Shown one piece after another: positions 1-64,000 of a stretch of 64,000 nt of DNA; within the stretch, counting starts at the first letter, position 1; every line of letters starts with the position of its first letter. The position numbers and the translations under genes are program-made. The notes below the pieces were generated by a model that worked only from the letters and a program-made list of their open reading frames with translations, did not search any database and had not been told where the DNA came from. Where the stretch lies: positions 2,812 to 66,811 of the forward strand of contig VMGE01000006.1 in the NCBI GenBank assembly GCA_007376395.1, in the 5' to 3' direction. Origin of the DNA: Microgenomates group bacterium Gr01-1014_5. GTDB taxonomy: Bacteria; Patescibacteriota; Microgenomatia; UBA8517; UBA10165.

Positions 1-470
1 TAGGTATTAACATTTCCTCCTTTGGCTGGCGCCGAAATGACCACGCGCTTGGCTCCTGCTTTAGCGTGTTTTTTGGCTCCTTCCTCGTCGGTAAAAACAC
101 CTGTTGCCTCAATGACGATTTCGACACCGAGTTTTTTCCAGGGAAGTTTCTCTGGATCGCGTTGTGCTAAAACTAAAGTTGTTTTGCCGCCTGCTCCGAT
201 CGAATCGGAGTTAACCATAATTTTTCCGATCTCAGGGGTTTCGTCAGTCGCTTCGTTCGCACTCCTGATTTTCTCAAAAGTTATTTCTCTGGGGAATTTT
301 CTGTAAGTTGTATCATATTTGACCAAATGTGCCCAACCTTCGACATCCATTGAACCTGATGTGTTCACAGCGACAATATCTAGTTTGTCTGAATAATTAA
401 GAAGCGCGATACGGAACGCGAGGCGTCCGATTCTTCCAAAACCGTTGATAGCAACACGGACAGACATAGT
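1..470 (-). CDS. gap: glyceraldehyde-3-phosphate dehydrogenase, N-terminal part (gene continues beyond window start)
   Basis: The reverse complement from 470 translates MSVRVAINGFGRIGRLAFRIALLN...SGSMDVEGWAHLVKYDTTYRKF, the classic GAPDH NAD-binding N-terminus. The +22..306 ORF in the track is the shadow frame. Confidence 0.85.
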
Positions 471-506
471 AAGATAAAGATACAGAAACAGACACAGATA
501 AGCAAC

Positions 507-860
507 CTATTTTCTCATTAATCCCGTTAACATCCTACAAATTTCTTCAGCTAAAACATATATTTTCTGTTTATATTTTTCATCTACATTAAGCAAGTTT
601 CGCTTACTTAATATAATTAATATACTCATAGACTCGTAAACAGAACCCTTAGATATATTATAGAAATTAGATGAATCTCTAACTGTTTTTCTCCCGCTTC
701 CTTCAGCTATATTGCTCGGAATTGATAGCGCACATCGCCTTAATTGTTCTCCAAATGAAAACTGGTATTTCTGAGGTAAACCATCTGCGATTTCTATAAG
801 TAGGTCTGCTAACTCTACAGCCTTCTCCCAAACTTTGAGCCTTTGAAATTGAAATGACAT
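507..860 (-). CDS. four-helix-bundle protein (23S rRNA intervening-sequence protein family, TIGR02436-like)
   Basis: 117 aa with the family motif ...ALSIPSNIAEGSGR... Two paralogs lie at 3224..3598 and 61652..62032. Confidence 0.6.
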   Translation of the reverse strand: MSFQFQRLKVWEKAVELADLLIEIADGLPQKYQFSFGEQLRRCALSIPSNIAEGSGRKTVRDSSNFYNISKGSVYESMSILIILSKRNLLNVDEKYKQKIYVLAEEICRMLTGLMRK

Positions 861-877
861 TTTCCGTATCTGTATCT

Positions 878-1933
878 CTATCTGTTTCTGAGTGCTAGGA
901 GTCCTGGCAGATCACCATATGCTAGATATTCCAACATTGCTCCACCGCCAGTTGAGATAAAATCTATTTTATCAGATATTCCGAGTTTGTGGAGCGCGTG
1001 GATTGTATCTCCGCCTCCCGCAATCTTGTAAGCCTTAGAATTGACCACTGCTTTCGCAACTATTTCTGTTCCTTCCCAGCGATTATTATCAATATCCCCC
1101 ATTGGCCCATTCCAAACAATTGTTTTTGCAGTTTTTATTACTTCGGCAAAATTGCGTGCCGAGTCAGGAGTAATATCCCGACCACTGCGGTTGACGTGGG
1201 CGGCGACAATACACATTTTTCCGTCGGTGTCGCGGCAATATGATTTAATTTTGTGCGGTAATACTCCACCAACCAAAACCGTGTCTGCGTGGCGAAATAG
1301 CTTGTCTACAAACACAACCTTGTCGTACTTTCCCCCACCGATAATCATAACAACCGGACGTTTAGGGAATTCTCCGCCTGAGGCGGATCCGCCTATGGAG
1401 GGTAAAACTTTTTCTAAATGCTCTACCTCTTCTGTTAATCTCTTGCCTGCCGCATGGGGTAAAAGTTTTGGTAATCCCACAACAGAAGCTGTTTCTCGGT
1501 GGCAAACTCCAAACGCATCGTTAACATAGATGTCGCCGTGTTCTGCTAAATATGCTGCATATTCCATCATTTCTTCTTTATCCCGAGCCGTGTCGAGGGA
1601 CTCGCCCGCATCAAAGCGCAAATTCTCCATCATATACATTTCTAAATTCTTAAATTTCTCCCGGCCTAAATAATCACGCATGAGTTTTTCTAAATGTTTT
1701 GCCACTGGTTCAAGACTGAGGCTTTCTACTACTTTACCGCCTGGCCTGCCGCGGTGGCCTAAAACAACAATTCTGCCCGAGCCTTGTTCAAGAAGATAAT
1801 CAATTGTAGGGATTGCGGCTTTGAGGCGATAATCTTCGGCAACTTTTCCGTCTTCGAGGGCGACGTCTAAATCGAGTCTGAGAAGTATTCTTTTTCCTTT
1901 TATTTTAAGATCTGTGAGTTTTGGCAGCTTCAC
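878..1933 (-). CDS. pgk: phosphoglycerate kinase
   Basis: 351 aa with PGK hallmarks: RLDLDV, YVNDAFGVCHRETAS, GGGDT, STGGGAMLE. Confidence 0.9.
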   Translation of the reverse strand: MKLPKLTDLKIKGKRILLRLDLDVALEDGKVAEDYRLKAAIPTIDYLLEQGSGRIVVLGHRGRPGGKVVESLSLEPVAKHLEKLMRDYLGREKFKNLEMYMMENLRFDAGESLDTARDKEEMMEYAAYLAEHGDIYVNDAFGVCHRETASVVGLPKLLPHAAGKRLTEEVEHLEKVLPSIGGSASGGEFPKRPVVMIIGGGKYDKVVFVDKLFRHADTVLVGGVLPHKIKSYCRDTDGKMCIVAAHVNRSGRDITPDSARNFAEVIKTAKTIVWNGPMGDIDNNRWEGTEIVAKAVVNSKAYKIAGGGDTIHALHKLGISDKIDFISTGGGAMLEYLAYGDLPGLLALRNR

Positions 1934-1945
1934 ATACCCATTGTA

Positions 1946-2386
1946 TCACTCTAACCGCGAGATCTTTTCCAGTCTTCTTTTATGTCTTTCTTCGCCCGAA
2001 AAATCAGTTTCTAAAAAGACTTTGACCATTTCTTTTGCCTCGTCGAGGCTTATATAATCTGCGCCTAACGACAAAACGTTAGCGTCGTTATGCTCACGAG
2101 CTTTCTTTGCCATTTCTACATTCATGCAAATTGCAGCCCTAACCCTTTTTATTTTATTAGCGGCGATTGCTTCACCATTACCTGAACGACCGATTACAAT
2201 TCCAAAAGCATCTTGTTCACTTGCCACTCTCTGAGCTACCGGGATAACAAAATCAGGATAATCGTCTTCTGGTTCTAAACTGTGTGCACCCAAATCTTCA
2301 ACCTGGGTTCCAAATTCTGACAAATGCTCTTTAAGTGACTCTTTTAAAGCATACCCGCCATGATCTGCACCTATATATACCTTCAT
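1946..2386 (-). CDS. rpiB: ribose-5-phosphate isomerase B (RpiB/LacAB family)
   Basis: 146 aa with N-terminus MKVYIGADHGGYALKE and the size and motifs of RpiB. Confidence 0.8.
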   Translation of the reverse strand: MKVYIGADHGGYALKESLKEHLSEFGTQVEDLGAHSLEPEDDYPDFVIPVAQRVASEQDAFGIVIGRSGNGEAIAANKIKRVRAAICMNVEMAKKAREHNDANVLSLGADYISLDEAKEMVKVFLETDFSGEERHKRRLEKISRLE

Positions 2387-2494
2387 AATTTACAATTTAC
2401 AATTTTTAATTTTCATTCAAGTCTCAATAACTCAATGTTTAAAACATTTTAAAATTGAAAATTCATTGAAAATTGAGAAATGAAAATTTTAAAT

Positions 2495-3184
2495 TTATTT
2501 AAACCCTTCTGCCAATTCTAGCACTTTAGCTTTAATATCTTCTGCGTGAATTATTGCCGATGATAGTGCAATCCCGACAGCCCCGTACTCCACACAACTT
2601 ACCGCATCCTCCTTATCCTTAATACCTGCGCCTACTATTAATGGTATACCTTGGGATTTCAATCGATCCGCCGCCTCTTTGATTGATTTGGGTTTTGATT
2701 TGGCAACAGAAGTGTCAGGTGATCCAATTAATTCCGGCGGCTCGTAAGCGATATAAGTCGGAATAATTTTCGGTTCTAAAATTTTATCGATCTCGTCAAT
2801 CGAAGAAGCAAAAACTAAGGTTTTTAATTCGTATTCGTTGCACTGGTTGATAACTTTGGAGAGAAGTGTATATCCGTCGTATTTGTGCTCTGAATGGTTT
2901 AAAAATACGCCAGAAATTCCGCTTGCCCCGCGAAGCTTTAGCGAAGTGGGGTGCCATTCTTTTAAAGTTTCCACCGGGCTTTTACCCGTTCCCCCGTTAA
3001 AATCTGCGTGTTGAGCCCAAATCTCGCCATCCCAAAATTCCCGGCACATCCAGATATCTAAGTCATGCGGCACGGGAATAATCGGCACGCGGGTCTCTTT
3101 TTGTGCCAGTGCAAGCTCTTTTACCAACTTTTCAGCATTTGCCCCTGTGGCGCGTACAGAGCTTTTGAAGTTAACAAATATCAT
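2495..3184 (-). CDS. tpiA: triosephosphate isomerase, archaeal-type short form
   Basis: 229 aa. LNHSEHK and IAYEPPELIGS resemble archaeal TIM (NHSE / VEPPELIGTG) rather than bacterial GHSERR / AYEPVWAIGTG. It closes the gap-pgk-tpi block. Confidence 0.7.
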   Translation of the reverse strand: MIFVNFKSSVRATGANAEKLVKELALAQKETRVPIIPVPHDLDIWMCREFWDGEIWAQHADFNGGTGKSPVETLKEWHPTSLKLRGASGISGVFLNHSEHKYDGYTLLSKVINQCNEYELKTLVFASSIDEIDKILEPKIIPTYIAYEPPELIGSPDTSVAKSKPKSIKEAADRLKSQGIPLIVGAGIKDKEDAVSCVEYGAVGIALSSAIIHAEDIKAKVLELAEGFK

Positions 3185-3223
3185 GATTAAGGATAAGTAG
3201 TCAGTTGTGGGTAGTGAGAAATA

Positions 3224-3598
3224 TCACTTCCAACTTTCTCCTAAACGATAAAGTTGTTTGCCCGCAATTTCATACTCCTCTACTAGATTACCACAAATTG
3301 ACACATTTATGAGCTTGGGGTAGAGATCGCGAATGAGTAAAAGGTGAACAACAGATTCATTGCATTCCCCCACCGCGTCGCGAAGATACTTACGCCATTC
3401 TTTCGCAGACTGCCTTCTGGCATACCCCTCGGCTATTAAAGCTGGTGGTGATTTGGTTGAACGATTGAGTTGATCTCTTAATCCGTACTTTTCTTGTACG
3501 GGCAATTTAGGGAGTATTTCTTTGTGAACAGCAAGAGCCAGCCTGTAAAGACGCTTGTAAACGTCAAGATCTCTAAAACTTACAATTTTTAGACCCAT
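3224..3598 (-). CDS. four-helix-bundle protein (TIGR02436-like)
   Basis: 124 aa with the motif ...PALIAEGYARRQ...; paralog of 507..860. Confidence 0.6.
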   Translation of the reverse strand: MGLKIVSFRDLDVYKRLYRLALAVHKEILPKLPVQEKYGLRDQLNRSTKSPPALIAEGYARRQSAKEWRKYLRDAVGECNESVVHLLLIRDLYPKLINVSICGNLVEEYEIAGKQLYRLGESWK

Positions 3599-3634
3599 TT
3601 CTCACTACTTACTACCCACTACTCACAACCTTGG

Positions 3635-4084
3635 TTACTTTACAGTAACCGCGCCTTCCATTCCCAGCTGGCGATGGTTGCCCACACTGCAAAAGAAAGT
3701 GTAAATTCCGCTTTTATCGGGTGTAAAAGTGATTGTGTCTTCCTTACCTCCACCGATCACCTTTGTTCTTACTCCAAGCTCTGAAATCACTAAGTCGTGG
3801 GGTAGAGTTCCTGTGTTTTTATAAACAACCTTTACGCTCTTCCCGGCTTCCAGATTAATTGATTTGGGGGTGAAATTGTATTCAGACCCTGAGACACTAA
3901 TAATTGTCGCTGTTTCTGTTTGTCCGGGCGTGACCAAGGGCGCAGATTCTGTTGCGGCTGGCGCTTGAGTTTGCTGTTCTTGAAATACTCCCGTACTCTT
4001 GTTGGATGTTTGACCTACCGCCAGGTAAACGATTACGGCAATTGGAACTAAAATACCACTTCCGATAATTATTCCTTTATTCAT
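3635..4084 (-). CDS. membrane-anchored cupredoxin (blue copper protein, plastocyanin/azurin-like)
   Basis: Type-1 Cu ligands PHD...FFCSVGNHRQLGMEG (H, C, H, M). A probable start ATG at 4084 is preceded by AGGAGG (4090-4095). The longer track ORF overlaps the ZIP gene. Confidence 0.6.
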   Translation of the reverse strand: MNKGIIIGSGILVPIAVIVYLAVGQTSNKSTGVFQEQQTQAPAATESAPLVTPGQTETATIISVSGSEYNFTPKSINLEAGKSVKVVYKNTGTLPHDLVISELGVRTKVIGGGKEDTITFTPDKSGIYTFFCSVGNHRQLGMEGAVTVK

Positions 4085-4143
4085 TGTCCTCCTAAATAAT
4101 AACCCAATAAAGGCAAGGAGAACACCCTGTAATTTAGACAACT

Positions 4144-4896
4144 TCATTCTGCGTGCGGAAGAATACCTATCAATATCCACATTACAGCTACGCCCAACAA
4201 AAGAAGCGCTGCCTGGTGCCAAGGTTTATCTCGGTGGTCTTCTTGAACTTCAGGAAGTAAGTCTGACGCGGCAATGTATAAAAACAGCCCTCCGGCAATA
4301 GCCAGCATAAGTCCTAAATTGGTTTCGAAAGTCTGGGCAAACGCTAAAACAGTAAAAGCTCCCAAATAAGTAGCCAGCGCAGAACCCAAATTGACTAAAA
4401 TCGCGCGGGCTTTAGACCAGCCGGCAGACAGCATTAAACCAAAATCACCCAATTCGTGCGGAACTTCGTGCATAAAAGTAGAAATTGCCACCAAAACCCC
4501 CAAAGAAGGCTCGACTAAATATGCAGTAGCAATAGCTACGCCATCGATAAAATTATGAATGGTATCCCCAGCAACAACCAAAGGCATTGAAGATTTCAAG
4601 GTCGTTCTTGCGTGTTCTTCGTGATGGTGTAAATGCATAAAAAACTGCTCAAAGAAAAAGGCAACTACCATTACTATTAAAACCACGCGCAGAACAAATC
4701 CGGCATTTGACACTTCTATCGCCTCTGGTAAAACATCCAGCAAGGAAACGGAAAGCATCACGCCTGCTGCAAAAGGAATGGCATGAATCGAAATTACCTT
4801 GCGCAGCGAGGCACGGGAAAGCATGAGGATTCCTCCTGCCAAACCCAGCACACTGCCAAGTGTTGCCAAGCCAAAAACTGCTAAAAATTGCTCCAT
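4144..4896 (-). CDS. zupT: ZIP family metal (Zn/Fe) transporter
   Basis: 250 aa, multi-TM, with HNFIDGVAIA and HEVPHELGDFG motifs typical of ZupT/ZIP. Confidence 0.8.
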   Translation of the reverse strand: MEQFLAVFGLATLGSVLGLAGGILMLSRASLRKVISIHAIPFAAGVMLSVSLLDVLPEAIEVSNAGFVLRVVLIVMVVAFFFEQFFMHLHHHEEHARTTLKSSMPLVVAGDTIHNFIDGVAIATAYLVEPSLGVLVAISTFMHEVPHELGDFGLMLSAGWSKARAILVNLGSALATYLGAFTVLAFAQTFETNLGLMLAIAGGLFLYIAASDLLPEVQEDHRDKPWHQAALLLLGVAVMWILIGILPHAE

Positions 4897-5010
4897 AAAT
4901 CACCGCATATTTACCGCGTTATTTCCGAAACGTACAAATTTAATTATAAATTTTACGTTTCTGGGACGTTTAATTTCAGGAAAATTATTACGTCCCGGAC
5001 TGTCTAAACT

Positions 5011-5205
5011 TTAAGCGCCCATTCTTGTATAAATTCCAAAAGTAGCCAAGACTCCGGCAACAACGAGCCATTGAGTTGCAGTAAGCCAAAAGCTAATTCC
5101 TAAAAAGTCCAGAGCAGAAAGACCTACTGCCGCAACTGCTCCCCAAACTAAATAATGTGAATAACGGCGCAAATCTTTATTATTAACCGATGTTTTCTTT
5201 GCCAT
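5011..5205 (-). CDS. small 2-TM membrane protein, hypothetical
   Basis: 64 aa with a basic N-terminus followed by two hydrophobic helices. Confidence 0.35.
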   Translation of the reverse strand: MAKKTSVNNKDLRRYSHYLVWGAVAAVGLSALDFLGISFWLTATQWLVVAGVLATFGIYTRMGA

Positions 5206-5401
5206 TTACCCTCACCACCCTTCGCCTCCGCTTGTTATATATAAAAATATTGGCGAACCCCTACCGTAGCTTTAGCGGAGGGGGGTTTCCCCCTTTAATT
5301 CGGCTACGTAAGTGGCAGGCCACCCTTAATCAACTAACATATCCATTGTAGACAAGTTTTGTTCTCTTGAAAAGCCGATCTTTTAATGTCAGAATATATT
5401 T

Positions 5402-5794
5402 ATGCAAAAACTGTTCCTGTTTTTGGTCGTTTGTTTTCTGTCTTTACTTTTTTTTACTTCCAGCGCTGAGGCAAAACACAATACAAAATCAAGTAAAAAT
5501 CCTGCTTTTTCAGCCTCTTTAGCCAAGAACAAATTGTCAGTTTCTGCAAGTTTTTCCAACCTTACCAACGTCAAAACTATTACTTATCAACTTACTTACG
5601 ATTCAAACAAAGGTCAGCAGGGAGCAGCCGGTACTATTAAAGTCGGTAAGTTAAAATCTACTTCCAGAAAACTTCTTTTGGGCACTTGTTCGGGAAGAGT
5701 CTGCAGCTACCACCGCGACGTTAGTAATATCAGGCTTTCTGTTGACTTTAACCTAAAGTCCGGCGGCGTTGTTTCGTACGAGAAAAAACTGTAA
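5402..5794 (+). CDS. secreted hypothetical protein with signal peptide
   Basis: N-terminal hydrophobic leader ending ...SSAEA, then a Ser/Lys-rich mature part. Confidence 0.45.
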   Translation: MQKLFLFLVVCFLSLLFFTSSAEAKHNTKSSKNPAFSASLAKNKLSVSASFSNLTNVKTITYQLTYDSNKGQQGAAGTIKVGKLKSTSRKLLLGTCSGRVCSYHRDVSNIRLSVDFNLKSGGVVSYEKKL

Positions 5795-7354
5795 TTAAGT
5801 TCTTGGCCGGATCCGCCACTTTTCAACCCCATACCCGCTTATTTCTGTTTCATCTACCTTTTCTCCTCTCTCAAATTTAATTTTCTCCCGCCATTTAGAG
5901 TACGAATTCCGATCCCCGCCGGGCTCAATAATTAAGAAGCGGAGGTTGTCACAGCCTAACGTCGGTTGTGTATATGCGAGAGGCTTTAGCACATATGTAT
6001 CTTTTAAAAACCCCGGAAAGAGGTTGTATTCGCAAGGGACAAATCCATATTTTTCGCGCCCTTTCCACCAAAAGAGATACTGGTTTTGGTAATCGTAGAC
6101 GTGCGGACTGTAAGTATAAACATTAAAACCATCCTCTTCGTTGTGGGTATAAATCCAGTCTAAAACCTTTAACTGGTTTGCCAAAATCCCGGGATCGTCT
6201 GACGAAGTCAAATACTGTTTATATCTTTCCTGGAAAAGTTGTCCCTGAGCCAGTATAACTAGCGCTAAAAGCATAAAACCTATCTTTTTGGGAATACTCA
6301 CCAGCATTAAAACTAGGCCTATGAAAGTTAAAAGATAAAGATAGATTGTGTGCCATTCACGCCAAGCCGTATTACTGCCAAAAAACAAGAACGATATAAG
6401 CCAAAAAAGGACTGTTAGAAAAACGAATGAGCGCACAAAGCGGTTCTGCGAATTTCTTAAAAACCAGTACGCCAGTACGCCAACCACTAACACACTGGCC
6501 AAAAGGCTTTGGGGGATAATACTGCGGGCAAATATCTCACTAAACCTTAAAGTGATTTCAGAAAAGTTTGTACTGGCAAAAAACCCGCGCTCCCCCACAA
6601 CTCCGGCGCTTACAAGACTGCTTATTGAAAATTGTTTAAAAAGCTGTAAAAGAATTGGTGAGAAAAAAATAAGCGGAATAATAAAAGTAGTAGTTATGTA
6701 ATGTTTTAGTTTGAGTATTCTACCCTTTACGCCCCAAGCGCCGACTACCAGTTGCAGTAAAAACATCACAACTGCGACAGCTACGGCACAATTAAATGCT
6801 AAAATAAGCGGAATAAAGGCTAGATAGTAATTTTTTTGTTTGCTTGCCCCGCCGCCAGGCGAGCCAGACAAGAAACCAGATAATAAAAACAATTGCCACA
6901 ATGTTAAGAACCCTACAGGAAAGGGATTAAATTCGTATCTAGAAAGCTCATAAAAGTACCAATACCCCTGGAGGGCAAACCCTGCAATAAGCCCAGCCAG
7001 CGGCGAAACGCGCCTTGAAACCCACCACATCACAAGAGCTGTTGTGCCTAGACTGAGAAGAATCAGCATAAAGATTCCGCCCACCGGATGGCCGTTAAAA
7101 AGAAGGTAACCGGGAGCCAAAAAGTAATACCAGAGAGGTCCGGCAAACACCCCGGGCATTGAGGTTTCAGGACCTTTGGTTAATATCCGCCCATATTCAA
7201 CAATCTCGCGGACGTGCACTGCGTTATTTCCCTGGTCTGTGGTGAAGTAAAAATTATAGTTTTGTGGGGGGATGATGCGGATAGCAAACTGTGCTACTAG
7301 TATAAGTGTAAAAAGAAGCCAAAAAATACGTTTGTTCATACCCAATTCTAGCAT
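5795..7354 (-). CDS. polytopic membrane glycosyltransferase, GT-C fold (ArnT/PMT family 39-like)
   Basis: 519 aa with about 12 TM segments followed by a soluble C-terminal domain, the ArnT/PMT architecture. An alternative start MNKRIFW lies at 7339. Confidence 0.45.
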   Translation of the reverse strand: MLELGMNKRIFWLLFTLILVAQFAIRIIPPQNYNFYFTTDQGNNAVHVREIVEYGRILTKGPETSMPGVFAGPLWYYFLAPGYLLFNGHPVGGIFMLILLSLGTTALVMWWVSRRVSPLAGLIAGFALQGYWYFYELSRYEFNPFPVGFLTLWQLFLLSGFLSGSPGGGASKQKNYYLAFIPLILAFNCAVAVAVVMFLLQLVVGAWGVKGRILKLKHYITTTFIIPLIFFSPILLQLFKQFSISSLVSAGVVGERGFFASTNFSEITLRFSEIFARSIIPQSLLASVLVVGVLAYWFLRNSQNRFVRSFVFLTVLFWLISFLFFGSNTAWREWHTIYLYLLTFIGLVLMLVSIPKKIGFMLLALVILAQGQLFQERYKQYLTSSDDPGILANQLKVLDWIYTHNEEDGFNVYTYSPHVYDYQNQYLFWWKGREKYGFVPCEYNLFPGFLKDTYVLKPLAYTQPTLGCDNLRFLIIEPGGDRNSYSKWREKIKFERGEKVDETEISGYGVEKWRIRPRT

Positions 7355-7443
7355 GGAAAAATCATGACAACTTCAGCTATTTACGAACCTTGATTGTTAG
7401 TTTGAATAATTGATAATCGTAAGTACAGTAGTTAGACTAAAAT

Positions 7444-8118
7444 ATGGGTTATTATGGAAGACTAGAAGAGAAATTAAAAGCTCAAAAACTTCGAAAACAA
7501 GGACTTTCTTATGGTGAAATTATGCTTCAACTCCCAGTTTCCAAGAGCAGTCTAAGTGACTGGTGTAAGGAGATTCCACTTACAAAAAAGCAAGAACTCA
7601 GACTTCTCCGTTTGAAGTCACTGGGACAAAGAAAAGGTTCAATCATAGCCGCACAAAATAAAAGGCGCTTTAGAATTTGTAGAACAAAAGAGATTTTCAA
7701 AATGGCAAAACAAGAGTTAGGCAGGATTAGTTATAGAGATAAATTTATCGCAGGAATTGCTCTCTACTCTGGCGAGGGAAACAAAACTGACGGTCAAGGC
7801 GGATTTGCAAATTCGGATCCTAAATTAATTAATTTTATGATGAAATGGTTTCAAAGATATTGCAATATCCCAATGTCAAAATTCAGGGGTTCAATTTGGT
7901 TACATGAAGGCTTGAACGAAAAACAATCTAAACAGTATTGGTCAGACCTCACAGGAATACCGATCAACCAGTTCTATAAAACTTATATTGCTAAAAATAA
8001 GATAGGGAGTAGAAAAATCAGGAAGAATATTCACAAGTTTGGAGTGTTTTCAATTAACTTTTTGGACTCACAACAGCAGAGGAGAATAATAGGCTTAATC
8101 TCTGGAGTTGTTCGTTGA
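7444..8118 (+). CDS. HTH-domain protein with possible degenerate LAGLIDADG homing-endonuclease-like core
   Basis: N-terminal HTH (LRKQGLSYGEIMLQLPVSKSSLSDWCK) and a FIAGIALYSGEGNK segment resembling LAGLIDADG. It sits immediately 5' of the intron-containing tRNA. Confidence 0.35.
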   Translation: MGYYGRLEEKLKAQKLRKQGLSYGEIMLQLPVSKSSLSDWCKEIPLTKKQELRLLRLKSLGQRKGSIIAAQNKRRFRICRTKEIFKMAKQELGRISYRDKFIAGIALYSGEGNKTDGQGGFANSDPKLINFMMKWFQRYCNIPMSKFRGSIWLHEGLNEKQSKQYWSDLTGIPINQFYKTYIAKNKIGSRKIRKNIHKFGVFSINFLDSQQQRRIIGLISGVVR

Positions 8119-8148
8119 AGAATGGTATAATTGTGCGTACTTTAATAA

Positions 8149-8418
8149 TCCCCTGTAGCTCAGCGGTAGAGCAGGAAACTGTGTTAGCAGCTCTCGATAG
8201 AAATGTCGGGATGAAAAGTGGGTGAATTCAGGGAACGGTCGCCTGAGGCGACTAATCCTGAGCCAAGTCCTGAGAGAAATCGAAGGAAAGGTGCAGAGAC
8301 TAGGTGATTACACCCTCGAGCGCCCACCACCTAAATCCTGAGTAAAACCGAAGGACAAGGTGATGAGATAGTCCAAAAAGTAATTTCAAGGTCGTAGGTT
8401 CGAATCCTACCGGGGGAG
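8149..8418 (+). tRNA. tRNA-Asn(GUU) interrupted by a group I intron. Exons are 8149..8182 and 8381..8418, and the intron lies after anticodon position 35.
   Basis: The spliced sequence UCCCCUGUAGCUCAGCGGUAGAGCAGGAAACUGU|UAAUUUCAAGGUCGUAGGUUCGAAUCCUACCGGGGGAG folds as a cloverleaf. It closely matches bacterial tRNA-Asn, including discriminator G. Confidence 0.7.
8183..8380 (+). ncRNA. group I self-splicing intron, subgroup IC3-like (198 nt)
   Basis: The 5' exon ends in U, forming a U.G pair with the internal guide GCAG at 8187-8190, and the intron ends in G. The internal GGUGCAGAGACUAG...CCCACCUAA and GAGCCAAG strings match conserved P7/P3 regions of the Azoarcus tRNA-Ile and cyanobacterial tRNA IC3 introns. 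Confidence 0.65.
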
Positions 8419-8472
8419 CAATGATATTTTGCAGGAAAAATGAAGATAACCTTCTAATATACAAAAAAATAA

Positions 8473-9297
8473 ATGGAAGATACTAAAGAAAAATCCTCAA
8501 GCGGGTTTAAATTAGAAAAGCTTCATGGTACACAAAAACATTTAGAGGCAATAACAACATATATTGATTCTCACCCTGAACAGTTTGCTTCGGTAAATTC
8601 TTTTACTTATACCACTGATCCTCAAGGAAATGCTGATATAACAATTACTACCCCCAAGGGAGACAAAAGGCTTTCAGAATTTTTGCCTAAAGAAGTATCA
8701 ATTGTTGATAGCCCAAACTCTGGAGCTGGAGCATATGCCCTCATAAGCTGGGACTTGGAAGGAAACCTTGCGAGCTCTTCTGTTAGCGTAGATTTAGCCT
8801 GGATGAAGGAAAAACCCGCCTTGGGAGCCTCTATTGTTGCCCATGAAATCGGACATGTTATAAACGAATCCGCCAAGGAGGATTTAGATCAAAGAAAAAT
8901 TACAGAAGCTCCCAAGACACCTGAAGAATTAGAAGAGTCTTTAATGTTGATTTGTAGGGTAGTTAACGACGGTCTTCAAGACGAGGTTGAAGCTTGGAAT
9001 TATGGTAAACCTATTGCAAATTTGTTTGGAGTTGATGAAACAACCTATGATGGTCAAATGGAGTATGCAATGAAAACATATATAAACACCTCTTACTATC
9101 AAATAAATGAAATGATGGCTAACATGCTTATGCATCTGACTCCTGATCAAAAACAAACATTAAAAGGTAAAGTATTCCCAGTCTATGATTTAGCAACACA
9201 GGAAAGAGTTGATTTGACCATTGATCAAATGTTAGAAAAATTTAAAACATTTAGTAAAGAGCGGTCTCAAACATCTGCAGGAGCAATGCCTTCTTAG
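8473..9297 (+). CDS. hypothetical protein with HExxH zinc-metallopeptidase motif
   Basis: 274 aa containing IVAHEIGHVIN. Confidence 0.45.
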   Translation: MEDTKEKSSSGFKLEKLHGTQKHLEAITTYIDSHPEQFASVNSFTYTTDPQGNADITITTPKGDKRLSEFLPKEVSIVDSPNSGAGAYALISWDLEGNLASSSVSVDLAWMKEKPALGASIVAHEIGHVINESAKEDLDQRKITEAPKTPEELEESLMLICRVVNDGLQDEVEAWNYGKPIANLFGVDETTYDGQMEYAMKTYINTSYYQINEMMANMLMHLTPDQKQTLKGKVFPVYDLATQERVDLTIDQMLEKFKTFSKERSQTSAGAMPS

Positions 9298-9445
9298 CTT
9301 TGGCTAAAAAATAAAATCTCTTTAACCTCTCGTGATATAATTTCAGGTGCGTCGAGTGTAGATACCCAGTTTGTGGTACGAAAATCGTCCCACCCAGCGA
9401 GCAAATAGTCTGTCACTTAGTTCTTCAAAACTGTTATATTTAAAT

Positions 9446-9907
9446 GTGAAGAAAATTAACATTCCTCTGTTGATTTTTTGTGTCTGTATTTGTGCTTCAG
9501 CTGGAATAGTGGGCTCAATCGTTACCTTTAACTCTGTTACTACTTGGTATCCTACATTAATAAAACCTTTTTTTAACCCTCCTTCTTGGATATTCGGGCC
9601 TGTTTGGACAATGCTCTATTTTCTTATGGGAATTTCTTTATATCTCGTTTGGAGAAAGAAGAAGGCAGACTTGCAGTGGTTTTGGATTCAATTAGTCCTA
9701 AATGCTTTGTGGTCGATAATCTTCTTTGGATTAAAAAACCCTTTGTTAGCTTTCGTAGTTATAATTTTGCTTTGGGTAAGTATTTTTCTAACAATAAAGT
9801 CTTTTCAAAAGGTAAATAAAACCGCTGCAGTCTTACTTTTCCCCTATTTAGCGTGGGTGAGTTTTGCAAGCCTGCTGAATTTATTTATTGTTGTTTTAAA
9901 TAGATAA
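9446..9907 (+). CDS. tspO: TspO/MBR family tryptophan-rich sensory protein
   Basis: Five-TM protein with PPSWIFGPVWTMLY, LNALWSIIFF and PYLAWVSFASLLN. The GTG start at 9446 gives the expected ~153 aa; the track ORF starts earlier at 9371. Confidence 0.7.
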   Translation: MKKINIPLLIFCVCICASAGIVGSIVTFNSVTTWYPTLIKPFFNPPSWIFGPVWTMLYFLMGISLYLVWRKKKADLQWFWIQLVLNALWSIIFFGLKNPLLAFVVIILLWVSIFLTIKSFQKVNKTAAVLLFPYLAWVSFASLLNLFIVVLNR

Positions 9908-9988
9908 GTAATGGGTTCTAGCATCGCCCACAACCTCACGTTTTCTAGTACCCAGGCTGGACGTTAGAATCTTTGATATAATCGGTTC

Positions 9989-10531
9989 GTGATCGAACGA
10001 CTAAAAGTAGCTTTTGTAGGAACAAGTTGCACTGGCAAAACCACATTGGTTGATAATTACAGAGGAAGAAATGTACCAGGGCTGGTAATTGTAGAAGAAG
10101 CAGCCCGAGAATACTTCACTAAAAATCCAGAGATTAGAGACAGATTTTCTATAAATGCTCAAGGAGAAGTGCAGGCTTTAGCCTTGAAGAATGAGCAATC
10201 TGCTCATGACTCAGGCGCGACTAAAATAGTTTGTGATCGTTCGGTTTTAGATGCTGTTGCTTATGTTCGATCGCAAGGCGATATTAGAGGTTCAAGGCGG
10301 CTTTTGGATAGAGTGAGGTACTGGGTTTCAACGTATAACAAACTGCTTTTAGTCAACCCAGCTGATGTGCCTTACCAAACAGATTCAGTTAGGCAGGAGG
10401 ATGAGCAGGTAAGGTTGGGATTCCACAAAGCTTTCCTTGAGATGTTTGATGATGCAGGAATTCAATATGAATTGTTAAGTGGAACTTTAAAACAGAGAGT
10501 TAAACGGACAGACCAACTCTTGCAACTGTAG
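9989..10531 (+). CDS. P-loop NTPase (AAA_28/NadR-kinase-like ATPase)
   Basis: Walker A GTSCTGKTTL near the N-terminus; 180 aa. Confidence 0.5.
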   Translation: MIERLKVAFVGTSCTGKTTLVDNYRGRNVPGLVIVEEAAREYFTKNPEIRDRFSINAQGEVQALALKNEQSAHDSGATKIVCDRSVLDAVAYVRSQGDIRGSRRLLDRVRYWVSTYNKLLLVNPADVPYQTDSVRQEDEQVRLGFHKAFLEMFDDAGIQYELLSGTLKQRVKRTDQLLQL

Positions 10532-10593
10532 CATAATAGGTTCTAATAGAGTCCATCAAGCGGAGCCGAGTACAAACATGATATAATCTTGCG

Positions 10594-11025
10594 ATGACAG
10601 AGCTTACTTCAACTCCCGAACAACCGTTTAAAAACGATCCTTCAGCTGTTATTCGCAATCACCTAAACGAAGCCGGACATCCTGAAGAAATATCTCTTCA
10701 AACGGCAGCAGCCATGATTCGCAGAGAATACGCAGGATACGAAGGGAATAAGGATGCTCTCGGTGTGTGTATGGAATTAGCACACAGGATAACCAATGCA
10801 ACTTACACATTAGCAGCATTATTTGATTCTCAAAATGCTGATCTCCCTTCAAACTGGAGAGAAAATCCAGAAATTACAAGAACTGTAGTTTCAATGTGCG
10901 GCAATCTCGAGTTGGGCATTCTTAAGGCCCAACAACTCCACCTTGCACACTCTGGCGGCGGGAAAAGTATCCCTGACAGAATAAATAATGTTACACGACT
11001 CGTCAGCGACCTTCAGCAAAAATAA
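10594..11025 (+). CDS. hypothetical protein
   Basis: 143 aa ORF with no recognised motif. Confidence 0.35.
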   Translation: MTELTSTPEQPFKNDPSAVIRNHLNEAGHPEEISLQTAAAMIRREYAGYEGNKDALGVCMELAHRITNATYTLAALFDSQNADLPSNWRENPEITRTVVSMCGNLELGILKAQQLHLAHSGGGKSIPDRINNVTRLVSDLQQK

Positions 11026-11590
11026 GCGAAACTTGCTGCTCCACAGTAAACCGCAACTTGTTCAAACAGAGCAAGTAAACATAGTATAATTCTCCTTATA
11101 TCTAAGAATCCTATTATTAATGCTATCAGTGCCTCAGCCTACATATTTCTTGTTGCCAGTATTATTAATCTTGTTTCTCAAGCCCAAAAGGACAAACCTG
11201 ACACTTTTTTTGCTCCTATCGCATTTTTGTCGTTACTCACTCTTTCTGCTGCAATAATGGCCTGTATATTTTTCTACCAACCACTTCAACTTTTTATTGA
11301 GGGAAAGAAAAAAGAAGCAGTTAACCTATTTATTCAAACTGTTGGTATCTTTGGGACGATTACAGCAGTAGTTTGGATTCTTATTTTTTCAGGCCTGATT
11401 TAGTCTATTTATTGCATGTCGATAATTCGTTTTGAAGCCAAACTGTCTAAAATCGATTTATGGACCATTCTTAGACTTCCTAAGAATGTAAGTACGAAAC
11501 TTTCGTCACGAGGTATGACAATAGAGAAAAAGATCTTAAAGATATTCAGATAATTGAAGATTATCTTAAGGCTGGTGGAAAATAAGTAAG

Positions 11591-11923
11591 CTAATCTTCA
11601 ATAAAAATTAGTCCTCCAGCTTTAATTAAAATTTCCCTGATCGCCTTGTCTGCTTTTCCGTCAGTAAGTTGACATGCAACCTTCCCTTCTCCATCTACCC
11701 GTTCATATTTAACTTCGCCTTTTTTAAGAGTGCTAAGTGATACGCGATGGCTGCATCCAGACTCTGGATCTTCAATCCATAATTTAGCTTCTACCACCGA
11801 TAGCCTAAATGCATCCATTAAGAACTCTGCAGTTCCTCGCCTCTCTCGCGGTGTAAACTCAAACATTGCACCTTCAAGTTCTTGAACTGTTAGCTTTATT
11901 CTGTAGGCTTCTGCCGCAACCAT
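11591..11923 (-). CDS. hypothetical protein
   Basis: 110 aa ORF. Confidence 0.35.
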   Translation of the reverse strand: MVAAEAYRIKLTVQELEGAMFEFTPRERRGTAEFLMDAFRLSVVEAKLWIEDPESGCSHRVSLSTLKKGEVKYERVDGEGKVACQLTDGKADKAIREILIKAGGLIFIED

Positions 11924-11961
11924 AACAAGATAATATCATAAATATGTTAATATAAGTGTAA

Positions 11962-12237
11962 ATGAGTTGTGAAGCTGGCGGAACATCAGAAGTCCCAGAA
12001 AAACCAAGAGTAGAAGTTGATGTCCATCGCGCAATCAGAGAACTTGAACGTTGGCTAAGAATTGATCTTGATGCTCCTCGACCAGATCAAAAAGGCTATG
12101 ACTCTCCAAGAGAACCTAACCCAGTAAACCATAATTGGAGAGACGGGGCAGAACTCGTTATGACATCTGTAACAAACCGAGAAACCGGAGAGACTGTTTG
12201 GTATCGCCCAGACGGAACCGTCATTAACTTCCCTTGA
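11962..12237 (+). CDS. hypothetical protein
   Basis: 91 aa ORF. Confidence 0.3.
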   Translation: MSCEAGGTSEVPEKPRVEVDVHRAIRELERWLRIDLDAPRPDQKGYDSPREPNPVNHNWRDGAELVMTSVTNRETGETVWYRPDGTVINFP

Positions 12238-12365
12238 AAAAGCTTTTTCAATGGGTTTAAAGAGAGAATTTAGTTTATTTTAGGCAAAACTCCTTCAAAA
12301 AGTGTATAATGGAGAGAAGAAAGGAGATAAAACTAGGTTTAGTCTATAAATCTATTAAAAATACT

Positions 12366-12566
12366 ATGAACGGAACAATTAAGACCAAAACAGATAAAGG
12401 ATATGGATTCATTTCTCGCGAAGGCGAAGTAAAGGATCTTTTCTTTCACTCAACAGACTTAGTCGGTGTTACTTTTGACGAGCTTCAAGTTGGAGCAGCC
12501 GTTATGTTTGATATTGTAGATGGTGAAAAAGGACCAGCTGCAAAAAATGTAAAACTCGCCGAATAA
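12366..12566 (+). CDS. cspA: cold-shock protein (CspA family)
   Basis: MNGTIKTKTDKGYGFISREGEVKDLFFHSTDL... is a canonical cold-shock domain with RNP1/RNP2. The track ORF starts 19 codons earlier at 12309. Confidence 0.8.
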   Translation: MNGTIKTKTDKGYGFISREGEVKDLFFHSTDLVGVTFDELQVGAAVMFDIVDGEKGPAAKNVKLAE

Positions 12567-12584
12567 TTTCGGTAAGTACATTAC

Positions 12585-12612
12585 AAAAAATCCCGCTTCG
12601 TGCGGGTTTTTT
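12585..12612. terminator. bidirectional rho-independent terminator between convergent csp and zinc-ribbon genes
   Basis: AAAAAA-CCCGC-ttcgt-GCGGG-TTTTTT. Confidence 0.6.
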
Positions 12613-12629
12613 GTGCTTAAGAGGAGTTT

Positions 12630-13040
12630 TTACTCTTCCTTTGTTGGGGATATTTTCTTACTTTTTGGAGATTTAACTTTTTCTGCTACAACTGGAGTAG
12701 AAACAATAACTTCAGAAGTTTTTACTTCCAATAATTTCAATATTTTATCAAGCTTAGCGTTCAATGCTCCAAACTGATCATTATTCTGGGAGACACTTGG
12801 GGCTCTGAAACTAGGCCTTTCCTGCCTTGGAGAATCCGACCTTGCATTGCCCATTCTTTCGAAACAGTTACTGCAATAAACCGGTTTACCGCTTGTTGGC
12901 CTAAAGGGTACTTCACATTCATTTCCACAATTACTGCAAGTGGTTCTAAACATAGGTCGGTCTTCACTCCTAAAATCCCGCCTACCGAAAGAACGCCCAC
13001 CCCCGCCGCTGTTTCTACCACCCCTGTTAAAATTTCCCAT
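12630..13040 (-). CDS. RG-rich zinc-ribbon protein, hypothetical
   Basis: Gly/Arg-rich N-terminus and a C4 zinc ribbon, CSNCGNECEVPF...PVYCSNCF. Confidence 0.45.
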   Translation of the reverse strand: MGNFNRGGRNSGGGGRSFGRRDFRSEDRPMFRTTCSNCGNECEVPFRPTSGKPVYCSNCFERMGNARSDSPRQERPSFRAPSVSQNNDQFGALNAKLDKILKLLEVKTSEVIVSTPVVAEKVKSPKSKKISPTKEE

Positions 13041-13155
13041 TGTCTATAGTATAACACACAACCCGTGCTCAGTGATAATCCTACCGTTAAAAGGCTATTG
13101 ACAAAGTTTTTCGCTATCTCTTTACTTAAGTTATTAATAGATTGTCAGTATTAAA

Positions 13156-16100
13156 ATGAAAGCCAGCTGTAAAAAAGTTGTGCTGAAGAGCATAACCAGC
13201 CTGTTTTGTTTTCTTCTTACCTTTTTGGTATTACTTTCTCCGTCTCAAATATCTGCTGCTGAGCGCAGTTCTTACTACGATTGGGGTCCTTATTACAACC
13301 AAACCAAAGTTTTGGGGGTTACTTTCTCTTCTTTGGAAGAATTGCCAAAAATCGAGATCCCGGCAAATATTTCCCCGCCCCCCGCAACCGGAATTCTTCC
13401 AGGCAGTCCTTTCCACTTTTTAGAAACTCTGACGGAAAACGCACAGCTTTCCTTTATTTTTGACCCGGTAAAAAAAGAGGAGTTTCGCCTTACACTCGCC
13501 TCCGAGCGTTTGTCCGAAGCAAAAACTTTAGTTGAGCAGGGAAACTACCAAGCAGCAGAATCTGCTGCCGCAGAGTACAGAAACGCCATGAATATAGTTT
13601 CCGACAATCTGCGCGCACTCTCCGCACAAAACAATCCCCAAGCAGACGCTCTGGCCGAGAATGTAGGAAAACTCTCCGCGGATCACGCTGTCGTGGCGCA
13701 AAGCGCCGCCCTTTCCTCTCCGTCAGCCGCCAATACAACCTGGAACCAACTTTTAACTGCTTCGGAAAAAGCCATGGACTCATCCGCTGAAACAAGCGGC
13801 CAGCCGGCAATTCCCGAAGAATTGTCGGTTAGTCTTCAAGAACTTAAAAACGCCGGCCTCATCACTCCTGAGCAAAGCGATAAACTCTATTCTCTCACCT
13901 CAAGAAGCCAAGTACGCGCAGAAATTGATAAACTTACTGCCGCTGGTACGTTTCCTCAGGCAGAAGCGGCAAAACTCGATACTGCAGTAGCTGTCAACTA
14001 TCCCGATATTTACAACCAAGCGCTATCAGTGCTTAAGTTTGCCGAACTGCGTTCATACCAAACACTGCCTCCGCCCTCAGTTGATATCTTAAAAGAGATT
14101 GAGGAATGGCAAGCGCAAAAAGGTGATTTACCACCACCTGCTGAAATAAAGCCGTACCTTTATCACGCCAGAGCTTCAGAACTTGCTCAAAGTATAGACT
14201 TTGCTCCTTTTTCTGCCGACCAGCAAACAGAAGTAGCTAAATTCTATCCTGAAGCTGTTTCCCAAAACCCAACCTATACTCCTCCTCCTTCACCCTCGCC
14301 TTTGCCAAGCCCTGAGCCGTCCCCCACCCCTACAGAACAAACTGCTCCGGAAACGGCTTCGCCATCAGAACCCACCACGCCGTCTACTCAGCCATATCTT
14401 GCCGATTACAACGGCCCTTTGCCAGGAAGTCCGGCTTACTTTTTCAAACAAATTGGTGAGGGGGCAGGACTGTTTACTGCGGCCTTTGATCCGGCTAGGC
14501 GCATGGAGCTGTCTATGCAATTTGCAGAAGAACGCTTAAAAGAAGCCAATGCGCTTGCACTCGCGACCGGCCGTGAAAAAGACTACCAAAACACACTCGA
14601 AAGATATAAAGATTCTCTAGAAGGTATCACGCAAAATCTTAGGGATTATCAGGGAAGTGAAGAAACAAGAAGAGATTTGGCGGGAAAATTCGAAGCAGAG
14701 GCCGCCCGGCATAACGTTATCTTCGAAAAAGGTTTACTGCCGCCGGTTTCCGAAAACACAGAGGTCATGCCAGCTGTTGTTGCTGTAACCCAAAACGCCA
14801 TGGACGCTTCTGCCGACGCCCTCGACAAACCGGCAATTCCGCTTTCTTTAGTAGCTAGACTCCAAGACTTAAAAGCGCAGGGACAGCTTCTTCCAGAGGA
14901 GGTTGACAATATAGTCCAATCTCAATCGCGTGAAGAAGTACGCGAAAAAATAAGAGAGCTGGTTAAACTCGAGACATTTCCTCCGGCTGATGCTAAAAAG
15001 CTCGATGAGGCACAAGCTATCGTTACACCGCACGACTACAACCAATTAGTTGAGGTCAAAAAGGTTGAGGAGTTACAAAGACTGCGTGCCGCCCAGGCTG
15101 AATTTGCCCAAACCGCAACTCTTCGTCAAACAAACGCCAATTACGAAACCCGTATTGAGTTTTTAACTAAGTCTATTGACCCCTCGCTTATTAAAGCAGA
15201 AGATTTGGCAGGCCGCGAAGGGTTGTTGGCCACCTATCAAGACCTCCTTTCGAAAAGCGGAGAAAGACCTATTAATGCAGGTCAATTTGTCGAGGCAGAA
15301 AAAACTACTTCAGAGGAAAAGAATACCGCCATCCGCCCGGTTGACGCCGTCTTTTCAACCTGTCCTGTAGGGGCAATTTTTAAACAATTCGAAGGTTGCG
15401 TCTGGGAAGCAAACGGCAGCAAAATCAACAACTATGAACAATATAAATGCAGTACCTCAAAAGAATATTGGTCGTTTTCCCAAAACAAATGCGTACTTTA
15501 TACTCCTGGCGCAGAAGCTCGTGATACTCAGCCAGTTTGTCCAATTGGCTATGCCTGGGCTTGGGAGTCGCAAAACTGCCAAGTCTCAAACACTCCCGTG
15601 CCAACGCCGCCTCCCGGAGTATTGCCTATTGGAGACCTTCCTGAGAGCGAAAAAGAAAATTTCTGTCCTGCCGGCGCGTCATATCAGGCAGGGAAAGGCT
15701 GTCTTTGGGATAACAGCCAAAAATCGGTTTACGATCCGGCTCAGTACCGCTGCACCCCGGGAGCTTACTATTCTTTCTCTGAGTTTAAATGCGTAGAAAA
15801 CCCTGATCCAAGCCAACCCTATCCTAAAAACACTCAACCTGCCTGTTCTGAAGGAAGCGCTTGGAGTTGGACTGACGGCCGCTGTCTTGAGGTTCGTTCC
15901 TACACACCCGTTTCAGACGCCGCGTCAAAACTCCAAGTTCCACAACCAAGCTTTGCCGGACCGGACAGTCCGCTTTATGGCTTAAAAAGGGCTTTTGAAG
16001 GAATACAAACCTTTACCGCGTTCACCACGCAAGCCAGACAAGAAGTTAGACTTGCCCACGCCAAAGAACGTTTTGCTGAAGCCTACCAAGAACTTGAAGC

Positions 16101-18420
16101 AAACGACGAAGAGGGTTTCAAAGAATCGTTAAGCCTCTACACGGGCGAGATGCAGCAGGTTTACAACGACTTGGCTTCAGCAAACTTTAACGACGAGGCG
16201 AGAAAACAACTGGGTGAAGCCCTTGAAACCCAAGCTCTTGAACAAAACTTACTTCTACAGAAAGTAAGTGTCTTTGCTTCCGCAGACCTGGCAACGCCAA
16301 TTTCTGCGGCAGTCTCGGTAACCGTCCAGGGTGTCGACCGCGCAGCAGATTTGCAAGGTCAGCCAGCCATACCCGAGGAAATAAAAACTAAAATAGAAGC
16401 CTTACCTGCCGACATGATTTCCGACGAAGACAAACAAAAACTTCTCGCCACTAACAATAGAGTTAAAGCCAGATTGGAAATTAATTCACTAGTCGGCCAA
16501 GGTTTCTTAACCAACCAAGATACGGCACTTTTAGACGAGAGTCTTACCAACTCTGACCCTGCCGGCACGGCTAAACTTGACGAATTAAAAAAGCTGGACG
16601 AAATAGTAGACTTGACAAAACTTACAGGCGAAATAGACAAAACAGTTGAGAAGAATGAAAATATTGCCCAAAAACTGGAAGAATTTAGGCAATCATTCAC
16701 TCCCGGTCAAGAAATACCCGGAGAGATTAGGCCTTACGTCAGGCTAACCAGAATTGAAGAGATAACTCAAACAATCAGGCCCGACATTGTGCGCACAGAA
16801 GATTTTGGCAACCGCCGCGATCTACAGCTTGCCGTGGCAACGCTGAAAGAAGAGTTTAAGCCCACCCGCGAAACCGTAGATCGACTTGAGCAGTACAGAA
16901 GAAATAATCCCGGAAGGCCGCTGCCTTTTGACCTGGCGCGAGCAGAAGCCTTCTCCCGAGGTCTTGGCGTCAGAAACGAAGCAGGACCTTGCTATCTTCC
17001 CTCTCCGCCGTTTGCACCCAACACACCTTGCCCTGCCCCAGGCTCTGCAATACCAATTTTCTCTTACGATAACATCGCTTTTGGCTCATCAGCTTTTGGG
17101 ACAAATACAAACATTACTAACGACGCTCAAGGAAAACCTTTGGTTTATGGCGACGGGCCCAAACCCGTAGAGGCTGGGGTTTGTCCTGACAACTACCATT
17201 GGATGTACGACAATGGCGGTTGGTGTATGAGCAGCTCTGGAAGTTATGGAGGTTCGACAACTTCCTATGGTAGCCCATCGGTAACGACTCCGGGTTACAC
17301 CCCTTACACGTCGTATTACTCTCCCCCAGGCGCGCCGCCTGCCAGCTATGGATACCAAGGCCCAGGAAATTACTCGAACAACTACTACTCAACAACGGGT
17401 TCTCCGTATACCCCACCGACCTATTACGGAACTGCGCCGACAACTTATACCACCAATCCACCCCCGGGAACTGTCCCCGGATCAGGACCAGCGCCTTCCA
17501 CGGGCGGAGAATGTCCCTCTGGCTTTCATTGGATGCCGCCAAGTTATAATCAGGGAGGTTGGTGTATGTCTAACGGGGGTACATACACACCCGGTTATCA
17601 ATATGGAGGTGGAGGAGCACAAGTTAGTCCCGGTACACAATGTCCCAAGGGTACATATTGGAATAGCTACTCTAGTTCATGTCAATCGCCAACCAGCCCC
17701 ACATACCCCGGCGGCTCAGGCAATTGCCCACCCGGACAATATTGGACAGGAAGTTCTACAGGAGGAGGCTCGTGTGTTACTTCCGATACTTGGCCGTCAC
17801 CAAATCTCACAAGAGAAAGTTGTGGGCCAGGGTACTATTGGAGTGGGAATGCGTGTTACCCCAATTATCCGGGTAGTGGCGGTGGCAGTACGAGCTCTTG
17901 TACCTACCCGTCGGGCGGTTGCGGCTCAGGCTATTTTGATTATGGCTCTTGCTCCTGTAAAGCATCTTCATCCCAAGGATGTTATAACGTATCTGCCTCC
18001 AGTTGCCCGAGCGGATGGTATTTTGATTCGGCTGCTTGTACTTGCCGTCAGTCGTCAACATCAACCCCTGGTTCTGGTGGGGGAACTACCTCTGGATCAT
18101 GTCCTTCTGGATCTCATTGGATGAGTGATAATGGTGGCTATTGCATGTCTGATGCTGCTCGAGACGGGTCAACATCAGGAGGCTCCACCACCACTGGTGG
18201 TTCTACCTCAAGTGGTTCTTGTCCTTCAGGGTATCATTGGATGTCTGACAGCGGCGGATGGTGTATGTCAGACAACACAAGCGGGGGTGGAAGCACTTCC
18301 ACCTATACTCCACCCCCTACTACAACCTCGACCGAACCGACTCCGGCTCCAACCACAACAGAGCCTGCTCCAGCTCCTGCACCTACCGAACCTGCTCCCG
18401 CACCAACCACTTCCCCATGA
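13156..18420 (+). CDS. giant secreted/surface protein (1754 aa) with a signal peptide, three tandem ~290-aa repeats, Cys-rich modules and a Gly/Ser/Thr/Tyr low-complexity region
   Basis: Signal peptide ...SPSQISAAE. Three diverged repeats each begin (L)PGSP.Y(F/G) and contain QPAIPEE. Four copies of CP(S/D)G.HWM.D.GGWCMS and related CxxGxYW..C modules follow. C-terminal TEPAPAP tail. Confidence 0.75.
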   Translation: MKASCKKVVLKSITSLFCFLLTFLVLLSPSQISAAERSSYYDWGPYYNQTKVLGVTFSSLEELPKIEIPANISPPPATGILPGSPFHFLETLTENAQLSFIFDPVKKEEFRLTLASERLSEAKTLVEQGNYQAAESAAAEYRNAMNIVSDNLRALSAQNNPQADALAENVGKLSADHAVVAQSAALSSPSAANTTWNQLLTASEKAMDSSAETSGQPAIPEELSVSLQELKNAGLITPEQSDKLYSLTSRSQVRAEIDKLTAAGTFPQAEAAKLDTAVAVNYPDIYNQALSVLKFAELRSYQTLPPPSVDILKEIEEWQAQKGDLPPPAEIKPYLYHARASELAQSIDFAPFSADQQTEVAKFYPEAVSQNPTYTPPPSPSPLPSPEPSPTPTEQTAPETASPSEPTTPSTQPYLADYNGPLPGSPAYFFKQIGEGAGLFTAAFDPARRMELSMQFAEERLKEANALALATGREKDYQNTLERYKDSLEGITQNLRDYQGSEETRRDLAGKFEAEAARHNVIFEKGLLPPVSENTEVMPAVVAVTQNAMDASADALDKPAIPLSLVARLQDLKAQGQLLPEEVDNIVQSQSREEVREKIRELVKLETFPPADAKKLDEAQAIVTPHDYNQLVEVKKVEELQRLRAAQAEFAQTATLRQTNANYETRIEFLTKSIDPSLIKAEDLAGREGLLATYQDLLSKSGERPINAGQFVEAEKTTSEEKNTAIRPVDAVFSTCPVGAIFKQFEGCVWEANGSKINNYEQYKCSTSKEYWSFSQNKCVLYTPGAEARDTQPVCPIGYAWAWESQNCQVSNTPVPTPPPGVLPIGDLPESEKENFCPAGASYQAGKGCLWDNSQKSVYDPAQYRCTPGAYYSFSEFKCVENPDPSQPYPKNTQPACSEGSAWSWTDGRCLEVRSYTPVSDAASKLQVPQPSFAGPDSPLYGLKRAFEGIQTFTAFTTQARQEVRLAHAKERFAEAYQELEANDEEGFKESLSLYTGEMQQVYNDLASANFNDEARKQLGEALETQALEQNLLLQKVSVFASADLATPISAAVSVTVQGVDRAADLQGQPAIPEEIKTKIEALPADMISDEDKQKLLATNNRVKARLEINSLVGQGFLTNQDTALLDESLTNSDPAGTAKLDELKKLDEIVDLTKLTGEIDKTVEKNENIAQKLEEFRQSFTPGQEIPGEIRPYVRLTRIEEITQTIRPDIVRTEDFGNRRDLQLAVATLKEEFKPTRETVDRLEQYRRNNPGRPLPFDLARAEAFSRGLGVRNEAGPCYLPSPPFAPNTPCPAPGSAIPIFSYDNIAFGSSAFGTNTNITNDAQGKPLVYGDGPKPVEAGVCPDNYHWMYDNGGWCMSSSGSYGGSTTSYGSPSVTTPGYTPYTSYYSPPGAPPASYGYQGPGNYSNNYYSTTGSPYTPPTYYGTAPTTYTTNPPPGTVPGSGPAPSTGGECPSGFHWMPPSYNQGGWCMSNGGTYTPGYQYGGGGAQVSPGTQCPKGTYWNSYSSSCQSPTSPTYPGGSGNCPPGQYWTGSSTGGGSCVTSDTWPSPNLTRESCGPGYYWSGNACYPNYPGSGGGSTSSCTYPSGGCGSGYFDYGSCSCKASSSQGCYNVSASSCPSGWYFDSAACTCRQSSTSTPGSGGGTTSGSCPSGSHWMSDNGGYCMSDAARDGSTSGGSTTTGGSTSSGSCPSGYHWMSDSGGWCMSDNTSGGGSTSTYTPPPTTTSTEPTPAPTTTEPAPAPAPTEPAPAPTTSP

Positions 18421-18791
18421 GTAGGATCGCTTCTCTTCGAACAATAACTTTTATCTTCCTAATCTGCGCAATTACGCTCTTCGGAATTCTTCTTTACAGT
18501 TTTCAAAAAGAGTATATAAAAAGACATACTGTTTTATATGACGGAGCACTATTTACTCCGGAATTCGTAGTTATTCATCTGGGCGACCCTGTAATTATTA
18601 AAAATAGTTCCCAAAAACCAATGGAAATTGCCGTAGGAAGGCATGAAAACCATAAAACTCTAAGTGGATTTCAGGAGAAAATTATCAACCCCAAAGAAGA
18701 GTACGCCTTCACTCCTCAGGAAAGAGGGATTTTTGATCTGCATGATCATTTTAATCCTAAAAAATTCGGGTATATTATCATCGACAAATGA
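18417..18791 (+). CDS. small membrane-anchored hypothetical protein, translationally coupled to the giant gene
   Basis: Its ATG overlaps the upstream TGA (ATGA). It has an N-terminal TM segment followed by a ~90-aa soluble domain. Confidence 0.45.
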   Translation: MSRIASLRTITFIFLICAITLFGILLYSFQKEYIKRHTVLYDGALFTPEFVVIHLGDPVIIKNSSQKPMEIAVGRHENHKTLSGFQEKIINPKEEYAFTPQERGIFDLHDHFNPKKFGYIIIDK

Positions 18792-18874
18792 TCTCGGTAT
18801 TCACAGGTGTTGAGTAACACTGAGAAACAAAGCCCTATAGTTGCAATTCTGCTTCCGAGGAGTTAAAATACAAC

Positions 18875-19303
18875 ATGTCCTCAAGAAGCACGGAAGTTAT
18901 ATCACCTGAACAGAACGAGCCAATAGATTCTTATTGGACTACTGCCCGCGTTAGGCTTCGTCTCCAAATTAAAGACTTCGAGATAATGACTTGGTCAAAA
19001 CAAATGCGTCTTTTGGAAACAAGGACAAAGGGAGGCGTGTCTGTCTTTCCAGCTTTTCAGTTTGTACAAAGAGCAGGTGTATGGTCTGTGTTAATAGGCC
19101 TGCATGAGGTTCTAAAGCCTTTTAAGGGGGTTGTCGGCCCAGACGAAGGTAATTCCCTAGCTTCTTGGCTTACCACTCCAGAGGAACGACTTGGCGGAAT
19201 AAGTATTATTGATCATTTAAAACAAGACAGAGACCCAAAAAAGGCTATTGCTTTAGCTCAAGAGACCGCTAATCGTTGGCAACAACCAAGCAACAAAATC
19301 TAG
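18875..19303 (+). CDS. possible ParS/MbcA/Xre-type antitoxin (DUF2384-like C-terminal toxin-binding domain), orphan
   Basis: The C-terminal ...SLASWLTTPEERLGGISIIDHLKQDRDPKKAIALAQETANRW fits the DUF2384 pattern (W..tP...LgG..P.d.l...G...v...l). No RES toxin lies downstream. Confidence 0.35.
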   Translation: MSSRSTEVISPEQNEPIDSYWTTARVRLRLQIKDFEIMTWSKQMRLLETRTKGGVSVFPAFQFVQRAGVWSVLIGLHEVLKPFKGVVGPDEGNSLASWLTTPEERLGGISIIDHLKQDRDPKKAIALAQETANRWQQPSNKI

Positions 19304-19336
19304 CCAAAATTCTTCAAAAGAGGTAAAATCTGCCCA

Positions 19337-19438
19337 ATGCTCGTTTTTATTGATGATTCCGGAGATGCAGGTTTTAAATTAGAGAAAGGTTCTTCAAGAT
19401 TTTTCGTAATAGCTAATGAGGCACAAAAAATGACCTCC
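19337..19438 (+). pseudogene. truncated DUF3800-family gene fragment (N-terminal 33 codons only)
   Basis: MLVFIDDSGDAGFKLEKGSSRFFVIANEAQKMTS* matches the DUF3800 N-terminus. Compare the intact copy at 63594; the downstream 550 bp is non-coding. Confidence 0.4.
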
Positions 19439-20000
19439 TAAGAGGCCATCTTCAACCACGTCCCTAGATTAGTTTCCCAACCACGCCACCTTAAGGTAAC
19501 AGTTCGGAATACAGGTTTTTGTAATTAGTAGTATACCATGATTCATCTGGGTACACAAATATAATCCGAAACCTTATGCTCAAGAGATATAAAAAGTTAT
19601 AGTTGACAAGTCTAATCTGAGAGATTATTATCAATTTCGATGTTAAATATTACTGTTAGTCGCGACGGGGATATCCATACGGTGAAAATAAACAAGTTTG
19701 TTACTTACGTAATAAACCGTTAATTAAGTTCTTTTTCCTCATATAGATCTTTCCCGAATTTAAACTGCTACTAACTTATTGTGGGTGTCTCTTATCAGCT
19801 GAAGGAGATTAAATCCAGTAATGGTAAGCGTCGGTAACGCGAGGTTGCGTAAAACATTATGGTATGTACCGAGAAACACAGACCATATAACAACCAGCCC
19901 ACAATTAACATCACTTAACGTCTTTCTACTGCAACTTCATGCTCGAATACTACTCCACTCTCGTCAATCGCTAGCCAAAATCCTTCAAAGGGCGAAGATT

Positions 20001-20813
20001 TTAAAGACCCGGTAATGGTTTTGTCTTATTTTTCTCAACGAGAATAAATATTGTCTGCATTTGATTTAATCCCAGTTTTAAATAATTTCTCCACGAAGTA
20101 CTTCCATGCTCAACTATTGCATATATCCTATCAATTCCAAGTTCTTTTGCTTTATTGATCCTGTATTTTATTATATCTGTTTGGTAGCCTTTGCCTCGAA
20201 ACTCTTCCAAAGTCCCGTCATCGTGCAAATAAGCAAAGTTTTTCTCTTTCGAATAAAACATTCCTCCTCCTGCGACCGGTTTTTGATTATCGTAAATAAG
20301 AAAAAATTCAGAATTTAATCCCGGGAAGTCGTTTTTCAGCTCTCCTGTTAAAGTTCTTCTGCAGATTTCTAAATATTTCTCGTTTCCTGGAAAGTCAACA
20401 AAAACTTTTCCTAAAACCTCACTGTAGTCGTCAAAAGTTTGAGTAGACACCTCTTCGATTTTTGCTTTAACAGGGCTATCCACATAGCTTGAAGTGTCAT
20501 ACCCCACCCACGAGTCTCGTGCATCAAGAAGAAAATTGTGTCTGACTAAAAATTCAACAAAGCCAGATTGCTGCTGATTTTCTGTTAAAAACACTGAAGG
20601 GCTACTTTGATTTCTTCCCAACAATTGTTTTATCTCCTCTAAATCTAGCTCATCTGGTGACGAAACAAGAGGAAACGCAAAGTTATTATACTGTCCCGAT
20701 ACGTCACTTAAAACAACCTCTACAGTTTTTCCTTTTATTACTTCTCTAACCAGAATTCCTTTACTCCATTGGTCTTGTAAATCCCAAATTTCCTCAAAGT
20801 AATTTCTGACCAT
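20001..20813 (-). CDS. GNAT family N-acetyltransferase
   Basis: C-terminal acetyl-CoA motif EEFRGKGYQTDII; 270 aa. Confidence 0.65.
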   Translation of the reverse strand: MVRNYFEEIWDLQDQWSKGILVREVIKGKTVEVVLSDVSGQYNNFAFPLVSSPDELDLEEIKQLLGRNQSSPSVFLTENQQQSGFVEFLVRHNFLLDARDSWVGYDTSSYVDSPVKAKIEEVSTQTFDDYSEVLGKVFVDFPGNEKYLEICRRTLTGELKNDFPGLNSEFFLIYDNQKPVAGGGMFYSKEKNFAYLHDDGTLEEFRGKGYQTDIIKYRINKAKELGIDRIYAIVEHGSTSWRNYLKLGLNQMQTIFILVEKNKTKPLPGL

Positions 20814-20869
20814 ACCCAGATTATACCAAAAGTAAACTTTTGGGTGTCTGAACCTGATATAATTCGTTT

Positions 20870-21208
20870 ATGACCGATATTCTTCTTGTCTATATCACTT
20901 GCGATTCAGTCGAACAAGCAAAAACTATTGGAAAACATTTAATGAAGAATAGACTTTGTGCTTGCGTCAATATCTTTCCTGACATGCAACCAATGTTTTT
21001 TTGGCCTCCTAAAACTAATCAAATTGACGAAAGTAAAGAAGTTGTTTTAATTGCAAAGACTACGGAAGGTAAATACCAAGAGTTAGAAGATGAAGTCCAC
21101 AAAATCCATACCTACGACGTTCCCTGTGTTATCGCTATCCCCACCCAACATATTTCTAAAAAATATTACAACTGGCTTATTGGCGAATTAGAGTTTGAAG
21201 AAAAATAA
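20870..21208 (+). CDS. cutA: divalent-cation tolerance protein CutA
   Basis: 112 aa with LCACVNIFP...VVLIAKT...YDVPCVIAIP, typical of CutA1. Confidence 0.7.
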   Translation: MTDILLVYITCDSVEQAKTIGKHLMKNRLCACVNIFPDMQPMFFWPPKTNQIDESKEVVLIAKTTEGKYQELEDEVHKIHTYDVPCVIAIPTQHISKKYYNWLIGELEFEEK

Positions 21209-21305
21209 GTCGCAACGTGTTAAATCAAATCGGGCAAATAATTTATTGATACAGGTGCCAATCTAAACCAATTGGAAGGTGGAATCACACTTGAACTGAT
21301 TTCAA

Positions 21306-21809
21306 TCATTCCTGAAACAGACGCTTCCAGAAACCTCTGGCTTGCGTATAGGGAGCGTCAACTGGTAGCCCTGTTACAGATTGAACTACACGGCATAAGT
21401 GCCGCGTATTCTTCTTTATCGATTCGTAATCAGAGCGTAAAGTTAATCCACTACTCAGAGACACAGTAAATCTAGGAGACCCCTTGTCCAACCCTAGTCT
21501 GACATTTACAAGGGTATCTTCCAACGGTGACTGATCATCAATAATTCCGTGAGGGTAGTAGCGAATACGCCAATAACAAGATTCTCTGTCTAGGCAGGTT
21601 TCCACTTCGCCCTTAAATCTCACCGAGCTACAATAGTCCCGAAGTACATCAAGCAATGGTTCACGGAAACGGTCATATAACGGCTTGAGTGTCTGTCTTT
21701 GCCGCTCGGCCCGTTCCTGCTGGCGTTTCCCTTCCTCTCTGTTGCACGCTTCCTTCTGACGTTGATAATCATCGAACCCATACTTGCTCTGTCCCTGTTC
21801 ATTCGCCAT
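21306..21809 (-). CDS. hypothetical protein (locally higher GC)
   Basis: Likely start MANEQGQ at 21809. Arg/Glu-rich N-terminus and no recognised domain. Confidence 0.35.
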   Translation of the reverse strand: MANEQGQSKYGFDDYQRQKEACNREEGKRQQERAERQRQTLKPLYDRFREPLLDVLRDYCSSVRFKGEVETCLDRESCYWRIRYYPHGIIDDQSPLEDTLVNVRLGLDKGSPRFTVSLSSGLTLRSDYESIKKNTRHLCRVVQSVTGLPVDAPYTQARGFWKRLFQE

Positions 21810-22014
21810 ATATATAGTATAGCTTATAGTTACAATCGTGGTCAAATCTTCCTACTTGGCCTGTGTGCAGTCGAGGGATAAAAATTGCTCGTACACGTTT
21901 GGTGTAACATGGCAAAATTACCTTCATGTTGGTAGACAGATCTTCATGGCCTCAATAGACTTCACCTCAAAAAACTAGCCAAAATCCCCGATAAAAATGA
22001 ATTAGCACCATTTG

Positions 22015-22036
22015 ACAACATGTTGTACAACATGTT
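22015..22036 (+). promoter_or_regulatory. palindromic operator overlapping the promoter of the RHH-PIN toxin-antitoxin operon
   Basis: A 20-nt perfect palindrome AACATGTTGTACAACATGTT (22016-22035) is preceded by TTGACA (22012-22017). It lies 12 nt upstream of the RHH start. Confidence 0.45.
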
Positions 22037-22047
22037 ACTGTATTTAT

Positions 22048-22323
22048 ATGTTAAAAACTTATCTTTATATTCCGGAAGAATTAGACCGTAAAATTAAAAT
22101 TGCTGTCAATGCTCAACAAAAGAGCAAGGCTGAAATTATAAGAAACGCTATTGCAAAAGGCCTGTCTGTGTCCCAAGAACAAGATAAAAATGATGCACAG
22201 ATACTCCTAGATCTTGCTAAAATAGCAAAAAAATACAAGGTTTCCGGCCCTCGTGACTTATCTGTAAATCATGATTATTATTTATGGGGTGGTAAAAAGA
22301 GAAATTCAAGAATTAAGCCATGA
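22048..22323 (+). CDS. ribbon-helix-helix (CopG/VapB-like) antitoxin
   Basis: MLKTYLYIPEELDRKIKIAVNAQQKSKAEIIRNAI is an RHH fold signature. Its stop overlaps the PIN gene start (ATGA). Confidence 0.6.
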   Translation: MLKTYLYIPEELDRKIKIAVNAQQKSKAEIIRNAIAKGLSVSQEQDKNDAQILLDLAKIAKKYKVSGPRDLSVNHDYYLWGGKKRNSRIKP

Positions 22324-22730
22324 TAATTATTGTAGACTCTGATGGTTTAATAGGAACATCACAAGAAGACGATGCTCATTATTCGAACTCTATCCTGCTC
22401 TTGCAAAAATTAACCAGGGCAAAAGCCAGATTAATTTATCCTGCAACGGTTATTGCAGAGGCAACTGCAATTCTCCAAATAAGACTCAATCGCCAAGAAA
22501 CTGCAAACAAGATATTTGAGCTTGTAAAAACTGGCGCATTTACCATCGAACCTATTAATCAAGAAATCCTGACAACTGCAATTCGCTTGCTAAAGACAAA
22601 TAGAAACAAACACGCCACTCTTTTTGATGCAATAGTTGCAACTGTTGCACAAAAATATAACGCTGATGCAATTTTCAGCTTCGATAATTTCTACAAAAAG
22701 AAGGGCTTCAAATTGGCTTCTGAGTTGTAA
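22320..22730 (+). CDS. PIN-domain ribonuclease toxin (VapC-like)
   Basis: N-terminal IVDSDGLI (the conserved Asp), then ...FDAIVATVA...ADAIFSFD; 136 aa. Confidence 0.65.
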   Translation: MIIIVDSDGLIGTSQEDDAHYSNSILLLQKLTRAKARLIYPATVIAEATAILQIRLNRQETANKIFELVKTGAFTIEPINQEILTTAIRLLKTNRNKHATLFDAIVATVAQKYNADAIFSFDNFYKKKGFKLASEL

Positions 22731-22795
22731 TAACGAATACTGTTACTATTTAGTCATTGACAATCAAAGAAATTAATATATATTGAAGTTGCATT

Positions 22796-23122
22796 ATGGC
22801 AAGTTTACAAGAAATGGAGCAACGCCGAGATGAGAGAGTACGCCAGGAATCAGCTTTTAGAGAATATGCATTAAATAAGTATGGGGAAGACTTGGGAACT
22901 GCTCTATATGACTATCTCTATAGAAACGGAAGAACCGAAGAAGAACGAGAGGAAAAAGAGATAGCATTTGCTAATGCCCTTGCGCTTAAAAGTAACAGTC
23001 GGGATATTAAAGAAGTCGCTCTCGGGCTTGTCGCTATGCTTGAAGCTACCAGAGGCCAGATAGCCCCAGTTGCAAGACGAGCCATGGACGCCAGCTTGCG
23101 TACTAGTCCAATAGGCCATTAA
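22796..23122 (+). CDS. hypothetical protein
   Basis: 108 aa ORF. Confidence 0.3.
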   Translation: MASLQEMEQRRDERVRQESAFREYALNKYGEDLGTALYDYLYRNGRTEEEREEKEIAFANALALKSNSRDIKEVALGLVAMLEATRGQIAPVARRAMDASLRTSPIGH

Positions 23123-23367
23123 ATCGCTATTTTTAATAAAAACTCGCTTTCTTTGACTTTTTGTGATATACTGCATTCACAGATTTGAGTTAATAAATCT
23201 GTTTAAATTGGATTTGATCCTAAAGAGTAGGTAAAGATACCTCAAATTTTTTCAAACTTCCGTATCTTTCTTCAAAAATTTAGAGCTCTCTTTTTAATTT
23301 AGACAGTCATATTCACTTAATTCCCGCGCCTTAATAGATGATTGCGCGGCATAATTTCGAGTAAATC

Positions 23368-24534
23368 ATGCGCAGAAATTTTTCCCAAAGACGCAACAGA
23401 AGATGGTTTGGCTCCCGGGTTAGTTCCCGGCCTGCTTCCTCTGCCTCCCGCTATGTAAAGAAAGCAGAAAGCCAGGCCCCGGAAGATGCCTATGCGGCAG
23501 TCAACCAATTTAGCGATTTTGCAATTGCCGAGCAAATAAAAAAGAATATCGCAAAACGAGGCTATACAACCCCTACTCCCATTCAAGACCAAATCATTCC
23601 GCACATTTTGGAAGGACGGGATGTGGTGGGTATTGCCAACACCGGAACCGGCAAAACAGCCGCTTTTTTAATTCCTCTCTTGAATAAAATTCTAACCGAC
23701 CGCACACAAAAAGCCCTTATCGTCGTCCCAACCCGGGAGCTTGCGATGCAAATCGAAGACGAGATGCGCGCTTTTTCCGAATTTTTAAATATCGGCTGTG
23801 TCCTTTGTATCGGCGGAGCAAGCATAAACCGTCAAATCTCAGCTCTCAGAAGTCAAACCAATATCGTTATTGGTACTCCCGGCAGGCTCATTGATTTGAC
23901 GCGCAGACGTTTATTAAACCTTAATTTGTTTCAGAATATCATTTTAGACGAGGTCGACCGTATGGTTGATATCGGTTTTATAAAAGACGTTAAGTACCTC
24001 ATTTCCCTCTTACCGGACAATAGGCAATCTTTGTTTTTCTCAGCCACGGTATCTGGCGAAATCCAGGGTATAATCAACTCGTTTTCAAGAGAACCTGTGA
24101 TTGTCTCCGTAAAAACAGCTGAAACTGCACAAAATGTTGAGCAGGATGTAATTTTCGTGACCAGCAAAGAAGAGAAACTGACTAAATTAAACAACATGTT
24201 ACACCAAGAAGAATTTAAGAAAGTTATAATTTTCGGCAGAACCAAATGGACAGTAGAACGACTGGCGCGGACTCTGCAGGATTTTGGTTTTCAGGTAGAG
24301 TCAATTCACGGCAATAAAACCCAGAGCCAGCGTCTAAGAGCGCTTTCCATGTTCAAGCAAGACCGTTTACAGGTGTTGGTAGCCACCGACATCGCCGCCC
24401 GAGGATTGGATATAGATAATATTACCCATGTTATTAATTTCGATGAACCCACAAACTATACTGATTATGTTCACAGAATCGGCAGAACAGGCAGGGCAAA
24501 TAAAACAGGAAAAGCCTTAACTTTTGTATCGTAA
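23368..24534 (+). CDS. DEAD-box ATP-dependent RNA helicase (motif II variant DEVD)
   Basis: Q-motif TPTPIQ, Walker A ANTGTGKT, PTRELA, DEVD, SAT, HRIGRTGR. It has a basic N-terminal extension. Confidence 0.85.
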   Translation: MRRNFSQRRNRRWFGSRVSSRPASSASRYVKKAESQAPEDAYAAVNQFSDFAIAEQIKKNIAKRGYTTPTPIQDQIIPHILEGRDVVGIANTGTGKTAAFLIPLLNKILTDRTQKALIVVPTRELAMQIEDEMRAFSEFLNIGCVLCIGGASINRQISALRSQTNIVIGTPGRLIDLTRRRLLNLNLFQNIILDEVDRMVDIGFIKDVKYLISLLPDNRQSLFFSATVSGEIQGIINSFSREPVIVSVKTAETAQNVEQDVIFVTSKEEKLTKLNNMLHQEEFKKVIIFGRTKWTVERLARTLQDFGFQVESIHGNKTQSQRLRALSMFKQDRLQVLVATDIAARGLDIDNITHVINFDEPTNYTDYVHRIGRTGRANKTGKALTFVS

Positions 24535-24633
24535 TCTAGGTATGGTATACTACGCACAGATTAATTAAAAAAGGCAAAAATAAGCCTCTGGCGCTTGGGA
24601 GAACCCAACGCGCACAAAGAACTAATTTTCCAA

Positions 24634-25371
24634 ATGATAAAAGCAGTAATTTTTGATTTAGACGATACGCTTTGTAACGCGTCGGAAGTGATGGAGAAAA
24701 CTCTGCGAACCGTCTTTGAAGAGAATTTAAGCCATTATCCGGATAAAACCGTCGAAGAAATGGTTGCTCTTAATAAACAGGCGTTCAAAGAGATCTTTTT
24801 AGACCCTTCGATTTCTGTTCCTTCAGCCTCAATTTTGATTTGGTTTAGGATTTTTGAACTCATGGGTAAAAAACCTCCCATAAAAGCAATCATGCGCATT
24901 GTTGAAGGTTATTGGGAAGAAAACACCAAACAATTAAAAACCACTCCTGGAACTTTTGAATTATTAGACTATTTAAAGGAAAGTGGAATAAAAATCGGCG
25001 TTTTGACTAACGGCGCCTTTATAGGACAAGCAAAAAAACTCGCAATATTAGGCTTGGATGAAAAAATAGATTGTTTTGTCGCCTCAGACATGTGTTTATG
25101 CGACAAACCAGACCCAAAAGCCTTTCTTTATATTTTAAGTAAAATGGATGCCCTGCCCCACGAAGCAATTATGGTTGGCGACCGTATCGACAACGACATT
25201 AATGGCGCAAAACGCCTTGGAATGAAAGGAATTTTGGTCGGAAACAAAGGAATTTCCGGCAATAATAGCGCAGATTTAGTTGTTCAAAATTTAAGAGATT
25301 GTATCCCTTTTGTCGAATCACTTAGCAAGAAAATTGAGAATTCCCCCACTTTCCAAGATTTCCAATATTAA
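24634..25371 (+). CDS. HAD-superfamily hydrolase
   Basis: Motif I IFDLDDTL and motif IV GDRIDNDINGA. Confidence 0.7.
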   Translation: MIKAVIFDLDDTLCNASEVMEKTLRTVFEENLSHYPDKTVEEMVALNKQAFKEIFLDPSISVPSASILIWFRIFELMGKKPPIKAIMRIVEGYWEENTKQLKTTPGTFELLDYLKESGIKIGVLTNGAFIGQAKKLAILGLDEKIDCFVASDMCLCDKPDPKAFLYILSKMDALPHEAIMVGDRIDNDINGAKRLGMKGILVGNKGISGNNSADLVVQNLRDCIPFVESLSKKIENSPTFQDFQY

Positions 25372-25580
25372 CCGTGTCCACCCAGCGCCCTGCGCACTTC
25401 TTCCGGGGTTGCCGGCCTTCTGCCAAACACGTCTCTTTCTAGTTCTTGACCATAAAAAGATCTCAGTTTCCGAACAAACGCTTTTCCTTCCGGAGAAACA
25501 TAATTTGCTGCCTTTTGTTCTGCTCGTCTTCTAATCTTGCGTTCTCTTTCTCCCATTTTTCCAAACCTATAATGGGGCAC
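25368..25580 (-). CDS. small basic hypothetical protein
   Basis: 70 aa, Arg/Lys-rich; coding status uncertain. Confidence 0.25.
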   Translation of the reverse strand: MPHYRFGKMGERERKIRRRAEQKAANYVSPEGKAFVRKLRSFYGQELERDVFGRRPATPEEVRRALGGHG

Positions 25581-25692
25581 TCTCTAATGATTGTCAACCC
25601 CGAAACCAAACCACAAACTCTAAAAATGTGGTATAATGGAAAATAGAATAACTCCTCCTGCCTCACATGAGTTTTATTTTGGCAGTTTTAAT

Positions 25693-25950
25693 ATGACTAA
25701 CACTTGTACCCGCTGCGGTAGCACACGAATTCTTGCCAAAACCTGGGAAGAAGTCGTCGAGCTTTATTCCCGCAAAACAACCATTACCCACTCCCAGTTC
25801 GTTTGCCCTGACTCTAAATGCCAAAAACAGGTAGAAGATCAACTTACCCAGATAAGAGAAAAAAGAGAATACGCAGAACACCAAAAAGAGATTGCCAAAG
25901 CTGAGAAGTTAAAAGAAAACGCCAAAGCTGCTGCCGCCCGCCTCCTGTAA
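25693..25950 (+). CDS. zinc-ribbon hypothetical protein
   Basis: CTRCG...CPDSKC, followed by a Lys/Glu-rich helix. Confidence 0.4.
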   Translation: MTNTCTRCGSTRILAKTWEEVVELYSRKTTITHSQFVCPDSKCQKQVEDQLTQIREKREYAEHQKEIAKAEKLKENAKAAAARLL

Positions 25951-25988
25951 CCCCAAATCTGATATAATCGATCCAGAAGTTCTCGTAT

Positions 25989-26061
25989 GGCCTAGTGGCG
26001 AAGTGGCTAACGCGCTCGTCTGCAAAACGAGTATTCACCGGTTCAACTCCGGTCTAGGCCT
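25989..26061 (+). tRNA. tRNA-Cys(GCA)
   Basis: GGCCUAG acceptor stem, anticodon loop CUGCAAA, T-arm ACCGGUUCAACUCCGGU, 3' strand CUAGGCC. CCA is not encoded. Confidence 0.85.
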
Positions 26062-26102
26062 CAAAAAAATCTCAAATAAGCACGGTAAATAGGCCCAAAA
26101 AC

Positions 26103-26132
26103 TTGACTTTTGGCTATTCTATGGGGTATACT
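26103..26132 (+). promoter_or_regulatory. sigma70-like promoter upstream of the M23 peptidase gene
   Basis: TTGACT, 18 nt, TATACT. It is followed by a ~170-nt leader with several hairpins. Confidence 0.35.
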
Positions 26133-26302
26133 GTGTCCAGTTCTCAAGCATTTGTTGTTTGAGAATTTTTTTGTCTTTATAGCCTCTATCTGAGGCTAGA
26201 CAGGGTTGTGCGCAACGTAATAATTTCTCTGAAATTAAACGTTGCTGAAACGTAGAAATTTCAATTTCGTACGTTTCGCCGCCCCGCTAAGCGGGGTAAA
26301 CC

Positions 26303-26977
26303 ATGATAAAACTTACCCGAAATTTGCGTCAAATCCGACGTGCGCTCAAAAAGCGCGCGAGGTTTTTGGTGCGCAAATATCCTCTTTTTTCAGACCTCTC
26401 CCAGCTTAGAAGTATCCGCTCTGGCAACAAGCTCTCAAGAATTGCCCGCCACCTTCTTGAACATGCCAATATCAAGGCTATTCTGGGCGGAAATATTACT
26501 CTAATGGTTCTCACCACAGGTCTTCTTGTGCCTGGAACCGTAGCCCACGAAGAGCCTGTAGAAACCTTAGTTTTACCAGGCTTCCCTACCCAAGTAGCCA
26601 CAGAGGTTAAAATTCGCTACCCTGTAGAAAAAGTTAAGATTAACCAAGGCTTTAGCTATTTCCATTGGGGAGTTGATCTTGACGGAGAGACCGGCGACCC
26701 GGTTTATCCTATTGAAAAGGGTAAAATTGAATCACGGGAATTCTCCCGCTTTGGATATGGAAATTCCATTATTATTAACCACGGAGACGGTCTTAAATCA
26801 CGCTATGCTCATTTAAGCCGTATAGACGTGCGTGATGGGGACGAAGTCGATCCTGCTACAGCAATTGGAAAGCTCGGTAATACCGGTCGTTCTACTGGAG
26901 CCCATCTCCACTTGGAGATCTATGATAACGGTAAGCCTATTAATCCTGCAGTTTTGCTTGGGAAACCGGTAAGGTAA
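26303..26977 (+). CDS. M23 family metallopeptidase (LytM-like)
   Basis: HWGVDL...GNSIIINHG...YAHL...GNTGRSTGAHLHLEI. Confidence 0.8.
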   Translation: MIKLTRNLRQIRRALKKRARFLVRKYPLFSDLSQLRSIRSGNKLSRIARHLLEHANIKAILGGNITLMVLTTGLLVPGTVAHEEPVETLVLPGFPTQVATEVKIRYPVEKVKINQGFSYFHWGVDLDGETGDPVYPIEKGKIESREFSRFGYGNSIIINHGDGLKSRYAHLSRIDVRDGDEVDPATAIGKLGNTGRSTGAHLHLEIYDNGKPINPAVLLGKPVR

Positions 26978-26987
26978 GGAAGCTTTT

Positions 26988-28631
<1,644 letters not shown>

Positions 28632-28721
28632 TCAATTTCCCAGTTGACAGTAAGTTAGAAAGGTAGGTCAGTTACTAGTGACTAGTAATTAATAACTAAC
28701 TGGTTACTGTGCACTGACTGT

Positions 28722-29021
28722 CTACTCTTGCGTAGCAAGAACGTCTTCAAACTTCACAAATAAATACTCTTTTCCTTCAACTTTGATCTCGCTTCCTCCC
28801 CACTTTTTATAAACAATTTTGTCCCCTGCTTTAACAGGAGCTTTTTTAACTTTCCCTGAATCTGTAACTTCGTCTGCGCCAACGGCAATTACAGTCCCAA
28901 CCTGCGGCTTTTCTCCTGCGGTATCAGGTAAAACAATTCCCGAGGCAGTTGTAGTTTCTGCTTCTTGCGGTTCAAGAAGAATATAACCGGCAGTAGGTGT
29001 TAGATTAAGTTTATTAGCCAT
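28722..29021 (-). CDS. groS: co-chaperonin GroES
   Basis: 99 aa with ILLEPQEAETTTASGIVLPD... Confidence 0.9.
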   Translation of the reverse strand: MANKLNLTPTAGYILLEPQEAETTTASGIVLPDTAGEKPQVGTVIAVGADEVTDSGKVKKAPVKAGDKIVYKKWGGSEIKVEGKEYLFVKFEDVLATQE

Positions 29022-29109
29022 TTGTGTGTACTCTAAAACTCAAAAACCGCCAGCACTCGCCGACAGTCACTGCTATGGCAAACAGAAAGTTTGCCTCAAG
29101 CGCAGCGTC

Positions 29110-29138
29110 ATTTTACGAAAGTTGCTTCTACTTGTCAA
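29110..29138 (-). promoter_or_regulatory. sigma70-like promoter of groES (TTGACA-17-TAAAAT on minus strand)
   Basis: Reverse complement of 29133-29138 is TTGACA and of 29110-29115 is TAAAAT. A degenerate CIRCE-like inverted repeat (aTAGCAgTg-N9-GAGTGCTgg) lies at 29050-29077, between the promoter and the start codon. Confidence 0.4.
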
Positions 29139-29147
29139 TGGGTCGCT

Positions 29148-30791
29148 TTACTGGGAAGCAGAATATACAGCCAAAACCCCGCGAATACTTTCGGCAACCG
29201 GAGGCAGTAAAGTCTTAATATCTCGACCTTCTTGTATCATTTGGTCTACTAAACCCTTCCAGATCTGCGATAAACGGGAATTTATTCCCGTTGACCCGTC
29301 ATTGGTGTTAGACGACAAATAAGAAGAGTGGGAAGTTGAAGCTTGGCGCAAATATGCCCCGACTAAAGGATCGTTTTCTAAAGGTTGAGCCATATCTGGC
29401 CGAGGGTAAGGGTTGCCGTATCCCCGTGCGGCCGAGACTGCGGCGTACGTTTTCTCTAAAGAAGATTTCTCGGACAAAAACTTTAAAAACCTCCAGGCTT
29501 CTTCAGAATTTTTACTTTTTTCCCAAACACCTAATGCCTGATATGACGAGTAATTAATATCCGGGTCGTCCGGGGAATTCTTGGGCAACTGCGGCATTGG
29601 TACTATACGAAAAGACAGGTTTGGGTTTAATTGTTTTATCTCTTCTGCCCGGCTTGAAGGTCCAAAGTACATCGCCGCCAAACCTTTAGCAAAAGCCTCT
29701 GTAGACCGCGGCAGGGTATCGTCCCAAATCTTTTCGTCGCGCGCGATAGAAACAAAAAACAATACCGGGTCTTCTGCCAATTCTCCTTGGGGATTAGCCA
29801 AATCCGCCTTGTTTTGCAAAAGCATGAGAGAGAGGATATCTTCCCAGTTATCAACGTTCTCTGTTCTGCCCATGGCTACTCCAGAACGGGTAATCCTCCC
29901 TTCCTCGTCTTTTTGTGTTAACTCGCGTGCGGTTTGTAAAAGATCGTTCCAGTTGTTGGGAATAAGTTTTCCGTTTTCATTAAAAATTGCCTCGTTAACA
30001 TACATCCCTAAACCGTCAATGGCTAAAGGGACGCCGAATACAGATGATCCGCGTACCAAATCACGGGAGGCGGTAGGATAAAAAGTGTTGGCAAATTCAG
30101 CGCTGTTAAAAATAGTCGCCGGGGCAGGAGCAAGCTGGGTAGACAACATTGGTACCCATGTGTTGTGATAGCTAAAAATATCCGGCCCTGAATTTTTAGC
30201 AAGGCTGTTTACCAACCTCTCCCTGTAATCTTCCTTTGCTTGTTTAATGTATCCTATTTTAACTTTGGGATTCTTTGCTTCGTATTCTTTAATTAAACTG
30301 TCCATCACTGTCTTTTCCTCCAAGCCCCAATAAGTTAGAGTTGTCTGCTCAGGACTTTTTGCGCTAAAGAGAAACGAATTTAGCGCAAAAGCTATGCCAC
30401 CTAAAACTACAAGCACACCCAAGCCTAAAAGCAGATATTTTAACGGCGGGGTTTTTGCCTTTTTTTGCTCTGCCGGGGGCTGATCTTGAGCAGGAGGAAC
30501 AGCAGGGGGCGGAACAGGACTTTGAATTTGTACCGGAGCCTGAAAAACTTCTTCTACTACCGGAATAGAGCGGGGCTCTGGTAAAACTTGAGAGACACTT
30601 GCCGTCTGCTGGTTTACAGGATTGGCGGGTAGAGAGATCGAAATTGGTGGCGGTGGGGGCACGTCCGACGAATTCTCGCTTGACGGCAGAGTCTGAGAAA
30701 TAGGATTTTGTCCGCTTGTTGGCTCGCCTCGATTCGCCTCGGTGTGAAGCGGATTCGGCGAAGCGGGCAAGCTAGAATCTTGGTCGGGCAT
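29148..30791 (-). CDS. ABC-transporter-type extracellular solute-binding protein (family 1, sugar-type) with Pro-rich N-terminal tail and signal anchor; orphan, with no permease genes nearby
   Basis: A ~120-aa Pro/Gln-rich cytoplasmic tail, a TM anchor, then an SBP_bac_1-like domain (TLTYWG..., KVKIGYIKQAKEDY...). Confidence 0.65.
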   Translation of the reverse strand: MPDQDSSLPASPNPLHTEANRGEPTSGQNPISQTLPSSENSSDVPPPPPISISLPANPVNQQTASVSQVLPEPRSIPVVEEVFQAPVQIQSPVPPPAVPPAQDQPPAEQKKAKTPPLKYLLLGLGVLVVLGGIAFALNSFLFSAKSPEQTTLTYWGLEEKTVMDSLIKEYEAKNPKVKIGYIKQAKEDYRERLVNSLAKNSGPDIFSYHNTWVPMLSTQLAPAPATIFNSAEFANTFYPTASRDLVRGSSVFGVPLAIDGLGMYVNEAIFNENGKLIPNNWNDLLQTARELTQKDEEGRITRSGVAMGRTENVDNWEDILSLMLLQNKADLANPQGELAEDPVLFFVSIARDEKIWDDTLPRSTEAFAKGLAAMYFGPSSRAEEIKQLNPNLSFRIVPMPQLPKNSPDDPDINYSSYQALGVWEKSKNSEEAWRFLKFLSEKSSLEKTYAAVSAARGYGNPYPRPDMAQPLENDPLVGAYLRQASTSHSSYLSSNTNDGSTGINSRLSQIWKGLVDQMIQEGRDIKTLLPPVAESIRGVLAVYSASQ

Positions 30792-30820
30792 TCAGGCTCC
30801 ATGGTATCATACGTGTAGCT

Positions 30821-32695
30821 ATGGACAAAATACCAAAAACACTTTTAAGATCAAAATTAAGGCCGTTCTTTGCCTTGGTTGCCGTCTGTGTAATCACTTT
30901 CATCTCTTTCCATCTCCTCTACTGGAATAGGGCTTATCCTGGAGTTAAAATCGTGGGCGTTGACGTCTCCGGAAAAACAGCTGCCGGGATAGAAGAAATA
31001 ACAAACAATCTCGCAAAGCCGGAAAAAATAGTCCTCAGCTCTAAAGATGAAGCTCCACGGGCAGGCGCCCGCGGTATCTTCTCCCCACTGCTTCGTCAGG
31101 AGCGGAATCCCTCCGAAGCAGAAATTTCTTCGCATTCATCCACGGAATTGGACACATGGTTTTCTGCGAAGGGGGATAAAAAATACGAATATACCGGTGA
31201 AGAAATTGAGCTGGAATACAGAACAAACAAAACAGCTCTCCGCGCCGTAGAAATTGGCCGCAAAGGAGACTTGGGTAAAACAACCCGCGACAAATGGAAA
31301 GCTCTAACCCGAGGAACCAACATCCCTCTTTCTATTTCGCTCGACAGCAAGGCTCTAGATTTAATCATTGAAAAGGTCTCTCAGGACGCACACGTTCCTT
31401 CTGTTGAGCCCGCGGTCAATATTCAAGGGAAAAGAATTGTCGTTAACGCCGGAAAAAGCGGGCAAGAGGTCAAAAAAGAAGAATTAAGAGAAAAAATAAC
31501 CCGTTCCTTGGCTTTTCTTGAAACTGAAGAAATAACAATTCCTGTCACAATAACCAATCCGCAGCTTTCTGAAATTGACGTAAAAATAATCAAAGAAAGA
31601 GCAACAAAATTATTGGGCAAACAAATCCAAATTGCTTTTGAAAAAGAGATTTTCAACTACAAAGATCTGGAGCTGGTTACCATCCTTGGAACAGAACAAT
31701 CTTTTATCAATGCCGAAAAAACCAAAACCCTTGTTTCTGATTTAGCAGAGGGTGTAAACCGCGAACCTCAAGACGCCAGGTTTGAATTCGAAAGCGGGAA
31801 AGTTAAAGAATTTACACCAGCAAAAGACGGTATTAAGGTTCAGGAAGAAGAAACTGTAAAGCAGGTAGCCGAAGCGCTCAAAAAACTTGTTGAGACCGAG
31901 GAAAAAACAGCTCTCGTTCAACTCGCGGTCGACGCAACCCGCCCAGAAACTCAAAATCAAGACGTCAATAATCTGGGAATAAACGAGCTTGTCGGGCGCG
32001 GAGAGTCAATTTACCGCGGATCGATTCCCGGCCGTATTCACAACCTCTCCCTTGCGGCCAGCCGTTTAAACGGGATTCTTATCAAGCCCGGTGAAGAATT
32101 TTCCTTTAATAGAGCCGTCGGCGATATTTCGCAGGGAACCGGCTATCAGCAGGCATATGTGATTAAAGAAGGAAAAACGATTCTTGATGACGGGGGCGGG
32201 GTGTGTCAAACATCTACCACTTTTTTTAGAGCCGCCCTAAACGCAGGTCTGCCAATTACAGAAAGGCACCAGCACTCATACCGCGTCTCTTATTACGAGA
32301 ACGGCTCAAAGCCGGGGTATGACGCGGCCATTTATTTACCCAATATTGACTTGCGTATTAAAAACGACACTCCGGCGCACATTTTGATACAAACCATAAA
32401 CGACAGACAAAATGCCAAACTTATTTTTGAGTTTTACGGAACCAACGACGGAAGACGCGCAGAAACCTTAAACTACCGCCAGTGGGATCCGCGGCCTGCT
32501 CCGCCCGATCTCTATCAAGACGACCCTACCCTGCCCACAGGAACAACAAAACAGATCGAAAAGTCGGTTCCTGGATTAAAAACTGCATTTGATTACAAAG
32601 TGACGCGGGGTGGTGAAACTATTTTCGAAAAGACTTTTTATTCCAACTTCCGCCCTTGGCAAGCGGTATACCTGCGCGGAACAGCCGAACAGTAA
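30821..32695 (+). CDS. VanW-family protein with N-terminal membrane anchor
   Basis: The C-terminal VanW signature GYQQAYVIKEGKTILDDGGGVCQTSTTFFRAALNAGLPITERHQHS. Confidence 0.7.
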   Translation: MDKIPKTLLRSKLRPFFALVAVCVITFISFHLLYWNRAYPGVKIVGVDVSGKTAAGIEEITNNLAKPEKIVLSSKDEAPRAGARGIFSPLLRQERNPSEAEISSHSSTELDTWFSAKGDKKYEYTGEEIELEYRTNKTALRAVEIGRKGDLGKTTRDKWKALTRGTNIPLSISLDSKALDLIIEKVSQDAHVPSVEPAVNIQGKRIVVNAGKSGQEVKKEELREKITRSLAFLETEEITIPVTITNPQLSEIDVKIIKERATKLLGKQIQIAFEKEIFNYKDLELVTILGTEQSFINAEKTKTLVSDLAEGVNREPQDARFEFESGKVKEFTPAKDGIKVQEEETVKQVAEALKKLVETEEKTALVQLAVDATRPETQNQDVNNLGINELVGRGESIYRGSIPGRIHNLSLAASRLNGILIKPGEEFSFNRAVGDISQGTGYQQAYVIKEGKTILDDGGGVCQTSTTFFRAALNAGLPITERHQHSYRVSYYENGSKPGYDAAIYLPNIDLRIKNDTPAHILIQTINDRQNAKLIFEFYGTNDGRRAETLNYRQWDPRPAPPDLYQDDPTLPTGTTKQIEKSVPGLKTAFDYKVTRGGETIFEKTFYSNFRPWQAVYLRGTAEQ

Positions 32696-32790
32696 AATTG
32701 ACCTAATTAACCTAAGTACTCTAATTTCTAAATTGGGAATTGGAACTTATTTAGATTAATTAGAATAATTAGAGCAATTAGAAATTCTAT
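32694..32790 (+). repeat. ~95-nt dyad-symmetric intergenic repeat element, copy A (immediately upstream of tsaD)
   Basis: aaaattgacctaattaacctaa...ttagaataattagagcaattagaaattctat. Its reverse complement matches 60392..60489 over nearly its whole length. Confidence 0.7.
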
Positions 32791-33882
32791 ATGGTTATTC
32801 TTGGAATTGAAACTTCCTGTGACGAAACAGCGGCTTCAGTCGTAAAAGACGGAAGAGAAATTTTGTCTCATGTACTGGCAACTTCTGTACAGATGCACAT
32901 AAAAACTGGCGGCATTATTCCCGAAAAGGCTGCGCGTGAACAAGTGAAATCAATAATCCCAGTGATAGAAGAAGCACTTCTCCAGGCTTCAGGGGCTGGA
33001 GGCTGGAGGTTAGAGCCTGGGTCATCGTCTAATCTCCAATCTCTAATCTCTAGTCTCGACTGCATCGCCGTCACCTACGGTCCGGGGCTTATTGGCTCTC
33101 TTTTAGTGGGAGTAGAAACCGCCAAAACTCTTTCGTATCTTTGGAAAAAACCCGTTGTTCCCGTTAATCATCTCACTGCTCATATTTATGCAAACTGGCT
33201 AACCGGTAACCCGACAAACCGGAACCTGGAACCTGAATTGCCTGCTGTTGCACTGGTTGTCTCAGGAGGACATACAGATCTTGTTTACTTAAAAAATCAT
33301 GGTCAGATGGAATATATCGGAGGAACGCGCGACGACGCCGCTGGGGAAGCTTTTGACAAAACAGCCAGACTCTTAGGTCTTCCCTATCCCGGCGGACCAG
33401 CGATAGCCGCTGCTGCATCCCACTACCCACTACCCACTACCCACTACCAATCTTTCTTACCTCGGCCGATGATTTCCAATAATAATTTTGACTTTAGCTT
33501 CTCTGGCTTAAAAACAGCCGTGCTTCGCGAAGTATCTAACTTCCAACATCCATCTTCCAACCTCCCGCTTCCAACATCAGCTTTCGCATACGAAATTCAG
33601 GAAGCAATTACCGATGTTTTGGTCGAAAAATCTTTACGCGCGGTAAAGCAATATAAGGCAAAAACTTTTCTTTTAGCGGGCGGAGTCGCGGCAAACTCTC
33701 GCTTGCGCGAAAAGTTTGAATTAAGAATTAAGAATAATAAATTAGGGATAGATTTCAGGGTTCCTCCTCCAGAGCTTTGCACAGACAACGCCAGCCCTAT
33801 TGCCGCTTGTGCTGAATTTAACTATCACCCCCTCTCTTGGCAACAAATATCTGCCAATCCAAACTTGAGTATTATGAACTGA
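32791..33882 (+). CDS. tsaD: tRNA N6-adenosine threonylcarbamoyltransferase TsaD (Kae1/Gcp)
   Basis: MVILGIETSCDETAASVV..., HLxAH and GGVAAN motifs. It carries in-frame low-complexity inserts encoded by heptanucleotide tandem repeats. Confidence 0.9.
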   Translation: MVILGIETSCDETAASVVKDGREILSHVLATSVQMHIKTGGIIPEKAAREQVKSIIPVIEEALLQASGAGGWRLEPGSSSNLQSLISSLDCIAVTYGPGLIGSLLVGVETAKTLSYLWKKPVVPVNHLTAHIYANWLTGNPTNRNLEPELPAVALVVSGGHTDLVYLKNHGQMEYIGGTRDDAAGEAFDKTARLLGLPYPGGPAIAAAASHYPLPTTHYQSFLPRPMISNNNFDFSFSGLKTAVLREVSNFQHPSSNLPLPTSAFAYEIQEAITDVLVEKSLRAVKQYKAKTFLLAGGVAANSRLREKFELRIKNNKLGIDFRVPPPELCTDNASPIAACAEFNYHPLSWQQISANPNLSIMN

Positions 33883-35282
33883 TGGTCAACCCAGCATTTT
33901 TACGCCTTCTGTGTTACTTTTTAGTCTTTTTTGTTTTTTTCTTACCACCTATTGACACTGATTTGGGTTGGCATTTGCGCTACGGCAACTTCATGCTTGA
34001 AAACCAAAGGCTTTTTATTCCCAACCAGCTAACTTACTTCCTCCCCGACTATGTTTGGCCTAATTCTTACACTCTTTATCAAATTTTGACTACGGTTTTA
34101 TTTAATCTGGGAGGCTTGTTTTCCCTGAGCGCGGCTTATGGGTTTTTAGGTGTATTTTCTTTCTGGCTTTTCCAGAAAATTTCCCCTAAAAATCTTTTCG
34201 CCTCTTTGAGCATCTTTTTATCTATCGTCTATTTCGGGCAAGTGGTTTTTAACCTTGGCTGGAGAGCGCAAGTTTTTAGTTTTACATTTTTAATCGCAAC
34301 TTATCTCACAGTTAAACAAGTGCTTGCCCACAACTCTTTCCCTCGATTTTTCCCCTTAATTTTTATCCTTTGGGCCAACTTGCACGGAGGGTTTGTTTTA
34401 GGACTTTTTGTCCAAGGGGCGGCTCTTGCTCAAAGCATCTTTGACAGAAACAAGAGAGTGGCAAAAACTCTAGCTCTTACTCTTACTCTTTCTGCTTTGG
34501 CAACTTTCTTAAACCCCTACGGAATAGGTGTTCACCAGGAAGTCTTAAACCACCTACAAACCTCTTTAGGCGGAATTATTGCCGAGTGGACTGCCCCGTC
34601 TTTTTGGTACACAGGCTTTGTTCTCTTCGTTACTCCGGTTTTGCTATTTTTTTCCTATTACAAAAAGAAAAACTTCATTTTTTGGACAATTTTACTGTGC
34701 ACCTTCGCTCTTATGGCCATAACCGCTAAACGCAACTTAAGTGTTTGGGCGCTATTTGCCGGAATTTGTACACTCGAGGTTGCAAAAACAGAGATTAAAA
34801 CTTGGTCTAAAAAACTTGCTTTTCAAAGAATAGCCACAGCTATTCTTATTATTCTTGGCTTAAGTATTATTTCTGCCAATATCCCTCGAACATTGGATTT
34901 AACTTTTAACTGGTCGAGTTTCTGTACCAAAGGTTTGCGCGTCATGCCGTGCGAAGCCGTAAATTACATTAAAAAATATCCACCGGAAGGAAAAAACGTT
35001 TTCTCGTCTTATGAGTGGAGTGGATTTACTGCTTGGCAATTACCCCGCTATAAATATTTTGTCGACGGACGCATGCCTGCTTGGACTATACCAAGCCCGT
35101 ACACGACTCACCTTGAAATAATGCGGGCGCAGGGTGACTTTTTGAAAAAATTGACAGACTACAAAACCGATTGGCTGTTAATTCCAGCTAGTTCCCCGCT
35201 AGATTCATATCTAACCAAAAACCAGACTATTTGGAAAGAAAAATACAGAGATAAAACGAGCGTCATTTATACTAAATTGTAG
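33882..35282 (+). CDS. polytopic integral membrane protein, putative GT-C-type glycosyltransferase
   Basis: About 12 TM helices then a ~130-aa soluble C-terminus. The start overlaps the tsaD stop (TGATG). Confidence 0.45.
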   Translation: MVNPAFLRLLCYFLVFFVFFLPPIDTDLGWHLRYGNFMLENQRLFIPNQLTYFLPDYVWPNSYTLYQILTTVLFNLGGLFSLSAAYGFLGVFSFWLFQKISPKNLFASLSIFLSIVYFGQVVFNLGWRAQVFSFTFLIATYLTVKQVLAHNSFPRFFPLIFILWANLHGGFVLGLFVQGAALAQSIFDRNKRVAKTLALTLTLSALATFLNPYGIGVHQEVLNHLQTSLGGIIAEWTAPSFWYTGFVLFVTPVLLFFSYYKKKNFIFWTILLCTFALMAITAKRNLSVWALFAGICTLEVAKTEIKTWSKKLAFQRIATAILIILGLSIISANIPRTLDLTFNWSSFCTKGLRVMPCEAVNYIKKYPPEGKNVFSSYEWSGFTAWQLPRYKYFVDGRMPAWTIPSPYTTHLEIMRAQGDFLKKLTDYKTDWLLIPASSPLDSYLTKNQTIWKEKYRDKTSVIYTKL

Positions 35283-35299
35283 TATAGTTGTTATTATAA

Positions 35300-36019
35300 A
35301 TGGATATTCTGCCTGCCCAGGAGTTTCCCGAAATTACAAGCCGCTTTAGTCGGAAAAAACTTCTTCTTGTCTTTTTCATTATTATCTTTCTCGTAATCGG
35401 TATTTTTATCGTTGCGCCATTTATTGCCGAACCGACTTCTCCGCCAAAAGAAATTTTTATTACCAATATTACCGACGGACAAGCGACAATAACTTGGTCT
35501 ACAGATAAACCGACAAAAGGAACGGTTAAGATTCAAAAGGATATTTATAAAGACGATGGAGATAAAAACAAAAAAAGCCAGGGGTTTTATGCCACACACC
35601 TTGTAACAATCGGCGCCTTGCGACCTGCCACTTCGTATAATTACGAGATTTATCAAGGCTGGAGAAAAGTTTCTGAGGGTTCGTTTACAACAGCAATTAT
35701 TTTAAACTCAATTAACAACCCCAACCCTGTCTATGGCCGCGTCATTGACTCATCAAACAGACCGCAAGTCGGAGCAATTGTCTATTTGACTGCAAAAAAT
35801 CAAAACGGAGAATCAGCGCTTTACTCGACTTTGACCAACAACGAGGGACGTTGGCAAATAGATCTAGCCAACTTTCGCACCCGTGATCTAAAAGCTCCGT
35901 TTAATTTAAACACTGAGACAGTTCAAGAAGTGGTTGTGCAAACAGGATTCCGCGGCAAGTTTAAAGCCGCGACAGATATGGATAACGATCAACCCTGGCC
36001 GGATATTATTGTAAATTGA
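35300..36019 (+). CDS. membrane-anchored FN3-like domain protein (paralog of 40278..41501)
   Basis: TM anchor, then ITNITDGQATITWSTDKPTKG (fibronectin-III/purple-acid-phosphatase N-terminal-like), YGRVIDSSNRPQVGAIVYL, NNEGRWQIDLANFR, MDNDQPWPDIIV. Confidence 0.5.
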   Translation: MDILPAQEFPEITSRFSRKKLLLVFFIIIFLVIGIFIVAPFIAEPTSPPKEIFITNITDGQATITWSTDKPTKGTVKIQKDIYKDDGDKNKKSQGFYATHLVTIGALRPATSYNYEIYQGWRKVSEGSFTTAIILNSINNPNPVYGRVIDSSNRPQVGAIVYLTAKNQNGESALYSTLTNNEGRWQIDLANFRTRDLKAPFNLNTETVQEVVVQTGFRGKFKAATDMDNDQPWPDIIVN

Positions 36020-36021
36020 TT

Positions 36022-39000
36022 ATGCAAAATTTTTCCAAAAACGTTTTTGTCCAACTTGTAAATTTGCTTCTAATTTTTAATGTTGTTTTTTCTTCTTTAG
36101 CGCCATCCTTAGTCTATGCGCAAAACACAGGAGAGTATGACGGAGGAGGAAATGCCGGAGATGACGGCGGAGGAGACAGTGGAGACGAAGGAGATTCTGG
36201 ATCAGATGAGGGTAACACAGGTGACGGAGGAGACGTAGACAACGGAGCGGCAGATGCCGAAACCGGCAACAGTGGAGTGGAGCAAGAAGGAAATCTCGGC
36301 AGCTCAGGGGACGAGGGCAACACCGGATCTGAAGGAAGCGGAGACGGAGGTAATACTGGTGGCGGTGGTGGTGGAGAAGGAGGAAATGCCGGAGATGAAA
36401 GTGGAAATGCAGACAGCGGCAGCTCAGGGGACAGCGGAGGCGGAGGTAATACCGGAGACAGTAGAACACCAACACCCACTCCTGTCTCAGGGGGAACAGG
36501 AAATACTGGCAGTTATGAGCCGAGGTCATACATTTCAGTAACCTACAGTTGCGGGGGGTGGGCAAACGGATGCTCAAATCGGGCCATGGATTGCCGGGTC
36601 TTCAACGGACAAATTGAATCTTGCGGAGGGTGTTACTGCATGGATGCCTCTGTTAACACCCCACCTTCTCCTTCATCTTCAGCACCTGAGGGAAATACCG
36701 GTGCAGAGCCGACACCTACACCAACTCCACCCACACCCGTGCCAACAATAAACGTTGAGGCAGAAGCACTTACCGCAACTGGCAATACCGGAACAGGGGG
36801 TAATATAGGTATAGAGCCTATCGTTCCGGTTACTTCGGATGAAACACAAAGAGCGGCAATTGCGGCGGCGCTTGCCGCAACACAGGCAACCACAATTGAC
36901 CTTATAAACCGGCAAGTCCGCGAAGCCGGTAGTGGAAACACCGGAATTGACCACACGCTTGCTTCAGTCCCAGATAATGTTGGCAATCTTGGCTCGCAAG
37001 TAGCTTCTGCAATCTTTGACCCTTTGGCAGATTTCCGATTACCAAATATTTTTAGTTCAAACTCAGATTTAACTGAAGCAGAAAGGCAAATTAACGAATT
37101 AGACGCAAGACTCGCTCAAGAGAGAGAAGAATTAAACCGCGACTTTTATAATCCCAATAACCCTTTATCTGCCCTCCGCTTGCTTGTTCCCAACGGAGAA
37201 AATAATAATGACCCCTCTGCTCTTTTTGGCCAATTTACGTCTCAAATGGGGAACGCCGGGGTTCGTGTAGAAGGCAATGTCGGAGAACCTTCTTTTAGTC
37301 TCGCGTGCCTGGACGCCGACTGTTTTCTAAGTAAGCTCGGCTCTACTCATCTCGCAACTCTACCGTTACTAGGAAACGTAACGACTGAGGGAGCAGTAGA
37401 TTTTTTTGCCAGCTCTGCACTGGAACTAAACCGGAAAAGCGCAGAAACCTCAAAAGTTCTTGGTGAAGCAAAAGACTTATATAACCAAGCAGGGGTAAGC
37501 GCGAGAATGCGAGCGTCCCAGCCAAATCCTTGCGACACAGATCCCAGCTCAACACAATGTTTAACTTTTTCAACTTTTTCACAAACTTCACCTAATTTAG
37601 CCTTAGAACTTCAAAGAGATAAAGAGCTATACCCCGACGACACCTTAACACCAGAAGAAGTCGCCGCAAGAAACGCTCTTGAAGCAAAGCTCGACGAAGC
37701 CGCTCAGATGGCTTATGACGGCGCAATAGAAACAGCCGCAATCGTAGCAATGACTTATTTTGGAGGTCCGGCTCTCAATAAAGTGGGTGGGTTCATAAAA
37801 GGCGTAGGTGGAAAACTTGTCGGATCTGCGAGTGATTTCCTACGACCAGCAGGAGGAATATTTGATGATTTAGTAACGGGAGGCCGAAGGGTTTTTGGCA
37901 CAGCAGACGATCTTCCAATGCCGGCACATGCCGTTATGCATTCCGTACAGTCAGTAGATGACTATTATGTACCGCCGTTTGCCAGATCTGTCGACCCCGA
38001 AGAAGCGCGAGAAGCGGGTATGAGAATATTTAACAGCGAGGCGCTTCACGACGACGATTTGTTAAGAGTTTCCCATTGGATCCGCAACGGTCAAGGATTG
38101 CCCGACAATGGCTTAAGCGACGATGTTGTCAATTTTGCAAAAAGAGTTTCTGACGATTTAATGTCTTCTTTCGTACCTGACAATAACGGCGGTTTTAGAC
38201 TATCACCAGTTTCAAAAATAACTGAAGCAAAAAGGGCGGTAATTAACGCTCTTGAGCACGAAGGAAATACTGGGCTAATTGTATATAGTCAACGGGCTAT
38301 TAGCGAAGATGAGTACCGCGAATTAGCCGAGCGCTCATTAGACGCAACCATAAGAAACAGACAAAATCAGGAAAAGTTGAGGGGGGCTGTGGAAGAAGCT
38401 AGAAAAATTGCGACCACGATGAACGACTCGCTTGGGGGTTCGGCAAGCGATATCGCCAGACGACAGACCGACATTGAATCTGCTTACGATTTAAGCAGGT
38501 TTCATTCAGCCTCACTTGAAAGCCGACTGGCAGGAAGTAGCGGCGAGGCAGTAGGTGGATTCTTTATTCCAAGAACCGGCCAAATATCTATAACTGAAGG
38601 AACAGGTCTATCTCCTTTGCCGACAATTGTTCACGAGTGTAGACACACTTGCGATTTTTTATCTAGCCCGCAACATTTTAATGATTTGACGCGTAGATTC
38701 GGGAAGCCAGCGGCAGTGGCACTTAACGAAGGAAGAGTTGCTAGTTTTGAAGTAGATGCATTAAAAATCAGTAAATATAATCAGAGCGCAAGTGACGCGA
38801 GTGCGGCACATACTCAAGCATTCCAACAATATAAACAAATATTTGAGGAAGGTATTGTACCAGAGCTGGCAAAAAGAGAAAACGTAACTATTGACGAGGC
38901 CCGTAAAATCACATACAGGGATCCTTCTGCTCTTGATAAAATAGACGATAAAAAAATCAATGAGATTTTAGACCAATTCGGAATCTCGAGAAATAGTCCT

Positions 39001-40272
39001 CCTGAAAAAGAAACGAATAAATTAATAAAGGTGGGAATTGCAACAGCCGGAACAATAACAGCGGTAATCTCTCTTGCGGCAGGGGCAGATCTTTACTTAA
39101 GCAAAACGGGTACTTCACAAGCCACTACCCCAACACCGGTTCCGACACAGAGGCCTGACTTATTAAATTTATTCAACTTTACTAAGAAGGCGTTCGCTCA
39201 AGAGGAATCTAGCAATTCTATATCCACACAACAGCCTTTTGACCTTGCTGTTAAAAAAGAGCTTGTAAAACACATAATAAACACCACTGGTAAAGTTGGC
39301 TTTGAAGATGTCGCTCAAGTTTTAGAGGCAGATACGCTGGAACCTAGGTTTAACAGAATAAGTGAAGGGTATAAATTTACCACTGGAAGCGCCGGCGTTT
39401 CTTGGGGATTGGTTGACAAAGACTTATACTCTGTTGTTCTTGAAGGAATACCCGGCATCGACATACAAACTCCTTTGATTGTTGATGCCAAAAACAATTC
39501 TACTGTTTTAATCCCAATCTCGATATCTAAAGGGAGCGGAAAGGTCGAATCTAAGCCGCAAGGATCAGAAACTTCCCTAATAAAAACAGCTTATGCGCAA
39601 GAAAACGATAATGCCCTTGCAAACGGCAAAACCAAAGTGCAGGTTTTGCTTTTTCAAGACGAAAATAGGAACGGGAAATTTGACACTAGCGATGCGGTTT
39701 TGCCTTGGGCAAATCTTATCGTTAAGCTTAAAGGTTTAAATAACAAGAAGGATATATTCTTAAATCAAGGTTGGAATCTGTTTACTTTAACAAACCTTCC
39801 TTCCAGTCCTCTTACTGCAAACGAATTGTTGCAAGAAATTGCTAAACAGAACGGTTATGCAACGACGGTTTCTACTTTGGAAAATGGGCTTTGGAAGTCA
39901 TATGTTGTCCGGGGAGATAAAACCTACTCAGGAGAAGACTTCCCTATCGTTCCGGGCAGGGCTTACTTTGTTAAAGCACTAAAACAGTCTGTCTTTACTT
40001 ACCAGGGCCAAGAGTTTGTTGCACCTGTTGATTTAACCCTCAATGAGGGATGGAACGCTGTCGGACTGCCAAAAACTTCTCAGGAATATAAAATTTCAGA
40101 CGTTTTGTCAAAACTGGACTCGTCAGGCGCTGACGCCGCAAGCCGCTGGGAATCAGGTCTTTGGGATAGTTTTGTAACTAAAAACAAAGAAGATTACGGA
40201 GAAAACTTCCCAATTGAAACAAACCGCGGCTACATTATCCGCGTTAGAAAAAATACTGCGTTTACGCCTTAA
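36022..40272 (+). CDS. giant surface protein (about 1416 aa) with an acidic Gly/Asp/Ser-rich N-terminal region, a recurring GNTG motif, an internal HExxH motif and two C-terminal ~90-aa repeats
   Basis: Signal-like N-terminus. Nine or more (E/G)GNTG motifs. IVHECRHTCD (HExxH). An internal TM segment (VGIATAGTITAVISLAAG). The C-terminal repeats are LNQGWNLFTL...FPIVPGRAYFVKA and LNEGWNAVGL...FPIETNRGYIIRV. The track starts at TTG 36016; ATG 36022 is more likely. Confidence 0.7.
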   Translation: MQNFSKNVFVQLVNLLLIFNVVFSSLAPSLVYAQNTGEYDGGGNAGDDGGGDSGDEGDSGSDEGNTGDGGDVDNGAADAETGNSGVEQEGNLGSSGDEGNTGSEGSGDGGNTGGGGGGEGGNAGDESGNADSGSSGDSGGGGNTGDSRTPTPTPVSGGTGNTGSYEPRSYISVTYSCGGWANGCSNRAMDCRVFNGQIESCGGCYCMDASVNTPPSPSSSAPEGNTGAEPTPTPTPPTPVPTINVEAEALTATGNTGTGGNIGIEPIVPVTSDETQRAAIAAALAATQATTIDLINRQVREAGSGNTGIDHTLASVPDNVGNLGSQVASAIFDPLADFRLPNIFSSNSDLTEAERQINELDARLAQEREELNRDFYNPNNPLSALRLLVPNGENNNDPSALFGQFTSQMGNAGVRVEGNVGEPSFSLACLDADCFLSKLGSTHLATLPLLGNVTTEGAVDFFASSALELNRKSAETSKVLGEAKDLYNQAGVSARMRASQPNPCDTDPSSTQCLTFSTFSQTSPNLALELQRDKELYPDDTLTPEEVAARNALEAKLDEAAQMAYDGAIETAAIVAMTYFGGPALNKVGGFIKGVGGKLVGSASDFLRPAGGIFDDLVTGGRRVFGTADDLPMPAHAVMHSVQSVDDYYVPPFARSVDPEEAREAGMRIFNSEALHDDDLLRVSHWIRNGQGLPDNGLSDDVVNFAKRVSDDLMSSFVPDNNGGFRLSPVSKITEAKRAVINALEHEGNTGLIVYSQRAISEDEYRELAERSLDATIRNRQNQEKLRGAVEEARKIATTMNDSLGGSASDIARRQTDIESAYDLSRFHSASLESRLAGSSGEAVGGFFIPRTGQISITEGTGLSPLPTIVHECRHTCDFLSSPQHFNDLTRRFGKPAAVALNEGRVASFEVDALKISKYNQSASDASAAHTQAFQQYKQIFEEGIVPELAKRENVTIDEARKITYRDPSALDKIDDKKINEILDQFGISRNSPPEKETNKLIKVGIATAGTITAVISLAAGADLYLSKTGTSQATTPTPVPTQRPDLLNLFNFTKKAFAQEESSNSISTQQPFDLAVKKELVKHIINTTGKVGFEDVAQVLEADTLEPRFNRISEGYKFTTGSAGVSWGLVDKDLYSVVLEGIPGIDIQTPLIVDAKNNSTVLIPISISKGSGKVESKPQGSETSLIKTAYAQENDNALANGKTKVQVLLFQDENRNGKFDTSDAVLPWANLIVKLKGLNNKKDIFLNQGWNLFTLTNLPSSPLTANELLQEIAKQNGYATTVSTLENGLWKSYVVRGDKTYSGEDFPIVPGRAYFVKALKQSVFTYQGQEFVAPVDLTLNEGWNAVGLPKTSQEYKISDVLSKLDSSGADAASRWESGLWDSFVTKNKEDYGENFPIETNRGYIIRVRKNTAFTP

Positions 40273-40277
40273 ATATA

Positions 40278-41501
40278 ATGCTTACTCTGCTCAAAAAATA
40301 TTGGCTCGTACTCTTAATCCTTGCTCTCCTTGTTGTTGCTTTACCGGGAGGAGTTTACCTTGCTACAAATCAAACCTCTTTCTTCGGCACTGCTTCGCCA
40401 GAGGAAACTCCAAAGGAAGTGAAAATTACCAATATTTCCGATAACTCTTTTTCTGTTTCTTGGGTAACTCCAGACAAGCAAAATCTAGGTTTTCTTGCTT
40501 ACGGCGAGACTGAACGTTTAGGCAACTCTGCCAGTGATGACCGGGATACTTCCGGAACCCAAGAACGCTACACCCATCACGTTTCTCTCAAAAACCTCTT
40601 ACCATCTACAAACTACTTTTTCAAAATTGGTTCTGGTTCAAAGGAATACGATAATGACAGCAGCTCTTATCAAATTACAACTGCTCCCACCACTACCGAT
40701 CCCCCTCCTTTGGCCGACCCGGCATACGGTAAAATCCTAACTCCGCAAGGCGCGCCCGCAACCGATGTTTTGGTTTATTTAACTGTGGACAGAGGCACTC
40801 CCCTCTCAAGCTATACCAGAAACGACGGCAACTGGTTAATTACTTTAAACAATGCCCGCCGGGCTGACCTTTCCACTTATATTTCCTACAAAGAAACTGG
40901 GGATAATATCTCCCTCTTGGTGAATGGTTCAAATTTGGGCAGGGCAACCGCTAATGCCGATACAAACAACGACAACCCAGTACCGGACATTACCCTTGGC
41001 CAATCATATGAATTCGGAACCTTGGGGTCTGCTCCGCAAACGACCACGGCGCCTGTTGCAGAATCCGCGCCTTCGTCGTTTAGCCTAGAACCTGTCGCGA
41101 ACGTGCAAGAAGCAAGCCCGAGCGCCCTTGAAATCCAAACTCCGGCGGCAGAAACCGCAATCTCCGACTCCACTCCAACTTTTACAGGAACAGGTAAGCC
41201 TGGAGAGATTCTAGATATTATTATTGAAAGTAATCCTATTCGAGCCAAGGTCACAGTCGGTGCAGACGGGACATGGGCTTACACTCCTACCCAAAACCTG
41301 GAATCCGGAGAACATAAAGTTACAATCGCCCAAGCCGGACAAACAAAGACTCAAAATTTCTCGGTGCTTGGAGCCTCAACTGCCAAACCTTCTACAGCCA
41401 GTGCTATTCCTGTAAGCGGTACTTTCGAAAACACGCTGGTTATTTTCGGGTTTGGTTTACTGTTCACACTTCTTGGAAGTTTTCTCATCTTTTACAAATA
41501 A
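40278..41501 (+). CDS. membrane-anchored FN3-like domain protein with C-terminal extension and C-terminal TM anchor (paralog of 35300..36019)
   Basis: ITNISDNSFSVSWVTPDKQNLG, YGKILTPQGAPATDVLVYL, RNDGNWLITLNNARR and ADTNNDNPVPDITLG align with the upstream paralog. It ends in the hydrophobic LVIFGFGLLFTLLGSFLIFYK. Confidence 0.55.
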   Translation: MLTLLKKYWLVLLILALLVVALPGGVYLATNQTSFFGTASPEETPKEVKITNISDNSFSVSWVTPDKQNLGFLAYGETERLGNSASDDRDTSGTQERYTHHVSLKNLLPSTNYFFKIGSGSKEYDNDSSSYQITTAPTTTDPPPLADPAYGKILTPQGAPATDVLVYLTVDRGTPLSSYTRNDGNWLITLNNARRADLSTYISYKETGDNISLLVNGSNLGRATANADTNNDNPVPDITLGQSYEFGTLGSAPQTTTAPVAESAPSSFSLEPVANVQEASPSALEIQTPAAETAISDSTPTFTGTGKPGEILDIIIESNPIRAKVTVGADGTWAYTPTQNLESGEHKVTIAQAGQTKTQNFSVLGASTAKPSTASAIPVSGTFENTLVIFGFGLLFTLLGSFLIFYK

Positions 41502-41550
41502 GTAGCGCTTCGACTTCTTCCTCGGTATAATTACGCTAGAATTAGTCGTC

Positions 41551-43689
41551 ATGGACAAAACATATAATCACAAACTACACGAAAAAGATATTTACACCTT
41601 TTGGGAAAAGGGTGGATATTTCCCCCCTTCGCCAAAGGCTACGGAGGGGCAAGGCAAGCCTTTTACTATTATTATGCCTCCTCCAAACGCCAACGACCCT
41701 TTACACATTGGACACGCCCGCTTTGTCGCTATAGAAGACACATTAATCCGCTACCACAGAATGAAAGGAGAGCCAACGCTCTGGCTCCCTGGAGCAGACC
41801 ATGCCGGAATCGAAACCCAATTTGTATTTGAGAAGCGCCTTAAAGAACAAGGCAAGAGCCGTTTTGATTTTGACCGCGACACACTTTTCAAAATGATTTG
41901 GGATTATGTGCAGGAAAACAAAGGTGTTATGGAAAATCAGCTCAGGATTTTAGGCGCCTCGTGCGACTGGACGCGCAATAAATTTACTCTCGACCCAGAG
42001 ATACAAAAAATTGTCTACAAAACTTTCAAGGCTCTTTCTGACGACGGACTCCTCTACCGTGGTGATCGCCTGGTTAATTACTGCACAGTCTGCGGCACGG
42101 GCTACTCCGAACTTGAGGTTGACAGAATAGAAAGAACCGACCCGCTTTATTACGTGCGTTACAAAAAAATAGACAGTGCGGATTATGTTGTTGTTGCCAC
42201 AACCCGTCCTGAGCCGATTTTTGCCGATACTCATTTGGCGGTTAATCCCAAAGATAAAAAGAACAAAGACTTGATAGGTACTAAAGTTCTAAACCCTTTA
42301 ACAAAACAGGAAATGGAAATTATAGGCGACGAGTTTGTTGATCCGGAATTTGGCACAGGTATTGTAAAACTGACGCCAGCCCACGACTTCAACGATTTTC
42401 AAGTTGCCGAGAAGCACAACTTGCCAATCATCCGCGCTATTAATCCTGACGGAAAAATTTCTCAGGCGGGAGGAAAATACGCCGGTCTTTACGTTAAAAA
42501 AGCGCGAGCGGCAATCGTTCACGATTTGCAAGAAAACGGTCTGATAGAAAAAATTGACGACAAATACCAACACGTGGTGGGAATTTGCTACCGCTGTAAA
42601 ACGAATATTGAGCCCATGACACGGGAGCAATGGTTTGTCAAAATCAGACCCTTAGCCGATAAAGCTCTACAGGCGGTCAAAAAAGGTGAGGTTAAATTCG
42701 CCGCTGAACGTTTTGAAAAAATTGCCATCCATTGGCTTAAGAATTTACGCGACTGGAATATCTCCCGCCAAATTGTTTGGGGAATGGCGATTCCTGCATG
42801 GCAGTGCAAAGAATGTAACAAGTGGATAATTACCGATAGCGAGGCGCCCATGGAATGCTCCTGCGGCTCACGAAATCTCGTCCAAGACCCCGACACCTTT
42901 GATACCTGGTTCTCCTCGGGTCAATGGCCATTCGCGACCTTACAGACCACAGAACCCGGTGACTTTGAATACTTTTACCCAACTTCTGTTATGAATACAG
43001 GATACGACATTGTCCCTTTCTGGGTTTTACGAATGATAATGTTGGGACTGTACACGACCGGCAACGTGCCATTTAAAAATGTACTAGTGCATGGACTGGT
43101 CCGCGACGCCCAAGGGCAAAAGATTTCCAAATCAAAAGGCAATGTTATTAACCCAATAGAAATGGCGGATAAATACGGCACAGATGCGTTAAGGATGGGT
43201 ATTCTGTGGGGCGCCTTAGTCGAAAGCGACATTGCACTATCCGAAAACAACATCCGCGGGCAAAGGAATTTTGGCAACAAGATTTGGAACATAGCGCGCT
43301 TCGTTCTTTCAACACCTCTAGTCTCTAACCTCCAGTCTCCAACCTCTAACGAAGATGATGAGCGGATTCTCAAAGAACTTAATGAAAGTATTAAAAAGAT
43401 AACAGATGCGCTTGACCAGTATCGTTTAAGCGAGGCGGCAGAAGAGTTGTATGAATTTGTTTGGAAAAAGTTTGCAGACGTTTATCTTGAAAAAACTAAA
43501 GACCGCCGGGGTGATGCACAACCTACCCTACTTTTTGTTTTACAAGAATCTTTAAAACTTGCTCATCCATTTATGCCTTTTATTACTGAGGCAATCTGGA
43601 AGATTGCCAATAAACAATACTCAGTAAACAGTCCTCAGGGATTTTTCAAAGAAGAAGCTTTGATTACAGCTCGCTGGCCAGCTAGTTGA
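41551..43689 (+). CDS. valS: valyl-tRNA synthetase (short form lacking the C-terminal coiled coil)
   Basis: HIGH motif PLHIGHARF, KMSKS motif KISKSKGN, and an editing domain. It carries an in-frame heptamer-repeat insert at 43311..43350. Confidence 0.9.
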   Translation: MDKTYNHKLHEKDIYTFWEKGGYFPPSPKATEGQGKPFTIIMPPPNANDPLHIGHARFVAIEDTLIRYHRMKGEPTLWLPGADHAGIETQFVFEKRLKEQGKSRFDFDRDTLFKMIWDYVQENKGVMENQLRILGASCDWTRNKFTLDPEIQKIVYKTFKALSDDGLLYRGDRLVNYCTVCGTGYSELEVDRIERTDPLYYVRYKKIDSADYVVVATTRPEPIFADTHLAVNPKDKKNKDLIGTKVLNPLTKQEMEIIGDEFVDPEFGTGIVKLTPAHDFNDFQVAEKHNLPIIRAINPDGKISQAGGKYAGLYVKKARAAIVHDLQENGLIEKIDDKYQHVVGICYRCKTNIEPMTREQWFVKIRPLADKALQAVKKGEVKFAAERFEKIAIHWLKNLRDWNISRQIVWGMAIPAWQCKECNKWIITDSEAPMECSCGSRNLVQDPDTFDTWFSSGQWPFATLQTTEPGDFEYFYPTSVMNTGYDIVPFWVLRMIMLGLYTTGNVPFKNVLVHGLVRDAQGQKISKSKGNVINPIEMADKYGTDALRMGILWGALVESDIALSENNIRGQRNFGNKIWNIARFVLSTPLVSNLQSPTSNEDDERILKELNESIKKITDALDQYRLSEAAEELYEFVWKKFADVYLEKTKDRRGDAQPTLLFVLQESLKLAHPFMPFITEAIWKIANKQYSVNSPQGFFKEEALITARWPAS

Positions 43690-43696
43690 TAGTGTA

Positions 43697-44011
43697 ATGA
43701 ATATAGGTAACACTGTCTCAAAAAATGGAGTTAAAATCCGCCTCACAGAAGAACGGTGGAAACATATTGTTCTTATGCATCCAGGTCTTATTGGCAGACA
43801 AAAGCAAGTTTTAACAACAATAAAAAATCCAGACTATGTTTTCAGGGGTGGAGCTGAAGAGATATTAGCAGTTACAAAAGTTTCTCTAAGAAGATATCTT
43901 GTGGTAATATACAAAGAGACAGAAGCTGACGGATTTATTATCACAGCCTATGAAACAACCGATACTCGTTGGCTGTTTAAGAAAGAATTAATATGGAACA
44001 AGCATTTGTAA
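43697..44011 (+). CDS. DUF4258-like small protein (putative toxin of a two-gene module)
   Basis: 104 aa with ...VVIYKETEADGFIITAYE, typical of DUF4258-type toxins. Confidence 0.35.
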   Translation: MNIGNTVSKNGVKIRLTEERWKHIVLMHPGLIGRQKQVLTTIKNPDYVFRGGAEEILAVTKVSLRRYLVVIYKETEADGFIITAYETTDTRWLFKKELIWNKHL

Positions 44012-44232
44012 ATACTGTTTTACCAAAATTGGGACTACGTCATGTTATGGATATGCGTAATCCCCCTCTGTGGATCTCTTATGACAGAGAGGGCGATGCT
44101 GTGCGTGTGGTTTTTGAGGAGGCAAAAAAGAGCGACAAGTCTGCTCTTGATAAAAATGATGTTATTGTCACCAAAAGAGGTAAGAAGTTAATTAACATGA
44201 CAATTTTAAACGCAAGCCGTCTTTTTAGCTAA
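43993..44232 (+). CDS. DUF2283-like small protein (putative cognate antitoxin)
   Basis: ISYDREGDAVRVVFEE....DVIVTKRGKKLINMTILNAS fits the DUF2283 pattern. It overlaps the upstream gene by 19 nt. Confidence 0.4.
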   Translation: MEQAFVNTVLPKLGLRHVMDMRNPPLWISYDREGDAVRVVFEEAKKSDKSALDKNDVIVTKRGKKLINMTILNASRLFS

Positions 44233-44414
44233 CTTTTTAGTCATGATAGTCTCCAAATCTACTTGCGGTCTTTGTAAGCTCACCAAGAAATATAAGAAAA
44301 ACAATACTAAATTAAAAAGTGTTATTAGGCGCGCGTTACTAGAAGGAGAATTAACAGCGAATTTAATTAAAAGTTATTCGAAGTATTGATCTCTTCGTGG
44401 CCTGAGGTGTAAAA

Positions 44415-45158
44415 TTACTCTTTCTTTCCGTCAGTAGGTGTGTTCTCTCCTGTGACAGCTTTTTCTGTACCTTCTGTGGCTGGAGTTTCACCCTCTGCAG
44501 CTGGAGCACCACCTTCTGCTGCGGCGACTTCACCCTCTGCCGGTGCGGCAACTACCGGTTCTTCAACTTTCGCCGGTTCTTCGATTACAACCACAATTTG
44601 CTCTGGATCACCTTTTATTTCAACTTTTGTCTTATCGACTTTTAGGTCTGCGACTTTTATTGCTTGACCAACTTCGGTTAACTCCGAAACATCAACGGTA
44701 ATATTTTCCGGAAGATCGGTTGGTAATGCTTCTACCTCTACTTCGCGCAACTGAGGAACCAAAATTCCTTCTTGGGATTTTTCGATTGGCGACTCGCCTG
44801 TAAATTCAATTTGGACTGTGGCGGTAACTTTTTCGAGCAGGTCGACCTCTAGAAAATCTGCGTGAACCGGAAGATCTGTTACTGAATTTAACTGGACGTT
44901 ATGGATTAAAACTGGATGTTCTGTACTGCCCACTTTTAAAGAAACTAATCCAGTCTCGCCAACTTCTTTAAAAGTCTTTAAAAATTCGATTAGGTTGACC
45001 TGAACCGACTGAGATTTAACTTTTTTACCGTAAATATTTCCAGGCAAAACACCAGTGCGGCGTAATTGTTTTACTTTACGTCCTACAACTGTTCTTGGTT
45101 CTGCTTGTAATGTGTGTTGATCCCGATCAGATCGGGATTGACTCACTTGGGCTGCCAT
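44415..45158 (-). CDS. rplY: 50S ribosomal protein L25 / general stress protein Ctc with acidic Ala/Glu-rich C-terminal tail
   Basis: RKVKQLRRTGVLPGNIYGKK, then a beta-barrel and an extended C-terminus. Confidence 0.75.
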   Translation of the reverse strand: MAAQVSQSRSDRDQHTLQAEPRTVVGRKVKQLRRTGVLPGNIYGKKVKSQSVQVNLIEFLKTFKEVGETGLVSLKVGSTEHPVLIHNVQLNSVTDLPVHADFLEVDLLEKVTATVQIEFTGESPIEKSQEGILVPQLREVEVEALPTDLPENITVDVSELTEVGQAIKVADLKVDKTKVEIKGDPEQIVVVIEEPAKVEEPVVAAPAEGEVAAAEGGAPAAEGETPATEGTEKAVTGENTPTDGKKE

Positions 45159-47875
45159 ATTAAATTTGTTACTAAATCTTGCGACAAGTTTGTATTATAA
45201 CCGATCGTGCCGTTTTCAGTCAAACTGGGAACAGGATAAGCCCCGACTTTCAAACTAGGTTTTGGCAAATTAATCCGTAAAACTACGGGTTCTGCGAACG
45301 TTCCCATTTGTTTTTGCCACAAAAAGACAAGCTCCCCTTCTTCGCTCTGTTCTCCGCTCTTACTCCTTAACACATCCCAAAGATAAACGATTTGCCTTTT
45401 TTGTCCTGTCGGAATTTCCACCATCGTCCCAAAAGACCTTTTTCCTTTATCGCTTCCTGTGTCTGGTGTTGTATTTTCTTGCAAACCATCCTCGGGATTA
45501 ACTACAGCAGATAAATTTAGTTTAGCGGTTGCAGGAACCATTAACCGCAGGTAGCTTTTATATACTTGCTGCGATTTGTTCTCAAGAGAAATTGTAAGTC
45601 TGTGTGAAAGAGTATTCTCTTTAATGTCGATTTCCAAAGCGTAAGATTTTTCTAAAAAGCGGCTGTTTTTATTCTTACCCAGATTTGCGTCAACTATTTG
45701 CAAATAATCCGTTGCGCAATCACCATACTTTTGCGCAATATCGCAAGACACGTTTCTTATACCCCCATCCCAACCATGTTCTGCTAAAATTGTCTTTACA
45801 CGGTTTGTGGTTGTCCAAAAGGCCAAATGTTTTTGTGTAGTATTTTTACTCAAACCAGAAAGTTCTAATATTTTTAATTCGCTAGGGTTGGTTAAAAGCC
45901 GCAAAACTTCCCTGTTAAGTTTCGCGTAATAATCTTCGTTTGATTTTTCCGAAGTTTGATAAATATTGTCTCTATTTATCCCCTCTCCGCTTTCAAGTTC
46001 AATGTCGCGATTTCCGGCAAGTAAGGTTTTGACAAACTCAAGGTCGTAGGCAATAACACCGTCGACTTTTTGCTCCAATTCTTTTTCTATAAACCAAGCG
46101 GCGCGCGCCGCTGATGTTGGAAAGTCAGCGCTCCAACCCGAAGAAGATAAGTTCCAATCAGTTAAATCGGTGTATTTTTTTAAGGGTTCTGGCGGGTCTA
46201 TCTGTCCTTTAAGCTGGCCATCGGCGACATTTGCACCCATTACCTCAAGATTAATTATCCGGCCTTTGTCAAAAGTAACCAAACCAAAAGAGTGTATTTT
46301 TCCCCCGCCGGGAGTAAGTTCTGTATTGTCTTGCAGTAACACTAAATAAGTCCTCTTGCCGTTCATTCCCAAAAGGTCGGGTAAAACCGGTAACAGCTCC
46401 TGGAAAAGTGTCAGGTTTGTCCTCGTCTCGTCTAGTTCTTTGTAAAACACTACCGTCTTTGTTCCGTAAAACGGCAAGGTAAAACTCAAGTCAGCGCCTT
46501 GCATCTCTGCCGCTAAAAATCCCGACTCCCGGGCTAGTGTTCCCGCGTCTGTTTGCGTATTTGCTAAAACTTCTCCGAAGGCAAAAGTTTCTTTCCCTAA
46601 TACCCCGTTGCGCAGTATCCCTACTTGTTCAATTAAGCTTGTGGTTTTTACGCCTAGTCTTGCGAACTGATTTAAGTTGTAGCTTTTTTTACTAAGGCCC
46701 TGGGCTTCGTTTTTCAAACCAGGAAGCGTTCCCCACGAAGGAAAAGTTTTAGTTGCCAACTCAAACCAAAAAGCAGACCGCTCAAACCATTCTGTAGAAA
46801 TTTTAATCTCACCTGATTTAAGAGCACTTTCGGCAAAGCCCAACTGGACAATCCCCAACCCTAACTGCAAGACAGGTAAGGCAAAAATCCAAAACAGGAC
46901 AGTTAGGCCAAAAAACGGCAAGGCAATCCATCTTGCCCCACGCTTCTTTTTTGGCGGACCATTCCAAAAACCAGCAACAGGTTTTAGGGTTGGACGAATC
47001 TGGACGGTAGACTCGTCAACCGACTGGACGGGTATTTTCATTTTGGGCAAGTGCCTGTCAAACCAAGAAAGTGTTTGTCTTATCCCCTCTTCAAGTGGTT
47101 TTTTTGCTTCCCAGCCAATAAGTTTACGGCCGGAATTCAGCAACTCGTCACTTACCATTTCTTCTTTTGTACCCCCTCCGGTTACAAATTCCGTCTCAAC
47201 ACCGCCAACCAGTTTTTTTAAGTACTCTGCAAAACTAAAAACTGAAGTTTTCTCTCCTGCAAAGGTAAAAAGCATACCCCTTGTTCCCGGGGAAACTTGT
47301 GCCTTCAAAACACCCTCGACAACGTCTTTTATGAAAACCGGGTAGACAAAATCCTCTCGATTACCTGCTACACGTATAGTTTTACGGCCAGCTGCTGCTG
47401 TGAGAATTTGATCCATTGGGCTGCGCGATAAAGACATGTTTGGCCCATAAACATCAAGCCAGTGCACACGGCGGAAATCTACGCCCTTCTTCAAAGAAGC
47501 ATCTTGAATATTTTTTTCTTCAACAGATTTTACACGCAACTCTGAACCAAACAAAAAACGCGCTCGTTTTTCAGCTGAGAAATTAACCAGTGTCGACGCC
47601 AGCTCGGAAAATTTTCTGTTTTCTGTTAAGAAAAAAACGTAGTCTACTCTCTCGATTTTAGGTAGAACATCGTCGACATTTTCAATATCGACATACACAA
47701 AATCTTCACTTATTAAGTTTTTCGTATTTTCGTTTGAGTCGCCAAGACAAATAACTTTTACGCTACGGGAAACCAGTTCACCGCAAAGGTGAGAAGCGAT
47801 AAAGCTAGCATCTCCAACAACTAAGGCAAGAGGTTTCGCGTTATTAAAAAAATCAGGAGGGAGAAAGATGGGCAT
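45143..47875 (-). CDS. fusion protein with an N-terminal NAD-dependent epimerase/dehydratase-like Rossmann domain, a TM segment and a large extracytoplasmic domain (DUF4012-like)
   Basis: LVVGDASFIASHLCGEL Rossmann motif, then a TM segment (WIALPFFGLTVLFWIFALPVL) and a ~580-aa extracellular region. A Wzx flippase gene is nearby. Confidence 0.5.
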   Translation of the reverse strand: MPIFLPPDFFNNAKPLALVVGDASFIASHLCGELVSRSVKVICLGDSNENTKNLISEDFVYVDIENVDDVLPKIERVDYVFFLTENRKFSELASTLVNFSAEKRARFLFGSELRVKSVEEKNIQDASLKKGVDFRRVHWLDVYGPNMSLSRSPMDQILTAAAGRKTIRVAGNREDFVYPVFIKDVVEGVLKAQVSPGTRGMLFTFAGEKTSVFSFAEYLKKLVGGVETEFVTGGGTKEEMVSDELLNSGRKLIGWEAKKPLEEGIRQTLSWFDRHLPKMKIPVQSVDESTVQIRPTLKPVAGFWNGPPKKKRGARWIALPFFGLTVLFWIFALPVLQLGLGIVQLGFAESALKSGEIKISTEWFERSAFWFELATKTFPSWGTLPGLKNEAQGLSKKSYNLNQFARLGVKTTSLIEQVGILRNGVLGKETFAFGEVLANTQTDAGTLARESGFLAAEMQGADLSFTLPFYGTKTVVFYKELDETRTNLTLFQELLPVLPDLLGMNGKRTYLVLLQDNTELTPGGGKIHSFGLVTFDKGRIINLEVMGANVADGQLKGQIDPPEPLKKYTDLTDWNLSSSGWSADFPTSAARAAWFIEKELEQKVDGVIAYDLEFVKTLLAGNRDIELESGEGINRDNIYQTSEKSNEDYYAKLNREVLRLLTNPSELKILELSGLSKNTTQKHLAFWTTTNRVKTILAEHGWDGGIRNVSCDIAQKYGDCATDYLQIVDANLGKNKNSRFLEKSYALEIDIKENTLSHRLTISLENKSQQVYKSYLRLMVPATAKLNLSAVVNPEDGLQENTTPDTGSDKGKRSFGTMVEIPTGQKRQIVYLWDVLRSKSGEQSEEGELVFLWQKQMGTFAEPVVLRINLPKPSLKVGAYPVPSLTENGTIGYNTNLSQDLVTNLIWQPK

Positions 47876-48007
47876 TACACTTAATATTATCTTTTTTCAC
47901 CGCAACATTTCAATTGTCAGTGAATATAAAAATTGAGGACAAAATTTCTCCGCAACTGTGTTATGACGCGTAAGATGTGAAAGTTAGATACATTTGACAT
48001 GCGCTTT

Positions 48008-48421
48008 TCACCCGGTAAATTCACCGTCGAGAATTTGATTAACTAAAGTGTCTGCCTCACGGTTTTGGGCGCGGGGAACATTTCTGTAAACTATTTTTTG
48101 TCCAATATCTTTTTCCAGCTTCTTTGCCGTTTGTGCAAGTTTTTGTAAAGTTAAGTTCTTAATTTTATAAATACCGTTTAACTGGTTAACGATTAGTTGC
48201 GAGTCGAGGACAAAAACAAGTGACTGGTCTGTGGGATTATCTGTAACCCACAACAGTGCTTCAATAACGGCTGAGTATTCGGCAACGTTGTTGGTGGCGA
48301 CTCCTAAAAGTTTCCCCGATTTATAAATCACTTTTCCGCCGACGGTGACTACAAAAGCTGCTGCGGCGCGTCCTGGGTTACCGCGGCTGGCGCCGTCACA
48401 ATGAATAATTATTCCGCCCAT
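48008..48421 (-). CDS. rnhA: ribonuclease HI
   Basis: CDGASRGNPG, NNVAEYSAVIEAL, DSQLIVNQ and READTLVNQ carry the catalytic DEDD residues. Confidence 0.85.
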   Translation of the reverse strand: MGGIIIHCDGASRGNPGRAAAAFVVTVGGKVIYKSGKLLGVATNNVAEYSAVIEALLWVTDNPTDQSLVFVLDSQLIVNQLNGIYKIKNLTLQKLAQTAKKLEKDIGQKIVYRNVPRAQNREADTLVNQILDGEFTG

Positions 48422-48422
48422 G

Positions 48423-49718
48423 TTAAATTTTCTTTTTTACTAATTCTAAAAATGTTTTTGGGAAAGAGGTGACAGACGGCAAAACGCCAAGACTTTTCCA
48501 AATCACCAAAGTAGATATTAACAAAACTAAAACCTCTGTTGCAACGGTTGCATATGCCGCCGCTGTAAACGAGTATTGCCGGACAAACATTAAATTGACT
48601 AAAACATTAAAACTAAGTGCGGTAAGGGCTATTGCTAGTGAGATTTTTTGACGTCCTGCGGCAATGAGCGAAAATCCCGTTAAGTGGTTAAAATACGCAA
48701 TAAAAGCCGCAACGCTTAATATTCTTAAGACTCCGGTTGCCGGGTTATTTGCAGAGCCGGCAAGGATTCCGACGATTACAGGTGCAAAAATAAAAATTAG
48801 TAAAAACGCCGACAGGGCAAATAGTAATAGTAAGTCGAAGGCTTTTTGATAATAAATCGCAATCTTGTTTGATTTTTCGGCAAACTCCCGGGCCAAATGG
48901 GGGAATATGGCGTTCATTAAAAATGCCGCTCCCAGGACTGCGTTGTCGTAAACTTTATACGCCAAGGCATAAGGAGCGACTTCTGCGTTCCCTTGAAAAT
49001 ACTGCAGAATAACGATATCAATACGGTTGTAAAGAGAAAAGGTAATAAGCAGTGCTCCTGTGGGAATAGCCGCCGAAGAGACAGACTTAATAATTTTCCA
49101 GTCAAGCGTCCAGTTTATCCGGGAAACTTTTCCAGCTAAAAACATGCCAATTACCCCAACGACAATAGTTGCCAAAACCCAGGCAAACATTATGAAATTT
49201 AAATTTACAGGGGAGAGATAGACAAACAACAGAACCAGAATCAGAAAAACCAAGGATGCTAAAAAATCAACAACTGCCGACAGTTCAAGACGGAAAAGGG
49301 TTTGAAAAATCATTTGCGCAGAAGTTTTAAATGATAAAAAAAGCAAGACAAAAGAGGCGATTGTTGTTGGGGTAATCAGGTTTTGCCAAGCAGGGTTAGC
49401 GCGAACAAAGACGTTGACAAGCAGAAAACTAACAACAGCTAAAACAAAACGGAAAATAATTAAACTGCCAAAAATCTCGGGTTGTTTTTCTTTTTCTTGG
49501 GACGCTTGTTTGACGGTAATAATATTTGTACCCCAGTCTGAGATATGAGCAAAGAGGAGTACTAAAGCAGATATAAAAGAGTAAGCGCCAAACCCATCGT
49601 CTTTTAATAATCGGTATAAAACAGCCGTTAAAACAACCGAGACAAGAACCGTACCAAGCCTGCTTAATCCTTGGGCGAGAGTATTTTTCAAGACACCGGA
49701 AAAAACTTGCATTACCAA
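48423..49718 (-). CDS. oligosaccharide flippase (Wzx/MOP superfamily, polysaccharide biosynthesis protein)
   Basis: 431 aa, ~12 TM, with the Wzx-like N-terminus. Confidence 0.65.
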   Translation of the reverse strand: MVMQVFSGVLKNTLAQGLSRLGTVLVSVVLTAVLYRLLKDDGFGAYSFISALVLLFAHISDWGTNIITVKQASQEKEKQPEIFGSLIIFRFVLAVVSFLLVNVFVRANPAWQNLITPTTIASFVLLFLSFKTSAQMIFQTLFRLELSAVVDFLASLVFLILVLLFVYLSPVNLNFIMFAWVLATIVVGVIGMFLAGKVSRINWTLDWKIIKSVSSAAIPTGALLITFSLYNRIDIVILQYFQGNAEVAPYALAYKVYDNAVLGAAFLMNAIFPHLAREFAEKSNKIAIYYQKAFDLLLLFALSAFLLIFIFAPVIVGILAGSANNPATGVLRILSVAAFIAYFNHLTGFSLIAAGRQKISLAIALTALSFNVLVNLMFVRQYSFTAAAYATVATEVLVLLISTLVIWKSLGVLPSVTSFPKTFLELVKKKI

Positions 49719-49836
49719 TACAGGATATATGATTCTAGGACGATTGGGGAGTACCGTCTAAAAAATTACCCGCGGGGCTTTACCCCGTTAGAAGCCTAAT
49801 TTCTCGAGAGACTGGCAAGAACAGACCCCTTTGTTT

Positions 49837-50298
49837 CTAACGGGGCTTTACCACTAAATGCCGCTCTCTTCCTTCGCCTTCTGATTCGGTGATTATTTGC
49901 GGGTCTTCTGACAAAACCATGTGTACGAAGCGCCTTTGTGAAGAAGTTAGGTCGTAAATCGTATAAGGGTCTCCGGTTTGTTTAACACGTTCCGCGGCCT
50001 GCTCAGCCATGCTTTTTAACATCTCCTGTTGTTTGGTTCTGTAATCTCCGGTGTCCACCAATACTCTTTGCCATTCTCCGGTTTGCCTTTGCAGAATTTG
50101 CCCCAAGACAACTTGAAAAGCAGAGATTGTTTCGCCGTGCCTGCCAATCAAAATCCCTGCATCGTCGGTTGTAATATTTACCGACAAAGCCTCGTTTTCT
50201 TTATCCTCGCCAACCACAACACTCCCCTTAACGCCTAGTAAATCCAGGAGTTTTTGGGCTGTCTTTTTAATTTCGGTTTTGCTGTCCTTTGCCGCCAT
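49837..50298 (-). CDS. jag: RNA-binding protein Jag/KhpB (KH + R3H domains)
   Basis: GVKGSVVV...LSVNITTDDAGILIGRHGETISAFQ (KH) and YTIYDLTSSQRRFVHMVL (R3H). It sits at the end of the rnpA-yidC operon. Confidence 0.8.
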   Translation of the reverse strand: MAAKDSKTEIKKTAQKLLDLLGVKGSVVVGEDKENEALSVNITTDDAGILIGRHGETISAFQVVLGQILQRQTGEWQRVLVDTGDYRTKQQEMLKSMAEQAAERVKQTGDPYTIYDLTSSQRRFVHMVLSEDPQIITESEGEGRERHLVVKPR

Positions 50299-50366
50299 TA
50301 TGAGGATTTTATGGCAAATCTAAGTAGTATGCAATACAAGATGCCATACAATAGATCTGTCAAGAT

Positions 50367-51161
50367 CTATTTTACCAGATTTAGGCGTGTAAGCCAAGGG
50401 GTAAGGCCTCCCCAGCCAGAAGCGTAATATTGCTGGATAGTTTGAGCTAAAGAAAGAGCTGTCCAATAAAGCACTAAACCTGAAGCAAAACTAACACCCA
50501 CAAAAAGTGTCATTAGAGGAAAAAGGTAAAGCGCTTGTTTTTGGAATGACGCCATCATATCGTCGGTTCCTTCTTTTGTTTTCTTGGCTATCTTTTCCGC
50601 CTTTTTAATTTCTGGCATCATTATTAAAGCAGACAAAAATTGCACGATTGCTGAGAAAATAAGGAGCGGTCCTGGGAGGGGAATAGGCAAACCGGGAACC
50701 CGGAAAACATCGGGCTGGGTTAAATCCAGATAAAAAAACTTAGTCTGAACAGGTTCGCTCAAATGCAATCCTGAATAAGCAAACTTGTTTAAACTTTCTG
50801 TTGGATTGCTTGTCGCAAACATGCCAAACACGCCAACTAAGGCAAACAACACTACCAGTTGGATTATCTGCGGCAAACAGCCGGCCGCCGGATTTACGCC
50901 GTGCGTTTTATAAAGATCGGCCTGCGCCTGCATTAGTTTTGTCTTATCACCCTTGTGGCGTATTTTTAACTTTTCCAACTCTGGGGCCAGTTCTTTCATT
51001 CTTTGCATGGCTTTCATTGATGGATGGGTTAGGGGAAGCATAATTAGTTTTATAGCAACCGTGAGGGTAATAATTGCCCAACCTAAACTGCCGGTCAGTT
51101 GGTAAAACACCAAAAGACCGTTAACAAGAGGACCGACAAATATGGTTTGCCAAATATTCAT
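50367..51161 (-). CDS. yidC: membrane protein insertase YidC (short form)
   Basis: 264 aa with YidC/Oxa1 core motifs (...KMKELAPELEKLK..., PLQ...). Confidence 0.85.
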   Translation of the reverse strand: MNIWQTIFVGPLVNGLLVFYQLTGSLGWAIITLTVAIKLIMLPLTHPSMKAMQRMKELAPELEKLKIRHKGDKTKLMQAQADLYKTHGVNPAAGCLPQIIQLVVLFALVGVFGMFATSNPTESLNKFAYSGLHLSEPVQTKFFYLDLTQPDVFRVPGLPIPLPGPLLIFSAIVQFLSALIMMPEIKKAEKIAKKTKEGTDDMMASFQKQALYLFPLMTLFVGVSFASGLVLYWTALSLAQTIQQYYASGWGGLTPWLTRLNLVK

Positions 51162-51201
51162 AAGTTAGGTTGTAGGGAATAGGGTATAGCGAATAAAGAT
51201 C

Positions 51202-51405
51202 TTATCTACAATTCAATATTCTAACTAATCCCAAACTTAATCCTTTAGTTATTCCGTTTTTTTTGACTGCCTCATATGTATATTGCGAACAAGTAGGGAA
51301 GTGGCGGCACACTGGGCGGCCAAAGACCAGAAACCTGCCCAACCCGGTGTCAAACGATAAATACTTTTGATATAGCCTAATTAAAAATAATACAATTTTT
51401 GACAT
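51202..51405 (-). CDS. yidD: membrane protein insertion efficiency factor YidD
   Basis: ...FGRPVCRHFPTCSQYTYEAVKKNG... Confidence 0.8.
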   Translation of the reverse strand: MSKIVLFLIRLYQKYLSFDTGLGRFLVFGRPVCRHFPTCSQYTYEAVKKNGITKGLSLGLVRILNCR

Positions 51406-51412
51406 ACAAAAA

Positions 51413-51745
51413 TTAAGACACTTTCGTTAAAACTTCCCGGGCGTCTTTGTTTAAAACCCCGTGTGTTTGCAGATTTGCCTGAGGTTTGGCCAAAAACACC
51501 CCAAGTATACCACTTGGGAGATTTTCCAACATTTCTTGGGCTGCGGCACGTGCGGCCCGCCTTATCTTATTTCTCTCTACAGCTTTTTTTGAAATTTTGT
51601 TTGAAACAATCATACCCACCCTTTTTTCCGGCTTTTCTGTGATTATGTAAGAGAACGCATAATATTTTGTGTGTTGAATTTTACCCTGCTTTAACACAGT
51701 TTGAAAATCAGCTTTAAGAGTTAAACGGTTTTTTTTAGGAAGCAT
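51413..51745 (-). CDS. rnpA: ribonuclease P protein component
   Basis: 110 aa with ...NKIRRAARAA... in a conserved position after rpmH. Confidence 0.8.
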   Translation of the reverse strand: MLPKKNRLTLKADFQTVLKQGKIQHTKYYAFSYIITEKPEKRVGMIVSNKISKKAVERNKIRRAARAAAQEMLENLPSGILGVFLAKPQANLQTHGVLNKDAREVLTKVS

Positions 51746-51746
51746 T

Positions 51747-51884
51747 TCAAGAGGAGAGTTTTTTTCGGCCGACCTTGCGCCTGCTTTTTAAAACCCGGCG
51801 GCCGTTCTTTGTTTTCGAGCGCGCGCGATATCCAAGAGCTCTCTTGCGGGATATCTTTTTTCCTTTAAAGGTTCTCTTTGGCAT
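51747..51884 (-). CDS. rpmH: 50S ribosomal protein L34
   Basis: The reverse complement translates [45 protein letters not shown]. It is below the ORF-track size cutoff. Confidence 0.85.
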
Positions 51885-52087
51885 ATCTCTCCAATTTTAC
51901 ATCTTTAAACAAAACTAATGCAACCTTAAACACGCCTTTCGTATATTTTCGGGGTTGACGCCATTGTGGATAACTTATATATTAGTGTATAGTTTTTAGT
52001 TGTTAGCGGATAGGCTCCTACCCCATACTTCCTGTCTAATTTTATAGTCTCCTACAACCTAAACGCTATTAGCTAAAACCTAAAAAC
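51885..52087. other. rpmH-dnaA divergent intergenic region, candidate oriC part 1 (perfect DnaA box TGTGGATAA at 51965..51973)
   Basis: AT-rich region with one consensus DnaA box between the divergent rpmH and dnaA genes. Confidence 0.45.
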
Positions 52088-53476
52088 ATGGACACTCAAA
52101 AACTTTGGAAAGATGTACTTGAAACAATTAAAGTTTCTGTTTCGGGAGCTAACTATTCTACTTGGTTGTCCCAAACTTTTATTATTTCAGTCAAACCAGT
52201 AGGAGAAACAGGTCTACCTGCCGATAGGCAGGTCGTCGAAATCGGCTGTCCAAACGCTTTTATTGCCGACGGGTTGGAAAAAAGGTATTTTACGCTTATC
52301 CAAGACTCTCTAAACCAGGTTACGGGTATAAAAAACGAGGTAGTCTTCAGTGTTCAACAAATCCAAAATGAAACAAAAAAAACAATTGAGTCTCCTTTGT
52401 TTTCCCAAAATTTACAAAGTGAAGAAAAATCTTTAGAAGACGATTTAAAAAAAGCACGAATCCGCCCAGGGTTTACTTTCGAAAACTTTGCCGTCTCCTC
52501 GTCAAACCAAATGGCCCACGCCGCGGCCGATGCTGTTTCTAAAAACATCGGGAACGCCTACAACCCTTTGTTTTTTTGGGGAGGAGTGGGTATAGGAAAA
52601 ACCCATTTAATGCTGGCAATAGGCAACTATTTTTTGCGCCACAATCCTGACGGAAAGGCACTTTACGTTATGGGTGAAGAATTTACAACAGAGATTGTAG
52701 AAGCCATTAGAAATAAAAATACACAAGAGTTCAAAAAAAGATACCGCAGTTTAAAGCTTTTAATGCTTGACGATGTACAATTTATCGCTGGAAAAGAAAA
52801 GGTGCAAGAAGAATTTTTTCACACCTTCAACACTATTCTGCGCGAAGGGGGACAGGTGGTATTAACTTCTGACCGGCCTCCAACAGAAATTCAAAAATTA
52901 GAAGACCGCTTAAGAAACAGGTTTGAAGCAGGGATGATTGTCGACATTTCTCCTCCTGATTTTGAGTTAAGAACGGCGATTTCTTTAATTAAAGCCCAAC
53001 AAAAGGGGATGATGTTAGACATGGATGTGGCCCAAGCCATCGCCGCCAACATAGACAACCCGCGCAAAATCGAGGGTTTTTTGACAAGACTACTTGCCGA
53101 AACCAATAGTTTTAAAGAAAAGATTACGATAGAGCTTGTTAATAAAATCTTAGGGAAAACAAACGGCGTCTTAATTACTCCCCAAAGAAAAGCAACACTG
53201 CCGCAAGAGCTCATCGACGCTGTTTGTGATTATTTTTCTTTAGGAAAAAGAAAACTCCTTAGCGATACACGCACGCGTCCCGTTGCCCACCCGCGGCAAA
53301 TCCTTATGTATCTCTTACGTGTTGAACTTGGCCTGCCTTTACAAGAAGTTGGTAGGCTTGTTGGAGGACGCGACCACACCACCGTTATGCACGCTGTGGG
53401 CAAGATATCTACAAACTTATCCACAAACGGCGGGTTGAGGGATGATATTTTGGGGATAAAAAAATACATTTCTTGA
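52088..53476 (+). CDS. dnaA: chromosomal replication initiator DnaA
   Basis: AAA+ Walker A GGVGIGKTHL, box VII, and a C-terminal DNA-binding domain. Confidence 0.95.
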   Translation: MDTQKLWKDVLETIKVSVSGANYSTWLSQTFIISVKPVGETGLPADRQVVEIGCPNAFIADGLEKRYFTLIQDSLNQVTGIKNEVVFSVQQIQNETKKTIESPLFSQNLQSEEKSLEDDLKKARIRPGFTFENFAVSSSNQMAHAAADAVSKNIGNAYNPLFFWGGVGIGKTHLMLAIGNYFLRHNPDGKALYVMGEEFTTEIVEAIRNKNTQEFKKRYRSLKLLMLDDVQFIAGKEKVQEEFFHTFNTILREGGQVVLTSDRPPTEIQKLEDRLRNRFEAGMIVDISPPDFELRTAISLIKAQQKGMMLDMDVAQAIAANIDNPRKIEGFLTRLLAETNSFKEKITIELVNKILGKTNGVLITPQRKATLPQELIDAVCDYFSLGKRKLLSDTRTRPVAHPRQILMYLLRVELGLPLQEVGRLVGGRDHTTVMHAVGKISTNLSTNGGLRDDILGIKKYIS

Positions 53477-53481
53477 TAAAT

Positions 53482-53604
53482 TATGGATAACTTTAAGAGT
53501 TATGAACAGGGAGTTCAAATGGTTAACATTTTTATACAGAAATTGTGCTTCTTGCTTTCAACAATAAAAAAGGCGAAAATCAAAGCTGTTGTCCACTTGT
53601 CCAC
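53482..53604. promoter_or_regulatory. DnaA-box cluster in the dnaA-dnaN intergenic region (candidate oriC part 2)
   Basis: TATGGATAA (53482-53490), TTGTCCAC (53588-53595) and TTGTCCACA (53596-53604), each one mismatch from TTATCCACA, in a 255-nt AT-rich spacer. Confidence 0.5.
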
Positions 53605-53731
53605 ACAACACTACTACAACTACTAGTTAATAATACAGTGAATAGGAAGTAACAAACAGCAAGTAGAAAATCGAATATCTATAATATATTGACCGTAAAC
53701 CCTATAAACTGTACGCTATGCGCTAAGAGCT

Positions 53732-54835
53732 ATGAAAGTAAAAGTTTTACAAGAAGATTTACTAAAAGGTTTAAGTTGTGTCTCGCGTTTTGTTTCAGTA
53801 CGGGCACAGCTTCCTGTTTTGTCAAACATTCTTCTAAAAGCCGAGAAAGGGAAACTTAAACTAGGAGCTACAAATTTAGAAACGGGAATTGTTTTTGAGG
53901 TAGGCGCAAAAGTAGAAGAAGACGGACTACTTACCGTACCTGCAAAAGTTTTACTCGAACTAACGGCTAATTTACCCCCAGGACAAATCACTCTATCCTC
54001 AGAACAAGAGCAGTTAAAAGTGTCTTCTGGTTCGTTCCAAGCCCAACTATCCGGAATTTTAGCTTCTGAATTTCCTTCCATTCCAGACAAACTAGACCAC
54101 ACAGATTTCACCATCTCTGGAGATGTATTGCAGTTAATTAATAAACAAGTGGTCTTTGCCGCGGCCCAAGATGACTCTAGGCCTATTTTAACCGGAGTTC
54201 TGTTTAAATTTTCTGAAGATAATTTAAGAGCTGTAGCCACAGACGGATTTAGGCTTTCATCCAAAGAGCTCGTTTTTAAAAAAATAGCCGCAGACAAAAA
54301 AACCTTACTTGTACCAGCCAAACTTTTAGACGAGCTCTACAAAATAGTAGGAGGACAGGAGATAAAAGTCGCACTCATGGAGCGCGAAAAACAAATAATG
54401 TCAGAAGCCGAGTCTTTGGTGCTTACGGGGAGGCTTTTGGAAGGGGACTACCCGGATTTTGAAAGAATTATCCCCAAAAACACTCCTCATAAAGCAAGCG
54501 TCGACAGGGAGGCTTTTGTCCGTGCTATACGCGCAGCGGCTGTTTTTGCCCGTGAGGCCTCCGGTATTATTAAATTGGTCATGGAAAAAGACAAGATTAT
54601 AGTTGTCGCCGAAAGTCCTCAATACGGTCGTGAAGAGTCGGAAGTAGAGGCGAGGGTTGAAGAGGGAGGAATTACAATAGCTTTTAACTACCGCTATATA
54701 CTTGATTTTTTAAATTCAGTCACCGGTCAGGAAATATCAATAGAAACCGAAGGGCCAACAGCACCTGGTGTTTTTCGCGACACAAAAGACCCGTCTTATC
54801 TTCATTTGATTATGCCGTTCAAGATTCAAAACTAA
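53732..54835 (+). CDS. dnaN: DNA polymerase III beta sliding clamp
   Basis: 367 aa, MKVKVLQEDLLKGL... with a three-domain beta-clamp layout. Confidence 0.9.
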   Translation: MKVKVLQEDLLKGLSCVSRFVSVRAQLPVLSNILLKAEKGKLKLGATNLETGIVFEVGAKVEEDGLLTVPAKVLLELTANLPPGQITLSSEQEQLKVSSGSFQAQLSGILASEFPSIPDKLDHTDFTISGDVLQLINKQVVFAAAQDDSRPILTGVLFKFSEDNLRAVATDGFRLSSKELVFKKIAADKKTLLVPAKLLDELYKIVGGQEIKVALMEREKQIMSEAESLVLTGRLLEGDYPDFERIIPKNTPHKASVDREAFVRAIRAAAVFAREASGIIKLVMEKDKIIVVAESPQYGREESEVEARVEEGGITIAFNYRYILDFLNSVTGQEISIETEGPTAPGVFRDTKDPSYLHLIMPFKIQN

Positions 54836-55431
54836 TAACCGTCGGGAGAAAAATCAATTGTTAAGTCTTTCCCCCAAACTGCTAAAAATTGCTCCATAGT
54901 TTGAGGGGAGAAATACCAGGACTCGTAAATTAAACCAGAATCTTCATGAGCAACAACGACAACTCCGCGCCCTGCCCAAACATAAGTTTTAAAACCAACG
55001 CTTTTATGCTCTCCCCAAAACTCTCTCTCTGAAGGTCCGTATTTTTGCCGGAACGAGGCGATGTTTCCATTTCCTAAAATACGGTCTTTAATAAGAACAG
55101 TACTTGTTCCTGAGAATAAAACCTCATGCTCTGGTCCGTCGCTTTGGCTAGGGTAGAGAAACTTAAGATAATCTCCTTCAGGCACTACTGTTTTAGGCTC
55201 TCCTAGTTTTTGCCTGACCTGTTCTGTCGTTGTTGTTCCGGGAGTTATTTCGTTCCAGGAGGGTGTAGGAGGCGGCGTGGGGGTTTGAACCATTTCTTGC
55301 GGTTTAGAAAGAAAGATTTTTGCCAAGACGACAATCGTAGCCATAAAAGCCAAAAGAATCAGGAGCCAATTTCTTTTTAAAAAACTGGGCTTTTTTTGTT
55401 CGGTACTTTGGTTTTGAAAAGTGTTTTCCAT
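54832..55431 (-). CDS. membrane-anchored hypothetical protein
   Basis: N-terminal TM and a Pro/Thr linker. It overlaps the dnaN stop by 4 nt (convergent). Confidence 0.4.
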   Translation of the reverse strand: MENTFQNQSTEQKKPSFLKRNWLLILLAFMATIVVLAKIFLSKPQEMVQTPTPPPTPSWNEITPGTTTTEQVRQKLGEPKTVVPEGDYLKFLYPSQSDGPEHEVLFSGTSTVLIKDRILGNGNIASFRQKYGPSEREFWGEHKSVGFKTYVWAGRGVVVVAHEDSGLIYESWYFSPQTMEQFLAVWGKDLTIDFSPDGY

Positions 55432-56120
55432 TAATCTTGTTGTCCAAAAATATTATTACGGGCAAATTGATAATGTAAAGGCCACTTGTTTGGCATTTCG
55501 AAAATGTTAGTTGCGCCTAAAAACTTAAATTCGCGTCTGATAATGTAAAGACCTATTGTTTCGGCAAAATCCTCGTCGATAATGTTAATATTGTTTAGAT
55601 ATTTACTTGGGTAAGTAGGAAGGATACCTTCTTTAATTGTAGCTCCTGAGTTTGCAAAACCAGAAAAAGCAACAGCTCCGTCTACTTTTGCATATACGTG
55701 AGCAGACTCGTGAGAAAGCGTGTAAGACAGCTGGTGAATGCCCGCAAATGCTTTGTCGAACAAATAAATATCCTTTCCGATGACGTGCCCGCTTTCTCCT
55801 TCCTTAGCGACAGTGCCTCTAAACACCCTAATTGCCCCTTGGTTGCAAAGAGTTGCTGTGTATGTTTTGTATTGAGCTATTCTAGCGGCCGCGGCTGCTA
55901 CCTCGGCTTTATCTTCAGGCGTCCACCCCTTACCTCCTTCCGCAAAAGTGAAGCACCCTATCGGAGGGTTTCCGATAATTACCGTAGCTGTTTTCGAAGT
56001 AGACTCTCCTGAAGGGCCGTCTTCGACGTCAGCCGTAACCGTAACTTTGTGGCAATGTGTGATTTCCCGTGCTGGGTTCTGGGGGGTTGTTTTTGCCATA
56101 CACAGAGAATTTTTCAGCAA
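55431..56120 (-). CDS. hypothetical protein with HExxH motif (putative metallopeptidase-like)
   Basis: Contains LSHESAHVYAK. An alternative start MAKTTPQ lies at 56099. Confidence 0.4.
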   Translation of the reverse strand: MLKNSLCMAKTTPQNPAREITHCHKVTVTADVEDGPSGESTSKTATVIIGNPPIGCFTFAEGGKGWTPEDKAEVAAAAARIAQYKTYTATLCNQGAIRVFRGTVAKEGESGHVIGKDIYLFDKAFAGIHQLSYTLSHESAHVYAKVDGAVAFSGFANSGATIKEGILPTYPSKYLNNINIIDEDFAETIGLYIIRREFKFLGATNIFEMPNKWPLHYQFARNNIFGQQD

Positions 56121-56245
56121 GGCGGATATTTTTCAGGTTTTTCTCTTTGGCGGTAACAGTAATGGTGTATTTAACTTCTGCCGGTAAAGCGCTGTTTGGC
56201 AGGCTAACGGGTTCTGCTGTTTTTGTAACAGCAATGTATTTTGAT

Positions 56246-57889
56246 TCAGGAACCATACCAAGAGAAGTGTTTTCTTTGAGGAAGATTCCGTGGAATAGGG
56301 TGATGGCAAAAAACACCAAAAAGGCAAGAATGGCAAAAAACAATAGCCGTCCCGACAGGTCCAAGAGTAACGCCCGCAACCTTGGCAACCAAAAGACCGA
56401 CATTTTTAAGTACACCACCGGCGTGTTTGAGTTGAGCAAGTGCCAAAGATGCGCTTGCCCCCCCTGCCGCAATTGCCATAGGTGTGGGTAGGAACGGAAT
56501 GCTTGCCGCCAGAGCTCCGGACATTGACCAGCGCAGCCAGCCAATGTTGGGGTTAGTAAACAACTGGCGCAGTTTTATCGAGAGGGAGGAGAGGAGGTTT
56601 TGCCGTATCCTTTTAGCCTCTTGTCCAGCAAAGCGTGTTGCTTGTTCTGCCGCAAAACCTTTTTCTTCTAAGGTTTGCCTTAAATGCCCGGGAAGCGACG
56701 AGATTAAGCTTTCTTTAGTCTCTCTTCGTTTTTCAAGGCTCTGGGTTGTTTCGTTAAATTCAAGCCTTTGTACTTGGTCTGCCACCTCGTCTAAGTTTTG
56801 GAGCGCCTGTTCTAAGTTTTCAGGAGTGACGAAATCAACACTTTCGAGCGCTATACCCGTCTCGATTAATTGCTCAACCCTGTTTTCTATTGCCTGGAAA
56901 ATTGTGGAATACTTCCGGTAGTTTTGCGGTTCGTCCGTTTTAATCCTTGCAAGTTCTGATCTAATTAACTGTAAACTGTCCTGCGTTGGGTCTTTTTGTT
57001 TACCAAACCAGGAAAAAGGCGAAAGTTGCCCGGCAAAAGTTCTCCAATACGGCTGTCCCCGGTATATAAGATAAAGATGTTCTTGTTGTCTCGATGCTTG
57101 GCGCTCCTCTTGTTTTTCCGGTTGTTGGTCTTCTTCTCGTGTTTGCGCCCGGATTGGCCTTGGGGTTTTGACATACGGTGAAGGAGTGCTCGACGGCGCA
57201 GTTTGCAGGCGCTCTGTGATTTGTTCGACTTGGGCACGGGTAACAATGGCGCCGCGCCTGGAGAGAAAAGTTTCAACTCTTTCTTGTAAGGCTTGCGGGC
57301 TTAAAACCAGTCCCTCACCTGTTGTTAGTTTGACGTATTGGTTAATTTGCTCGGCTGTTTGTTTGGCGATATTTTCCTCAACACCCGCCTCACGGATTAT
57401 AGCCTCAATGTTTTTAAGGCTGTCTTGCTCGGCAAAATCTGCAATACGGTCTCCTAGAGCCTCTTCCGGCAGATCTGGGCGAATAGGAATAAGAGAAGGG
57501 CTTTCTCTTTGGTAGACAACCGCTTCGGTTTTAAGCCGGGCAAGGTTTTCTTTAATTTGCAGGGCTTGATGCTCGCGCCAGCTTGTATCGTGGAGAGCTT
57601 TTTCGCGCAGAAATTTCTCATGGCTTTCGATAAGAATTTTTAACTGATCGGCGTTGGGGACTGCGGCAGTTGGTAGCGCCTGCTCATTTAAACTTGCGAG
57701 GCTCTCAAGCCGGTCCAGAACAACCCCGATCTCGTTGGTGTTGAAATAAAGCTGGCCATAAGCCGTCAAAAGTTTTTGGTAATTTGCCAAAGTAAAACCT
57801 TCGACCTCTTCCTTGTTAAAACGGGTGAACTGCTGGTAATTATTTAAGAGCTCGCGGGCGATGTTTGGAGTGAGGATTAAATTGTCCAT
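56246..57889 (-). CDS. large coiled-coil protein with hydrophobic C-terminus, associated with the T4SS-like cluster (VirB6/TrbL-like role possible)
   Basis: About 440 aa of helical, charged sequence then hydrophobic segments. Its 3' end overlaps an alternative-frame hydrophobic ORF (56029..56544) near an A6 run at 56331-56336. Confidence 0.4.
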   Translation of the reverse strand: MDNLILTPNIARELLNNYQQFTRFNKEEVEGFTLANYQKLLTAYGQLYFNTNEIGVVLDRLESLASLNEQALPTAAVPNADQLKILIESHEKFLREKALHDTSWREHQALQIKENLARLKTEAVVYQRESPSLIPIRPDLPEEALGDRIADFAEQDSLKNIEAIIREAGVEENIAKQTAEQINQYVKLTTGEGLVLSPQALQERVETFLSRRGAIVTRAQVEQITERLQTAPSSTPSPYVKTPRPIRAQTREEDQQPEKQEERQASRQQEHLYLIYRGQPYWRTFAGQLSPFSWFGKQKDPTQDSLQLIRSELARIKTDEPQNYRKYSTIFQAIENRVEQLIETGIALESVDFVTPENLEQALQNLDEVADQVQRLEFNETTQSLEKRRETKESLISSLPGHLRQTLEEKGFAAEQATRFAGQEAKRIRQNLLSSLSIKLRQLFTNPNIGWLRWSMSGALAASIPFLPTPMAIAAGGASASLALAQLKHAGGVLKNVGLLVAKVAGVTLGPVGTAIVFCHSCLFGVFCHHPIPRNLPQRKHFSWYGS

Positions 57890-57894
57890 TGTTC

Positions 57895-59484
57895 TTACTT
57901 AACTTCTTCAACCTGATAAATTGGCTTATTTACGGTGATGGGAATAGCTGTTGGGGTGGGTATGGGTGTTTGCATCTCTTGTTCTTTACGTTGGCGCAGT
58001 AAGACTTCTTCCGGCTTGGTAGAGATCAGGGTGTGTTCTTCTTCTGAGGCAACAATACGTAGGGCAACGTGGTTTGGGCCGGCAAAAAAGATACCTTCGC
58101 CAACGTCTGCCGCGAGCAGGAGCTGTTTTTCTCCCTCCGAGAGTTTAAAGACTTCAGCAACGCGCTCAATGGCGGCAGGGGACTGTTTCATTAATAGTTT
58201 GAGAGCAGAATTAGTTACAATTGCCTTGCCTATATCCTGAGACAGGAAATCTTCTACGTCTTGGGTGATAGTTATCAAGCCCAGGTAGTATTTACGGGAA
58301 CGTTTGGCAACAGAATAAAGGAATTGGGCTGTATCCGGGTAGCGCATCATGTGCCAGGCCTCGTCAACAATCAGGAGGCGTTTTTTGAGATCGCGCTTAA
58401 TACGGTTCCAAATAAAATCTAAGATAACAAACATGGCGATTGGACGGAGAGTCTCTTCTAAATCGCGCACGGAAAAAGTAGTAAACGGATTTTTTAAATC
58501 AATATTAGTGTGCTGGTCAAAAATTCCGGCAAAAGAGCCTTTAATAAATTTTTCAATGCGGTCGGCGAGCGAACGGGCAATGGGATCCTCCATTCCTAAA
58601 AGAGTTTTATACAAATCTTCCATTAAAGGCGGAGTCTTGGTTTGAGTCTGGGGGTCTGGAGTAATCCCTTTTGCTTTGTAGGTTGCGATAAACGCCCGGT
58701 CTAAAAGCGCCTCTTCTGTCGGGTTGAGTTTGCCCATAATAACCGAGAACAAAGAGTGTAAAGAAAGTATTTTTAAACCCAGAGTGCTTTCTTCGGGATC
58801 TGCAACAGGGGTTAGTTCAAAAGGGTTAATTTTAGCCGGCGAGTTAAAAGAAAAAGAAATAAATTCTCCGCCAACCGCTTCTGTTAAAGGTTTGTATTCC
58901 GCCTCAGGGTCGATAATAAAAACTTCTGTTCCGAGCATTAAGGAACGTACAGCTTCCAGTTTAACAGCGTACGACTTTCCCGCGCCTGAAGTAGCGAAGA
59001 TTAAAGAATTATAGTTTTCCAGCCGAAAACGGTCAAAAATAACCAACGAATCGTTGTCTTCGTTAATTCCGTACAATACTCCCCGGTCTGAGCTCAACTC
59101 GGCAGAAACAAAAGGAAAAGTAGTAGCAAGGCTGGTAGTGTCCATATTGCGGGTTATGGATAATTTATCTATTCCCAAAGGGGTTGTTGAGAGTAAACCG
59201 TCTTCCATTTGCAGGGCGGTAAATTTTGCCACTATTAATAAAGAACCGAGCGTAGATTGTACTTGGTGAGTGATTTGGTTTAAGTCTTCCAGTGAATCAG
59301 CAGGAATTGTAATATAAAAAGAAAACTGAAAAAAGCGCTCTGCGCCTTTAACTAATTGTTCCTGCAGATCTCTGGCGTCTTCGAGTTTTGCCTGTGTTCC
59401 CGGATTAACTACTCTTCCGCGTTGTAAATCTGTGGCAATTTCTGCTTCCATCTCGGCAATTTTGCGCCGTAAATCGTCCAACAC
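57895..59484 (-). CDS. virB4: VirB4/TrbE/CagE-family conjugative-transfer ATPase, C-terminal portion
   Basis: Walker A ATSGAGKSY and Walker B LLIVDEAWHMM. The frame stays open upstream to a stop at 59674-59676 (...IFVGGYPRFVSPGWLDPI..). Confidence 0.8.
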   Translation of the reverse strand: MLDDLRRKIAEMEAEIATDLQRGRVVNPGTQAKLEDARDLQEQLVKGAERFFQFSFYITIPADSLEDLNQITHQVQSTLGSLLIVAKFTALQMEDGLLSTTPLGIDKLSITRNMDTTSLATTFPFVSAELSSDRGVLYGINEDNDSLVIFDRFRLENYNSLIFATSGAGKSYAVKLEAVRSLMLGTEVFIIDPEAEYKPLTEAVGGEFISFSFNSPAKINPFELTPVADPEESTLGLKILSLHSLFSVIMGKLNPTEEALLDRAFIATYKAKGITPDPQTQTKTPPLMEDLYKTLLGMEDPIARSLADRIEKFIKGSFAGIFDQHTNIDLKNPFTTFSVRDLEETLRPIAMFVILDFIWNRIKRDLKKRLLIVDEAWHMMRYPDTAQFLYSVAKRSRKYYLGLITITQDVEDFLSQDIGKAIVTNSALKLLMKQSPAAIERVAEVFKLSEGEKQLLLAADVGEGIFFAGPNHVALRIVASEEEHTLISTKPEEVLLRQRKEQEMQTPIPTPTAIPITVNKPIYQVEEVK

Positions 59485-59693
59485 TGTTTTTCCTTCAACG
59501 GGGTAGATAAAAAAAGAAAGGTCAAGGGAATGGTCAAAATTAATAATCGGATCAAGCCAGCCGGGAGAAACAAAGCGCGGGTAGCCGCCGACAAAGATAG
59601 TGCGCAGATATTTATCGTTTATTTTAATAGGGAGTTCCCGCGGCAGGAACCGCCTCGCTAAGGCTTTTGGCTTTCACGAATGGTACGCTAAGA

Positions 59694-60389
59694 TTAAACA
59701 TTGACCGGAACCTCCTTGCCGTTTTCTAACTTACCCTGAGCTTGTCGAATGGGTCGTCCGTCAGTCCGGTAGATATTATGGAAAAGCCGTGCTACCTCCT
59801 CGGTGGTGAGCTGTTGGACTTTAATTCCTAGACGCCCGGACTGGCGGATAACGTGGTCGCGTCTTGGAAAAAGCACGGTTTTGGCCTTTTTTAAGACATA
59901 GTCTTTGGGGTAAGGAACAGATCGTTGGCGGCGGGTTAGCGTATTAACCATTCCTGTTGTGGAAATTCCAAGTTCAAAAGGGGAGAAGGGAATAATAATA
60001 AAAAAATCTTTTTCTAAAACATTTCTCTTTTTGACAATTTGCGCAACAAAGGTTTGGTATGAGCCAATCAAAACTTTAAGTTTAGCGTTTGTCTGCTTGT
60101 CTGCCTCTTCTTTTAAGTAGTTAAGGTAGTTGGTGACATCTTTTTTTTGCGAACGCACTAAAATTTGGATTGCAAAGGAAAGCGAGTTTAAAAAAGCCGA
60201 ATACGCGTAAGTAATTGCTTCTTGTTCTTTTTCGGATAATAAAGAAAAGTTTAAGGCCGAAGCGCGCATAATGATTGCCGCTCCGCCTTCTTTTGTCAGC
60301 AAGATGTCGTCTGTAATGTCAGCAATTAAAATATGCTGTTGGGTGGTAGAGCTGATAGGCACAACCTTTGCTGGTTTAAGATTTAGCAT
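59694..60389 (-). CDS. virB4: VirB4-family N-terminal domain fragment (separated from the ATPase portion by a frame change)
   Basis: 231 aa resembling the VirB4 N-terminal region; its stop at 59694-59696 is in a different frame from the downstream ATPase ORF. Confidence 0.6.
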   Translation of the reverse strand: MLNLKPAKVVPISSTTQQHILIADITDDILLTKEGGAAIIMRASALNFSLLSEKEQEAITYAYSAFLNSLSFAIQILVRSQKKDVTNYLNYLKEEADKQTNAKLKVLIGSYQTFVAQIVKKRNVLEKDFFIIIPFSPFELGISTTGMVNTLTRRQRSVPYPKDYVLKKAKTVLFPRRDHVIRQSGRLGIKVQQLTTEEVARLFHNIYRTDGRPIRQAQGKLENGKEVPVNV

Positions 60390-60391
60390 TT

Positions 60392-60489
60392 TTCAAATTT
60401 CTAATTATTCTAATTGCTCTAATTTCTAAATAAATCCCAATTGTCCAATTTTTGGGTCAATTAGAAATTAGGTTAATTAGGTCAATTTT
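60392..60489 (-). repeat. ~95-nt dyad-symmetric intergenic repeat element, copy B (immediately upstream of the virB4 N-terminal fragment)
   Basis: Relative to the downstream gene it has the same orientation as copy A: aaaattgacctaattaacctaa...attagagcaattagaataattagaaat. Confidence 0.7.
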
Positions 60490-61589
60490 CATAGTTGTCT
60501 GGCTTTTATCTGTATTGGCGGAATCAGCCTTCCTTCGGCTTGAAATTGTATGGGGTCAAAAGTCAAACCGTCTTTTTCGGTCATGAGTTCGTAGCCGCCG
60601 TTTTTCAAGGGAGTTACGGTCATAAAGTGGCCAACTCTGTTGCTTCTAATTGCGCGGACAGGAGTTTTTGAAACAGAATCAATAATTTCCAAGATTGCGC
60701 CTTCGACGATTTTACCTTCGGCGGTTAAAACTTGTCCGACAATTGTGTTGGGAATTTCAGGAGGAGAAGGAGGCGCGGCCTCTGGACTAAAGACTGCCTG
60801 GGCGACAACCTGTCCGCTGCCTGATTGGTTTGCAAAAACAGGCGAAAGAGGTTGGATTGTTTCCTGTTGGGGCGCTTGCTGATTTTGGACTAGTGCAGAG
60901 TGTCCTACTTTTACAACTTGTTGAACCGGCACGGGCATGGCAGTATCTTCCGGCCGCACTGACCGCATATTTGGCGCGACTTGCTGTGCTATTTTTTGTC
61001 CCTGTACTTCTTGAGTAAGCACCATTCCTTGGGTAAAAGGTTCTGCTTGGCTTTTTACTCCCCCTGACATGGTGTTTTGATTAAAGGTTGTATTTGCACC
61101 CGATGTTGCTTGAGGAATTACGGCAAACATGGCGCTAACCTTTGAGAAAAAGTTTTTCTCTCCTTGTTCAAATTTTTTAACTTCTTCCGACTGGCCTGCC
61201 CCGGTCAGATCAGAGTCTGTTGTTGACAAGGTAATTGGTGTTGTGTCGGAAGAGGTAGATTTAGCAAAGACATCTTCGGCGCTATTTGCGTCCCAGGTGT
61301 AAAGGGTTGGTGAATAAATTGCTTTAACAAAAGCAAGAACCCATTGAGAAAGCGGACGTTCTTCTATTGGTAAAAATGCAAGTGCCGCTCCAAGTAGGCC
61401 AAAGAGTAGTACCAGAGGCCACTTGATAACCCCTGGCAAGGGGGTAGCATAAAAGATGAGTGATACTGTAATACCCCCGGCCAACTGGAAGAATTGCTTG
61501 AGGGTCATGTCTCCGACAAGCTTAAATTCATAGCTAGAAATGTGTTGCGGTACAGGATGCTGCTGCATTGCGACGAAGTCGCAAAACAT
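60489..61589 (-). CDS. PrgI/VirB3-like T4SS membrane protein with long Gln/Ser/Thr-rich C-terminal extension
   Basis: N-terminal HISSYEFKLVGDMTLKQFFQLAGGITVSLIFYA matches the PrgI-family signature; it lies directly upstream of virB4. Confidence 0.5.
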   Translation of the reverse strand: MFCDFVAMQQHPVPQHISSYEFKLVGDMTLKQFFQLAGGITVSLIFYATPLPGVIKWPLVLLFGLLGAALAFLPIEERPLSQWVLAFVKAIYSPTLYTWDANSAEDVFAKSTSSDTTPITLSTTDSDLTGAGQSEEVKKFEQGEKNFFSKVSAMFAVIPQATSGANTTFNQNTMSGGVKSQAEPFTQGMVLTQEVQGQKIAQQVAPNMRSVRPEDTAMPVPVQQVVKVGHSALVQNQQAPQQETIQPLSPVFANQSGSGQVVAQAVFSPEAAPPSPPEIPNTIVGQVLTAEGKIVEGAILEIIDSVSKTPVRAIRSNRVGHFMTVTPLKNGGYELMTEKDGLTFDPIQFQAEGRLIPPIQIKARQL

Positions 61590-61651
61590 ATATCGCTACG
61601 CGATAATTCATAAAGCAAAAAACATAAAAGTTATGCTCTTTGCAATATGTT

Positions 61652-62032
61652 TTATGTTTTACTCTTCTTTACCTCCAATCTTTTCATCATGGTTGTTAAC
61701 AGTTTTATAATTTCGAGGTTTTGTTCTGAAAATTCATCCAACCTTTTTCTGGGAAATAAATTAAGTTCAATTATTATTTCTAGCCAATAGTCAACCTCAA
61801 ATGCCGATCCTCTCGAAATCGAAATAAAACGTCTGTAGTCTTGTGAATAGTATCTACCATACCCTTCTGCTAAATTTGCTCCTTCAGAAGATATTGCTCG
61901 CACAAGCTGGTTGACTAAATATTTCAATATTCCGCGAAGCTCTTTTCCTTTGAAAAAACTTACAACATCTAAAGTGAGTTGCTTGCTTTTTTGATAAGCA
62001 GCGGATTTTTTATATGAGTAGGCAGTCTCCAT
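61652..62032 (-). CDS. four-helix-bundle protein (TIGR02436-like)
   Basis: Contains ...SEGANLAEGYGRYY..., the same family as 507..860 and 3224..3598. Confidence 0.6.
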   Translation of the reverse strand: METAYSYKKSAAYQKSKQLTLDVVSFFKGKELRGILKYLVNQLVRAISSEGANLAEGYGRYYSQDYRRFISISRGSAFEVDYWLEIIIELNLFPRKRLDEFSEQNLEIIKLLTTMMKRLEVKKSKT

Positions 62033-62143
62033 ATTTATGCTTTCTGTTTTGTGTTTTTTGTTCTAATCTAGCTACCGCTAGATTAGCATATGAAATCAGG
62101 ATTTCAAGGGAGCCTATTTTCACAAGCGAAGAATTAAAGACTT

Positions 62144-63112
62144 TTACCTTAAACCGAGGTCGTATTCAAGGTTGCACTTCAAGCAAACATTGCACCCGCC
62201 ATCTTCTGCTCCCCAGACATATTTTTCAAAGCCGCAAGAGGCGCATGCCCGCCGCGTTTTAAATTTATCGATGTTCTGCAAAGTGGCAACTCCGGGAAAA
62301 GTGTCTGATGTCATAAGATTAAGCATTTCTGAATTTAATATGCCGGGACAGTCGCGGAGCTGGTTTATCAAATGTCCTCGGGCAATTATTTCCTGCTCGA
62401 TTTTTGCTCCTACAAAAACCTGCTCATACAAGGTCGAAGCTGATATTATAGCAGTGTGATTATTGCCAGCTATTTCTCGGCCGTCTTTGAGTGCGGCCAT
62501 TTTTTCTGCAGTTAATTGAGCGATAGTTTTTTTAGTTAAAGTTAAGACTAAATCGTTAAAAGTTTTGCCCTCCGGAAGATTAAATTCAACCGGTCTGTCG
62601 TTAAACTCTTCGTCGTCTAGTGAGTTGGGAGCATCGGCAAACGCTTCGTAAACTCTTACACATTGTGTCGGAGAAAGAGGCAGGCATACAGCAACACTTT
62701 GAACTCGTACAATGCCATTTTCTTCATACTTTCGGCTTACAACTACCCGCGACCATTTATAGAAGCCATCGACCCTTGAACTTATCCAGGCGAGACACTC
62801 AGCGTCGCTAAACGCCGCCCAGGAGACGGTTTCCGTGGTTGCTGTGTTTTCATTCTGATAAACGGGGTGATTTGTGCGGTTGGTATCAGTGAGCCGAACT
62901 AATTCCTCGAGCGTTGTCCAATAAATATTTGGCTTTCTTTGAAATTCAAGAATTACAGAAGCTAAATCTTGAGCGATTACTTCTTGAGATTTTTTCCAGT
63001 TTGCGACCGGTAGCGCTAGTTCTACATTCATAGTTTCCTGCTCGGGATGGTAACTGAAGGTTATTAGTTTTCCGGCTTCTCGTCGCTTCTCTCCTCGAAG
63101 TAAACTCCTCAA
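62144..63112 (-). CDS. hypothetical protein with C-terminal C4 zinc finger
   Basis: Contains CASCGFEKYVWGAEDGGCNVCLKC. The probable start is MNVELAL at 63031. Confidence 0.4.
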   Translation of the reverse strand: MRSLLRGEKRREAGKLITFSYHPEQETMNVELALPVANWKKSQEVIAQDLASVILEFQRKPNIYWTTLEELVRLTDTNRTNHPVYQNENTATTETVSWAAFSDAECLAWISSRVDGFYKWSRVVVSRKYEENGIVRVQSVAVCLPLSPTQCVRVYEAFADAPNSLDDEEFNDRPVEFNLPEGKTFNDLVLTLTKKTIAQLTAEKMAALKDGREIAGNNHTAIISASTLYEQVFVGAKIEQEIIARGHLINQLRDCPGILNSEMLNLMTSDTFPGVATLQNIDKFKTRRACASCGFEKYVWGAEDGGCNVCLKCNLEYDLGLR

Positions 63113-63247
63113 ATTTTTGAAGAATTTATATCGAGGGCTTTAGCCCGAGATACGGTTGCGGCACAGCTCCTGAATTGCACAGGATTCCTTAATCCTCCTT
63201 CGCTTAAAGCTACGGAAGGACGTTGCATAACCTTATTCAGTCAATTT

Positions 63248-63563
63248 ATGCTAGGTAAAGAAATTTTGCAAGGGGTGTTTTGTAGTAGAATTCTTATGTG
63301 CTTAAAAATCTCAGGTTGCGCAATATGAATTACCTATAAAAGTTGAACGCCAAAAAGATGGTGGTTTCGTAGTAACTTGTCCTTCCTGGTTTGATTGTTT
63401 TGCACAAGGCGACACAGTAGACGAAGCAGTCTTGGAAATGACGGTTGTTGCCCAATCTTTAATCTAGCTTTACAAAGAGGAGGGTATAGCAATTCCACTA
63501 AAAAAGGCAAAAAGTAAAAGCCTTAAGGAATTTTTTACTGTTCCTGTAAGAGTTTCTGTATGA
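63248..63563 (+). pseudogene. decayed hicA-hicB-like toxin-antitoxin remnant
   Basis: A HicB/UPF0150-like segment reads YELPIKVERQKDGGFVVTCPSWFDCFAQGDTVDEAVLEM, with the ATG in the +1 frame and an internal TAG at 63463. A short upstream MLGKEILQ...(frame change)...GCFVVEF is HicA-like. Confidence 0.4.
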
Positions 63564-63593
63564 GACCGCTTTCAGAAATGCTACATTTAATAT

Positions 63594-64000
63594 GTGTCTT
63601 ACGTAATTATTGACGAGAGCGGTCGTTTTGCAGATGCTTCAAGCAAAGTAATCGTTTTTTCTGCTCTTGTTACAGAATCTCTTGTTGGATTAGATAAAAT
63701 AGTCTTTCAAGCTAGAAGAAAGTTGCCGACCAAAAAGAAAGAACACACGCTTCCCGAAATTAAGTTCAGCAAAACTGGCGAGAATACTAAAAGACATCTG
63801 CTGCAGTCTATAACCAAGAGAGATATTGATATTTTCTCTCTTGTTGTTTTTACAGAGGGAAGAAAAATCCTAGATACGCCACAGAACTATGCTTTATTGG
63901 TTTCTGTGCTACTCGGTCTAGTAGTCAAAAGCGGCATAAAAATTAGCCACATTATTATTGACAGGCATTTTACTTGGACACGTCAGAGAGAGCAGTTCGA
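63594..64000 (+). CDS. DUF3800-family protein (5' part; continues beyond window end), GTG start
   Basis: VSYVIIDESGRFADASSKVIVFSALV...KFSKTGENTK... with the DUF3800 N-terminal IDESG motif. Confidence 0.5.
   Translation, partial: MSYVIIDESGRFADASSKVIVFSALVTESLVGLDKIVFQARRKLPTKKKEHTLPEIKFSKTGENTKRHLLQSITKRDIDIFSLVVFTEGRKILDTPQNYALLVSVLLGLVVKSGIKISHIIIDRHFTWTRQREQF

Follow-up and report, generated by a model that had tools for sequence, protein, structure and literature searches.

Group I introns of the tRNA genes of Patescibacteria were described by Nakagawa et al. (mSystems, January 2026, PMC13011429; preprint July 2025, 10.1101/2025.07.03.662931), who surveyed 95 complete genomes and found 22 tRNA genes with such introns, 15 of them tRNA-Asn(GUU) genes interrupted between anticodon positions 35 and 36. 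The tRNA introns of that survey are 184–894 nt long, and the interrupted tRNA is usually the sole copy for its anticodon. According to covariance models, 25 of the 28 introns at 35/36 belong to subgroup IA, and no Patescibacteria tRNA intron was classed as IC. Precise in vitro self-splicing was demonstrated for one Asn and one Asp intron, with ωG-to-C controls; the tRNA-Asn 35/36 intron of GCA_016700035.1 self-splices, and the ωG-to-C change blocks the reaction (PMC13011429). Williams (bioRxiv 2020, 10.1101/2020.01.27.920355) had raised the number of interrupted tRNA types known in bacteria from 4 to 21, among which type 'Asn.4Ug', as it is referred to in PMC13011429, is of the tRNA-Asn 35/36 kind.

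The IC3 introns of Nostoc/Anabaena tRNA-Leu(UAA), cyanobacterial tRNA-fMet and Azoarcus tRNA-Ile resemble the intron analysed here in being small, bacterial, of similar size and located in the anticodon loop, and in having the same catalytic core and two-step guanosine-initiated mechanism. Their insertion sites (33/34, 34/35 and 36/37) are different.

The locus under study lies in a window of 64,000 nt (the whole stretch of DNA that was analysed) from Microgenomates group bacterium Gr01-1014_5 (Patescibacteria/CPR). The host was recognized by an exact match of the protein encoded at 7444–8118, which bears out the CPR-like lineage suspected in the initial annotation of this DNA. An identical 5.8-kb stretch is present in the Logan assembly of SRR8863434. 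The tRNA-Asn(GUU) gene occupies positions 8149–8418 of the plus strand and is interrupted after U35 by a group I intron of 198 nt, as follows.

8149–8182, plus strand: 5' exon of tRNA-Asn, 34 nt, positions 1–35 with G34 and U35 last (ARAGORN -i, joined-exon cloverleaf)
8183–8380, plus strand: group I intron between anticodon positions 35 and 36 (Rfam RF00028, ARAGORN i(35,198), covariation)
8381–8418, plus strand: 3' exon of tRNA-Asn, from U36 to the discriminator G73 (sequence and ARAGORN)

The 5' exon ends in GGAAACUGU (...CUGU), with U35 at 8182. The intron begins with GUUAGCAGC and ends in AAAAAG, its terminal G being G8380, while the 3' exon opens with UAAUUUCAAGG (UAAUUUC) and ends with G73 at 8418. 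A 7-nt anticodon loop is obtained only with the boundary pair U8182/G8380. The two-base boundary shift that confuses the annotation of many relatives would leave the intron of this locus with a terminal A and is therefore impossible. Since the CCA end is not encoded in the gene (the 8416–8421 region reads ...GGAG CAA), it would need to be added post-transcriptionally; several published relatives end in GCCA.

The search of the window with the Rfam model RF00028 (Intron_gpI), which the initial annotation had proposed as a check, returned a full-length model match at 8176–8390 of the plus strand with 80.1 bits (E-value, 9.7e-19), against a gathering score of 50 bits. When introns were allowed, ARAGORN reported tRNA-Asn(gtt) i(35,198) from the unspliced sequence; the joined exons gave a canonical 73-nt cloverleaf carrying a G27·A43 mismatch. 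The split after U35, the 198-nt intron and the reassembly of the two halves into tRNA-Asn were thus all confirmed. With default settings, ARAGORN missed the split gene in the whole window and called only a tRNA-Cys elsewhere. When default tRNA finders miss such a gene, tRNA-Asn is scored as absent and genome completeness is underestimated; the published Patescibacteria tRNA-Asn introns are likewise missed by standard tRNA finders, and the same point is made in PMC13011429.

Judged from its site, host and homology, the intron is a member of the Patescibacteria tRNA-Asn 35/36 family, with which it shares the host tRNA, the insertion site, the U-1/ωG boundaries, the phylum and a homologous core (PMC13011429). 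The suggestion that no such intron had been reported in tRNA-Asn or in a CPR-like lineage does not hold, given the 15 introns found in 95 genomes by Nakagawa et al. and type 'Asn.4Ug' of 2020. Based on the above, the locus is very probably a functional tRNA-Asn(GUU) gene interrupted at 35/36 by a self-splicing intron of this known family.

The predicted elements of the intron, all on the plus strand, are listed below.

8179–8190, plus: P1 hairpin, exon CUGU (8179–8182) with guide GCAG (8187–8190), loop GUUA; pairs invariant in 13/13 relatives
8183–8186, plus: P10 guide GUUA, complementary to UAAU (8381–8384) of the 3' exon
8192–8211, plus: P2, 8 bp, with GAAA tetraloop (8200–8203); MFE fold, two-sided changes in 7/8 pairs
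8218–8224, plus: P3 5' strand GUGGGUG, partner at 8321–8327; 100% of cells paired, one compensatory U-A to C-G change, MFE fold
8228–8261, plus: P4–P5 domain, with P4 at 8228–8233/8256–8261 and P5 at 8237–8253; MFE fold, two-sided changes in 4/5 pairs of P5 and one in P4
8262–8292, plus: P6, base GCC/GGU, distal hairpin UCCUGAGAGAAAUCGAAGGA; Rfam alignment, MFE fold, base pairs invariant
8296–8302, plus: P7 5' strand G(A)GACUA with bulged A8297, complementary to 8369–8374; invariant 13/13
8303–8314, plus: P7.1 hairpin GGUG-AUUA-CACC, a 16-nt insertion relative to the Rfam model; MFE fold, compensatory G-C to A-U in locus L016
8321–8327, plus: P3 3' strand CGCCCAC; covariation alignment, MFE fold
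8328–8362, plus: P8, base CACCU/AAGGUG, distal hairpin UCCUGAGUAAAACCGAAGGA; MFE fold, base pairs
8363–8374, plus: J8/7 (AUGAGA, 8363–8368) and P7 3' strand UAGUCC (8369–8374); Rfam alignment to the conserved GAUAUAGUC element, invariant in the family
8375–8380, plus: 3' tail AAAAAG with ωG at 8380; sequence, tail-length comparison (6–9 nt in 13 sequences, 25–32 nt in 33)

Pairing of exon CUGU with intron GCAG through a U·G wobble, as well as the terminal G of the intron, can be read directly from the DNA, as had been noted before. The U8182·G8187 wobble marks the 5' splice site in P1, a helix that cannot be extended past 4 bp in the window (A·C at −5). The linker CUCGAG (8315–8320) follows P7.1, and P7.2 is absent. 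Between the 3' strand of P7 and the 3' splice site there is only AAAAAG, too little to accommodate P9/P9.0. The unconstrained thermodynamic fold has a free energy of −70.1 kcal/mol (z = −4.3; 0/200 shuffles as good), and this MFE fold recovers P2, P3, P4, P5, P6, P7.1 and P8. The CCUAAA/AAGG region of P8 resembles a GAAA-tetraloop receptor in sequence; the motif reads CAAGG in the window and UAUGG in most relatives. The module CCUGAG-N6-7-CGAAGG (tandem G·A/A·G flanked by C-G) occurs twice, at 8269–8286 (tip of P6) and 8337–8354 (tip of P8), and caps P5, P6 or P8 in 13/109 related introns. The module might make a tertiary contact or bind a protein.

Splicing of the window copy would proceed as follows. 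Exon CUGU would pair with the guide GCAG to form P1, placing the U35·G wobble at the 5' splice site, and a free guanosine bound in P7, beside the bulged A8297, would attack after U35. The binding pair is presumably G8298-C8373, by analogy with the Tetrahymena and Azoarcus introns. The intron GUUA would then pair with UAAU of the 3' exon (P10), ωG 8380 would take the place of the free guanosine in the same pocket, and the 3'-OH of U35 would attack after G8380, which would yield a normal tRNA-Asn from the ligated exons. Both the splicing of this copy and the role of P10 are inferred; self-splicing of a homologue was demonstrated by others (PMC13011429).

For the comparison with relatives, one genome per GTDB species was scanned for a core pattern common to the window and GCA_016700135.1 (Microgenomatia), which carries the closest published intron. 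The scan yielded 98 loci, 45 of which are tRNA-Asn 35/36 introns by an explicit boundary rule (CTGT before the intron, G at its end and TAA after it, a complementary anticodon stem, and joined exons checked by ARAGORN), a rule that missed four loci later shown by Rfam to carry introns. Intron calls of ARAGORN on the relatives were unreliable, with Thr, Gln, Ser and other identities given, as was also described by Nakagawa et al. (PMC13011429). Twelve of the 45 introns have the architecture of the window, i.e., the GUUAGCAGC start, a 6–9-nt tail after AGUC of the P7 3' strand, and a length of 174–198 nt. The other 33 have a tail of 25–32 nt, which mostly forms a hairpin with a GAAA-type loop (P9).

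In a 13-sequence covariation alignment of the reduced form, 96.1% of the cells are paired in the proposed structure. The 14 pairs with two-sided changes comprise 7/8 pairs of P2, 4/5 pairs of P5 and a single pair in P3, in P4 and in P7.1. This level of covariation was not matched by any of the 500 shuffles, and sliding the 3' partners by 1–3 columns reduced the pairing to 36–49%. The catalytic-core strands (P7, J8/7, P3 and the J3/4 region) were invariant; as P7 never varies among the 13 sequences, covariation neither supports nor contradicts it. Judged by this alignment, the reduced form is a conserved, selected RNA fold and no decayed remnant.

The opposite reading, in which the intron without P9 and P7.2 is decaying and splicing-dead and the locus is a tRNA pseudogene, is extremely improbable. 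It draws on the absence of two peripheral elements that published relatives have, and on small defects such as the mismatch that prevents P1 extension and the variant P8 receptor. Against it, 18 distinct sequences from many species share this architecture while keeping the core strands intact and invariant, and compensatory changes in P2, P5, P3, P4 and P7.1 are abundant, a pattern that marks selection on the fold. Moreover, a good tRNA can still be formed from the exons, and an interrupted tRNA usually has no second copy for its anticodon (PMC13011429).

Among the relatives, four loci are titled 'uncultured Gammaproteobacteria' (L016, L040, L044, L099) and one 'Eisenbacteria' (L057). Their GC content is 0.36–0.41, and their tRNA-Asn exons match those of Patescibacteria-labelled loci exactly or almost exactly; L040 and L044 moreover code for members of the Patescibacteria protein family ORF224 treated below. 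On these grounds the labels are doubtful, and they are probably wrong or the contigs mis-binned.

The initial annotation had assigned the intron to the IC3 type on account of core strings taken to be conserved in the Azoarcus tRNA-Ile and cyanobacterial tRNA-Leu/fMet introns. The quoted strings are indeed present (GGUGCAGAGACUAG at 8290–8303, GAGCCAAG at 8260–8267 and CCCACCACCUAA at 8323–8334, the last of which had been quoted in a slightly compressed form), and GAGCCAAG and GGUGCAGAGACU are common to the window and the IC3 tRNA introns. The resemblance is therefore genuine, but its source is the common group I core, which is not diagnostic of IC3. The L2 GAAA tetraloop and the CCUAA-type P8 of the window, which we take to be features of the Azoarcus intron as well, would also speak for close kinship with these introns. 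A nucleotide profile of six IC3-labelled introns still gives the window 31.4 bits (E-value, 1.5e-8), and a profile of four IA-labelled introns from outside Patescibacteria scores higher, at 70.9 bits; these nhmmer-type profiles were built from sequences labelled in the table of Nakagawa et al. and serve as a proxy for subgroup covariance models.

The structural differences point in the same direction as the profiles. The spacer between P7 and the 3' strand of P3 is 18 nt in the window and contains the 4-bp P7.1 hairpin, in contrast to 3 nt in the IC3-labelled tRNA introns (5/6 measurable, including the Nostoc tRNA-Leu control), which have no P7.1 insert; in IA-labelled relatives it is 32–36 nt and holds both P7.1 and P7.2. 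Only clean cases are cited here, as the automatic measurement failed or mis-picked P3 in 4/12 reference sequences. P7.1 and P7.2 are among the elements used in subgroup assignment (PMC3984707). The window has P7.1, with one compensatory change, and lacks P7.2, which is present in GCA_016700135.1. The P9.0/P9 region of IC3 type and the 'GUCCAGACCACAA' tail, present in 5/6 IC3-labelled sequences (all but Nostoc tRNA-Leu), are not found after P7 in the window. In the published family, 25/28 introns at 35/36 were classed as IA with no Patescibacteria tRNA intron in IC, and the related Asn introns are labelled IA1 or IA2 in Table S5 (PMC13011429). An IC3 intron closely related to those of Azoarcus and cyanobacteria is thus very unlikely here, and the intron is best described, on sequence and predicted structure, as a reduced derivative of an IA-labelled family. 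Global pairwise identity was also tried as a subgroup test and gave no separation, with 74–86% of aligned columns identical even against Nostoc IC3.

The architecture of the window is not shared by any of the 15 published Patescibacteria Asn introns. These all carry a P9 hairpin in a tail of about 29 nt, and most of them a longer P7.1/P7.2 insert, whereas in the window the tail measures 6 nt, P7.2 is missing, the P1 loop has a minimal size of 4 nt and P10 is perfect. Block-wise alignment with GCA_016700135.1 showed two clean deletions, corresponding to P7.2 and P9. The copy studied here belongs to a reduced sub-lineage that kept P1–P8 and a short P7.1 and lost P7.2 and P9/P9.0. This architecture is beyond the published description. 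A literature search for natural group I introns without P9 found nothing relevant, and the loss is not claimed to be unprecedented.

The tail was further compared in a pooled set of 102 distinct tRNA-Asn 35/36 introns from the genome scan and from the ORF-selected collection described below. The sub-lineage without P9 and P7.2 comprises 18 distinct sequences from many species, with introns of 174–233 nt. In 16 of these 18 short-tail (≤11 nt) introns, a contiguous 4-bp P10 (GUUA:UAAY) occurs together with a 4-nt P1 loop; a P10 of at least 4 bp was found in only 8/84 of the P9-bearing introns. Being related, the 18 sequences stand for one or a few events and not for 18 independent ones, and the association between P10 and P9 may reflect a single ancestral event. 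Three loci (L009, L012 and L060) combine the GUUAGCAGC start with P9, an arrangement consistent with the origin of a strong P10 before the loss of P9.

P9 and P9.0 normally aid folding and 3' splice-site selection. With both lost, the choice of the 3' splice site in the reduced form probably rests, as far as the sequences indicate, on P10 and ωG alone. The sub-lineage offers a minimal natural scaffold for studying how P10 alone may define that site. Two metagenome loci (L141 and L142) have 183–184-nt introns with an 11-nt tail, a variant P7 3' strand (AAAGUC) and no P10, and from their sequences they may represent a second, independent route to P9 loss. As to size, the intron had been thought to be among the smallest known. 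A length of 198 nt is not extreme, because relatives as short as 173 nt (L176) and 174 nt (L057) occur, of which the former has P9 and the latter lacks it; relatives here are 173–198 nt, and published tRNA introns start at 184 nt.

Upstream of the interrupted gene lies an ORF of the same strand.

7444–8118, plus strand: ORF224, 224 aa, N-terminal helix-turn-helix and LAGLIDADG-like C-terminal domain; ends 30 nt before the tRNA

At least 573 proteins belong to the ORF224 family, each of them annotated as hypothetical. In the loci selected by the intron, a homologue was found in 14/98, always on the same strand and ending 95–148 nt before the intron core; 5/12 reduced-form loci have no homologue despite sufficient room. 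A second collection consisted of 80 metagenome loci (L100–L179) chosen by the ORF224 protein alone. In 63 of them an interrupted tRNA-Asn(GUU) follows 22–90 nt downstream of the ORF, and 12 end too early to tell. Four of the five that remain have an Rfam group I intron match just downstream, counted irrespective of the host tRNA, so that an intron follows in 67/68 informative loci. Homologues of 224–231 aa are encoded by L009, L020, L021, L025, L029, L031–L033, L040, L044, L051, L069 and L100–L179.

The single exception, L122, has an apparently intact ORF (2501–3157) beside an uninterrupted tRNA-Asn(GUU) (3199–3270), whose anticodon arm ACUGCCUGUUAAGCAGU also occurs, unchanged, in an interrupted allele of the set. 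This could be due to recent loss of the intron, or the protein could be one that does not cut the site.

Comparison of the outer flanks of 26 loci (325 pairs) revealed similar upstream regions in 69 pairs, similar downstream regions in 15, and both in 3. General conservation of gene order was rejected as the cause of the linkage, with both flanks alike in only 3/325 pairs. The tight linkage between ORF and intron, combined with variable outer flanks, indicates that the ORF makes up a specific module of two genes with the interrupted tRNA, a linkage that is apparently unreported.

The C-terminal domain of ORF224 contains the motif F.AGIALYAGEG.K, in which G104, Y108, E111, G112 and K114 are invariant in 27 sequences. 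The only PDB sequence match is I-DmoI, aligned motif on motif, with weak similarity (E-value, 0.26). Pfam families of helix-turn-helix domains match 26/27 members; no LAGLIDADG Pfam family matches any of the 27 at E ≤ 1, and the C-terminal domain has no Pfam family. Together with the group I intron that follows in 67/68 informative loci, these data suggest, but do not prove, that ORF224 is a free-standing homing endonuclease. In the Asn introns with endonucleases described in PMC13011429, an HNH gene is located inside the intron, whereas the candidate endonuclease of the window lies outside it. Should ORF224 prove to be a homing endonuclease, the low mobility inferred in PMC13011429 for introns without an internal endonuclease would be challenged.

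A similar arrangement is known from phages, in which an ORF-less intron is tightly linked to an adjacent gene for a DNA-binding, nuclease-like protein. The asymmetry of the linkage (nearly every ORF with an intron, only some introns with an ORF) and the variable outer flanks are alike as well. The phage pairs are found in protein-coding genes and involve other nuclease families, whereas a cellular tRNA gene of CPR is concerned here, and the assignment of the nuclease fold is weak, with ORF224 being a candidate nuclease. It is possible, although we propose it only tentatively, that ORF224 and the interrupted tRNA-Asn constitute a two-part selfish module widespread in Patescibacteria, in which the endonuclease targets uninterrupted anticodon-arm DNA and the pair spreads by collaborative homing, the intron at the present locus being of the P10-reliant form without P9. 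If so, this would be the first collaborative-homing pair in a cellular tRNA gene and would help to explain the persistence of these introns in very small genomes.

Some LAGLIDADG proteins are maturases, and ORF224 might instead be chiefly a maturase, or an RNA cofactor standing in for the missing contacts of P9, splicing of the reduced intron being protein-dependent and no DNA endonuclease being involved. The position of the ORF 22–90 nt upstream of an interrupted tRNA-Asn in 63/80 loci, with a group I intron downstream in four more, would suit this role, and the intact ORF beside the intron-less tRNA-Asn of L122 is awkward for an endonuclease that cuts intron-less alleles. The ORF is nevertheless neither specific to nor required by the reduced form, because its partners are mostly P9-bearing introns (at least 57/63) and 5/12 loci without P9 do without it. 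In addition, a published P9-bearing homologue splices without protein (PMC13011429), and the putative catalytic glutamate is invariant. A role mainly as maturase or RNA cofactor is therefore unlikely.

The 30-nt gap between the ORF224 stop codon (8116–8118) and the tRNA contains an extended −10-like sequence, TGGTATAAT, at 8123–8131. A consensus promoter scan of this gap detected no sigma-70-type site, no matching −35 element and no terminator.

Elsewhere in the window, a DEAD-box helicase gene is located at 23368–24534, and two very large ORFs were found on the plus strand, one at 13156–18420 (1754 aa, with DUF5667 domains) and the other at 36016–40272 (1418 aa, no Pfam match). Rfam also matched a DUF3800-IX RNA at 19450–19517 of the minus strand (43.9 bits; gathering score, 36.8) and, as a borderline hit, a cobalamin riboswitch at 63050–63242 of the minus strand (32.6 bits; gathering score, 31.5), which overlaps the start of an ORF at 62144–63112 that has no Pfam match.

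What the first reader, a model, noticed from the sequence alone, without database searches (positions are those of the whole stretch)
13156..18791. 1754-aa secreted giant protein with triplicated ~290-aa module, novel Cys repeats and a translationally coupled small membrane protein
The protein has three tandem diverged repeats (each LPGSP.YF...QPAIPEE...). A Cys-rich block has CP.G..W.W...C modules. A Gly/Ser/Thr/Tyr-rich region contains four copies of the motif CP(S/D)G.HWM.D.GGWCMS(D). A Pro/Thr/Ala/Glu tail closes it. The downstream 124-aa membrane-anchored gene overlaps by ATGA, suggesting a co-translated partner. This resembles the large surface proteins of episymbiotic CPR bacteria, but the disulfide-loop repeat is one I do not recognise.
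Basis: seen in the sequence. Interest (0 to 1): 0.7.

Follow-up and report, generated by a model that had tools for sequence, protein, structure and literature searches.

The report
Conserved giant secreted protein of Microgenomates
This is a real, conserved 1754-residue secreted protein of an uncultivated ultra-small (CPR, Microgenomates) bacterium, made of three copies of a helical module plus strings of small disulfide-stapled hairpins; it most likely builds part of the cell surface, and nobody has studied it.

Summary
ORF 13156-18420 encodes a 1754-aa protein with a signal-peptide-like N-terminus, three diverged ~290-aa helical modules, 36 paired cysteines, four CPxGxHWM hairpins and a Pro/Thr tail. 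A 124-aa membrane protein gene overlaps its stop by ATGA.

It is not an artefact. The sequence is identical to an NCBI "uncharacterized protein" of Microgenomates group bacterium Gr01-1014_5. About 40 colinear orthologues (45-81% identity) occur in Blackburn-, Davies- and Levybacteria.

Each module begins with Pfam DUF5667, so the helical repeat is catalogued but of unknown function. The Cys hairpins match no Pfam, NCBIfam or PDB entry. They do recur in single-module 800-1000-aa relatives and in other hairpin-array proteins.

AlphaFold2 gives helical bundles and isolated beta-hairpins on disordered linkers, and fold searches are non-specific. The protein evolves about as slowly as ribosomal protein L1. 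In Daviesbacteria it sits between rplA and rplJ, near cell-envelope genes.

Best reading, inferred and not shown: a constitutive extracellular structural or cell-surface protein. The small cupredoxin-like partner is conserved only in the Blackburnbacteria-like subclade. I rate it a new variant of a known kind, of moderate interest.

The parts
13156..18420 (+). Gene for the 1754-aa protein (mature form ~185 kDa, pI 4.7); identical to NCBI G01um10145_749
13156..13257 (+). Signal peptide-like N-terminus (residues 1-34: Lys-rich n-region, hydrophobic core, ISA|AE site)
   Evidence: Read from the sequence. AxA-type sites at the same place in relatives P0051, P0052, P0056 and P0062. No signal-peptide predictor was available.
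13258..13380 (+). Conserved mature N-terminal motif YYDWGPYY...VLG (residues 35-75)
   Evidence: Invariant D42, G44, Y46, Y47, L53, G54. Also present in the single-module relatives.
13381..14280 (+). Helical module A (residues 76-375), starting with DUF5667
14401..15330 (+). Helical module B (residues 416-725), starting with DUF5667
   Evidence: AF2 model: helical bundle, pLDDT 80-94 for residues 411-620.
15343..15900 (+). Mid Cys block (residues 730-915): 2 x 3 disulfide-type beta-hairpins (CPxGxxF/Y...C, CxxxxYWSFxxxKC, CPxGYxWxWxxxxC)
   Evidence: Duplication E 2e-15. Hairpins at pLDDT 70-87. Cys invariant or nearly invariant.
15943..16965 (+). Helical module C (residues 930-1270), starting with DUF5667; the module most like the one in single-module relatives
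16978..18285 (+). C-terminal Gly/Ser/Thr/Tyr/Pro-rich region (residues 1275-1710) carrying 12 Cys mini-modules on disordered linkers
17182..17226 (+). HWM hairpin 1 (C1343-C1357); the most conserved region of the family
17512..17565 (+). HWM hairpin 2 (C1453-C1470)
18100..18144 (+). HWM hairpin 3 (C1649-C1663)
18220..18264 (+). HWM hairpin 4 (C1689-C1703)
18286..18417 (+). Pro/Thr/Ala/Glu tail (residues 1711-1754); no LPXTG motif, no C-terminal TM segment; contains a 27-nt x 3.3 diverged tandem repeat
18417..18791 (+). 124-aa gene overlapping by ATGA: N-terminal TM anchor plus cupredoxin-like ectodomain with conserved HxxH and HDH motifs

Best explanation
The gene encodes a Sec-secreted, acidic, ~185-kDa modular protein. 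It is most likely a constitutive structural component of the Microgenomates cell surface or extracellular envelope.

**Shown.**
- Three ~290-aa all-alpha modules, each beginning with a DUF5667 helical bundle.
- Eighteen Cys mini-modules.
- AlphaFold2 models these mini-modules as short two-stranded beta-hairpins separated by disordered Gly/Ser/Thr/Tyr/Pro-rich linkers.
- A Pro/Thr tail.
- Colinear conservation across about 40 orthologues.
- Descent by internal triplication from an 800-1000-aa single-module ancestor type.

**Inferred.**
- The signal peptide is cleaved.
- Each Cys pair forms a disulfide that staples its hairpin outside the cell.
- The helical modules form the folded body.
- The hairpin and linker region forms an extended, possibly glycosylated, tether or brush that binds a conserved envelope partner.

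In the window's subclade a membrane-anchored cupredoxin-like His-motif protein is made from the same mRNA by stop/start overlap. It probably acts with, or on, the giant protein at the membrane surface.
For: **N-terminus.** The signal-peptide-like N-terminus has an AxA site conserved in position among relatives.

**Cysteines.** There are 36 mature Cys, strictly paired and conserved. An even Cys count is seen in 36 of 39 orthologues. This is expected for extracytoplasmic disulfides.

**Structure.** AF2 gives a helical bundle at pLDDT 80-94 and hairpins at 70-90, with linkers below 50.

**No catalytic domain.** Pfam, NCBIfam and PDB give no catalytic-domain hit.

**Distribution.** About 40 full-length orthologues were found, in 27 species-representative genomes of Levy-, Davies- and Blackburnbacteria. 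One genome (binchicken_co144_799) gave hits on two contigs (L010, a fragment, and L033); every other genome gave one.

**Rate of change.** Between two Daviesbacteria the protein is 62% identical over 1801 aligned residues. Ribosomal protein L1 is 65%, GT4 64% and WecG 67% in the same pair. That is a housekeeping-like rate.

**Synteny.** Ten Daviesbacteria-type loci share this neighbourhood (9 carry the upstream rplK/rplA-dockerin side, 7 the downstream rplJ side). The gene lies between rplA and rplJ, directly after a dockerin-repeat secreted protein. PBP1, WecG/GT4 glycosyltransferases, MreB, a PEGA protein and a sortase lie nearby.

**Origin.** Single-module relatives share the N-terminal motif, the module, the hairpin array and the tail.
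Against: - No experimental or expression data exist.
- No recognised wall-anchoring device is present: no SLH, LPXTG or lipobox.
- Classical S-layer proteins are usually Cys-poor (general knowledge).
- In the window itself the neighbours are unrelated housekeeping genes.
- Disulfide formation is inferred, because model coordinates could not be inspected.
- Signal-peptide cleavage was not predicted with a dedicated tool.
Confidence: 0.5

Rival explanations
1. It is a host-attachment adhesin. The long modular protein projects from the episymbiont cell, and its Cys hairpins and Tyr-rich linkers bind a host-cell surface ligand.
For: Large secreted modular proteins are typical of CPR episymbionts (general knowledge). 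Aromatic-rich hairpins (W, Y, H) are plausible carbohydrate or protein binding sites. The copy number of the 4-Cys unit varies from 0 to 6 among orthologues.
Against: The most conserved parts are the HWM hairpins themselves (majority fraction 0.78-0.83). Overall divergence equals that of ribosomal protein L1 and glycosyltransferases. The gene is essentially single-copy and colinear across several candidate phyla-level lineages. Host-specific adhesins usually diversify quickly and occur as paralogous families.
Confidence: 0.25
2. It is the substrate of an oxidative cross-linking system. The translationally coupled cupredoxin-like HxxH/HDH membrane protein binds copper and oxidises the Cys- and Tyr-rich C-terminal region (disulfide or dityrosine formation). 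This turns the giant protein into an insoluble wall matrix, as in spore coats, eggshell membranes or plant extensins.
For: The ATGA overlap has no Shine-Dalgarno sequence before the small gene. The partner is conserved at the same overlapping position in L004, L022 and L033. Cupredoxin-like proteins with the same His motifs flank the gene in L006 (twice) and L016. The C-terminal region is 8.9% Tyr and 5.5% Cys, with conserved YGY/YY motifs. The His motifs align, though not significantly, with the HxH...HCH copper ligand region of nitrite reductase.
Against: The partner is missing next to the gene in most Davies- and Levybacteria loci. The Pfam Cupredoxin_1 score is below threshold (20.5 vs 27 bits). 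There is no Cys ligand for type-1 copper. The PDB alignment has E 0.47. No biochemical data exist.
Confidence: 0.1
3. It is a secreted toxin or effector, for example an alpha-helical pore former delivered to a host or competitor, with the hairpin region serving as the targeting part.
For: Foldseek lists alpha-pore-forming toxin components (AhlB, SmhB, MakB) among the weak hits.
Confidence: 0.05
4. It is an assembly or annotation artefact: collapsed repeats or a spurious long ORF.
For: The protein is repetitive, and the gene's GC content (0.48-0.50) is higher than its flanks (about 0.40-0.43).
Against: About 40 independent assemblies from NCBI, ENA, JGI and Logan give colinear proteins of 1725-1942 aa. 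Internal DNA repeats are only 63-83% identical. The ORF is intact, with conserved invariant residues throughout.
Confidence: 0.01

Closest known systems
Pfam DUF5667 (PF18915) domain proteins
   Same: Each of the three modules begins with a DUF5667 match (131.8 bits in total, 3 stretches). AF2 models this part as an up-down helical bundle. Single-module relatives carry one DUF5667.
   Different: DUF5667 covers only ~90 of the ~290 residues of each module. It has no assigned function, and no paper in the searched library mentions it. The triplication and the fusion to Cys-hairpin arrays are specific to this family.
Single-module 800-1000-aa relatives (P0051, P0052, P0055, P0056, P0062; unnamed metagenomic proteins)
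   Same: They share the signal peptide, the YYDW N-terminal motif, one DUF5667-led helical module, a Cys-hairpin array including HW-type long hairpins, and a Pro-rich tail. P0051 aligns with the N-terminus plus module A (E 3e-44) and with module C plus the C-terminal array (E 1e-46).
   Different: They have one module instead of three and no mid Cys block. Identity to the window protein is only 27-31%.
Eukaryotic small disulfide-rich repeats (EGF-like, furin-like/VSP, TNFR Cys-rich repeats; cysteine-rich eggshell membrane protein)
   Same: Short Cys-delimited beta-hairpin units with a CxxG(Y/F)x(W/Y) core are strung in tandem in an extracellular protein. The top Foldseek hits for the C-terminal model, though not significant, are CREMP, IGFBP, TNFR2 and megalin.
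   Different: There is no Pfam match at E <= 1 and no PDB sequence match at E <= 10. Units here have 2 or 4 Cys, not 6. The Foldseek E-values are 4-9, so the resemblance is an analogy of design, not demonstrated homology.
Gram-positive wall-associated surface proteins with Pro/Thr-rich wall-spanning segments
   Same: It has an N-terminal Sec signal, a long modular extracellular body and a C-terminal Pro/Thr-rich low-complexity segment.
   Different: There is no LPXTG sorting signal, no C-terminal hydrophobic segment or charged tail, and no SLH, LysM or CWB domain.
Cupredoxin_1 (PF13473) / cupredoxin-fold copper proteins (for the 124-aa partner)
   Same: It matches the whole length of the Cupredoxin_1 profile (positions 6-103 of 104, E 5e-4). 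Several close homologues carry precomputed PF13473 hits. HxxH and HDH motifs are conserved.
   Different: The score is below Pfam's threshold (20.5 vs 27 bits). The ectodomain has no Cys, so it lacks a type-1 copper site. Metal binding is untested.

Membership tests
Pfam DUF5667 (PF18915) | HMM match above the gathering score | tested here: met
   131.8 bits against a cut-off of 27, in three stretches; best stretch residues 79-167
Unnamed Microgenomates ~1750-aa family (orthologues P0002-P0040) | Full-length colinear homology: signal peptide, YYDW motif, three modules, mid Cys block, C-terminal hairpin array, Pro/Thr tail | tested here: met
   45-81% identity over 88-100% of the query in 38 of the 40 non-self hits (49% and 57% coverage for the two shortest, P0039 and P0041). 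A 39-sequence alignment has invariant residues in every region.
EGF-like / furin-like / TNFR cysteine-rich repeats | Match to the corresponding Pfam models and the 6-Cys (EGF) or CxxC-containing (furin-like) pattern | tested here: not met
   No Pfam hit at E <= 1 for the window protein, nor at E <= 0.1 for canonical hairpin arrays in relatives. Units have 2 or 4 Cys.
Sortase-anchored (LPXTG) surface proteins | C-terminal LPXTG motif followed by a hydrophobic segment and a basic tail | tested here: not met
   The C-terminus is ...TEPAPAPTTSP. All complete orthologues end in Pro/Thr/Ser/Ala-rich sequence with no motif or TM segment.
S-layer proteins with SLH or other known anchoring domains | SLH or an equivalent wall-binding domain; lattice-forming abundant protein | tested here: not met
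   No SLH or other wall-binding Pfam domain was found. Abundance and lattice formation cannot be tested with these tools.
Bacterial lipoproteins | Lipobox [LVI][ASTVI][GAS]C at the end of the signal peptide | tested here: not met
   The only signal-region Cys residues are C5 and C18 (context SLFC), which do not fit a lipobox. The c-region is SQISA|AE.
Cupredoxin_1 (PF13473) for the 124-aa partner | HMM match above the gathering score | tested here: not met
   20.5 bits against 27, E 5e-4, covering profile positions 6-103 of 104. Four close homologues have precomputed PF13473 hits. The fold assignment is therefore likely, but formal membership is not met for this sequence.
Type-1 (blue) copper proteins for the 124-aa partner | His, Cys, His, Met copper ligand set | tested here: not met
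   The ectodomain has no Cys; the motif is HDH where multicopper proteins have HCH.
Translationally coupled two-gene unit (giant + small partner) as a family trait | The partner gene is conserved immediately downstream across the family | tested here: not met
   It is present and overlapping in the window, L004, L022 and L033. Remote cupredoxin-like neighbours occur in L006 and L016. It is absent in the other complete loci, including all Daviesbacteria-type loci.

The most novel reading that the evidence does not exclude
Microgenomates build part of their cell surface from a Cys- and Tyr-rich giant protein. This protein is oxidatively cross-linked outside the cell. In some lineages the cross-linking is done by the translationally coupled, membrane-anchored cupredoxin-like HxxH/HDH copper protein. 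That would be a bacterial counterpart of extensin, spore-coat or eggshell-type matrices, and a previously undescribed envelope layer in CPR bacteria.
Probability: 0.08. Interest if true: 0.8.

Novelty: new variant of a known kind. Interest (0 to 1): 0.45.

Why it matters
CPR/Patescibacteria make up a large share of bacterial diversity, yet almost nothing is known about what their cell surface is made of or how they contact other cells.

This protein is one of the largest conserved gene products of several Microgenomates lineages. It changes as slowly as ribosomal and cell-wall enzymes. In Daviesbacteria it is embedded in the rplKA-rplJL ribosomal-protein cluster.

If it is a major envelope component, it gives a concrete target for metaproteomics, antibodies, cryo-ET labelling and lineage-specific cell capture. 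It also defines an uncatalogued bacterial disulfide-hairpin repeat that could be added to the domain databases.

If instead it proves to be a minor surface protein, the finding is of only local interest.

Tried and rejected
1. **Synthetic hairpin query.** I searched a concatenation of HWM hairpins against the 5.8-billion-protein collection. The word index gave only 14 candidates and one fragment (P0042), and did not even recover the source protein. This search says nothing about distribution. The exhaustive HMM search was used instead.
2. **AFDB Foldseek.** The library was not available.
4. **Fold search of the C-terminal model.** Mean pLDDT was 55 and nothing had E < 4.
5. **PDB sequence searches.** Profile searches with the full-length and C-terminal profiles found nothing meaningful.
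6. **Literature.** Searches for DUF5667, PF18915 and CPR + cysteine-rich/giant/S-layer found no paper on this family.
7. **Synteny in the window.** None of the Daviesbacteria neighbour genes is present in the 64-kb window.
8. **Assembly artefact.** Considered and rejected.
9. **Pore-forming toxin.** Considered and rejected because the structural hits have negligible probability.
Full report
**Observation**

The window carries an intact ORF at 13156-18420 (+) of 1754 codons. It starts at the first ATG after an in-frame stop. A second ORF starts at 18417, so its ATG shares TGA with the stop of the first gene (ATGA). No Shine-Dalgarno-like sequence precedes it.

- LPGSP at residues 81 and 422. 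Module C has GPDSPLYG instead.
- PAIP at residues 217, 559 and 1070.
- Four CPxxxHWM...GG(W/Y)CMS units at 1343, 1453, 1649 and 1689.
- A Pro/Thr/Ala/Glu tail at 1711-1754.

**Internal repeats**

Pairwise BLASTP of the three helical segments gives E 7e-33 (A/B, 34% identity over 226 aa), 3e-18 (A/C) and 1e-20 (B/C). An HMM built from module B of orthologues finds A (3e-48) and C (2e-28), and nothing else in the six-frame translation of the window. The mid Cys block is itself a duplication: 736-808 vs 837-910, E 2e-15.

The mature protein has 36 Cys. All are in pairs 12-17 residues apart, or in two CX6-8CX9-10CXC units. At the DNA level the repeats are only 63-83% identical. The only tandem repeat is a diverged 27-nt x 3.3 array in the tail. 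Repeat collapse is therefore not an issue.

**Identity and distribution**

The protein is 100% identical to "Uncharacterized protein G01um10145_749" of Microgenomates group bacterium Gr01-1014_5, a member of the Patescibacteria/CPR. The same search returned 40 further proteins. 38 of these cover 88-100% of the query; almost all are 1500-1950 aa long and 44-81% identical. They come from independent NCBI, ENA, JGI and Logan assemblies. Those with names are Blackburnbacteria and Daviesbacteria.

A pattern scan of GTDB species representatives found 27 loci, in Levybacteria, Daviesbacteria, Blackburnbacteria and unnamed MAGs. Each genome gave one hit, except binchicken_co144_799, which gave hits on two contigs (L010, a 2.5-kb fragment, and L033).

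In a 39-sequence alignment nearly all Cys are invariant or at least 90% conserved. The best-conserved stretches are the C1279-C1292 hairpin and HWM hairpins 1 and 2 (majority fraction 0.78-0.83). The number of 4-Cys units varies from 0 to 6. Of the 39 orthologues, 36 have an even number of mature Cys.

**Domains**

Pfam recognises only DUF5667 (PF18915), three times, at the start of each module (131.8 bits). NCBIfam recognises nothing. The Cys units have no Pfam match, even in relatives that carry long canonical arrays. PDB sequence searches with the full-length and C-terminal profiles are empty or non-significant. No paper in the searchable library mentions DUF5667 or PF18915. Searches combining CPR or Microgenomates terms with cysteine-rich, giant or S-layer terms found nothing on this family.

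**Structure**

I made an AlphaFold2 model of residues 411-930 with 29 aligned sequences.
- It gives a confident helical bundle, pLDDT 80-94 over about the first 210 residues.
- Helices are less confident to residue ~700.
- Six two-stranded beta-hairpins follow, each bracketed by a Cys pair, at pLDDT 70-87.

A model of residues 1270-1720 gives short hairpins (pLDDT 70-90) at every Cys unit, with linkers below 50. That is, beads on a flexible string.

Fold searches were not informative:
- Foldseek against the PDB finds nothing below E 4 for the second model. Its top, non-significant hits are eukaryotic Cys-rich modular proteins such as CREMP, IGFBP and TNFR2.
- The AFDB library was unavailable.

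**Wider family**

I ran an exhaustive HMM search of 1.84 billion representatives with the C-terminal profile. It found only 56 proteins at E <= 1e-3 and 11 at E <= 1e-30. At least one of the weak hits (P0067, a eukaryote-like low-complexity repeat protein) is spurious.

Besides family members, it recovered 800-1000-aa proteins: P0051, P0052, P0055, P0056 and P0062. These have the same signal peptide, the YYDW motif, one DUF5667-led module, a Cys-hairpin array with HW-type long hairpins, and a Pro-rich tail. P0051 aligns with the N-terminus plus module A (E 3e-44) and with module C plus the C-terminal array (E 1e-46). The giant protein is therefore an internally triplicated derivative of this single-module type.

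Other architectures carry only the hairpins:
- P0050 and P0054 have about 15 4-Cys units, then an Ig-like domain and a C-terminal TM segment.
- P0066 and P0068 have arrays of CPSGQYWNGTxC.

The repeat is thus uncatalogued but not unique to this gene.

**Genomic context**

The context is not uniform.

Ten Daviesbacteria-type loci share one neighbourhood (9 carry the upstream side, 7 the downstream side). The order is PBP1, ASCH, secE, nusG, rplK, rplA, an LPG_synthase_TM protein and a dockerin-repeat secreted protein. Then comes the giant gene, followed by rplJ, rplL, MerR, a cupin, WecG, GT4, MreB, a PEGA protein and a sortase. That places it inside a ribosomal-protein cluster and next to envelope genes.

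In the window none of these neighbours is present. The flanks are a cold-shock protein, a CxxC zinc-ribbon protein, a GNAT and others.

Between two Daviesbacteria the giant protein is 62% identical over 1801 aligned residues. That is similar to L1 (65%), GT4 (64%) and WecG (67%) in the same genome pair. This is a housekeeping-like rate.

**The small partner**

The 124-aa product has an N-terminal TM helix. Its ectodomain matches Cupredoxin_1 over the whole profile but below threshold (E 5e-4, 20.5 vs 27 bits). Close homologues do carry PF13473 hits.

A homologue overlaps the giant gene's stop in L004 (48% identity, E 2e-44), L022 (73%) and L033 (45%). Larger proteins starting with the same domain flank the gene in L006 (both sides) and L016. 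The remaining complete loci lack it.

HxxH and HDH motifs are conserved across these proteins. They align, not significantly (E 0.47), with the copper-ligand region of nitrite reductase, where the motif is HCH. The coupling is therefore real, but it is a trait of a subclade.

**Interpretation**

What is shown:
- A real, conserved, secretion-signal-bearing, non-enzymatic modular protein.
- Helical DUF5667-led modules and conserved paired Cys mini-modules.

What is inferred:
- The signal peptide is cleaved.
- Disulfides form outside the cell.
- The protein has an extended architecture.
- It plays a constitutive structural or cell-surface role.

The structural role is favoured by the slow divergence, the essentially single-copy colinearity and the Daviesbacteria synteny. 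Against it are the lack of any known wall anchor, the Cys-richness (unusual for S-layers) and the absence of expression data.

The rivals are a host adhesin (0.25), a cross-linked matrix made with the cupredoxin-like partner (0.1), a toxin (0.05) and an artefact (0.01).

**Novelty and score**

The gene is already deposited as a hypothetical protein, and its helical repeat is a catalogued DUF. The Cys-hairpin repeat family, the triplicated architecture and the clade-specific coupling to a cupredoxin-like protein are undescribed.

I rate it a new variant of a known kind (large secreted modular surface proteins). Interest is 0.45: useful to CPR cell biologists, but with no surprising mechanism demonstrated.

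Noticed in passing
window 8146-8421 (+): The Rfam group I intron (8176-8390, 80 bits) lies inside a tRNA gene that ARAGORN missed. The 5' half runs to ~8182 and the 3' half starts at ~8381. Removing 8183-8380 yields a tRNA-Asn(GTT) call, but other boundaries give other identities, so the identity is tentative.
   Followed up: partly
window 19450-19517 (-): A DUF3800-IX RNA motif match (43.9 bits, gathering score 36.8) lies ~150 nt downstream of ORF 18875-19303, close to the finding.
   Followed up: no
window 63050-63242 (-): A marginal cobalamin riboswitch match: 32.6 bits against a gathering score of 31.5.
   Followed up: no
window 36016-40272 (+): A second very large ORF (1418 aa, TTG start) has no Pfam or NCBIfam match. 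It is not related to the DUF5667 module.
   Followed up: partly
L001 3358-14575; L003 12-16594 (also L018, L020, L026-L029, L031, L032): In Daviesbacteria the normally contiguous rplK-rplA-rplJ-rplL cluster is interrupted between rplA and rplJ. The insert holds an LPG_synthase_TM gene, a dockerin-repeat secreted protein and the 5.3-kb giant gene. In L003 it also holds Wzy_C and a 649-aa trypsin-like protease.
   Followed up: partly
L003 19590-21517 (runs off the locus): A 5984-aa predicted protein with MerR, NYN, Hint/intein and Peptidase_S74 hits lies a few kb downstream of the Daviesbacteria orthologue.
   Followed up: no
L005 9602-10967; L007 10369-11752: Thioredoxin reductase and thioredoxin genes lie directly downstream, on the opposite strand, of the giant gene in two related loci. 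BrnT/BrnA toxin-antitoxin genes lie directly upstream.
   Followed up: no
window 12630-13040 (-) and 12309-12566 (+): Immediately upstream are a Gly/Arg-rich protein with a CxxC-x17-CxxC treble-clef zinc finger (TIGR04272, PF23477) and a cold-shock protein. They have no evident link to the giant gene.
   Followed up: no
window 13156-18420 vs flanks: The giant gene is more GC-rich (0.48-0.50) than its surroundings (about 0.40-0.43). This is probably a result of its Gly/Pro/Ala/Ser-rich composition and not foreign origin.
   Followed up: no

Follow-up and report, generated by a model that had tools for sequence, protein, structure and literature searches.

What keeps a repeat of about 95 nt placed against the start codons of two genes nearly 30 kb apart? 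The window analyzed here, a stretch of 64,000 nt from a contig of Microgenomates group bacterium Gr01-1014_5, holds two such intergenic sequences, raising the question of whether they control the genes that follow or are dispersed repeats lodged at gene junctions. The first-pass annotation of this DNA left three options side by side (a MITE/REP-like mobile repeat, a shared promoter-operator cassette, or a structured RNA leader), set chance AT-rich similarity against them, and suggested counting copies in other genomes and folding both strands.

Two copies of an imperfect hairpin fill entire gene junctions

Copy 1 (32694-32790, plus strand) makes up, in sense orientation, the entire spacer between a VanW/PG_binding_4 protein gene (30821-32695, plus strand) and tsaD (32791-33882, plus strand). 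It extends from within the TAA stop of the VanW-like gene, which overlaps the element start, to the base preceding the tsaD ATG (32791). Copy 2 (60390-60488, minus strand) likewise fills, in sense orientation, the spacer between a PrgI-like gene (60489-61589, minus strand; weak Pfam match) and a TraC-like N-domain protein gene (PF26593; 59694-60389, minus strand), running from the stop of the former to the ATG of the latter. A VirB4-type ATPase gene follows. The limits originally given for copy 1 were exact, whereas those of copy 2 (60392-60489) are corrected here. Similarly, tsaD was named correctly as a downstream gene, whereas the presumed virB4 after copy 2 is a separate gene for a 231-amino-acid TraC-like protein. 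Since the homologues of this protein all measure about 190 to 245 amino acids, we rejected the idea that an insertion had split virB4. Farther downstream of the TraC-like gene, 85 nt present in the ENA contig are deleted, which accounts for a frameshift. The source genome is almost devoid of Shine-Dalgarno (SD) sites, which occur in 3 of 46 genes, and many of its genes look leaderless.

After reverse complementation of copy 2, the copies align with 79.6% identity over 98 columns (E = 2e-16 against the 64-kb window). The window contains no third sequence close to this match. The reported pair of repeats abutting start codons is thus real. The 5' arm of copy 1 (32698-32733, plus strand) reads TTGAC-CTAATTAAC-CTAAGTACT-CTAATTTCT-AAAT and consists of tandem 8- to 9-nt units with the core CTAA(T/G)T. 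Its center (32734-32748, plus strand), TGGGAATTGGAACTT, has an ATTGG-type inner part and lies where other family members hold CCAAT/ATTGG units or a gene (see below). The 3' arm follows as ATTTAGATT-AATTAGAAT-AATTAGAGC-AATTAGAAATT (32749-32786, plus strand). Copy 2 has a 5' arm of TTGACC-TAATTAACC-TAATTTC-TAATTGACCC (60454-60485, minus strand) and a 3' arm of ATTTAGA-AATTAGAGC-AATTAGAAT-AATTAGAAATT (60396-60431, minus strand). The 22 nt at the 5' end, AAAATTGACCTAATTAACCTAA, are identical between the two. The AATTAGNNN units also recur in both 3' arms, except that AGAAT and AGAGC are exchanged in order, which is the swap of two 9-mers described at first pass.

Each copy folds into a long, AU-rich, imperfect hairpin with a stem of about 30 to 35 bp. 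For both copies, none of 200 dinucleotide shuffles reached the stability of either strand (z-scores, -3.3 to -5.1), and the antisense fold was slightly more stable than the sense fold. The predicted apical structure of copy 1 is unlike that of copy 2.

The hairpin belongs to a modular family in CPR genomes

An 18-mer common to both copies, TTGACCTAATTAACCTAA, occurs at no fewer than 118 loci, that is, at least 118, in the genome collection. Most of these loci lie in MAGs labeled Roizman-, Levy-, Curtiss-, Davies-, Gottesman-, Sacchari-, Doudna-, Falkow-, Berkel-, or Nealsonbacteria, so that the suggested copy count returned a family mostly carrying CPR labels. In most listed loci, the 18-mer is embedded in a modular hairpin of CTAATT units, a CCAAT/ATTGG center, and AATTAG units. 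A total of 91 hairpins with this left-array/center/right-array layout were found in 892 kb. The only trait that could be placed on the side of chance similarity of AT-rich low-complexity DNA is the 10-mer AATTAGAAAT, which is not overrepresented in the window (14 matches versus 12.6 expected). Against it stand the full-length alignment with its E value, the exact 22-nt block, and the loci elsewhere that share the 18-mer and mostly the same architecture. We regard this reading as refuted.

The family has a mean minimum free energy (MFE) of -29.5 kcal/mol, compared with -13.8 kcal/mol in shuffles. Permuting the order of the 3'-arm units gives a mean of -31.6 kcal/mol (P = 1e-5), so the native order costs a little stability, and the idea that it has been adjusted for pairing with the 5' arm was rejected. 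Pairing is thus due to the invariant cores, and the variable triplets are not ordered to maximize it. A systematic asymmetry distinguishes the termini: the 5' end reads AAATT(G/A)AC-, the 3' end -AGAAATTT. Family-wide, the sense fold has just a marginal advantage in stability over the antisense fold (P = 0.03), the reverse of the trend in the window copies. The upstream stop codon lies no more than about 15 nt from the first core, and the ATG mostly begins 5 to 30 nt past the last core. The genes downstream of the element are functionally unrelated across the listed loci.

Small GC-rich palindromes are nested in the copies of loci L075, L098, L118, L029, and L031. Element units also recur within coding regions, where they may make in-frame variable loops. 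A scan of viral contigs for the 18-mer gave a single match, which does not indicate a phage vector. A full-text literature search found no description of this element, the relevant papers being confined to rRNA intervening sequences (IVSs).

Gene-bearing forms enclose IVP genes, and one member lies in 23S rRNA

At several loci (L028, L046, L051, L067, L101, L115, L120, and L124), a gene of Pfam family PF05635, "23S rRNA intervening sequence protein" (IVP), sits exactly between the arms. This arrangement recurs in an independent sample of 70 loci with both flanks available, which were selected by IVP protein profile and not by DNA: 44 have at least two CTAAT cores upstream and at least two ATTAG cores downstream, versus 0 and 7 in the reversed-core control. 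The remaining IVP-selected loci that were read mostly carry other mirrored short units, and IVP subfamilies correlate with arm unit types. The cassettes are strongly co-oriented with their neighbors, both upstream (43 same, 1 opposite) and downstream (40 same, 7 opposite). ORF-less copies are also biased toward the sense orientation of host genes (24 sense, 7 antisense; P = 0.003), because, as we see it, they descend from IVP cassettes that are almost always co-oriented with host genes.

No transposase domain was seen in the gene-bearing form, which encodes only the PF05635 four-helix-bundle protein. The closest solved structure to the cassette protein is 2RLD, an "uncharacterized protein." Both window copies are without an ORF, and the 64 kb plus about 6 kb of the source genome that were examined contain no CTAATT-type IVP copy.

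In a Saccharibacteria MAG (L074), the element interrupts a 23S rRNA helix: 134 nt are inserted into its apical loop, at about positions 165 to 170 of the Rfam LSU model. In L057, the same helix holds a different insertion. The window copies themselves lie between protein-coding genes and not in this helix. A motif scan of 80 IVP-selected loci detected no rRNA motifs, which places those cassettes in protein-coding contexts.

The presence of the element across CPR, in 23S rRNA, and often with an IVP gene argues for a selfish junction insertion and not for a regulator shared by tsaD and virB4. We consider it probable, at roughly 0.65, that both copies are gene-less, MITE-like members of an IVS-type palindromic cassette family spanning many CPR phyla. 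In its full form, the cassette consists of a long imperfect stem, with a 5' arm of 8- to 9-nt (NNN)CTAATT units, a mirrored 3' arm of AATTAG(NNN) units, and a PF05635 gene for an IVP of roughly 120 amino acids in the loop; the short form lacks the gene. Such cassettes fill exactly the stop-start gaps of co-directional genes, in the same orientation, with at least one residing in a 23S rRNA helix.

The junctions are empty, occupied, or differently occupied in relatives

The VanW/tsaD junction has no spacer in L125 (TsaD 68% identical), where stop and start overlap. It holds the same ORF-less element in L123 (85% identical) and a left arm, an IVP gene, and a right arm in L124 (78% identical). 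At the PrgI/TraC junction, the spacer of L128 measures only 4 nt, L129 carries an IVP cassette whose arms differ, and L127 holds a different AT-rich insert. Copies resemble each other more within a genome than between genomes (similarity of 0.745 versus 0.639; P = 3e-7), their flanks are unrelated, and the likeness ends at the outer arm ends. These many dispersed copies, together with the empty sites in relatives, bear out the mobile-repeat option raised at first pass. Terminal inverted repeats, AAATT(NNN)CTAATT ... AATTAG(NNN)AATTT, are present. A search for target-site duplications among near-identical copies identified none, the outcome being ambiguous because the AATT ends are self-complementary. 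The empty sites of L125 and L128 have no AATT at the junction.

Copy 1 and its L123 counterpart differ by 0 substitutions over 90 aligned nucleotides, whereas the flanking coding DNA differs by 11 to 16%; a single 7-nt indel separates them, within the 3' arm's first unit. The pairs L035/L093 and L077/L117 likewise show stronger conservation of the arms than of the coding flanks. The center of the element is its most variable and most readily deleted part. As judged from these alignments, conservation beyond that of a neutral relic points to sequence-specific constraint or homogenization, which the cassette model leaves unexplained.

This conservation, both against L123 and in the other orthologous pairs, invites a reading in which the hairpin has been exapted and is selected as an intercistronic module for mRNA processing, stability, or translation. 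In the SD-less genome, for example, tsaD and the TraC-like gene could gain near-leaderless 5' ends from it. The tight placement against start codons, the sense-orientation bias, and the scarcity of SD sites alongside many leaderless-looking genes are in line with such a function, which would differ from the cassette reading only in who benefits, the host instead of a selfish passenger. However, close relatives do without the element at both junctions (the overlap in L125 and the 4-nt spacer in L128), unrelated inserts occupy the same PrgI/TraC junction in L127 and L129, and the orientation bias is already accounted for by descent from IVP cassettes. We therefore hold an exapted host function to be rather unlikely.

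Scans for regulatory signals favor neither a promoter nor an RNA leader

Promoter matches in both regions were no commoner than in shuffles (a single weak match for copy 1, no internal match for copy 2), and a terminator scan of both regions gave nothing above shuffle expectation. Rfam assigned the element to no family at the gathering threshold; at E values of up to 10, it returned only plant-miRNA-like hairpins and others far below their family thresholds.

The shared promoter-operator cassette of the first-pass annotation fares poorly against these data. In its broader form, the 9-bp CTAATT units would be tandem DNA sites through which a regulator or nucleoid protein controls the downstream genes together. 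Such an array would suit the invariant unit core and its fixed period of 8 to 9 bp, the conservation of sequence beyond pairing alone, a unit order that falls short of maximal hairpin stability, and the TTGACC hexamer at the 5' end. However, TTGAC is not restricted to that end but also occurs within interior units, which makes it a unit variant and not a positioned -35 box. Moreover, promoter matches stay at shuffle frequency, the ATG follows the last unit at a variable distance (about 5 to 30 nt), the element is also found inside a 23S rRNA gene and around IVP ORFs, and the genes downstream share no function. An array of this kind is, in our judgment, improbable.

Even less can be said for a ligand- or protein-sensing RNA leader, riboswitch-like or an attenuator, common to tsaD and the type IV secretion (T4SS) genes. 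The position of the copies directly 5' of start codons and their better-than-shuffled folds are as such a leader would have them. Nevertheless, the empty Rfam result, the dissimilar apical structures, a center that is the part most variable and most easily lost, the lack of a terminator-like feature in the scans, and the many unrelated genes that the element precedes make it very improbable, and the structured-leader option lacks support in its riboswitch sense.

A possible route to persistence in operons

In the selfish-cassette reading, cassettes come and go at gene junctions and spread to further sites within the same genome. The element would be co-transcribed within the VanW-tsaD and PrgI-TraC operons. 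By analogy with 23S rRNA IVS stems, RNase III is expected to cut the AU-rich stem of about 30 to 35 bp. The cut would detach one cistron from the other and create a new 5' end a few nucleotides ahead of the downstream start codon, which could render the insertion nearly harmless in an SD-poor genome. No reading frame of the 64-kb window encodes the RNase III signature motif, a result that carries little information on the genome as a whole.

More tentatively, PF05635 (IVP/S23p) cassettes and ORF-less hairpins may together form one large selfish class residing in rRNA helices and operon stop/start junctions across CPR, and probably beyond, that persists because RNase III removes or cuts its stems. 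We rate this wider proposal as possible but on balance doubtful. If true, the class would act like an "intron without ligation," leaving host expression intact. Bolder still, the variable triplets of the 8- to 9-nt units might constitute a code read by a cognate IVP pentamer acting as a mobility or maintenance factor. This would fit the conservation of the arms above that of coding DNA and the correlation between IVP subfamilies and arm types.

The function and mode of spread of rRNA IVSs and S23p/IVP proteins have been unsolved since about 1990 (PMC4990558, PMC11270868). What is new here is that the IVS stem architecture, with or without an IVP gene, abounds at the operon junctions of many CPR phyla, and that empty, hairpin-only, and gene-bearing states exist at one junction among close relatives. 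This abundance and these three states make the old question tractable by comparison and biochemistry, in particular regarding RNase III cleavage, IVP-arm binding, and the choice of insertion site. The cassettes may also help explain the IVP genes found inside cas loci (PMC3936711), and the elements may shape the expression of internal cistrons in an SD-less, leaderless-leaning genome.

Comparison with known repeats and intervening sequences

The Coxiella IVS contains an S23p/IVP ORF in its loop, mapped RNase III sites in its stem, and a variable number of tandem heptamers (GACAGAT) before the ORF (PMC4990558). In CPR rRNA genes, short uncharacterized insertions occur at known IVS sites, some with IVP ORFs (PMC11270868). 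The 23S rRNA IVSs of Coxiella, Leptospira, and Salmonella resemble the CPR element in their long inverted-repeat stem and variable loop, in the short tandem direct repeats that precede the ORF in varying numbers, in a PF05635 loop ORF that is present in some copies and absent from others, and in a sporadic distribution that suggests horizontal spread. The L074 family member even shares their location in a 23S rRNA helix. In contrast to them, the window copies and most CPR family members lie between protein-coding genes, and the CPR units are 8 to 9 nt with a CTAATT core and near-identical across many phyla. RNase III cleavage has been demonstrated for the classical IVSs, whereas for the CPR element it is predicted by analogy.

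MITEs share with the CPR element a short, non-coding body with inverted ends, dispersed copies with unrelated flanks, presence or absence at orthologous sites, and a longer gene-bearing partner. The differences are that the CPR partner encodes a four-helix-bundle protein and not a recognized transposase, and that the element shows no clear target-site duplication, its AATT ends being ambiguous. REP/BIME sequences are likewise mosaics of short palindromic units between co-directional genes. However, REPs are GC-rich, 20 to 40 nt long, have a conserved 5' GTAG, and are linked to IS200/IS605-like RAYT transposase genes, whereas the CPR element is about 95 nt, AU-rich, devoid of the 5' GTAG, and built of 9-nt units.

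The Correia elements of Neisseria, enterobacterial ERIC, and pneumococcal BOX and RUP are imperfect intergenic palindromes of 100 to 150 bp, present in many copies, co-transcribed with their neighbors, and restricted to a genus or family. Correia elements form hairpins that RNase III cuts, are bounded by defined terminal inverted repeats, and show a TA duplication; BOX elements are modular in that the number of an internal unit varies. None of these families has a sequence relationship to the CPR element, and we know of none that carries a PF05635 gene or occurs in rRNA. Cyanobacterial STRR heptamer arrays and nested small dispersed repeats (SDRs), reportedly described by Elhai et al. in 2008, are similar in being hairpin-forming short tandem arrays with nested GC-rich palindromes, but differ in taxon and unit sequences. 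To our knowledge, SDRs have not been linked to PF05635 or to rRNA IVSs.

Cassettes with other unit types in the window

The window also contains IVP cassettes related to the element, all on the minus strand. The one at 455-895 has an IVP gene (507-860; PF05635 E = 2e-28) between mirrored flanks of a different, ACAGATA-type unit, with a flank duplex energy of -34.7 kcal/mol compared with -21.6 kcal/mol in shuffles. Another, at 3189-3632, carries its IVP gene (3224-3598; E = 4.5e-19) between mirrored GTGAGTA/GTGGGTA heptamers (-34.3 kcal/mol versus -20.5 kcal/mol in shuffles). At 61590-62090, an IVP gene (61652-62032; E = 5e-22) is flanked by more weakly complementary AACAUAAAAC-type units. As a separate observation, a short-read assembly contig (Logan) breaks off at these hairpins, its ends falling inside both copies.

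The CTAATT element and its two copies in the window

The window carries two copies of an AU-rich, modular hairpin repeat of approximately 95 nt, here called the CTAATT element. Copy 1 (32694-32790, + strand) fills the whole spacer between a VanW-like gene and tsaD, and copy 2 (60390-60488, - strand) fills the whole spacer between a PrgI-like gene and a TraC-like gene of 231 aa (PF26593). Each lies between two co-directional genes and in the same orientation relative to them and, as noted in the first-pass annotation, upstream of a start codon. When copy 2 is reverse complemented, the two align over 98 columns with 79.6% identity (E = 2e-16, searched against the window). Their first 22 nt (AAAATTGACCTAATTAACCTAA) are identical, and the AATTAGNNN units of their 3' arms are shared, two of them having exchanged places, in agreement with the near-co-linearity and unit swap described previously. 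However, copy 2 is not the leader of virB4, since the adjoining gene is the TraC-like one and the VirB4-type ATPase gene comes only after it. Both strands of both copies, whose folding had been suggested as a check, form long imperfect hairpins (minimum free energy [MFE], -20.5 to -23.7 kcal/mol; z-scores, -3.3 to -5.1), and the stability of either strand is matched by none of 200 shuffles. No third copy was found within the 64-kb window.

Between the two copies lies a 27.7-kb segment containing dnaA and dnaN. An independent short-read assembly, Logan contig SRR8863434_50299 (27.9 kb), ends inside the inverted copies at window positions 32757 and 60423, both 35 nt upstream of the respective ATG. 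This suggests that the repeat interrupts the assembly, because coverage drops or unit number is heterogeneous there. The window equals ENA contig k139_75408 except for three deletions in ordinary coding sequence (85, 58, and 81 nt, at ~59629, ~56341, and ~56046-56050, respectively), the first of which frameshifts the VirB4-type ATPase gene (630 aa in the ENA contig). They could reflect real variation in the population or differences in assembly or curation.

A family of elements across CPR genomes

To count copies beyond the window, as the first-pass annotation had advised, the 18-mer TTGACCTAATTAACCTAA, common to both copies, was scanned in one genome per species. It is present in at least 118 loci, compared to a chance expectation of ~17 hits under a uniform model and up to a few tens under an AT-rich model. 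The loci listed derive mostly from metagenome-assembled genomes (MAGs) labeled Roizman-, Levy-, Curtiss-, Davies-, Gottesman-, Sacchari-, Doudna-, Falkow-, Berkel-, and Nealsonbacteria; a few of the records listed carry Gammaproteobacteria or Bacteroidota labels (as recorded, binning aside). Most hits share an extended hairpin architecture, consisting of a 5' array of 8- to 9-nt units NNN-CTAATT (NNN being TTGAC, TTAAC, TTTC, TTATT, TTGCT, or TTGAT), a center of CCAAT/ATTGG-type units, and a 3' array of AATTAG-NNN units with AATTAGAAATT as the usual terminus. Across 892 kb, a simple detector recovered 91 hairpins of this kind, with lengths from 53 to ~220 nt. The CTAATT element is hence a member of a CPR-wide family. 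Small GC-rich palindromes (e.g., CCTGCCTGCCGGCAGGCAGG) are nested in the elements of five loci (L075, L098, L118, L029, and L031), and in WARV01 (L029) and CAZOSY01 (L031/L044), element and palindrome have been copied as one composite.

Gain, loss, and copying

At the VanW-tsaD junction, locus L125 (TsaD 68% identical) lacks a spacer altogether, the stop codon of the VanW gene overlapping the start of tsaD. Locus L123 (85%) carries the same ORF-less element as the window, and locus L124 (78%) carries a left arm, a gene for a 121-aa 23S rRNA intervening sequence protein (IVP; PF05635), and a right arm. The PrgI-TraC junction comprises a 4-nt spacer in locus L128, an IVP cassette with arms of AGTGNNN heptamers in L129, and another AT-rich insert of 122 nt in L127. 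Among close relatives, each junction therefore occurs in an empty and in a gene-bearing state. The window contributes the hairpin-only state to both, and at the PrgI-TraC junction colonization has happened more than once.

Copies within a genome have unrelated flanks and are more alike than copies from different genomes (0.745 versus 0.639; p = 3e-7), with some pairs being 84-100% identical. The JBAZQX and WARV copies are similar as far as the outer limits of their arms. Among the CAZOSY copies, similarity continues for ~85 nt upstream and ~40 nt downstream, making the element part of a larger repeat there. No unambiguous target-site duplication was seen at the boundaries of the copies compared. 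The element has been gained, lost, and copied, and to this extent the earlier suggestion of a MITE/REP-like mobile repeat holds, but it has no known transposase-encoding partner, as a MITE would, and does not qualify as a REP sequence.

Link to IVP genes and rRNA intervening sequences

At eight loci chosen by DNA sequence (L028, L046, L051, L067, L101, L115, L120, and L124), a PF05635 gene lies exactly between the CTAATT and AATTAG arms. The IVPs of these loci belong to a single subfamily, characterized by the motif YDLEERTAKFGE...GANYCEADDAES...KKESRESKHFLRM; the nearest solved structure is 2RLD, an uncharacterized protein with five chains in the deposit. As an independent sample, 80 metagenome loci were picked by IVP protein profile alone, with both flanks available for 70. 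At least two CTAAT cores upstream and at least two ATTAG cores downstream were present in 44 of these 70 (reversed-core control, 0 and 7), and most of the remaining loci that were read have the same design with other mirrored units (e.g., GAATGAC, TTCCAAT, and CTTCTAA). The element family is physically linked to PF05635 genes.

The 64-kb window itself contains three IVP genes, all on the - strand. Those at 507-860 and 3224-3598 each lie between arrays of their own unit type that show strong complementarity, and the flanks of the gene at 61652-62032 are weakly complementary. The ACAGATA units around the gene at 507-860 are similar to the GACAGAT heptamers of the Coxiella rRNA intervening sequence (IVS), which stand in tandem ahead of its ORF in strain-variable number (PMC4990558). 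This IVS is built on the same plan: it holds an S23p/IVP ORF in its loop, and RNase III sites have been mapped in its stem (PMC4990558). In CPR rRNA genes, numerous short insertions that are unclassified occupy IVS sites, and among rRNA insertions some code for a 23S_rRNA_IVP protein (PMC11270868).

In one case, a Saccharibacteria MAG (L074), the element family is physically linked to a 23S rRNA IVS site: a 134-nt CTAATT element is inserted in sense orientation in the apical loop of a 23S rRNA helix, at ~165-170 in the Rfam LSU model. A related MAG (L057) has another insertion in the same helix. Two tRNA-like matches (1767-1978) fall within the reported 23S rRNA span of L057 (4.6 kb versus a 2.9-kb model).

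Orientation and possible processing

The ends of the element are asymmetric throughout, with AAATT(G/A)AC-CTAATT at one and AATTAG-AAATTT at the other, and this asymmetry was used to set the strand of each copy. Between co-directional genes, 24 copies are sense and 7 antisense (p = 0.003), placing the element in sense orientation within operons. The upstream stop codon lies no more than ~15 nt from the first core (mostly -4 to +14), and the downstream ATG mostly 5-30 nt past the last core. IVP cassettes are co-oriented with their neighbors as well (same:opposite strand, 43:1 upstream and 40:7 downstream), which suggests that they depend on host read-through transcription and accounts for the sense bias of ORF-less copies by descent.

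The element would be co-transcribed with the flanking genes. By analogy with rRNA IVSs, which RNase III excises (PMC11270868), this enzyme may cut the AU-rich stem, which would separate the cistrons and place a new 5' end near the start codon of the downstream gene. Such an end would suit this genome, as a Shine-Dalgarno (SD)-like motif precedes 3 of 46 genes (long ORFs in the window) and many window start codons have a TATAAT-like box ~7 nt upstream. These boxes and the near-absence of SD sites suggest widespread leaderless mRNAs. With the stem cut in this way, insertion into an SD-poor genome would be nearly neutral.

Mechanistically, the nearest counterparts of the element are classical IVSs and transcribed palindromes of the Correia/ERIC/BOX type. 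The element shows the IVS-type features that can be read from sequence, except that the two window copies lie outside rRNA. The earlier proposals of a shared promoter-operator cassette and of a structured RNA leader in the riboswitch sense are both disfavored. The searchable part of the literature yielded no published description of the CTAATT family, nor of stems of the IVS type located at junctions within operons.

Sequence constraint

The window element and that of L123 show no substitutions over 90 aligned nt and one 7-nt indel, whereas the coding DNA flanking them differs by 11-16%; at a rate of 12.5%, the chance of 0/90 is ~6e-6. Likewise, in the pairs L035/L093 and L077/L117, conservation is higher in the arms than in the flanking coding DNA, and the center is variable or deleted. 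The mean MFE equals -29.5 kcal/mol as observed versus -31.6 kcal/mol with unit order permuted. Since the variable triplets are not arranged for maximal pairing, the unit sequence itself appears to be constrained. This constraint may stem from recognition by a protein, perhaps the IVP, or from homogenization between copies.

Other features of the window

At 8176-8390 (+), in a stretch that looks intergenic, Rfam matches a group I intron (80 bits), around which ARAGORN called no tRNA. A DUF3800-IX RNA (43.9 bits) was matched at 19450-19517 (-) and a cobalamin riboswitch at 63050-63242 (-), the latter a borderline match (32.6 bits versus a gathering threshold of 31.5 bits). A second repeat family of ~70 nt, with ACGTTTC/GAAACGT units, occurs at 4927-5000 (+) and 26208-26280 (-); its 59-nt core is roughly 80% identical between copies, and the family is unrelated in sequence to the CTAATT element.

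Short-unit, hairpin-like repeats also occur in frame within coding regions, resembling the in-frame RPE insertions of Rickettsia. The repeat at 32991-33060 in tsaD (GGCTGGAGG.../TCTAATCTCCAATCTCTAATC) codes for TsaD aa 63-90, a variable loop whose length is reduced by 18 aa in some homologues, and its first part (32991-33018) is complementary to the repeat at 43320-43347 in leuS. The other tsaD repeat (33418-33455) consists of four CACTACC units, which also make up the arms around the IVP gene at 3224-3598.

Follow-up and report, generated by a model that had tools for sequence, protein, structure and literature searches.

The core genes tsaD and valS in the 64,000-nucleotide stretch of DNA analysed here (the window) hold eight in-frame heptanucleotide tracts in total, with a DNA-level periodicity that exceeds what peptide and codon usage predict, both in this genome and in its relatives. 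Some of these tracts belong to the same repeat families as the inverted arms that surround small PF05635 genes, and close relatives differ in tract sequence at constant length, which is replacement of whole patches and not switching by slippage. With about even confidence, we interpret the tsaD and valS tracts as in-frame, translated, ORF-less copies of heptamer elements resembling rRNA intervening sequences (IVS) and STRR repeats, tolerated in permissive loops.

Heptanucleotide tracts in tsaD and valS

Pfam matches agreed with the initial annotation of both host genes: tsaD (32,791–33,882, forward strand; 363 aa; PF00814, 1.3e-79), whose product is 100% identical to TSC88742.1 of Microgenomates group bacterium Gr01-1014_5, and valS (41,551–43,689, forward strand; 712 aa; tRNA-synt_1, 1.6e-118; match to 1GAX, 4e-169). 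That annotation had described three tsaD arrays and one valS array of 7-nt units as in frame. All four were recovered in frame, with slightly shifted boundaries for three of them: TCTAATC TCCAATC TCTAATC TCTAGTC at 33,028–33,055 (formerly 33,027–33,054; peptide SNLQSLISSL), CACTACC ×4 at 33,421–33,448, a TTCCAAC-type array at 33,538–33,583 (formerly 33,541–33,580) and, in valS, TCTAGTC TCTAACC TCCAGTC TCCAACC TCTAAC from 43,317 (formerly 43,316) to 43,350 (peptide LVSNLQSPTSN). The annotation had also suggested a search for further 7-mer arrays, and TRF added three in tsaD (GGCTGGA ×3.9, AACCTGG ×2.9 and GAATTAA ×2.6) and a second tract, of period 14, in valS, bringing the totals to six in tsaD and two in valS.

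Across the window, TRF reported 12 period-7 arrays against 1.15 expected from 40 dinucleotide shuffles, and three period-14 arrays against 0.35 expected from such shuffles, while a strict scan (at least three copies, at least 85% matches) returned six against 0.07 expected, four of them in tsaD. When the protein was held fixed and codons were redrawn from the codon usage of the window (200 trials), tsaD was expected to carry 0.16 arrays of period 7 or 14, with a maximum of two, against the seven observed, and lag-7 matching was significant in each of the eight tracts (p ≤ 0.003 in seven of them). Three copies of the degenerate unit TCYARYC matched seven times in the window (0.01 expected), exclusively in valS and in both arms of tsaD site 1; the two genes therefore have one repeat family, as originally proposed. 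Repeat families found at two or more loci within the 64 kb number two. At ~6 tracts per kb, tsaD far exceeds the remainder of the window (0.14 per kb), and this very strong preference for one gene counts against an origin from elements.

The six tsaD tracts occupy five sites, all read on the forward strand, of which site 1 is a hairpin built from complementary heptamer arrays. Its G-rich 5′ arm (site 1a, GGCTGGA ×3.9, 32,994–33,020, peptide GAGGWRLEPG) is the reverse complement of the TCYARYC family and pairs with the 3′ arm (site 1b, TCTAATC ×4.3, 33,028–33,057) in an uninterrupted 17-bp stem (32,999–33,015 with 33,041–33,057) of −33.3 kcal/mol, with z-scores of −3.2 on the sense strand and −1.3 on the antisense strand, the sense strand being favoured because of G-U pairs. 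Site 2 (AACCTGG ×2.9, 33,217–33,235; synonymous resampling p = 0.0008) falls in a loop whose length differs among relatives; site 3 (CCCACTA ×4.3, 33,419–33,448, 100% matches by TRF) is perfect and encodes SHYPLPTTHYQ; site 4 (33,538–33,583) is a CTTCCAA/CATCCAT array with periods of 7 and 14; and site 5 (GAATTAA ×2.6, 33,718–33,735) is a segment of constant length and not an insert. In valS, tract 1 (43,314–43,350, forward strand; TRF period 14) is the reverse complement of tsaD site 1a and lies in the linker between the catalytic and anticodon-binding domains, and tract 2 (43,611–43,638, forward strand) consists of TAAACAATACTCAG ×2. Folding left the RNA of site 3, site 4 and the valS tract unstructured, and an Rfam search returned no known RNA family at the tracts and no rRNA in the window.

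The expectation that the tracts are inserts in surface loops held for tsaD but not for valS. The tsaD tracts sit in lineage-variable loops that are longer than those of solved TsaD structures, by ~15–18 residues at site 1 and ~3–7 residues at sites 2–4, whereas valS tract 1 aligns without a gap to the corresponding linker of T. thermophilus ValRS (1GAX). In an AF2 model, sites 1, 2 and 4 are coil, as is most of site 3, with pLDDT below 50 at residues 74–79, and the site 1 segment is predicted to be disordered. Among homologues, the loops at sites 1, 2 and 4 have anything from no extra residues to about 40; length is near-fixed at site 3 in about 64% (20–21 residues) and at site 5 in 83% of 120 homologues, and the peptides of both sites are partly conserved over CPR classes (e.g. 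[FY]K.QN[ST]K[FY]KI). Not every tract need therefore be a passenger; some may be ancient and maintained by selection on the protein. Quantisation of loop length in 7-residue steps (three units) was rejected, as no such steps appeared among the 120 TsaD homologues, and a sensor of t6A status based on ANN-rich codons was dismissed by inspection, CCCACTA and TCTAATC not being ANN-rich.

Similar tracts are common in related genomes. All seven related tsaD genes compared carried 2–9 tracts of period 7 or 14, mostly at common loops and with lineage-specific units, at 1.7–8 tracts per kb against 0–0.6 per kb in their flanks (contigs >9 kb). Tracts of either period were present in every Microgenomates tsaD examined and in several from other CPR, and among 80 tsaD loci listed from GTDB species they occurred in Wildermuth-, Magasanik- and Moranbacteria and in Saccharibacteria, and almost never outside CPR; other CPR genes with tracts were valS, recG, nadE, nadC and tsaE. 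Site 1 inserts in eight Microgenomates lineages differ in sequence, but each is still an inverted array pair. At site 4, two relatives (P0114 and P0032) have a longer insert, that of P0114 folding as a full hairpin and that of P0032 encoding a peptide with the same G-rich-then-C-rich arm pattern. Of 11 lineages examined, nine have period 7 at site 5, with differing units, and in seven of the 11 the signal is significant when synonymous codons are resampled; strains of a single 90% cluster show two forms of the sequence here. The literature searched held no report of heptanucleotide repeats in CPR.

Inverted tandem arrays around PF05635 genes

All three PF05635 genes in the window lie on the reverse strand within inverted tandem-repeat arms, and the tsaD and valS copies lack the ORF. 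PF05635 is the family of the 23S rRNA intervening-sequence protein S23p, a four-helix-bundle, Avd-like protein, and it includes Avd of diversity-generating retroelements. Cassette 1 (455–894) has its ORF at 507–860 (Pfam 2e-28) between arms of GATACA/ACAGAT units at 455–505 and 861–894; cassette 2 (3,196–3,630) has its ORF at 3,224–3,598 (4.5e-19) between heptamer arms at 3,196–3,222 and 3,597–3,630 (GTAGTGR / YCACTAC); and cassette 3 (61,609–62,065) has its ORF at 61,652–62,032 (5e-22) between TTTCTGT-type arms. The arms of cassette 2 (27 nt, 81% complementary) form a terminal stem around its ORF (z −3.7), and among 58 genes ranked by flank-to-flank complementarity, cassettes 2, 1 and 3 came first, second and third. 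The cupredoxin-IVP-TIM neighbourhood of cassette 2 is syntenic across Microgenomates, so this copy has been inherited stably there, with no recent mobility. Among the selected window ORFs that were scanned, none was a transposase, and an RVT_3/RNase H match at 48,008–48,421 was an RNase H-type protein.

Local alignments, scored against 300 random window segments, connected the coding tracts to these arms. Site 3 and the arms of cassette 2 are one family (scores 15 and 21, p < 0.004), and site 1b matched the arms of a PF05635 cassette in a relative (L002; scores 13 and 15, p ≤ 0.003). For cassettes 1 and 3, the arms were matched (p ≤ 0.013) by the valS tract of L114 and the tsaD-2 tract of L001, both relatives of the window genome. 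Sites 2, 4 and 5 gave no significant match to any cassette arm compared. Site 1b also matched (p 0.02–0.03) two palindromic elements of ~95 nt, one with CTAATT-type units directly upstream of tsaD (32,696–32,790; fold z −2.3) and a second copy at 60,392–60,490; we read the former as an ORF-less hairpin form of the cassette. The initial annotation had noted a TCTAAT core common to the tracts and this element, and the families are indeed related, with 10 of the 37 window copies of the hexamer in the two elements and site 1, but over the whole window the hexamer shows no enrichment (37 copies, 38 expected).

The association extends to other phyla. In a set of 14 non-redundant PF05635 genes from CPR, Margulisbacteria, Zixibacteria and plasmids of Nostoc, Calothrix, Aulosira and Picosynechococcus, strict lag-7 arrays numbered 5.7 per kb within the 70 nt on either side of the gene and 0.047 per kb outside these flanks, a ~120-fold enrichment, and 10 of the genes had at least one flanking array. 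Of the PF05635 genes examined from Zixibacteria, cyanobacterial plasmids and other lineages of CPR, most have tandem-repeat arms; in the four cyanobacterial plasmids examined the arrays are the inverted arms of the PF05635 genes, with 7-nt units in three and 8-nt units in Picosynechococcus. We found no link between PF05635 and repeats in the literature searched.

Tract replacement among close relatives

Three close relatives came from a metagenome scan, and among the matches listed a contig scan gave mostly distant tsaD; the strain-level comparisons are therefore based on few sequences. Within them, the copy-number variation suggested by the initial annotation was absent: tract lengths were identical in eight strain variants of one cluster (P0003; 96–100% identity), tsaD of L002 and L085 had no indel at 98.3% nucleotide identity, P0007 and P0253 aligned without gaps and the CCCACTA ×4.3 tract of site 3 was equal in length in three species. 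Sequence at these positions did change. In the closest relative (L001), GCAAAAA ×4.9 replaces site 3 at equal length; in L114, whose ValS is 92% identical to that of the window, CAGGACA ×4.4 stands in place of tract 1, again at equal length, and AGAACAA ×4 at the position of tract 2. Patches below 50% identity between the two valS genes were these two tracts and one at the stop codon. Whether the valS tracts of the window and of L114 descend from one ancestor was also considered, and the idea was set aside because the matches in register (YAG core, T,T,C,C pattern) were too few to stand out from chance.

Whole elements also come and go, in the manner of MITE or RPE presence/absence polymorphism. 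Although L002 and L085 are 96–98% identical, a complete 463-nt cassette (arm, PF05635 ORF, arm) is present in L002 only, upstream of tsaD at the spot taken in the window by the ORF-less 95-nt hairpin, and in L085 just 14 nt separate the start of tsaD from the preceding stop codon at this spot. The junction showed no clear target-site duplication, transposase or other mobility signature. The site 1 insert likewise varies among TsaD relatives, many close ones having none, and a 21-nt palindrome in rplY is missing from L114.

These patterns bear directly on the proposal that the tracts act as contingency-like switches, in which slipped-strand mispairing would alter the number of heptamers and toggle the reading frame of tsaD or valS. 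Seven is not a multiple of three, so a slip of one unit shifts the frame; one tract, CCCACTA ×4.3, is perfect; and in the Coxiella 23S IVS, which has 3–4 tandem GACAGAT units directly upstream of its S23p ORF, the heptamers vary between 2 and 3 copies among strains (PMC4990558). Phase-variable heptanucleotide tracts are also established at the promoter of the H. influenzae surface adhesin gene hmw1A, where isolates differ in their 7-bp tracts of 13–24 perfect units (PMC8262952). The window tracts have a 7-nt unit and possible slippage in common with that locus, but reach 4.3 units at most and are mostly imperfect (64–92% matches in the others). SSR contingency loci lie in dispensable or environment-facing genes; tsaD and valS are single-copy core genes in which a one-unit slip is a frameshift and an OFF state harmful. 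The tracts are moreover in mid-gene, and anciently diverged lineages have tracts in the same loops. With tracts replaced at constant length, and copy number the same wherever close relatives were compared, the evidence does not support a contingency switch; we consider it highly implausible, and the reading should not be passed on.

Origin of the tracts and wider implications

The cassettes recall the 23S rRNA IVS with an S23p ORF found in Leptospira, Coxiella burnetii and Brucella. As in those IVS, a terminal inverted-repeat stem surrounds a PF05635 ORF in all three window cassettes and in that of L002; inverted arms occur on all four, and stem-forming terminal repeats at cassette 2 and, with 17 bp, at tsaD site 1. 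In Coxiella this stem is a substrate of RNase III, and ORF-less hairpin forms are known in other bacteria (PMC4990558). Unlike rRNA IVS, the window cassettes sit between protein genes, with none in rRNA, and the ORF-less forms sit inside protein-coding genes and are translated; excision by RNase III without religation would leave such an mRNA unrescued. Cyanobacterial STRR and Xanthomonas GGGAATC repeats are dispersed tandem heptamers with few families per genome, often in convergent inverted pairs, and they differ in sequence and length among close relatives (PMC4692102). By their description, those repeats lie mostly between genes and are under-represented in ORFs, whereas the window tracts are in frame in CPR core genes. 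Insertion in frame into protein-coding genes is a property of Rickettsia palindromic elements (RPE), which resemble the window tracts as small in-frame palindromic repeats in conserved genes, translated as an extra surface segment with function kept. The likeness is one of description only, RPE being ~100–150 bp long, from another taxon and not tandem heptamers, and we know of no link between RPE and PF05635.

We envisage a genome-wide family of tandem-heptamer inverted-repeat elements, of which the tsaD and valS copies would be complete hairpins or single arms. The full element would be the cassette, in which complementary arrays of 6–8-nt units form a stem around a small PF05635 gene; two kinds of copy would be derived from it, namely hairpins without an ORF, such as site 1 and the ~95-nt element that precedes tsaD, and solo arms, such as the valS tract and tsaD sites 3 and 4. 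A copy inside a gene would survive only if it preserves the frame and lies in a permissive surface loop or linker, where it would be translated as a low-complexity peptide segment, and later change would be mainly replacement of whole patches at constant length, by recombination or gene conversion between lineages or tracts. We infer both the mode of element movement and the direction of descent, from cassettes to coding tracts rather than the reverse or a common slippage process, and the tracts are probably selectively near-neutral passengers.

The tracts might instead be microsatellites formed in situ, slippage favouring 7-nt units that arise de novo in tolerant loops and are homogenised locally, with resemblance to cassette arms due to coincidence or mutational bias. 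Among simple repeats, heptamers are reported to be over-represented in many bacteria, for which a link to the polymerase active-site footprint has been proposed (PMC4692102, citing earlier work), and cassette arms could themselves stem from such slippage. Different sites and lineages have different units, the register within each lineage extends to synonymous positions, which implies recent homogenisation at the DNA level, and some tracts match no cassette arm. Against this, the same unit families turn up in separate genes and in the cassette arms of one genome, arm families stay with PF05635 genes across phyla, the frequent complementary hairpin pairs are not a product of slippage alone, arrays are strongly enriched in PF05635 flanks and unit-number polymorphism is absent where slippage predicts it, so that we regard in-situ origin as rather unlikely, if a serious contender.

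The tsaD site 1 hairpin, and similar hairpins in relatives, could instead be selected to regulate tsaD mRNA through RNase III cleavage, stability or ribosome pausing, with a heptamer stem tolerant of register shifts. The 17-bp stem indeed folds more stably on the sense strand, eight lineages retain the potential for a hairpin despite sequence change and RNase III cuts IVS stems that are built in this way (PMC4990558); yet such conservation is equally expected from an origin as inverted duplications, and many close relatives lack the site 1 insert, which makes this role improbable. Sense-strand structure as a general rule was rejected, the antisense strand folding as well or better in several relatives and the valS, site 3 and site 4 tracts being unstructured. 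Slightly less probable still is that the repeat-encoded loops are selected surface features of TsaD and ValS, such as CPR-specific contacts with partners or tRNA, for which the repeats were only the mutational origin. The near-fixed lengths of sites 3 and 5 and their peptide pattern common to CPR classes fit such adaptation, but whole tracts are replaced by unrelated peptides between near-identical strains and species, and the predicted disorder at site 1 and the variable loops at sites 1, 2 and 4 do not.

Translated, ORF-less element copies thus remain our preferred explanation of the tsaD and valS tracts. We propose more tentatively, and as less likely than not, that PF05635 cassettes are a widespread class of selfish hairpin, uniting what has hitherto been treated as separate, namely rRNA IVS, STRR and other heptameric families and the in-frame low-complexity inserts in housekeeping proteins of CPR; ORF-less copies could then invade protein-coding genes and continuously rewrite surface loops of core enzymes such as TsaD and ValRS. 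If true, the concept of the intervening sequence would reach beyond rRNA to protein-coding genes. The link to PF05635, if it holds, would give an origin for heptanucleotide repeat families such as STRR and GGGAATC, and a context for the very common, functionless-looking genes labelled ‘four helix bundle’ or S23p. The tracts are hot spots of patchwise replacement and may mislead alignments, phylogenies and strain typing. For CPR, the same link would partly explain lineage-specific length variation and low-complexity segments in conserved proteins, those segments being derived from repeats rather than functional motifs.

Heptamer arrays in tsaD and valS

The window derives from Microgenomates group bacterium Gr01-1014_5, which belongs to the candidate phyla radiation (CPR). 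On its + strand lie tsaD (32791-33882) and valS (41551-43689), both identified by Pfam; the TsaD is 100% identical to TSC88742.1. Tandem Repeats Finder listed six period-7 tracts in tsaD, designated sites 1a (32994-33020, GGCTGGA x3.9), 1b (33028-33057, TCTAATC x4.3), 2 (33217-33235, AACCTGG x2.9), 3 (33419-33448, CCCACTA x4.3, perfect), 4 (33538-33583, AACTTCC-type, with period 14 as well) and 5 (33718-33735, GAATTAA x2.6), and two period-14 tracts in valS (tract 1, 43314-43346; tract 2, 43611-43638). The arrays reported for both genes in the initial annotation exist, are in frame and encode the peptides described, with two starts displaced by one base. Across the window, 12 period-7 arrays were observed against 1.15 expected from dinucleotide shuffles, and three period-14 arrays against 0.35; a stricter scan returned six (0.07 expected), four of them in tsaD, for which the tracts show a strong preference. 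When the protein was fixed and synonymous codons were redrawn from window codon usage, the seven arrays in tsaD compared with 0.16 expected, and lag-7 matching was significant for every tract. Because the arrays exceed synonymous-codon resampling, the periodicity is a feature of the DNA and not a by-product of the peptide. The degenerate pattern (TCYARYC)x3 gave seven hits (0.01 expected), all in tsaD site 1 (both strands) and valS; the two genes therefore share one repeat family, as originally proposed. Two AT-rich period-7 arrays, AATTTAC (2382-2413) and AAAATTG (2451-2488), occupy the spacer between a gene ending at 2386 and a TIM gene, and a similar AAAATTG array lies at 70-98 of L114, the locus of a close relative.

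Period-7/14 tracts were present at 2-9 per gene in all seven related tsaD genes for which DNA was obtained, mostly in shared loops and with lineage-specific units. Their density was 1.7-8 per kb in tsaD, compared with 0-0.6 per kb in the flanks of contigs >9 kb. Among the matches listed for 80 tsaD loci (species representatives), tracts occurred in CPR lineages (Wildermuthbacteria, Saccharibacteria, Magasanikbacteria, Moranbacteria and one more) and almost nowhere else; near tsaD, other tract-bearing CPR genes were valS (four lineages), recG, nadE, nadC, tsaE and a lytic transglycosylase gene. Site 3 has in-register synonymous positions in nearly all Microgenomates lineages, which implies that its DNA was recently homogenised or exchanged; for Wildermuth- and Saccharibacteria the conserved peptide by itself can account for the signal.

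Loop placement and folding of the tracts

Aligned to solved TsaD structures, site 1 carries ~15-18 extra residues, sites 2-4 ~3-7 apiece and site 5 ~2. Length varied widely at sites 1, 2 and 4 across 25 Microgenomates TsaD proteins and that of E. coli; in an AlphaFold model these sites are coil, site 3 is mostly coil and residues 74-79 have pLDDT < 50. The peptides at sites 3 and 5 are partially conserved. The valS tract aligns gaplessly to T. thermophilus ValRS, at the linker between the catalytic and anticodon-binding domains. The suggestion of lineage-specific inserts in loops consequently holds for tsaD, whose sites 1-4 are longer than in solved structures and lie wholly or mostly in coil, but not for valS, where the tract is a rewritten linker with no insertion.

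Sites 1a and 1b are mutually reverse-complementary and form an unbroken 17-bp stem on the sense strand (32999-33015 with 33041-33057, three G-U pairs; -33.3 kcal/mol, z = -3.2), compared with z = -1.3 for the antisense strand. Seven further Microgenomates lineages have a site-1 insert of different sequence that is again a complementary array pair; such pairs also occur at site 4 in P0114 and site 2 in P0013 (TsaD proteins of two relatives). Strand preference of folding was not universal among relatives' inserts, and at tsaD sites 3 and 4 and in valS the tract is a single, unstructured arm.

Palindromic sequences were also observed in other coding regions. In rplY/L25 (44415-45158, - strand), the N-terminal coding region contains an insertion of 21 nt (45111-45131) that L114 lacks; it has a perfect palindromic core, ATCCCGATCAGATCGGGAT, with TTGA at either side, and is a further in-frame palindromic insert of a core gene. 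The tsaD of L005, a Daviesbacteria locus (10001-11296), encodes a 432-aa TsaD with long palindromic loop inserts, none of them heptamer arrays; a GTCATTGCGA / TCGCAATGAC motif common to loops 2 and 4 suggests a separate family of small palindromic elements at the same loops.

Tract turnover between close relatives

The initial annotation had proposed that slippage-prone tracts could act as contingency-like switches. Copy-number change was seen in none of the close-relative comparisons: tract lengths were identical among eight strain variants of one 90% cluster (that of TsaD protein P0003), the tsaD genes of related loci L002 and L085 (98.3% identity) differed by zero indels, TsaD proteins P0007 and P0253 aligned gaplessly, and CCCACTA x4.3 showed no length difference across three species. 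Instead, whole-tract replacement at constant length is the mode of variation. CCCACTA x4.3 in the window is GCAAAAA x4.9 in its closest relative, with length kept, and within the P0003 cluster (P0003, P0241-P0249) site 5 (equivalent to window 33700-33760) takes two unrelated forms of unchanged length, KRLTDKFKLAIGHLALDIDF or SRLREKFELKIKNCKLKIDF, in strains 96-100% identical elsewhere. Identity of valS between L114 and the window is 92% for protein and ~90% for DNA, and the only repeat-bearing patches of <50% identity in the coding sequence are the two heptamer tracts (CAGGACA x4.4 and AGAACAA x4 in L114); the one further patch of low identity coincides with the stop codon. Along tsaD, the mosaic suggests recombination or gene-conversion patches and, with patch replacement, argues against a slippage-driven switch. 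Known phase-variable heptanucleotide tracts are, moreover, far longer, at 13-24 units (PMC8262952), and we regard a contingency switch as highly improbable. The otherwise collinear L114 has no collinear counterpart of a 1418-aa low-complexity, secreted-looking protein (36016-40272) and no match to a 104-aa ORF past valS (43697-44011).

PF05635 cassettes and a possible origin of the tracts

The CCCACTA family has a second copy at 3597-3630. It makes up one arm of an inverted repeat placed exactly around a 124-aa gene (3224-3598) of PF05635, the 23S rRNA intervening-sequence (IVS) protein family; as RNA, the arms of this cassette 2 close a terminal stem round the entire ORF (z = -3.7). The window's other PF05635 genes, at 507-860 (cassette 1) and 61652-62032 (cassette 3), also lie between inverted arms of 6-7-nt tandem units, and the three rank 1, 2 and 3 among 58 genes for flank-to-flank complementarity. 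A fourth cassette, with (TAAATTC)n arms, lies directly upstream of tsaD in L002, and L085 (96-98% identical) lacks all 463 nt of it; at this position the window and L001, another related locus, have an ORF-less ~95-nt palindromic element. No transposase was found among the ORFs scanned, and no clear target duplication at the L002/L085 junction.

This architecture recurs elsewhere. The upstream (GTAGTGR/GTTGTGR)n is retained by cassette-2 homologues of Woesebacteria, Margulisbacteria and other lineages, and the downstream (YCACTAC)n by that of Woesebacteria as well; in a PF05635 gene of Zixibacteria the flanking arrays are (GGGGCTT)n and (AGTCCCY)n. All four PF05635 genes examined from plasmids of cyanobacteria (Nostoc punctiforme, Calothrix, Aulosira, Picosynechococcus) lie between complementary-reading tandem arrays of 7-8-nt units, with flank-to-flank complementarity strong in three and weak in Calothrix. 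With one uniform detector (14 genes, 1.6 Mb of sequence), lag-7 arrays numbered 5.7 per kb in PF05635 flanks vs 0.047 per kb elsewhere. In Coxiella burnetii, the 23S IVS has an S23p ORF after 3-4 tandem GACAGAT units, strain-variable in number, and is closed by terminal inverted repeats cut by RNase III (PMC4990558). PMC4692102 describes over-representation of heptameric repeats in bacteria, including the STRR of cyanobacteria and GGGAATC repeats of Xanthomonas, which are chiefly intergenic and frequently inverted pairs. Our literature search found no account of heptameric repeats in CPR or in frame within core genes, nor, the Coxiella note excepted, of their association with PF05635.

Several further features were recorded. 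At 126149-127287 of Picosynechococcus sp. PCC 7003 plasmid NZ_CP016476.1, the PF05635 gene with its inverted 8-nt tandem arrays (AGGAGATA / ATCTCCTA) sits between cas10 and cmr3 in a type III-B CRISPR operon. Rfam matches in the window comprise a complete group I intron (8176-8390, +, 80 bits) between ORFs 7444-8118 and 8473-9297, a DUF3800-IX RNA (19450-19517, -, 43.9 bits) and a cobalamin riboswitch barely over its gathering score (63050-63242, -, 32.6 bits). With rnpA at 51413-51745 (-) and the cumulative GC skew minimum at ~52-56 kb, ~51400-56000 may be the replication origin region.

In local alignments against a null of 300 random window segments, tsaD site 3 matched the cassette-2 arms (scores 15 and 21, p < 0.004) and site 1b the L002 cassette arms (13 and 15, p <= 0.003). 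Site 1b also matched the ~95-nt elements (p 0.02-0.03), in keeping with the shared core noted originally, and the L114 valS and L001 tsaD-2 tracts matched the arms of cassettes 1 and 3 (p <= 0.013). Site 4 had no cassette-arm match by the same alignment, and plain slippage with no link to an element is a serious, if rather unlikely, rival. We see about an even chance that the tracts are instead in-frame, ORF-less hairpins or solo arms, IVS-like and STRR-like tandem-heptamer elements that permissive loops tolerate and that turn over by patch replacement.
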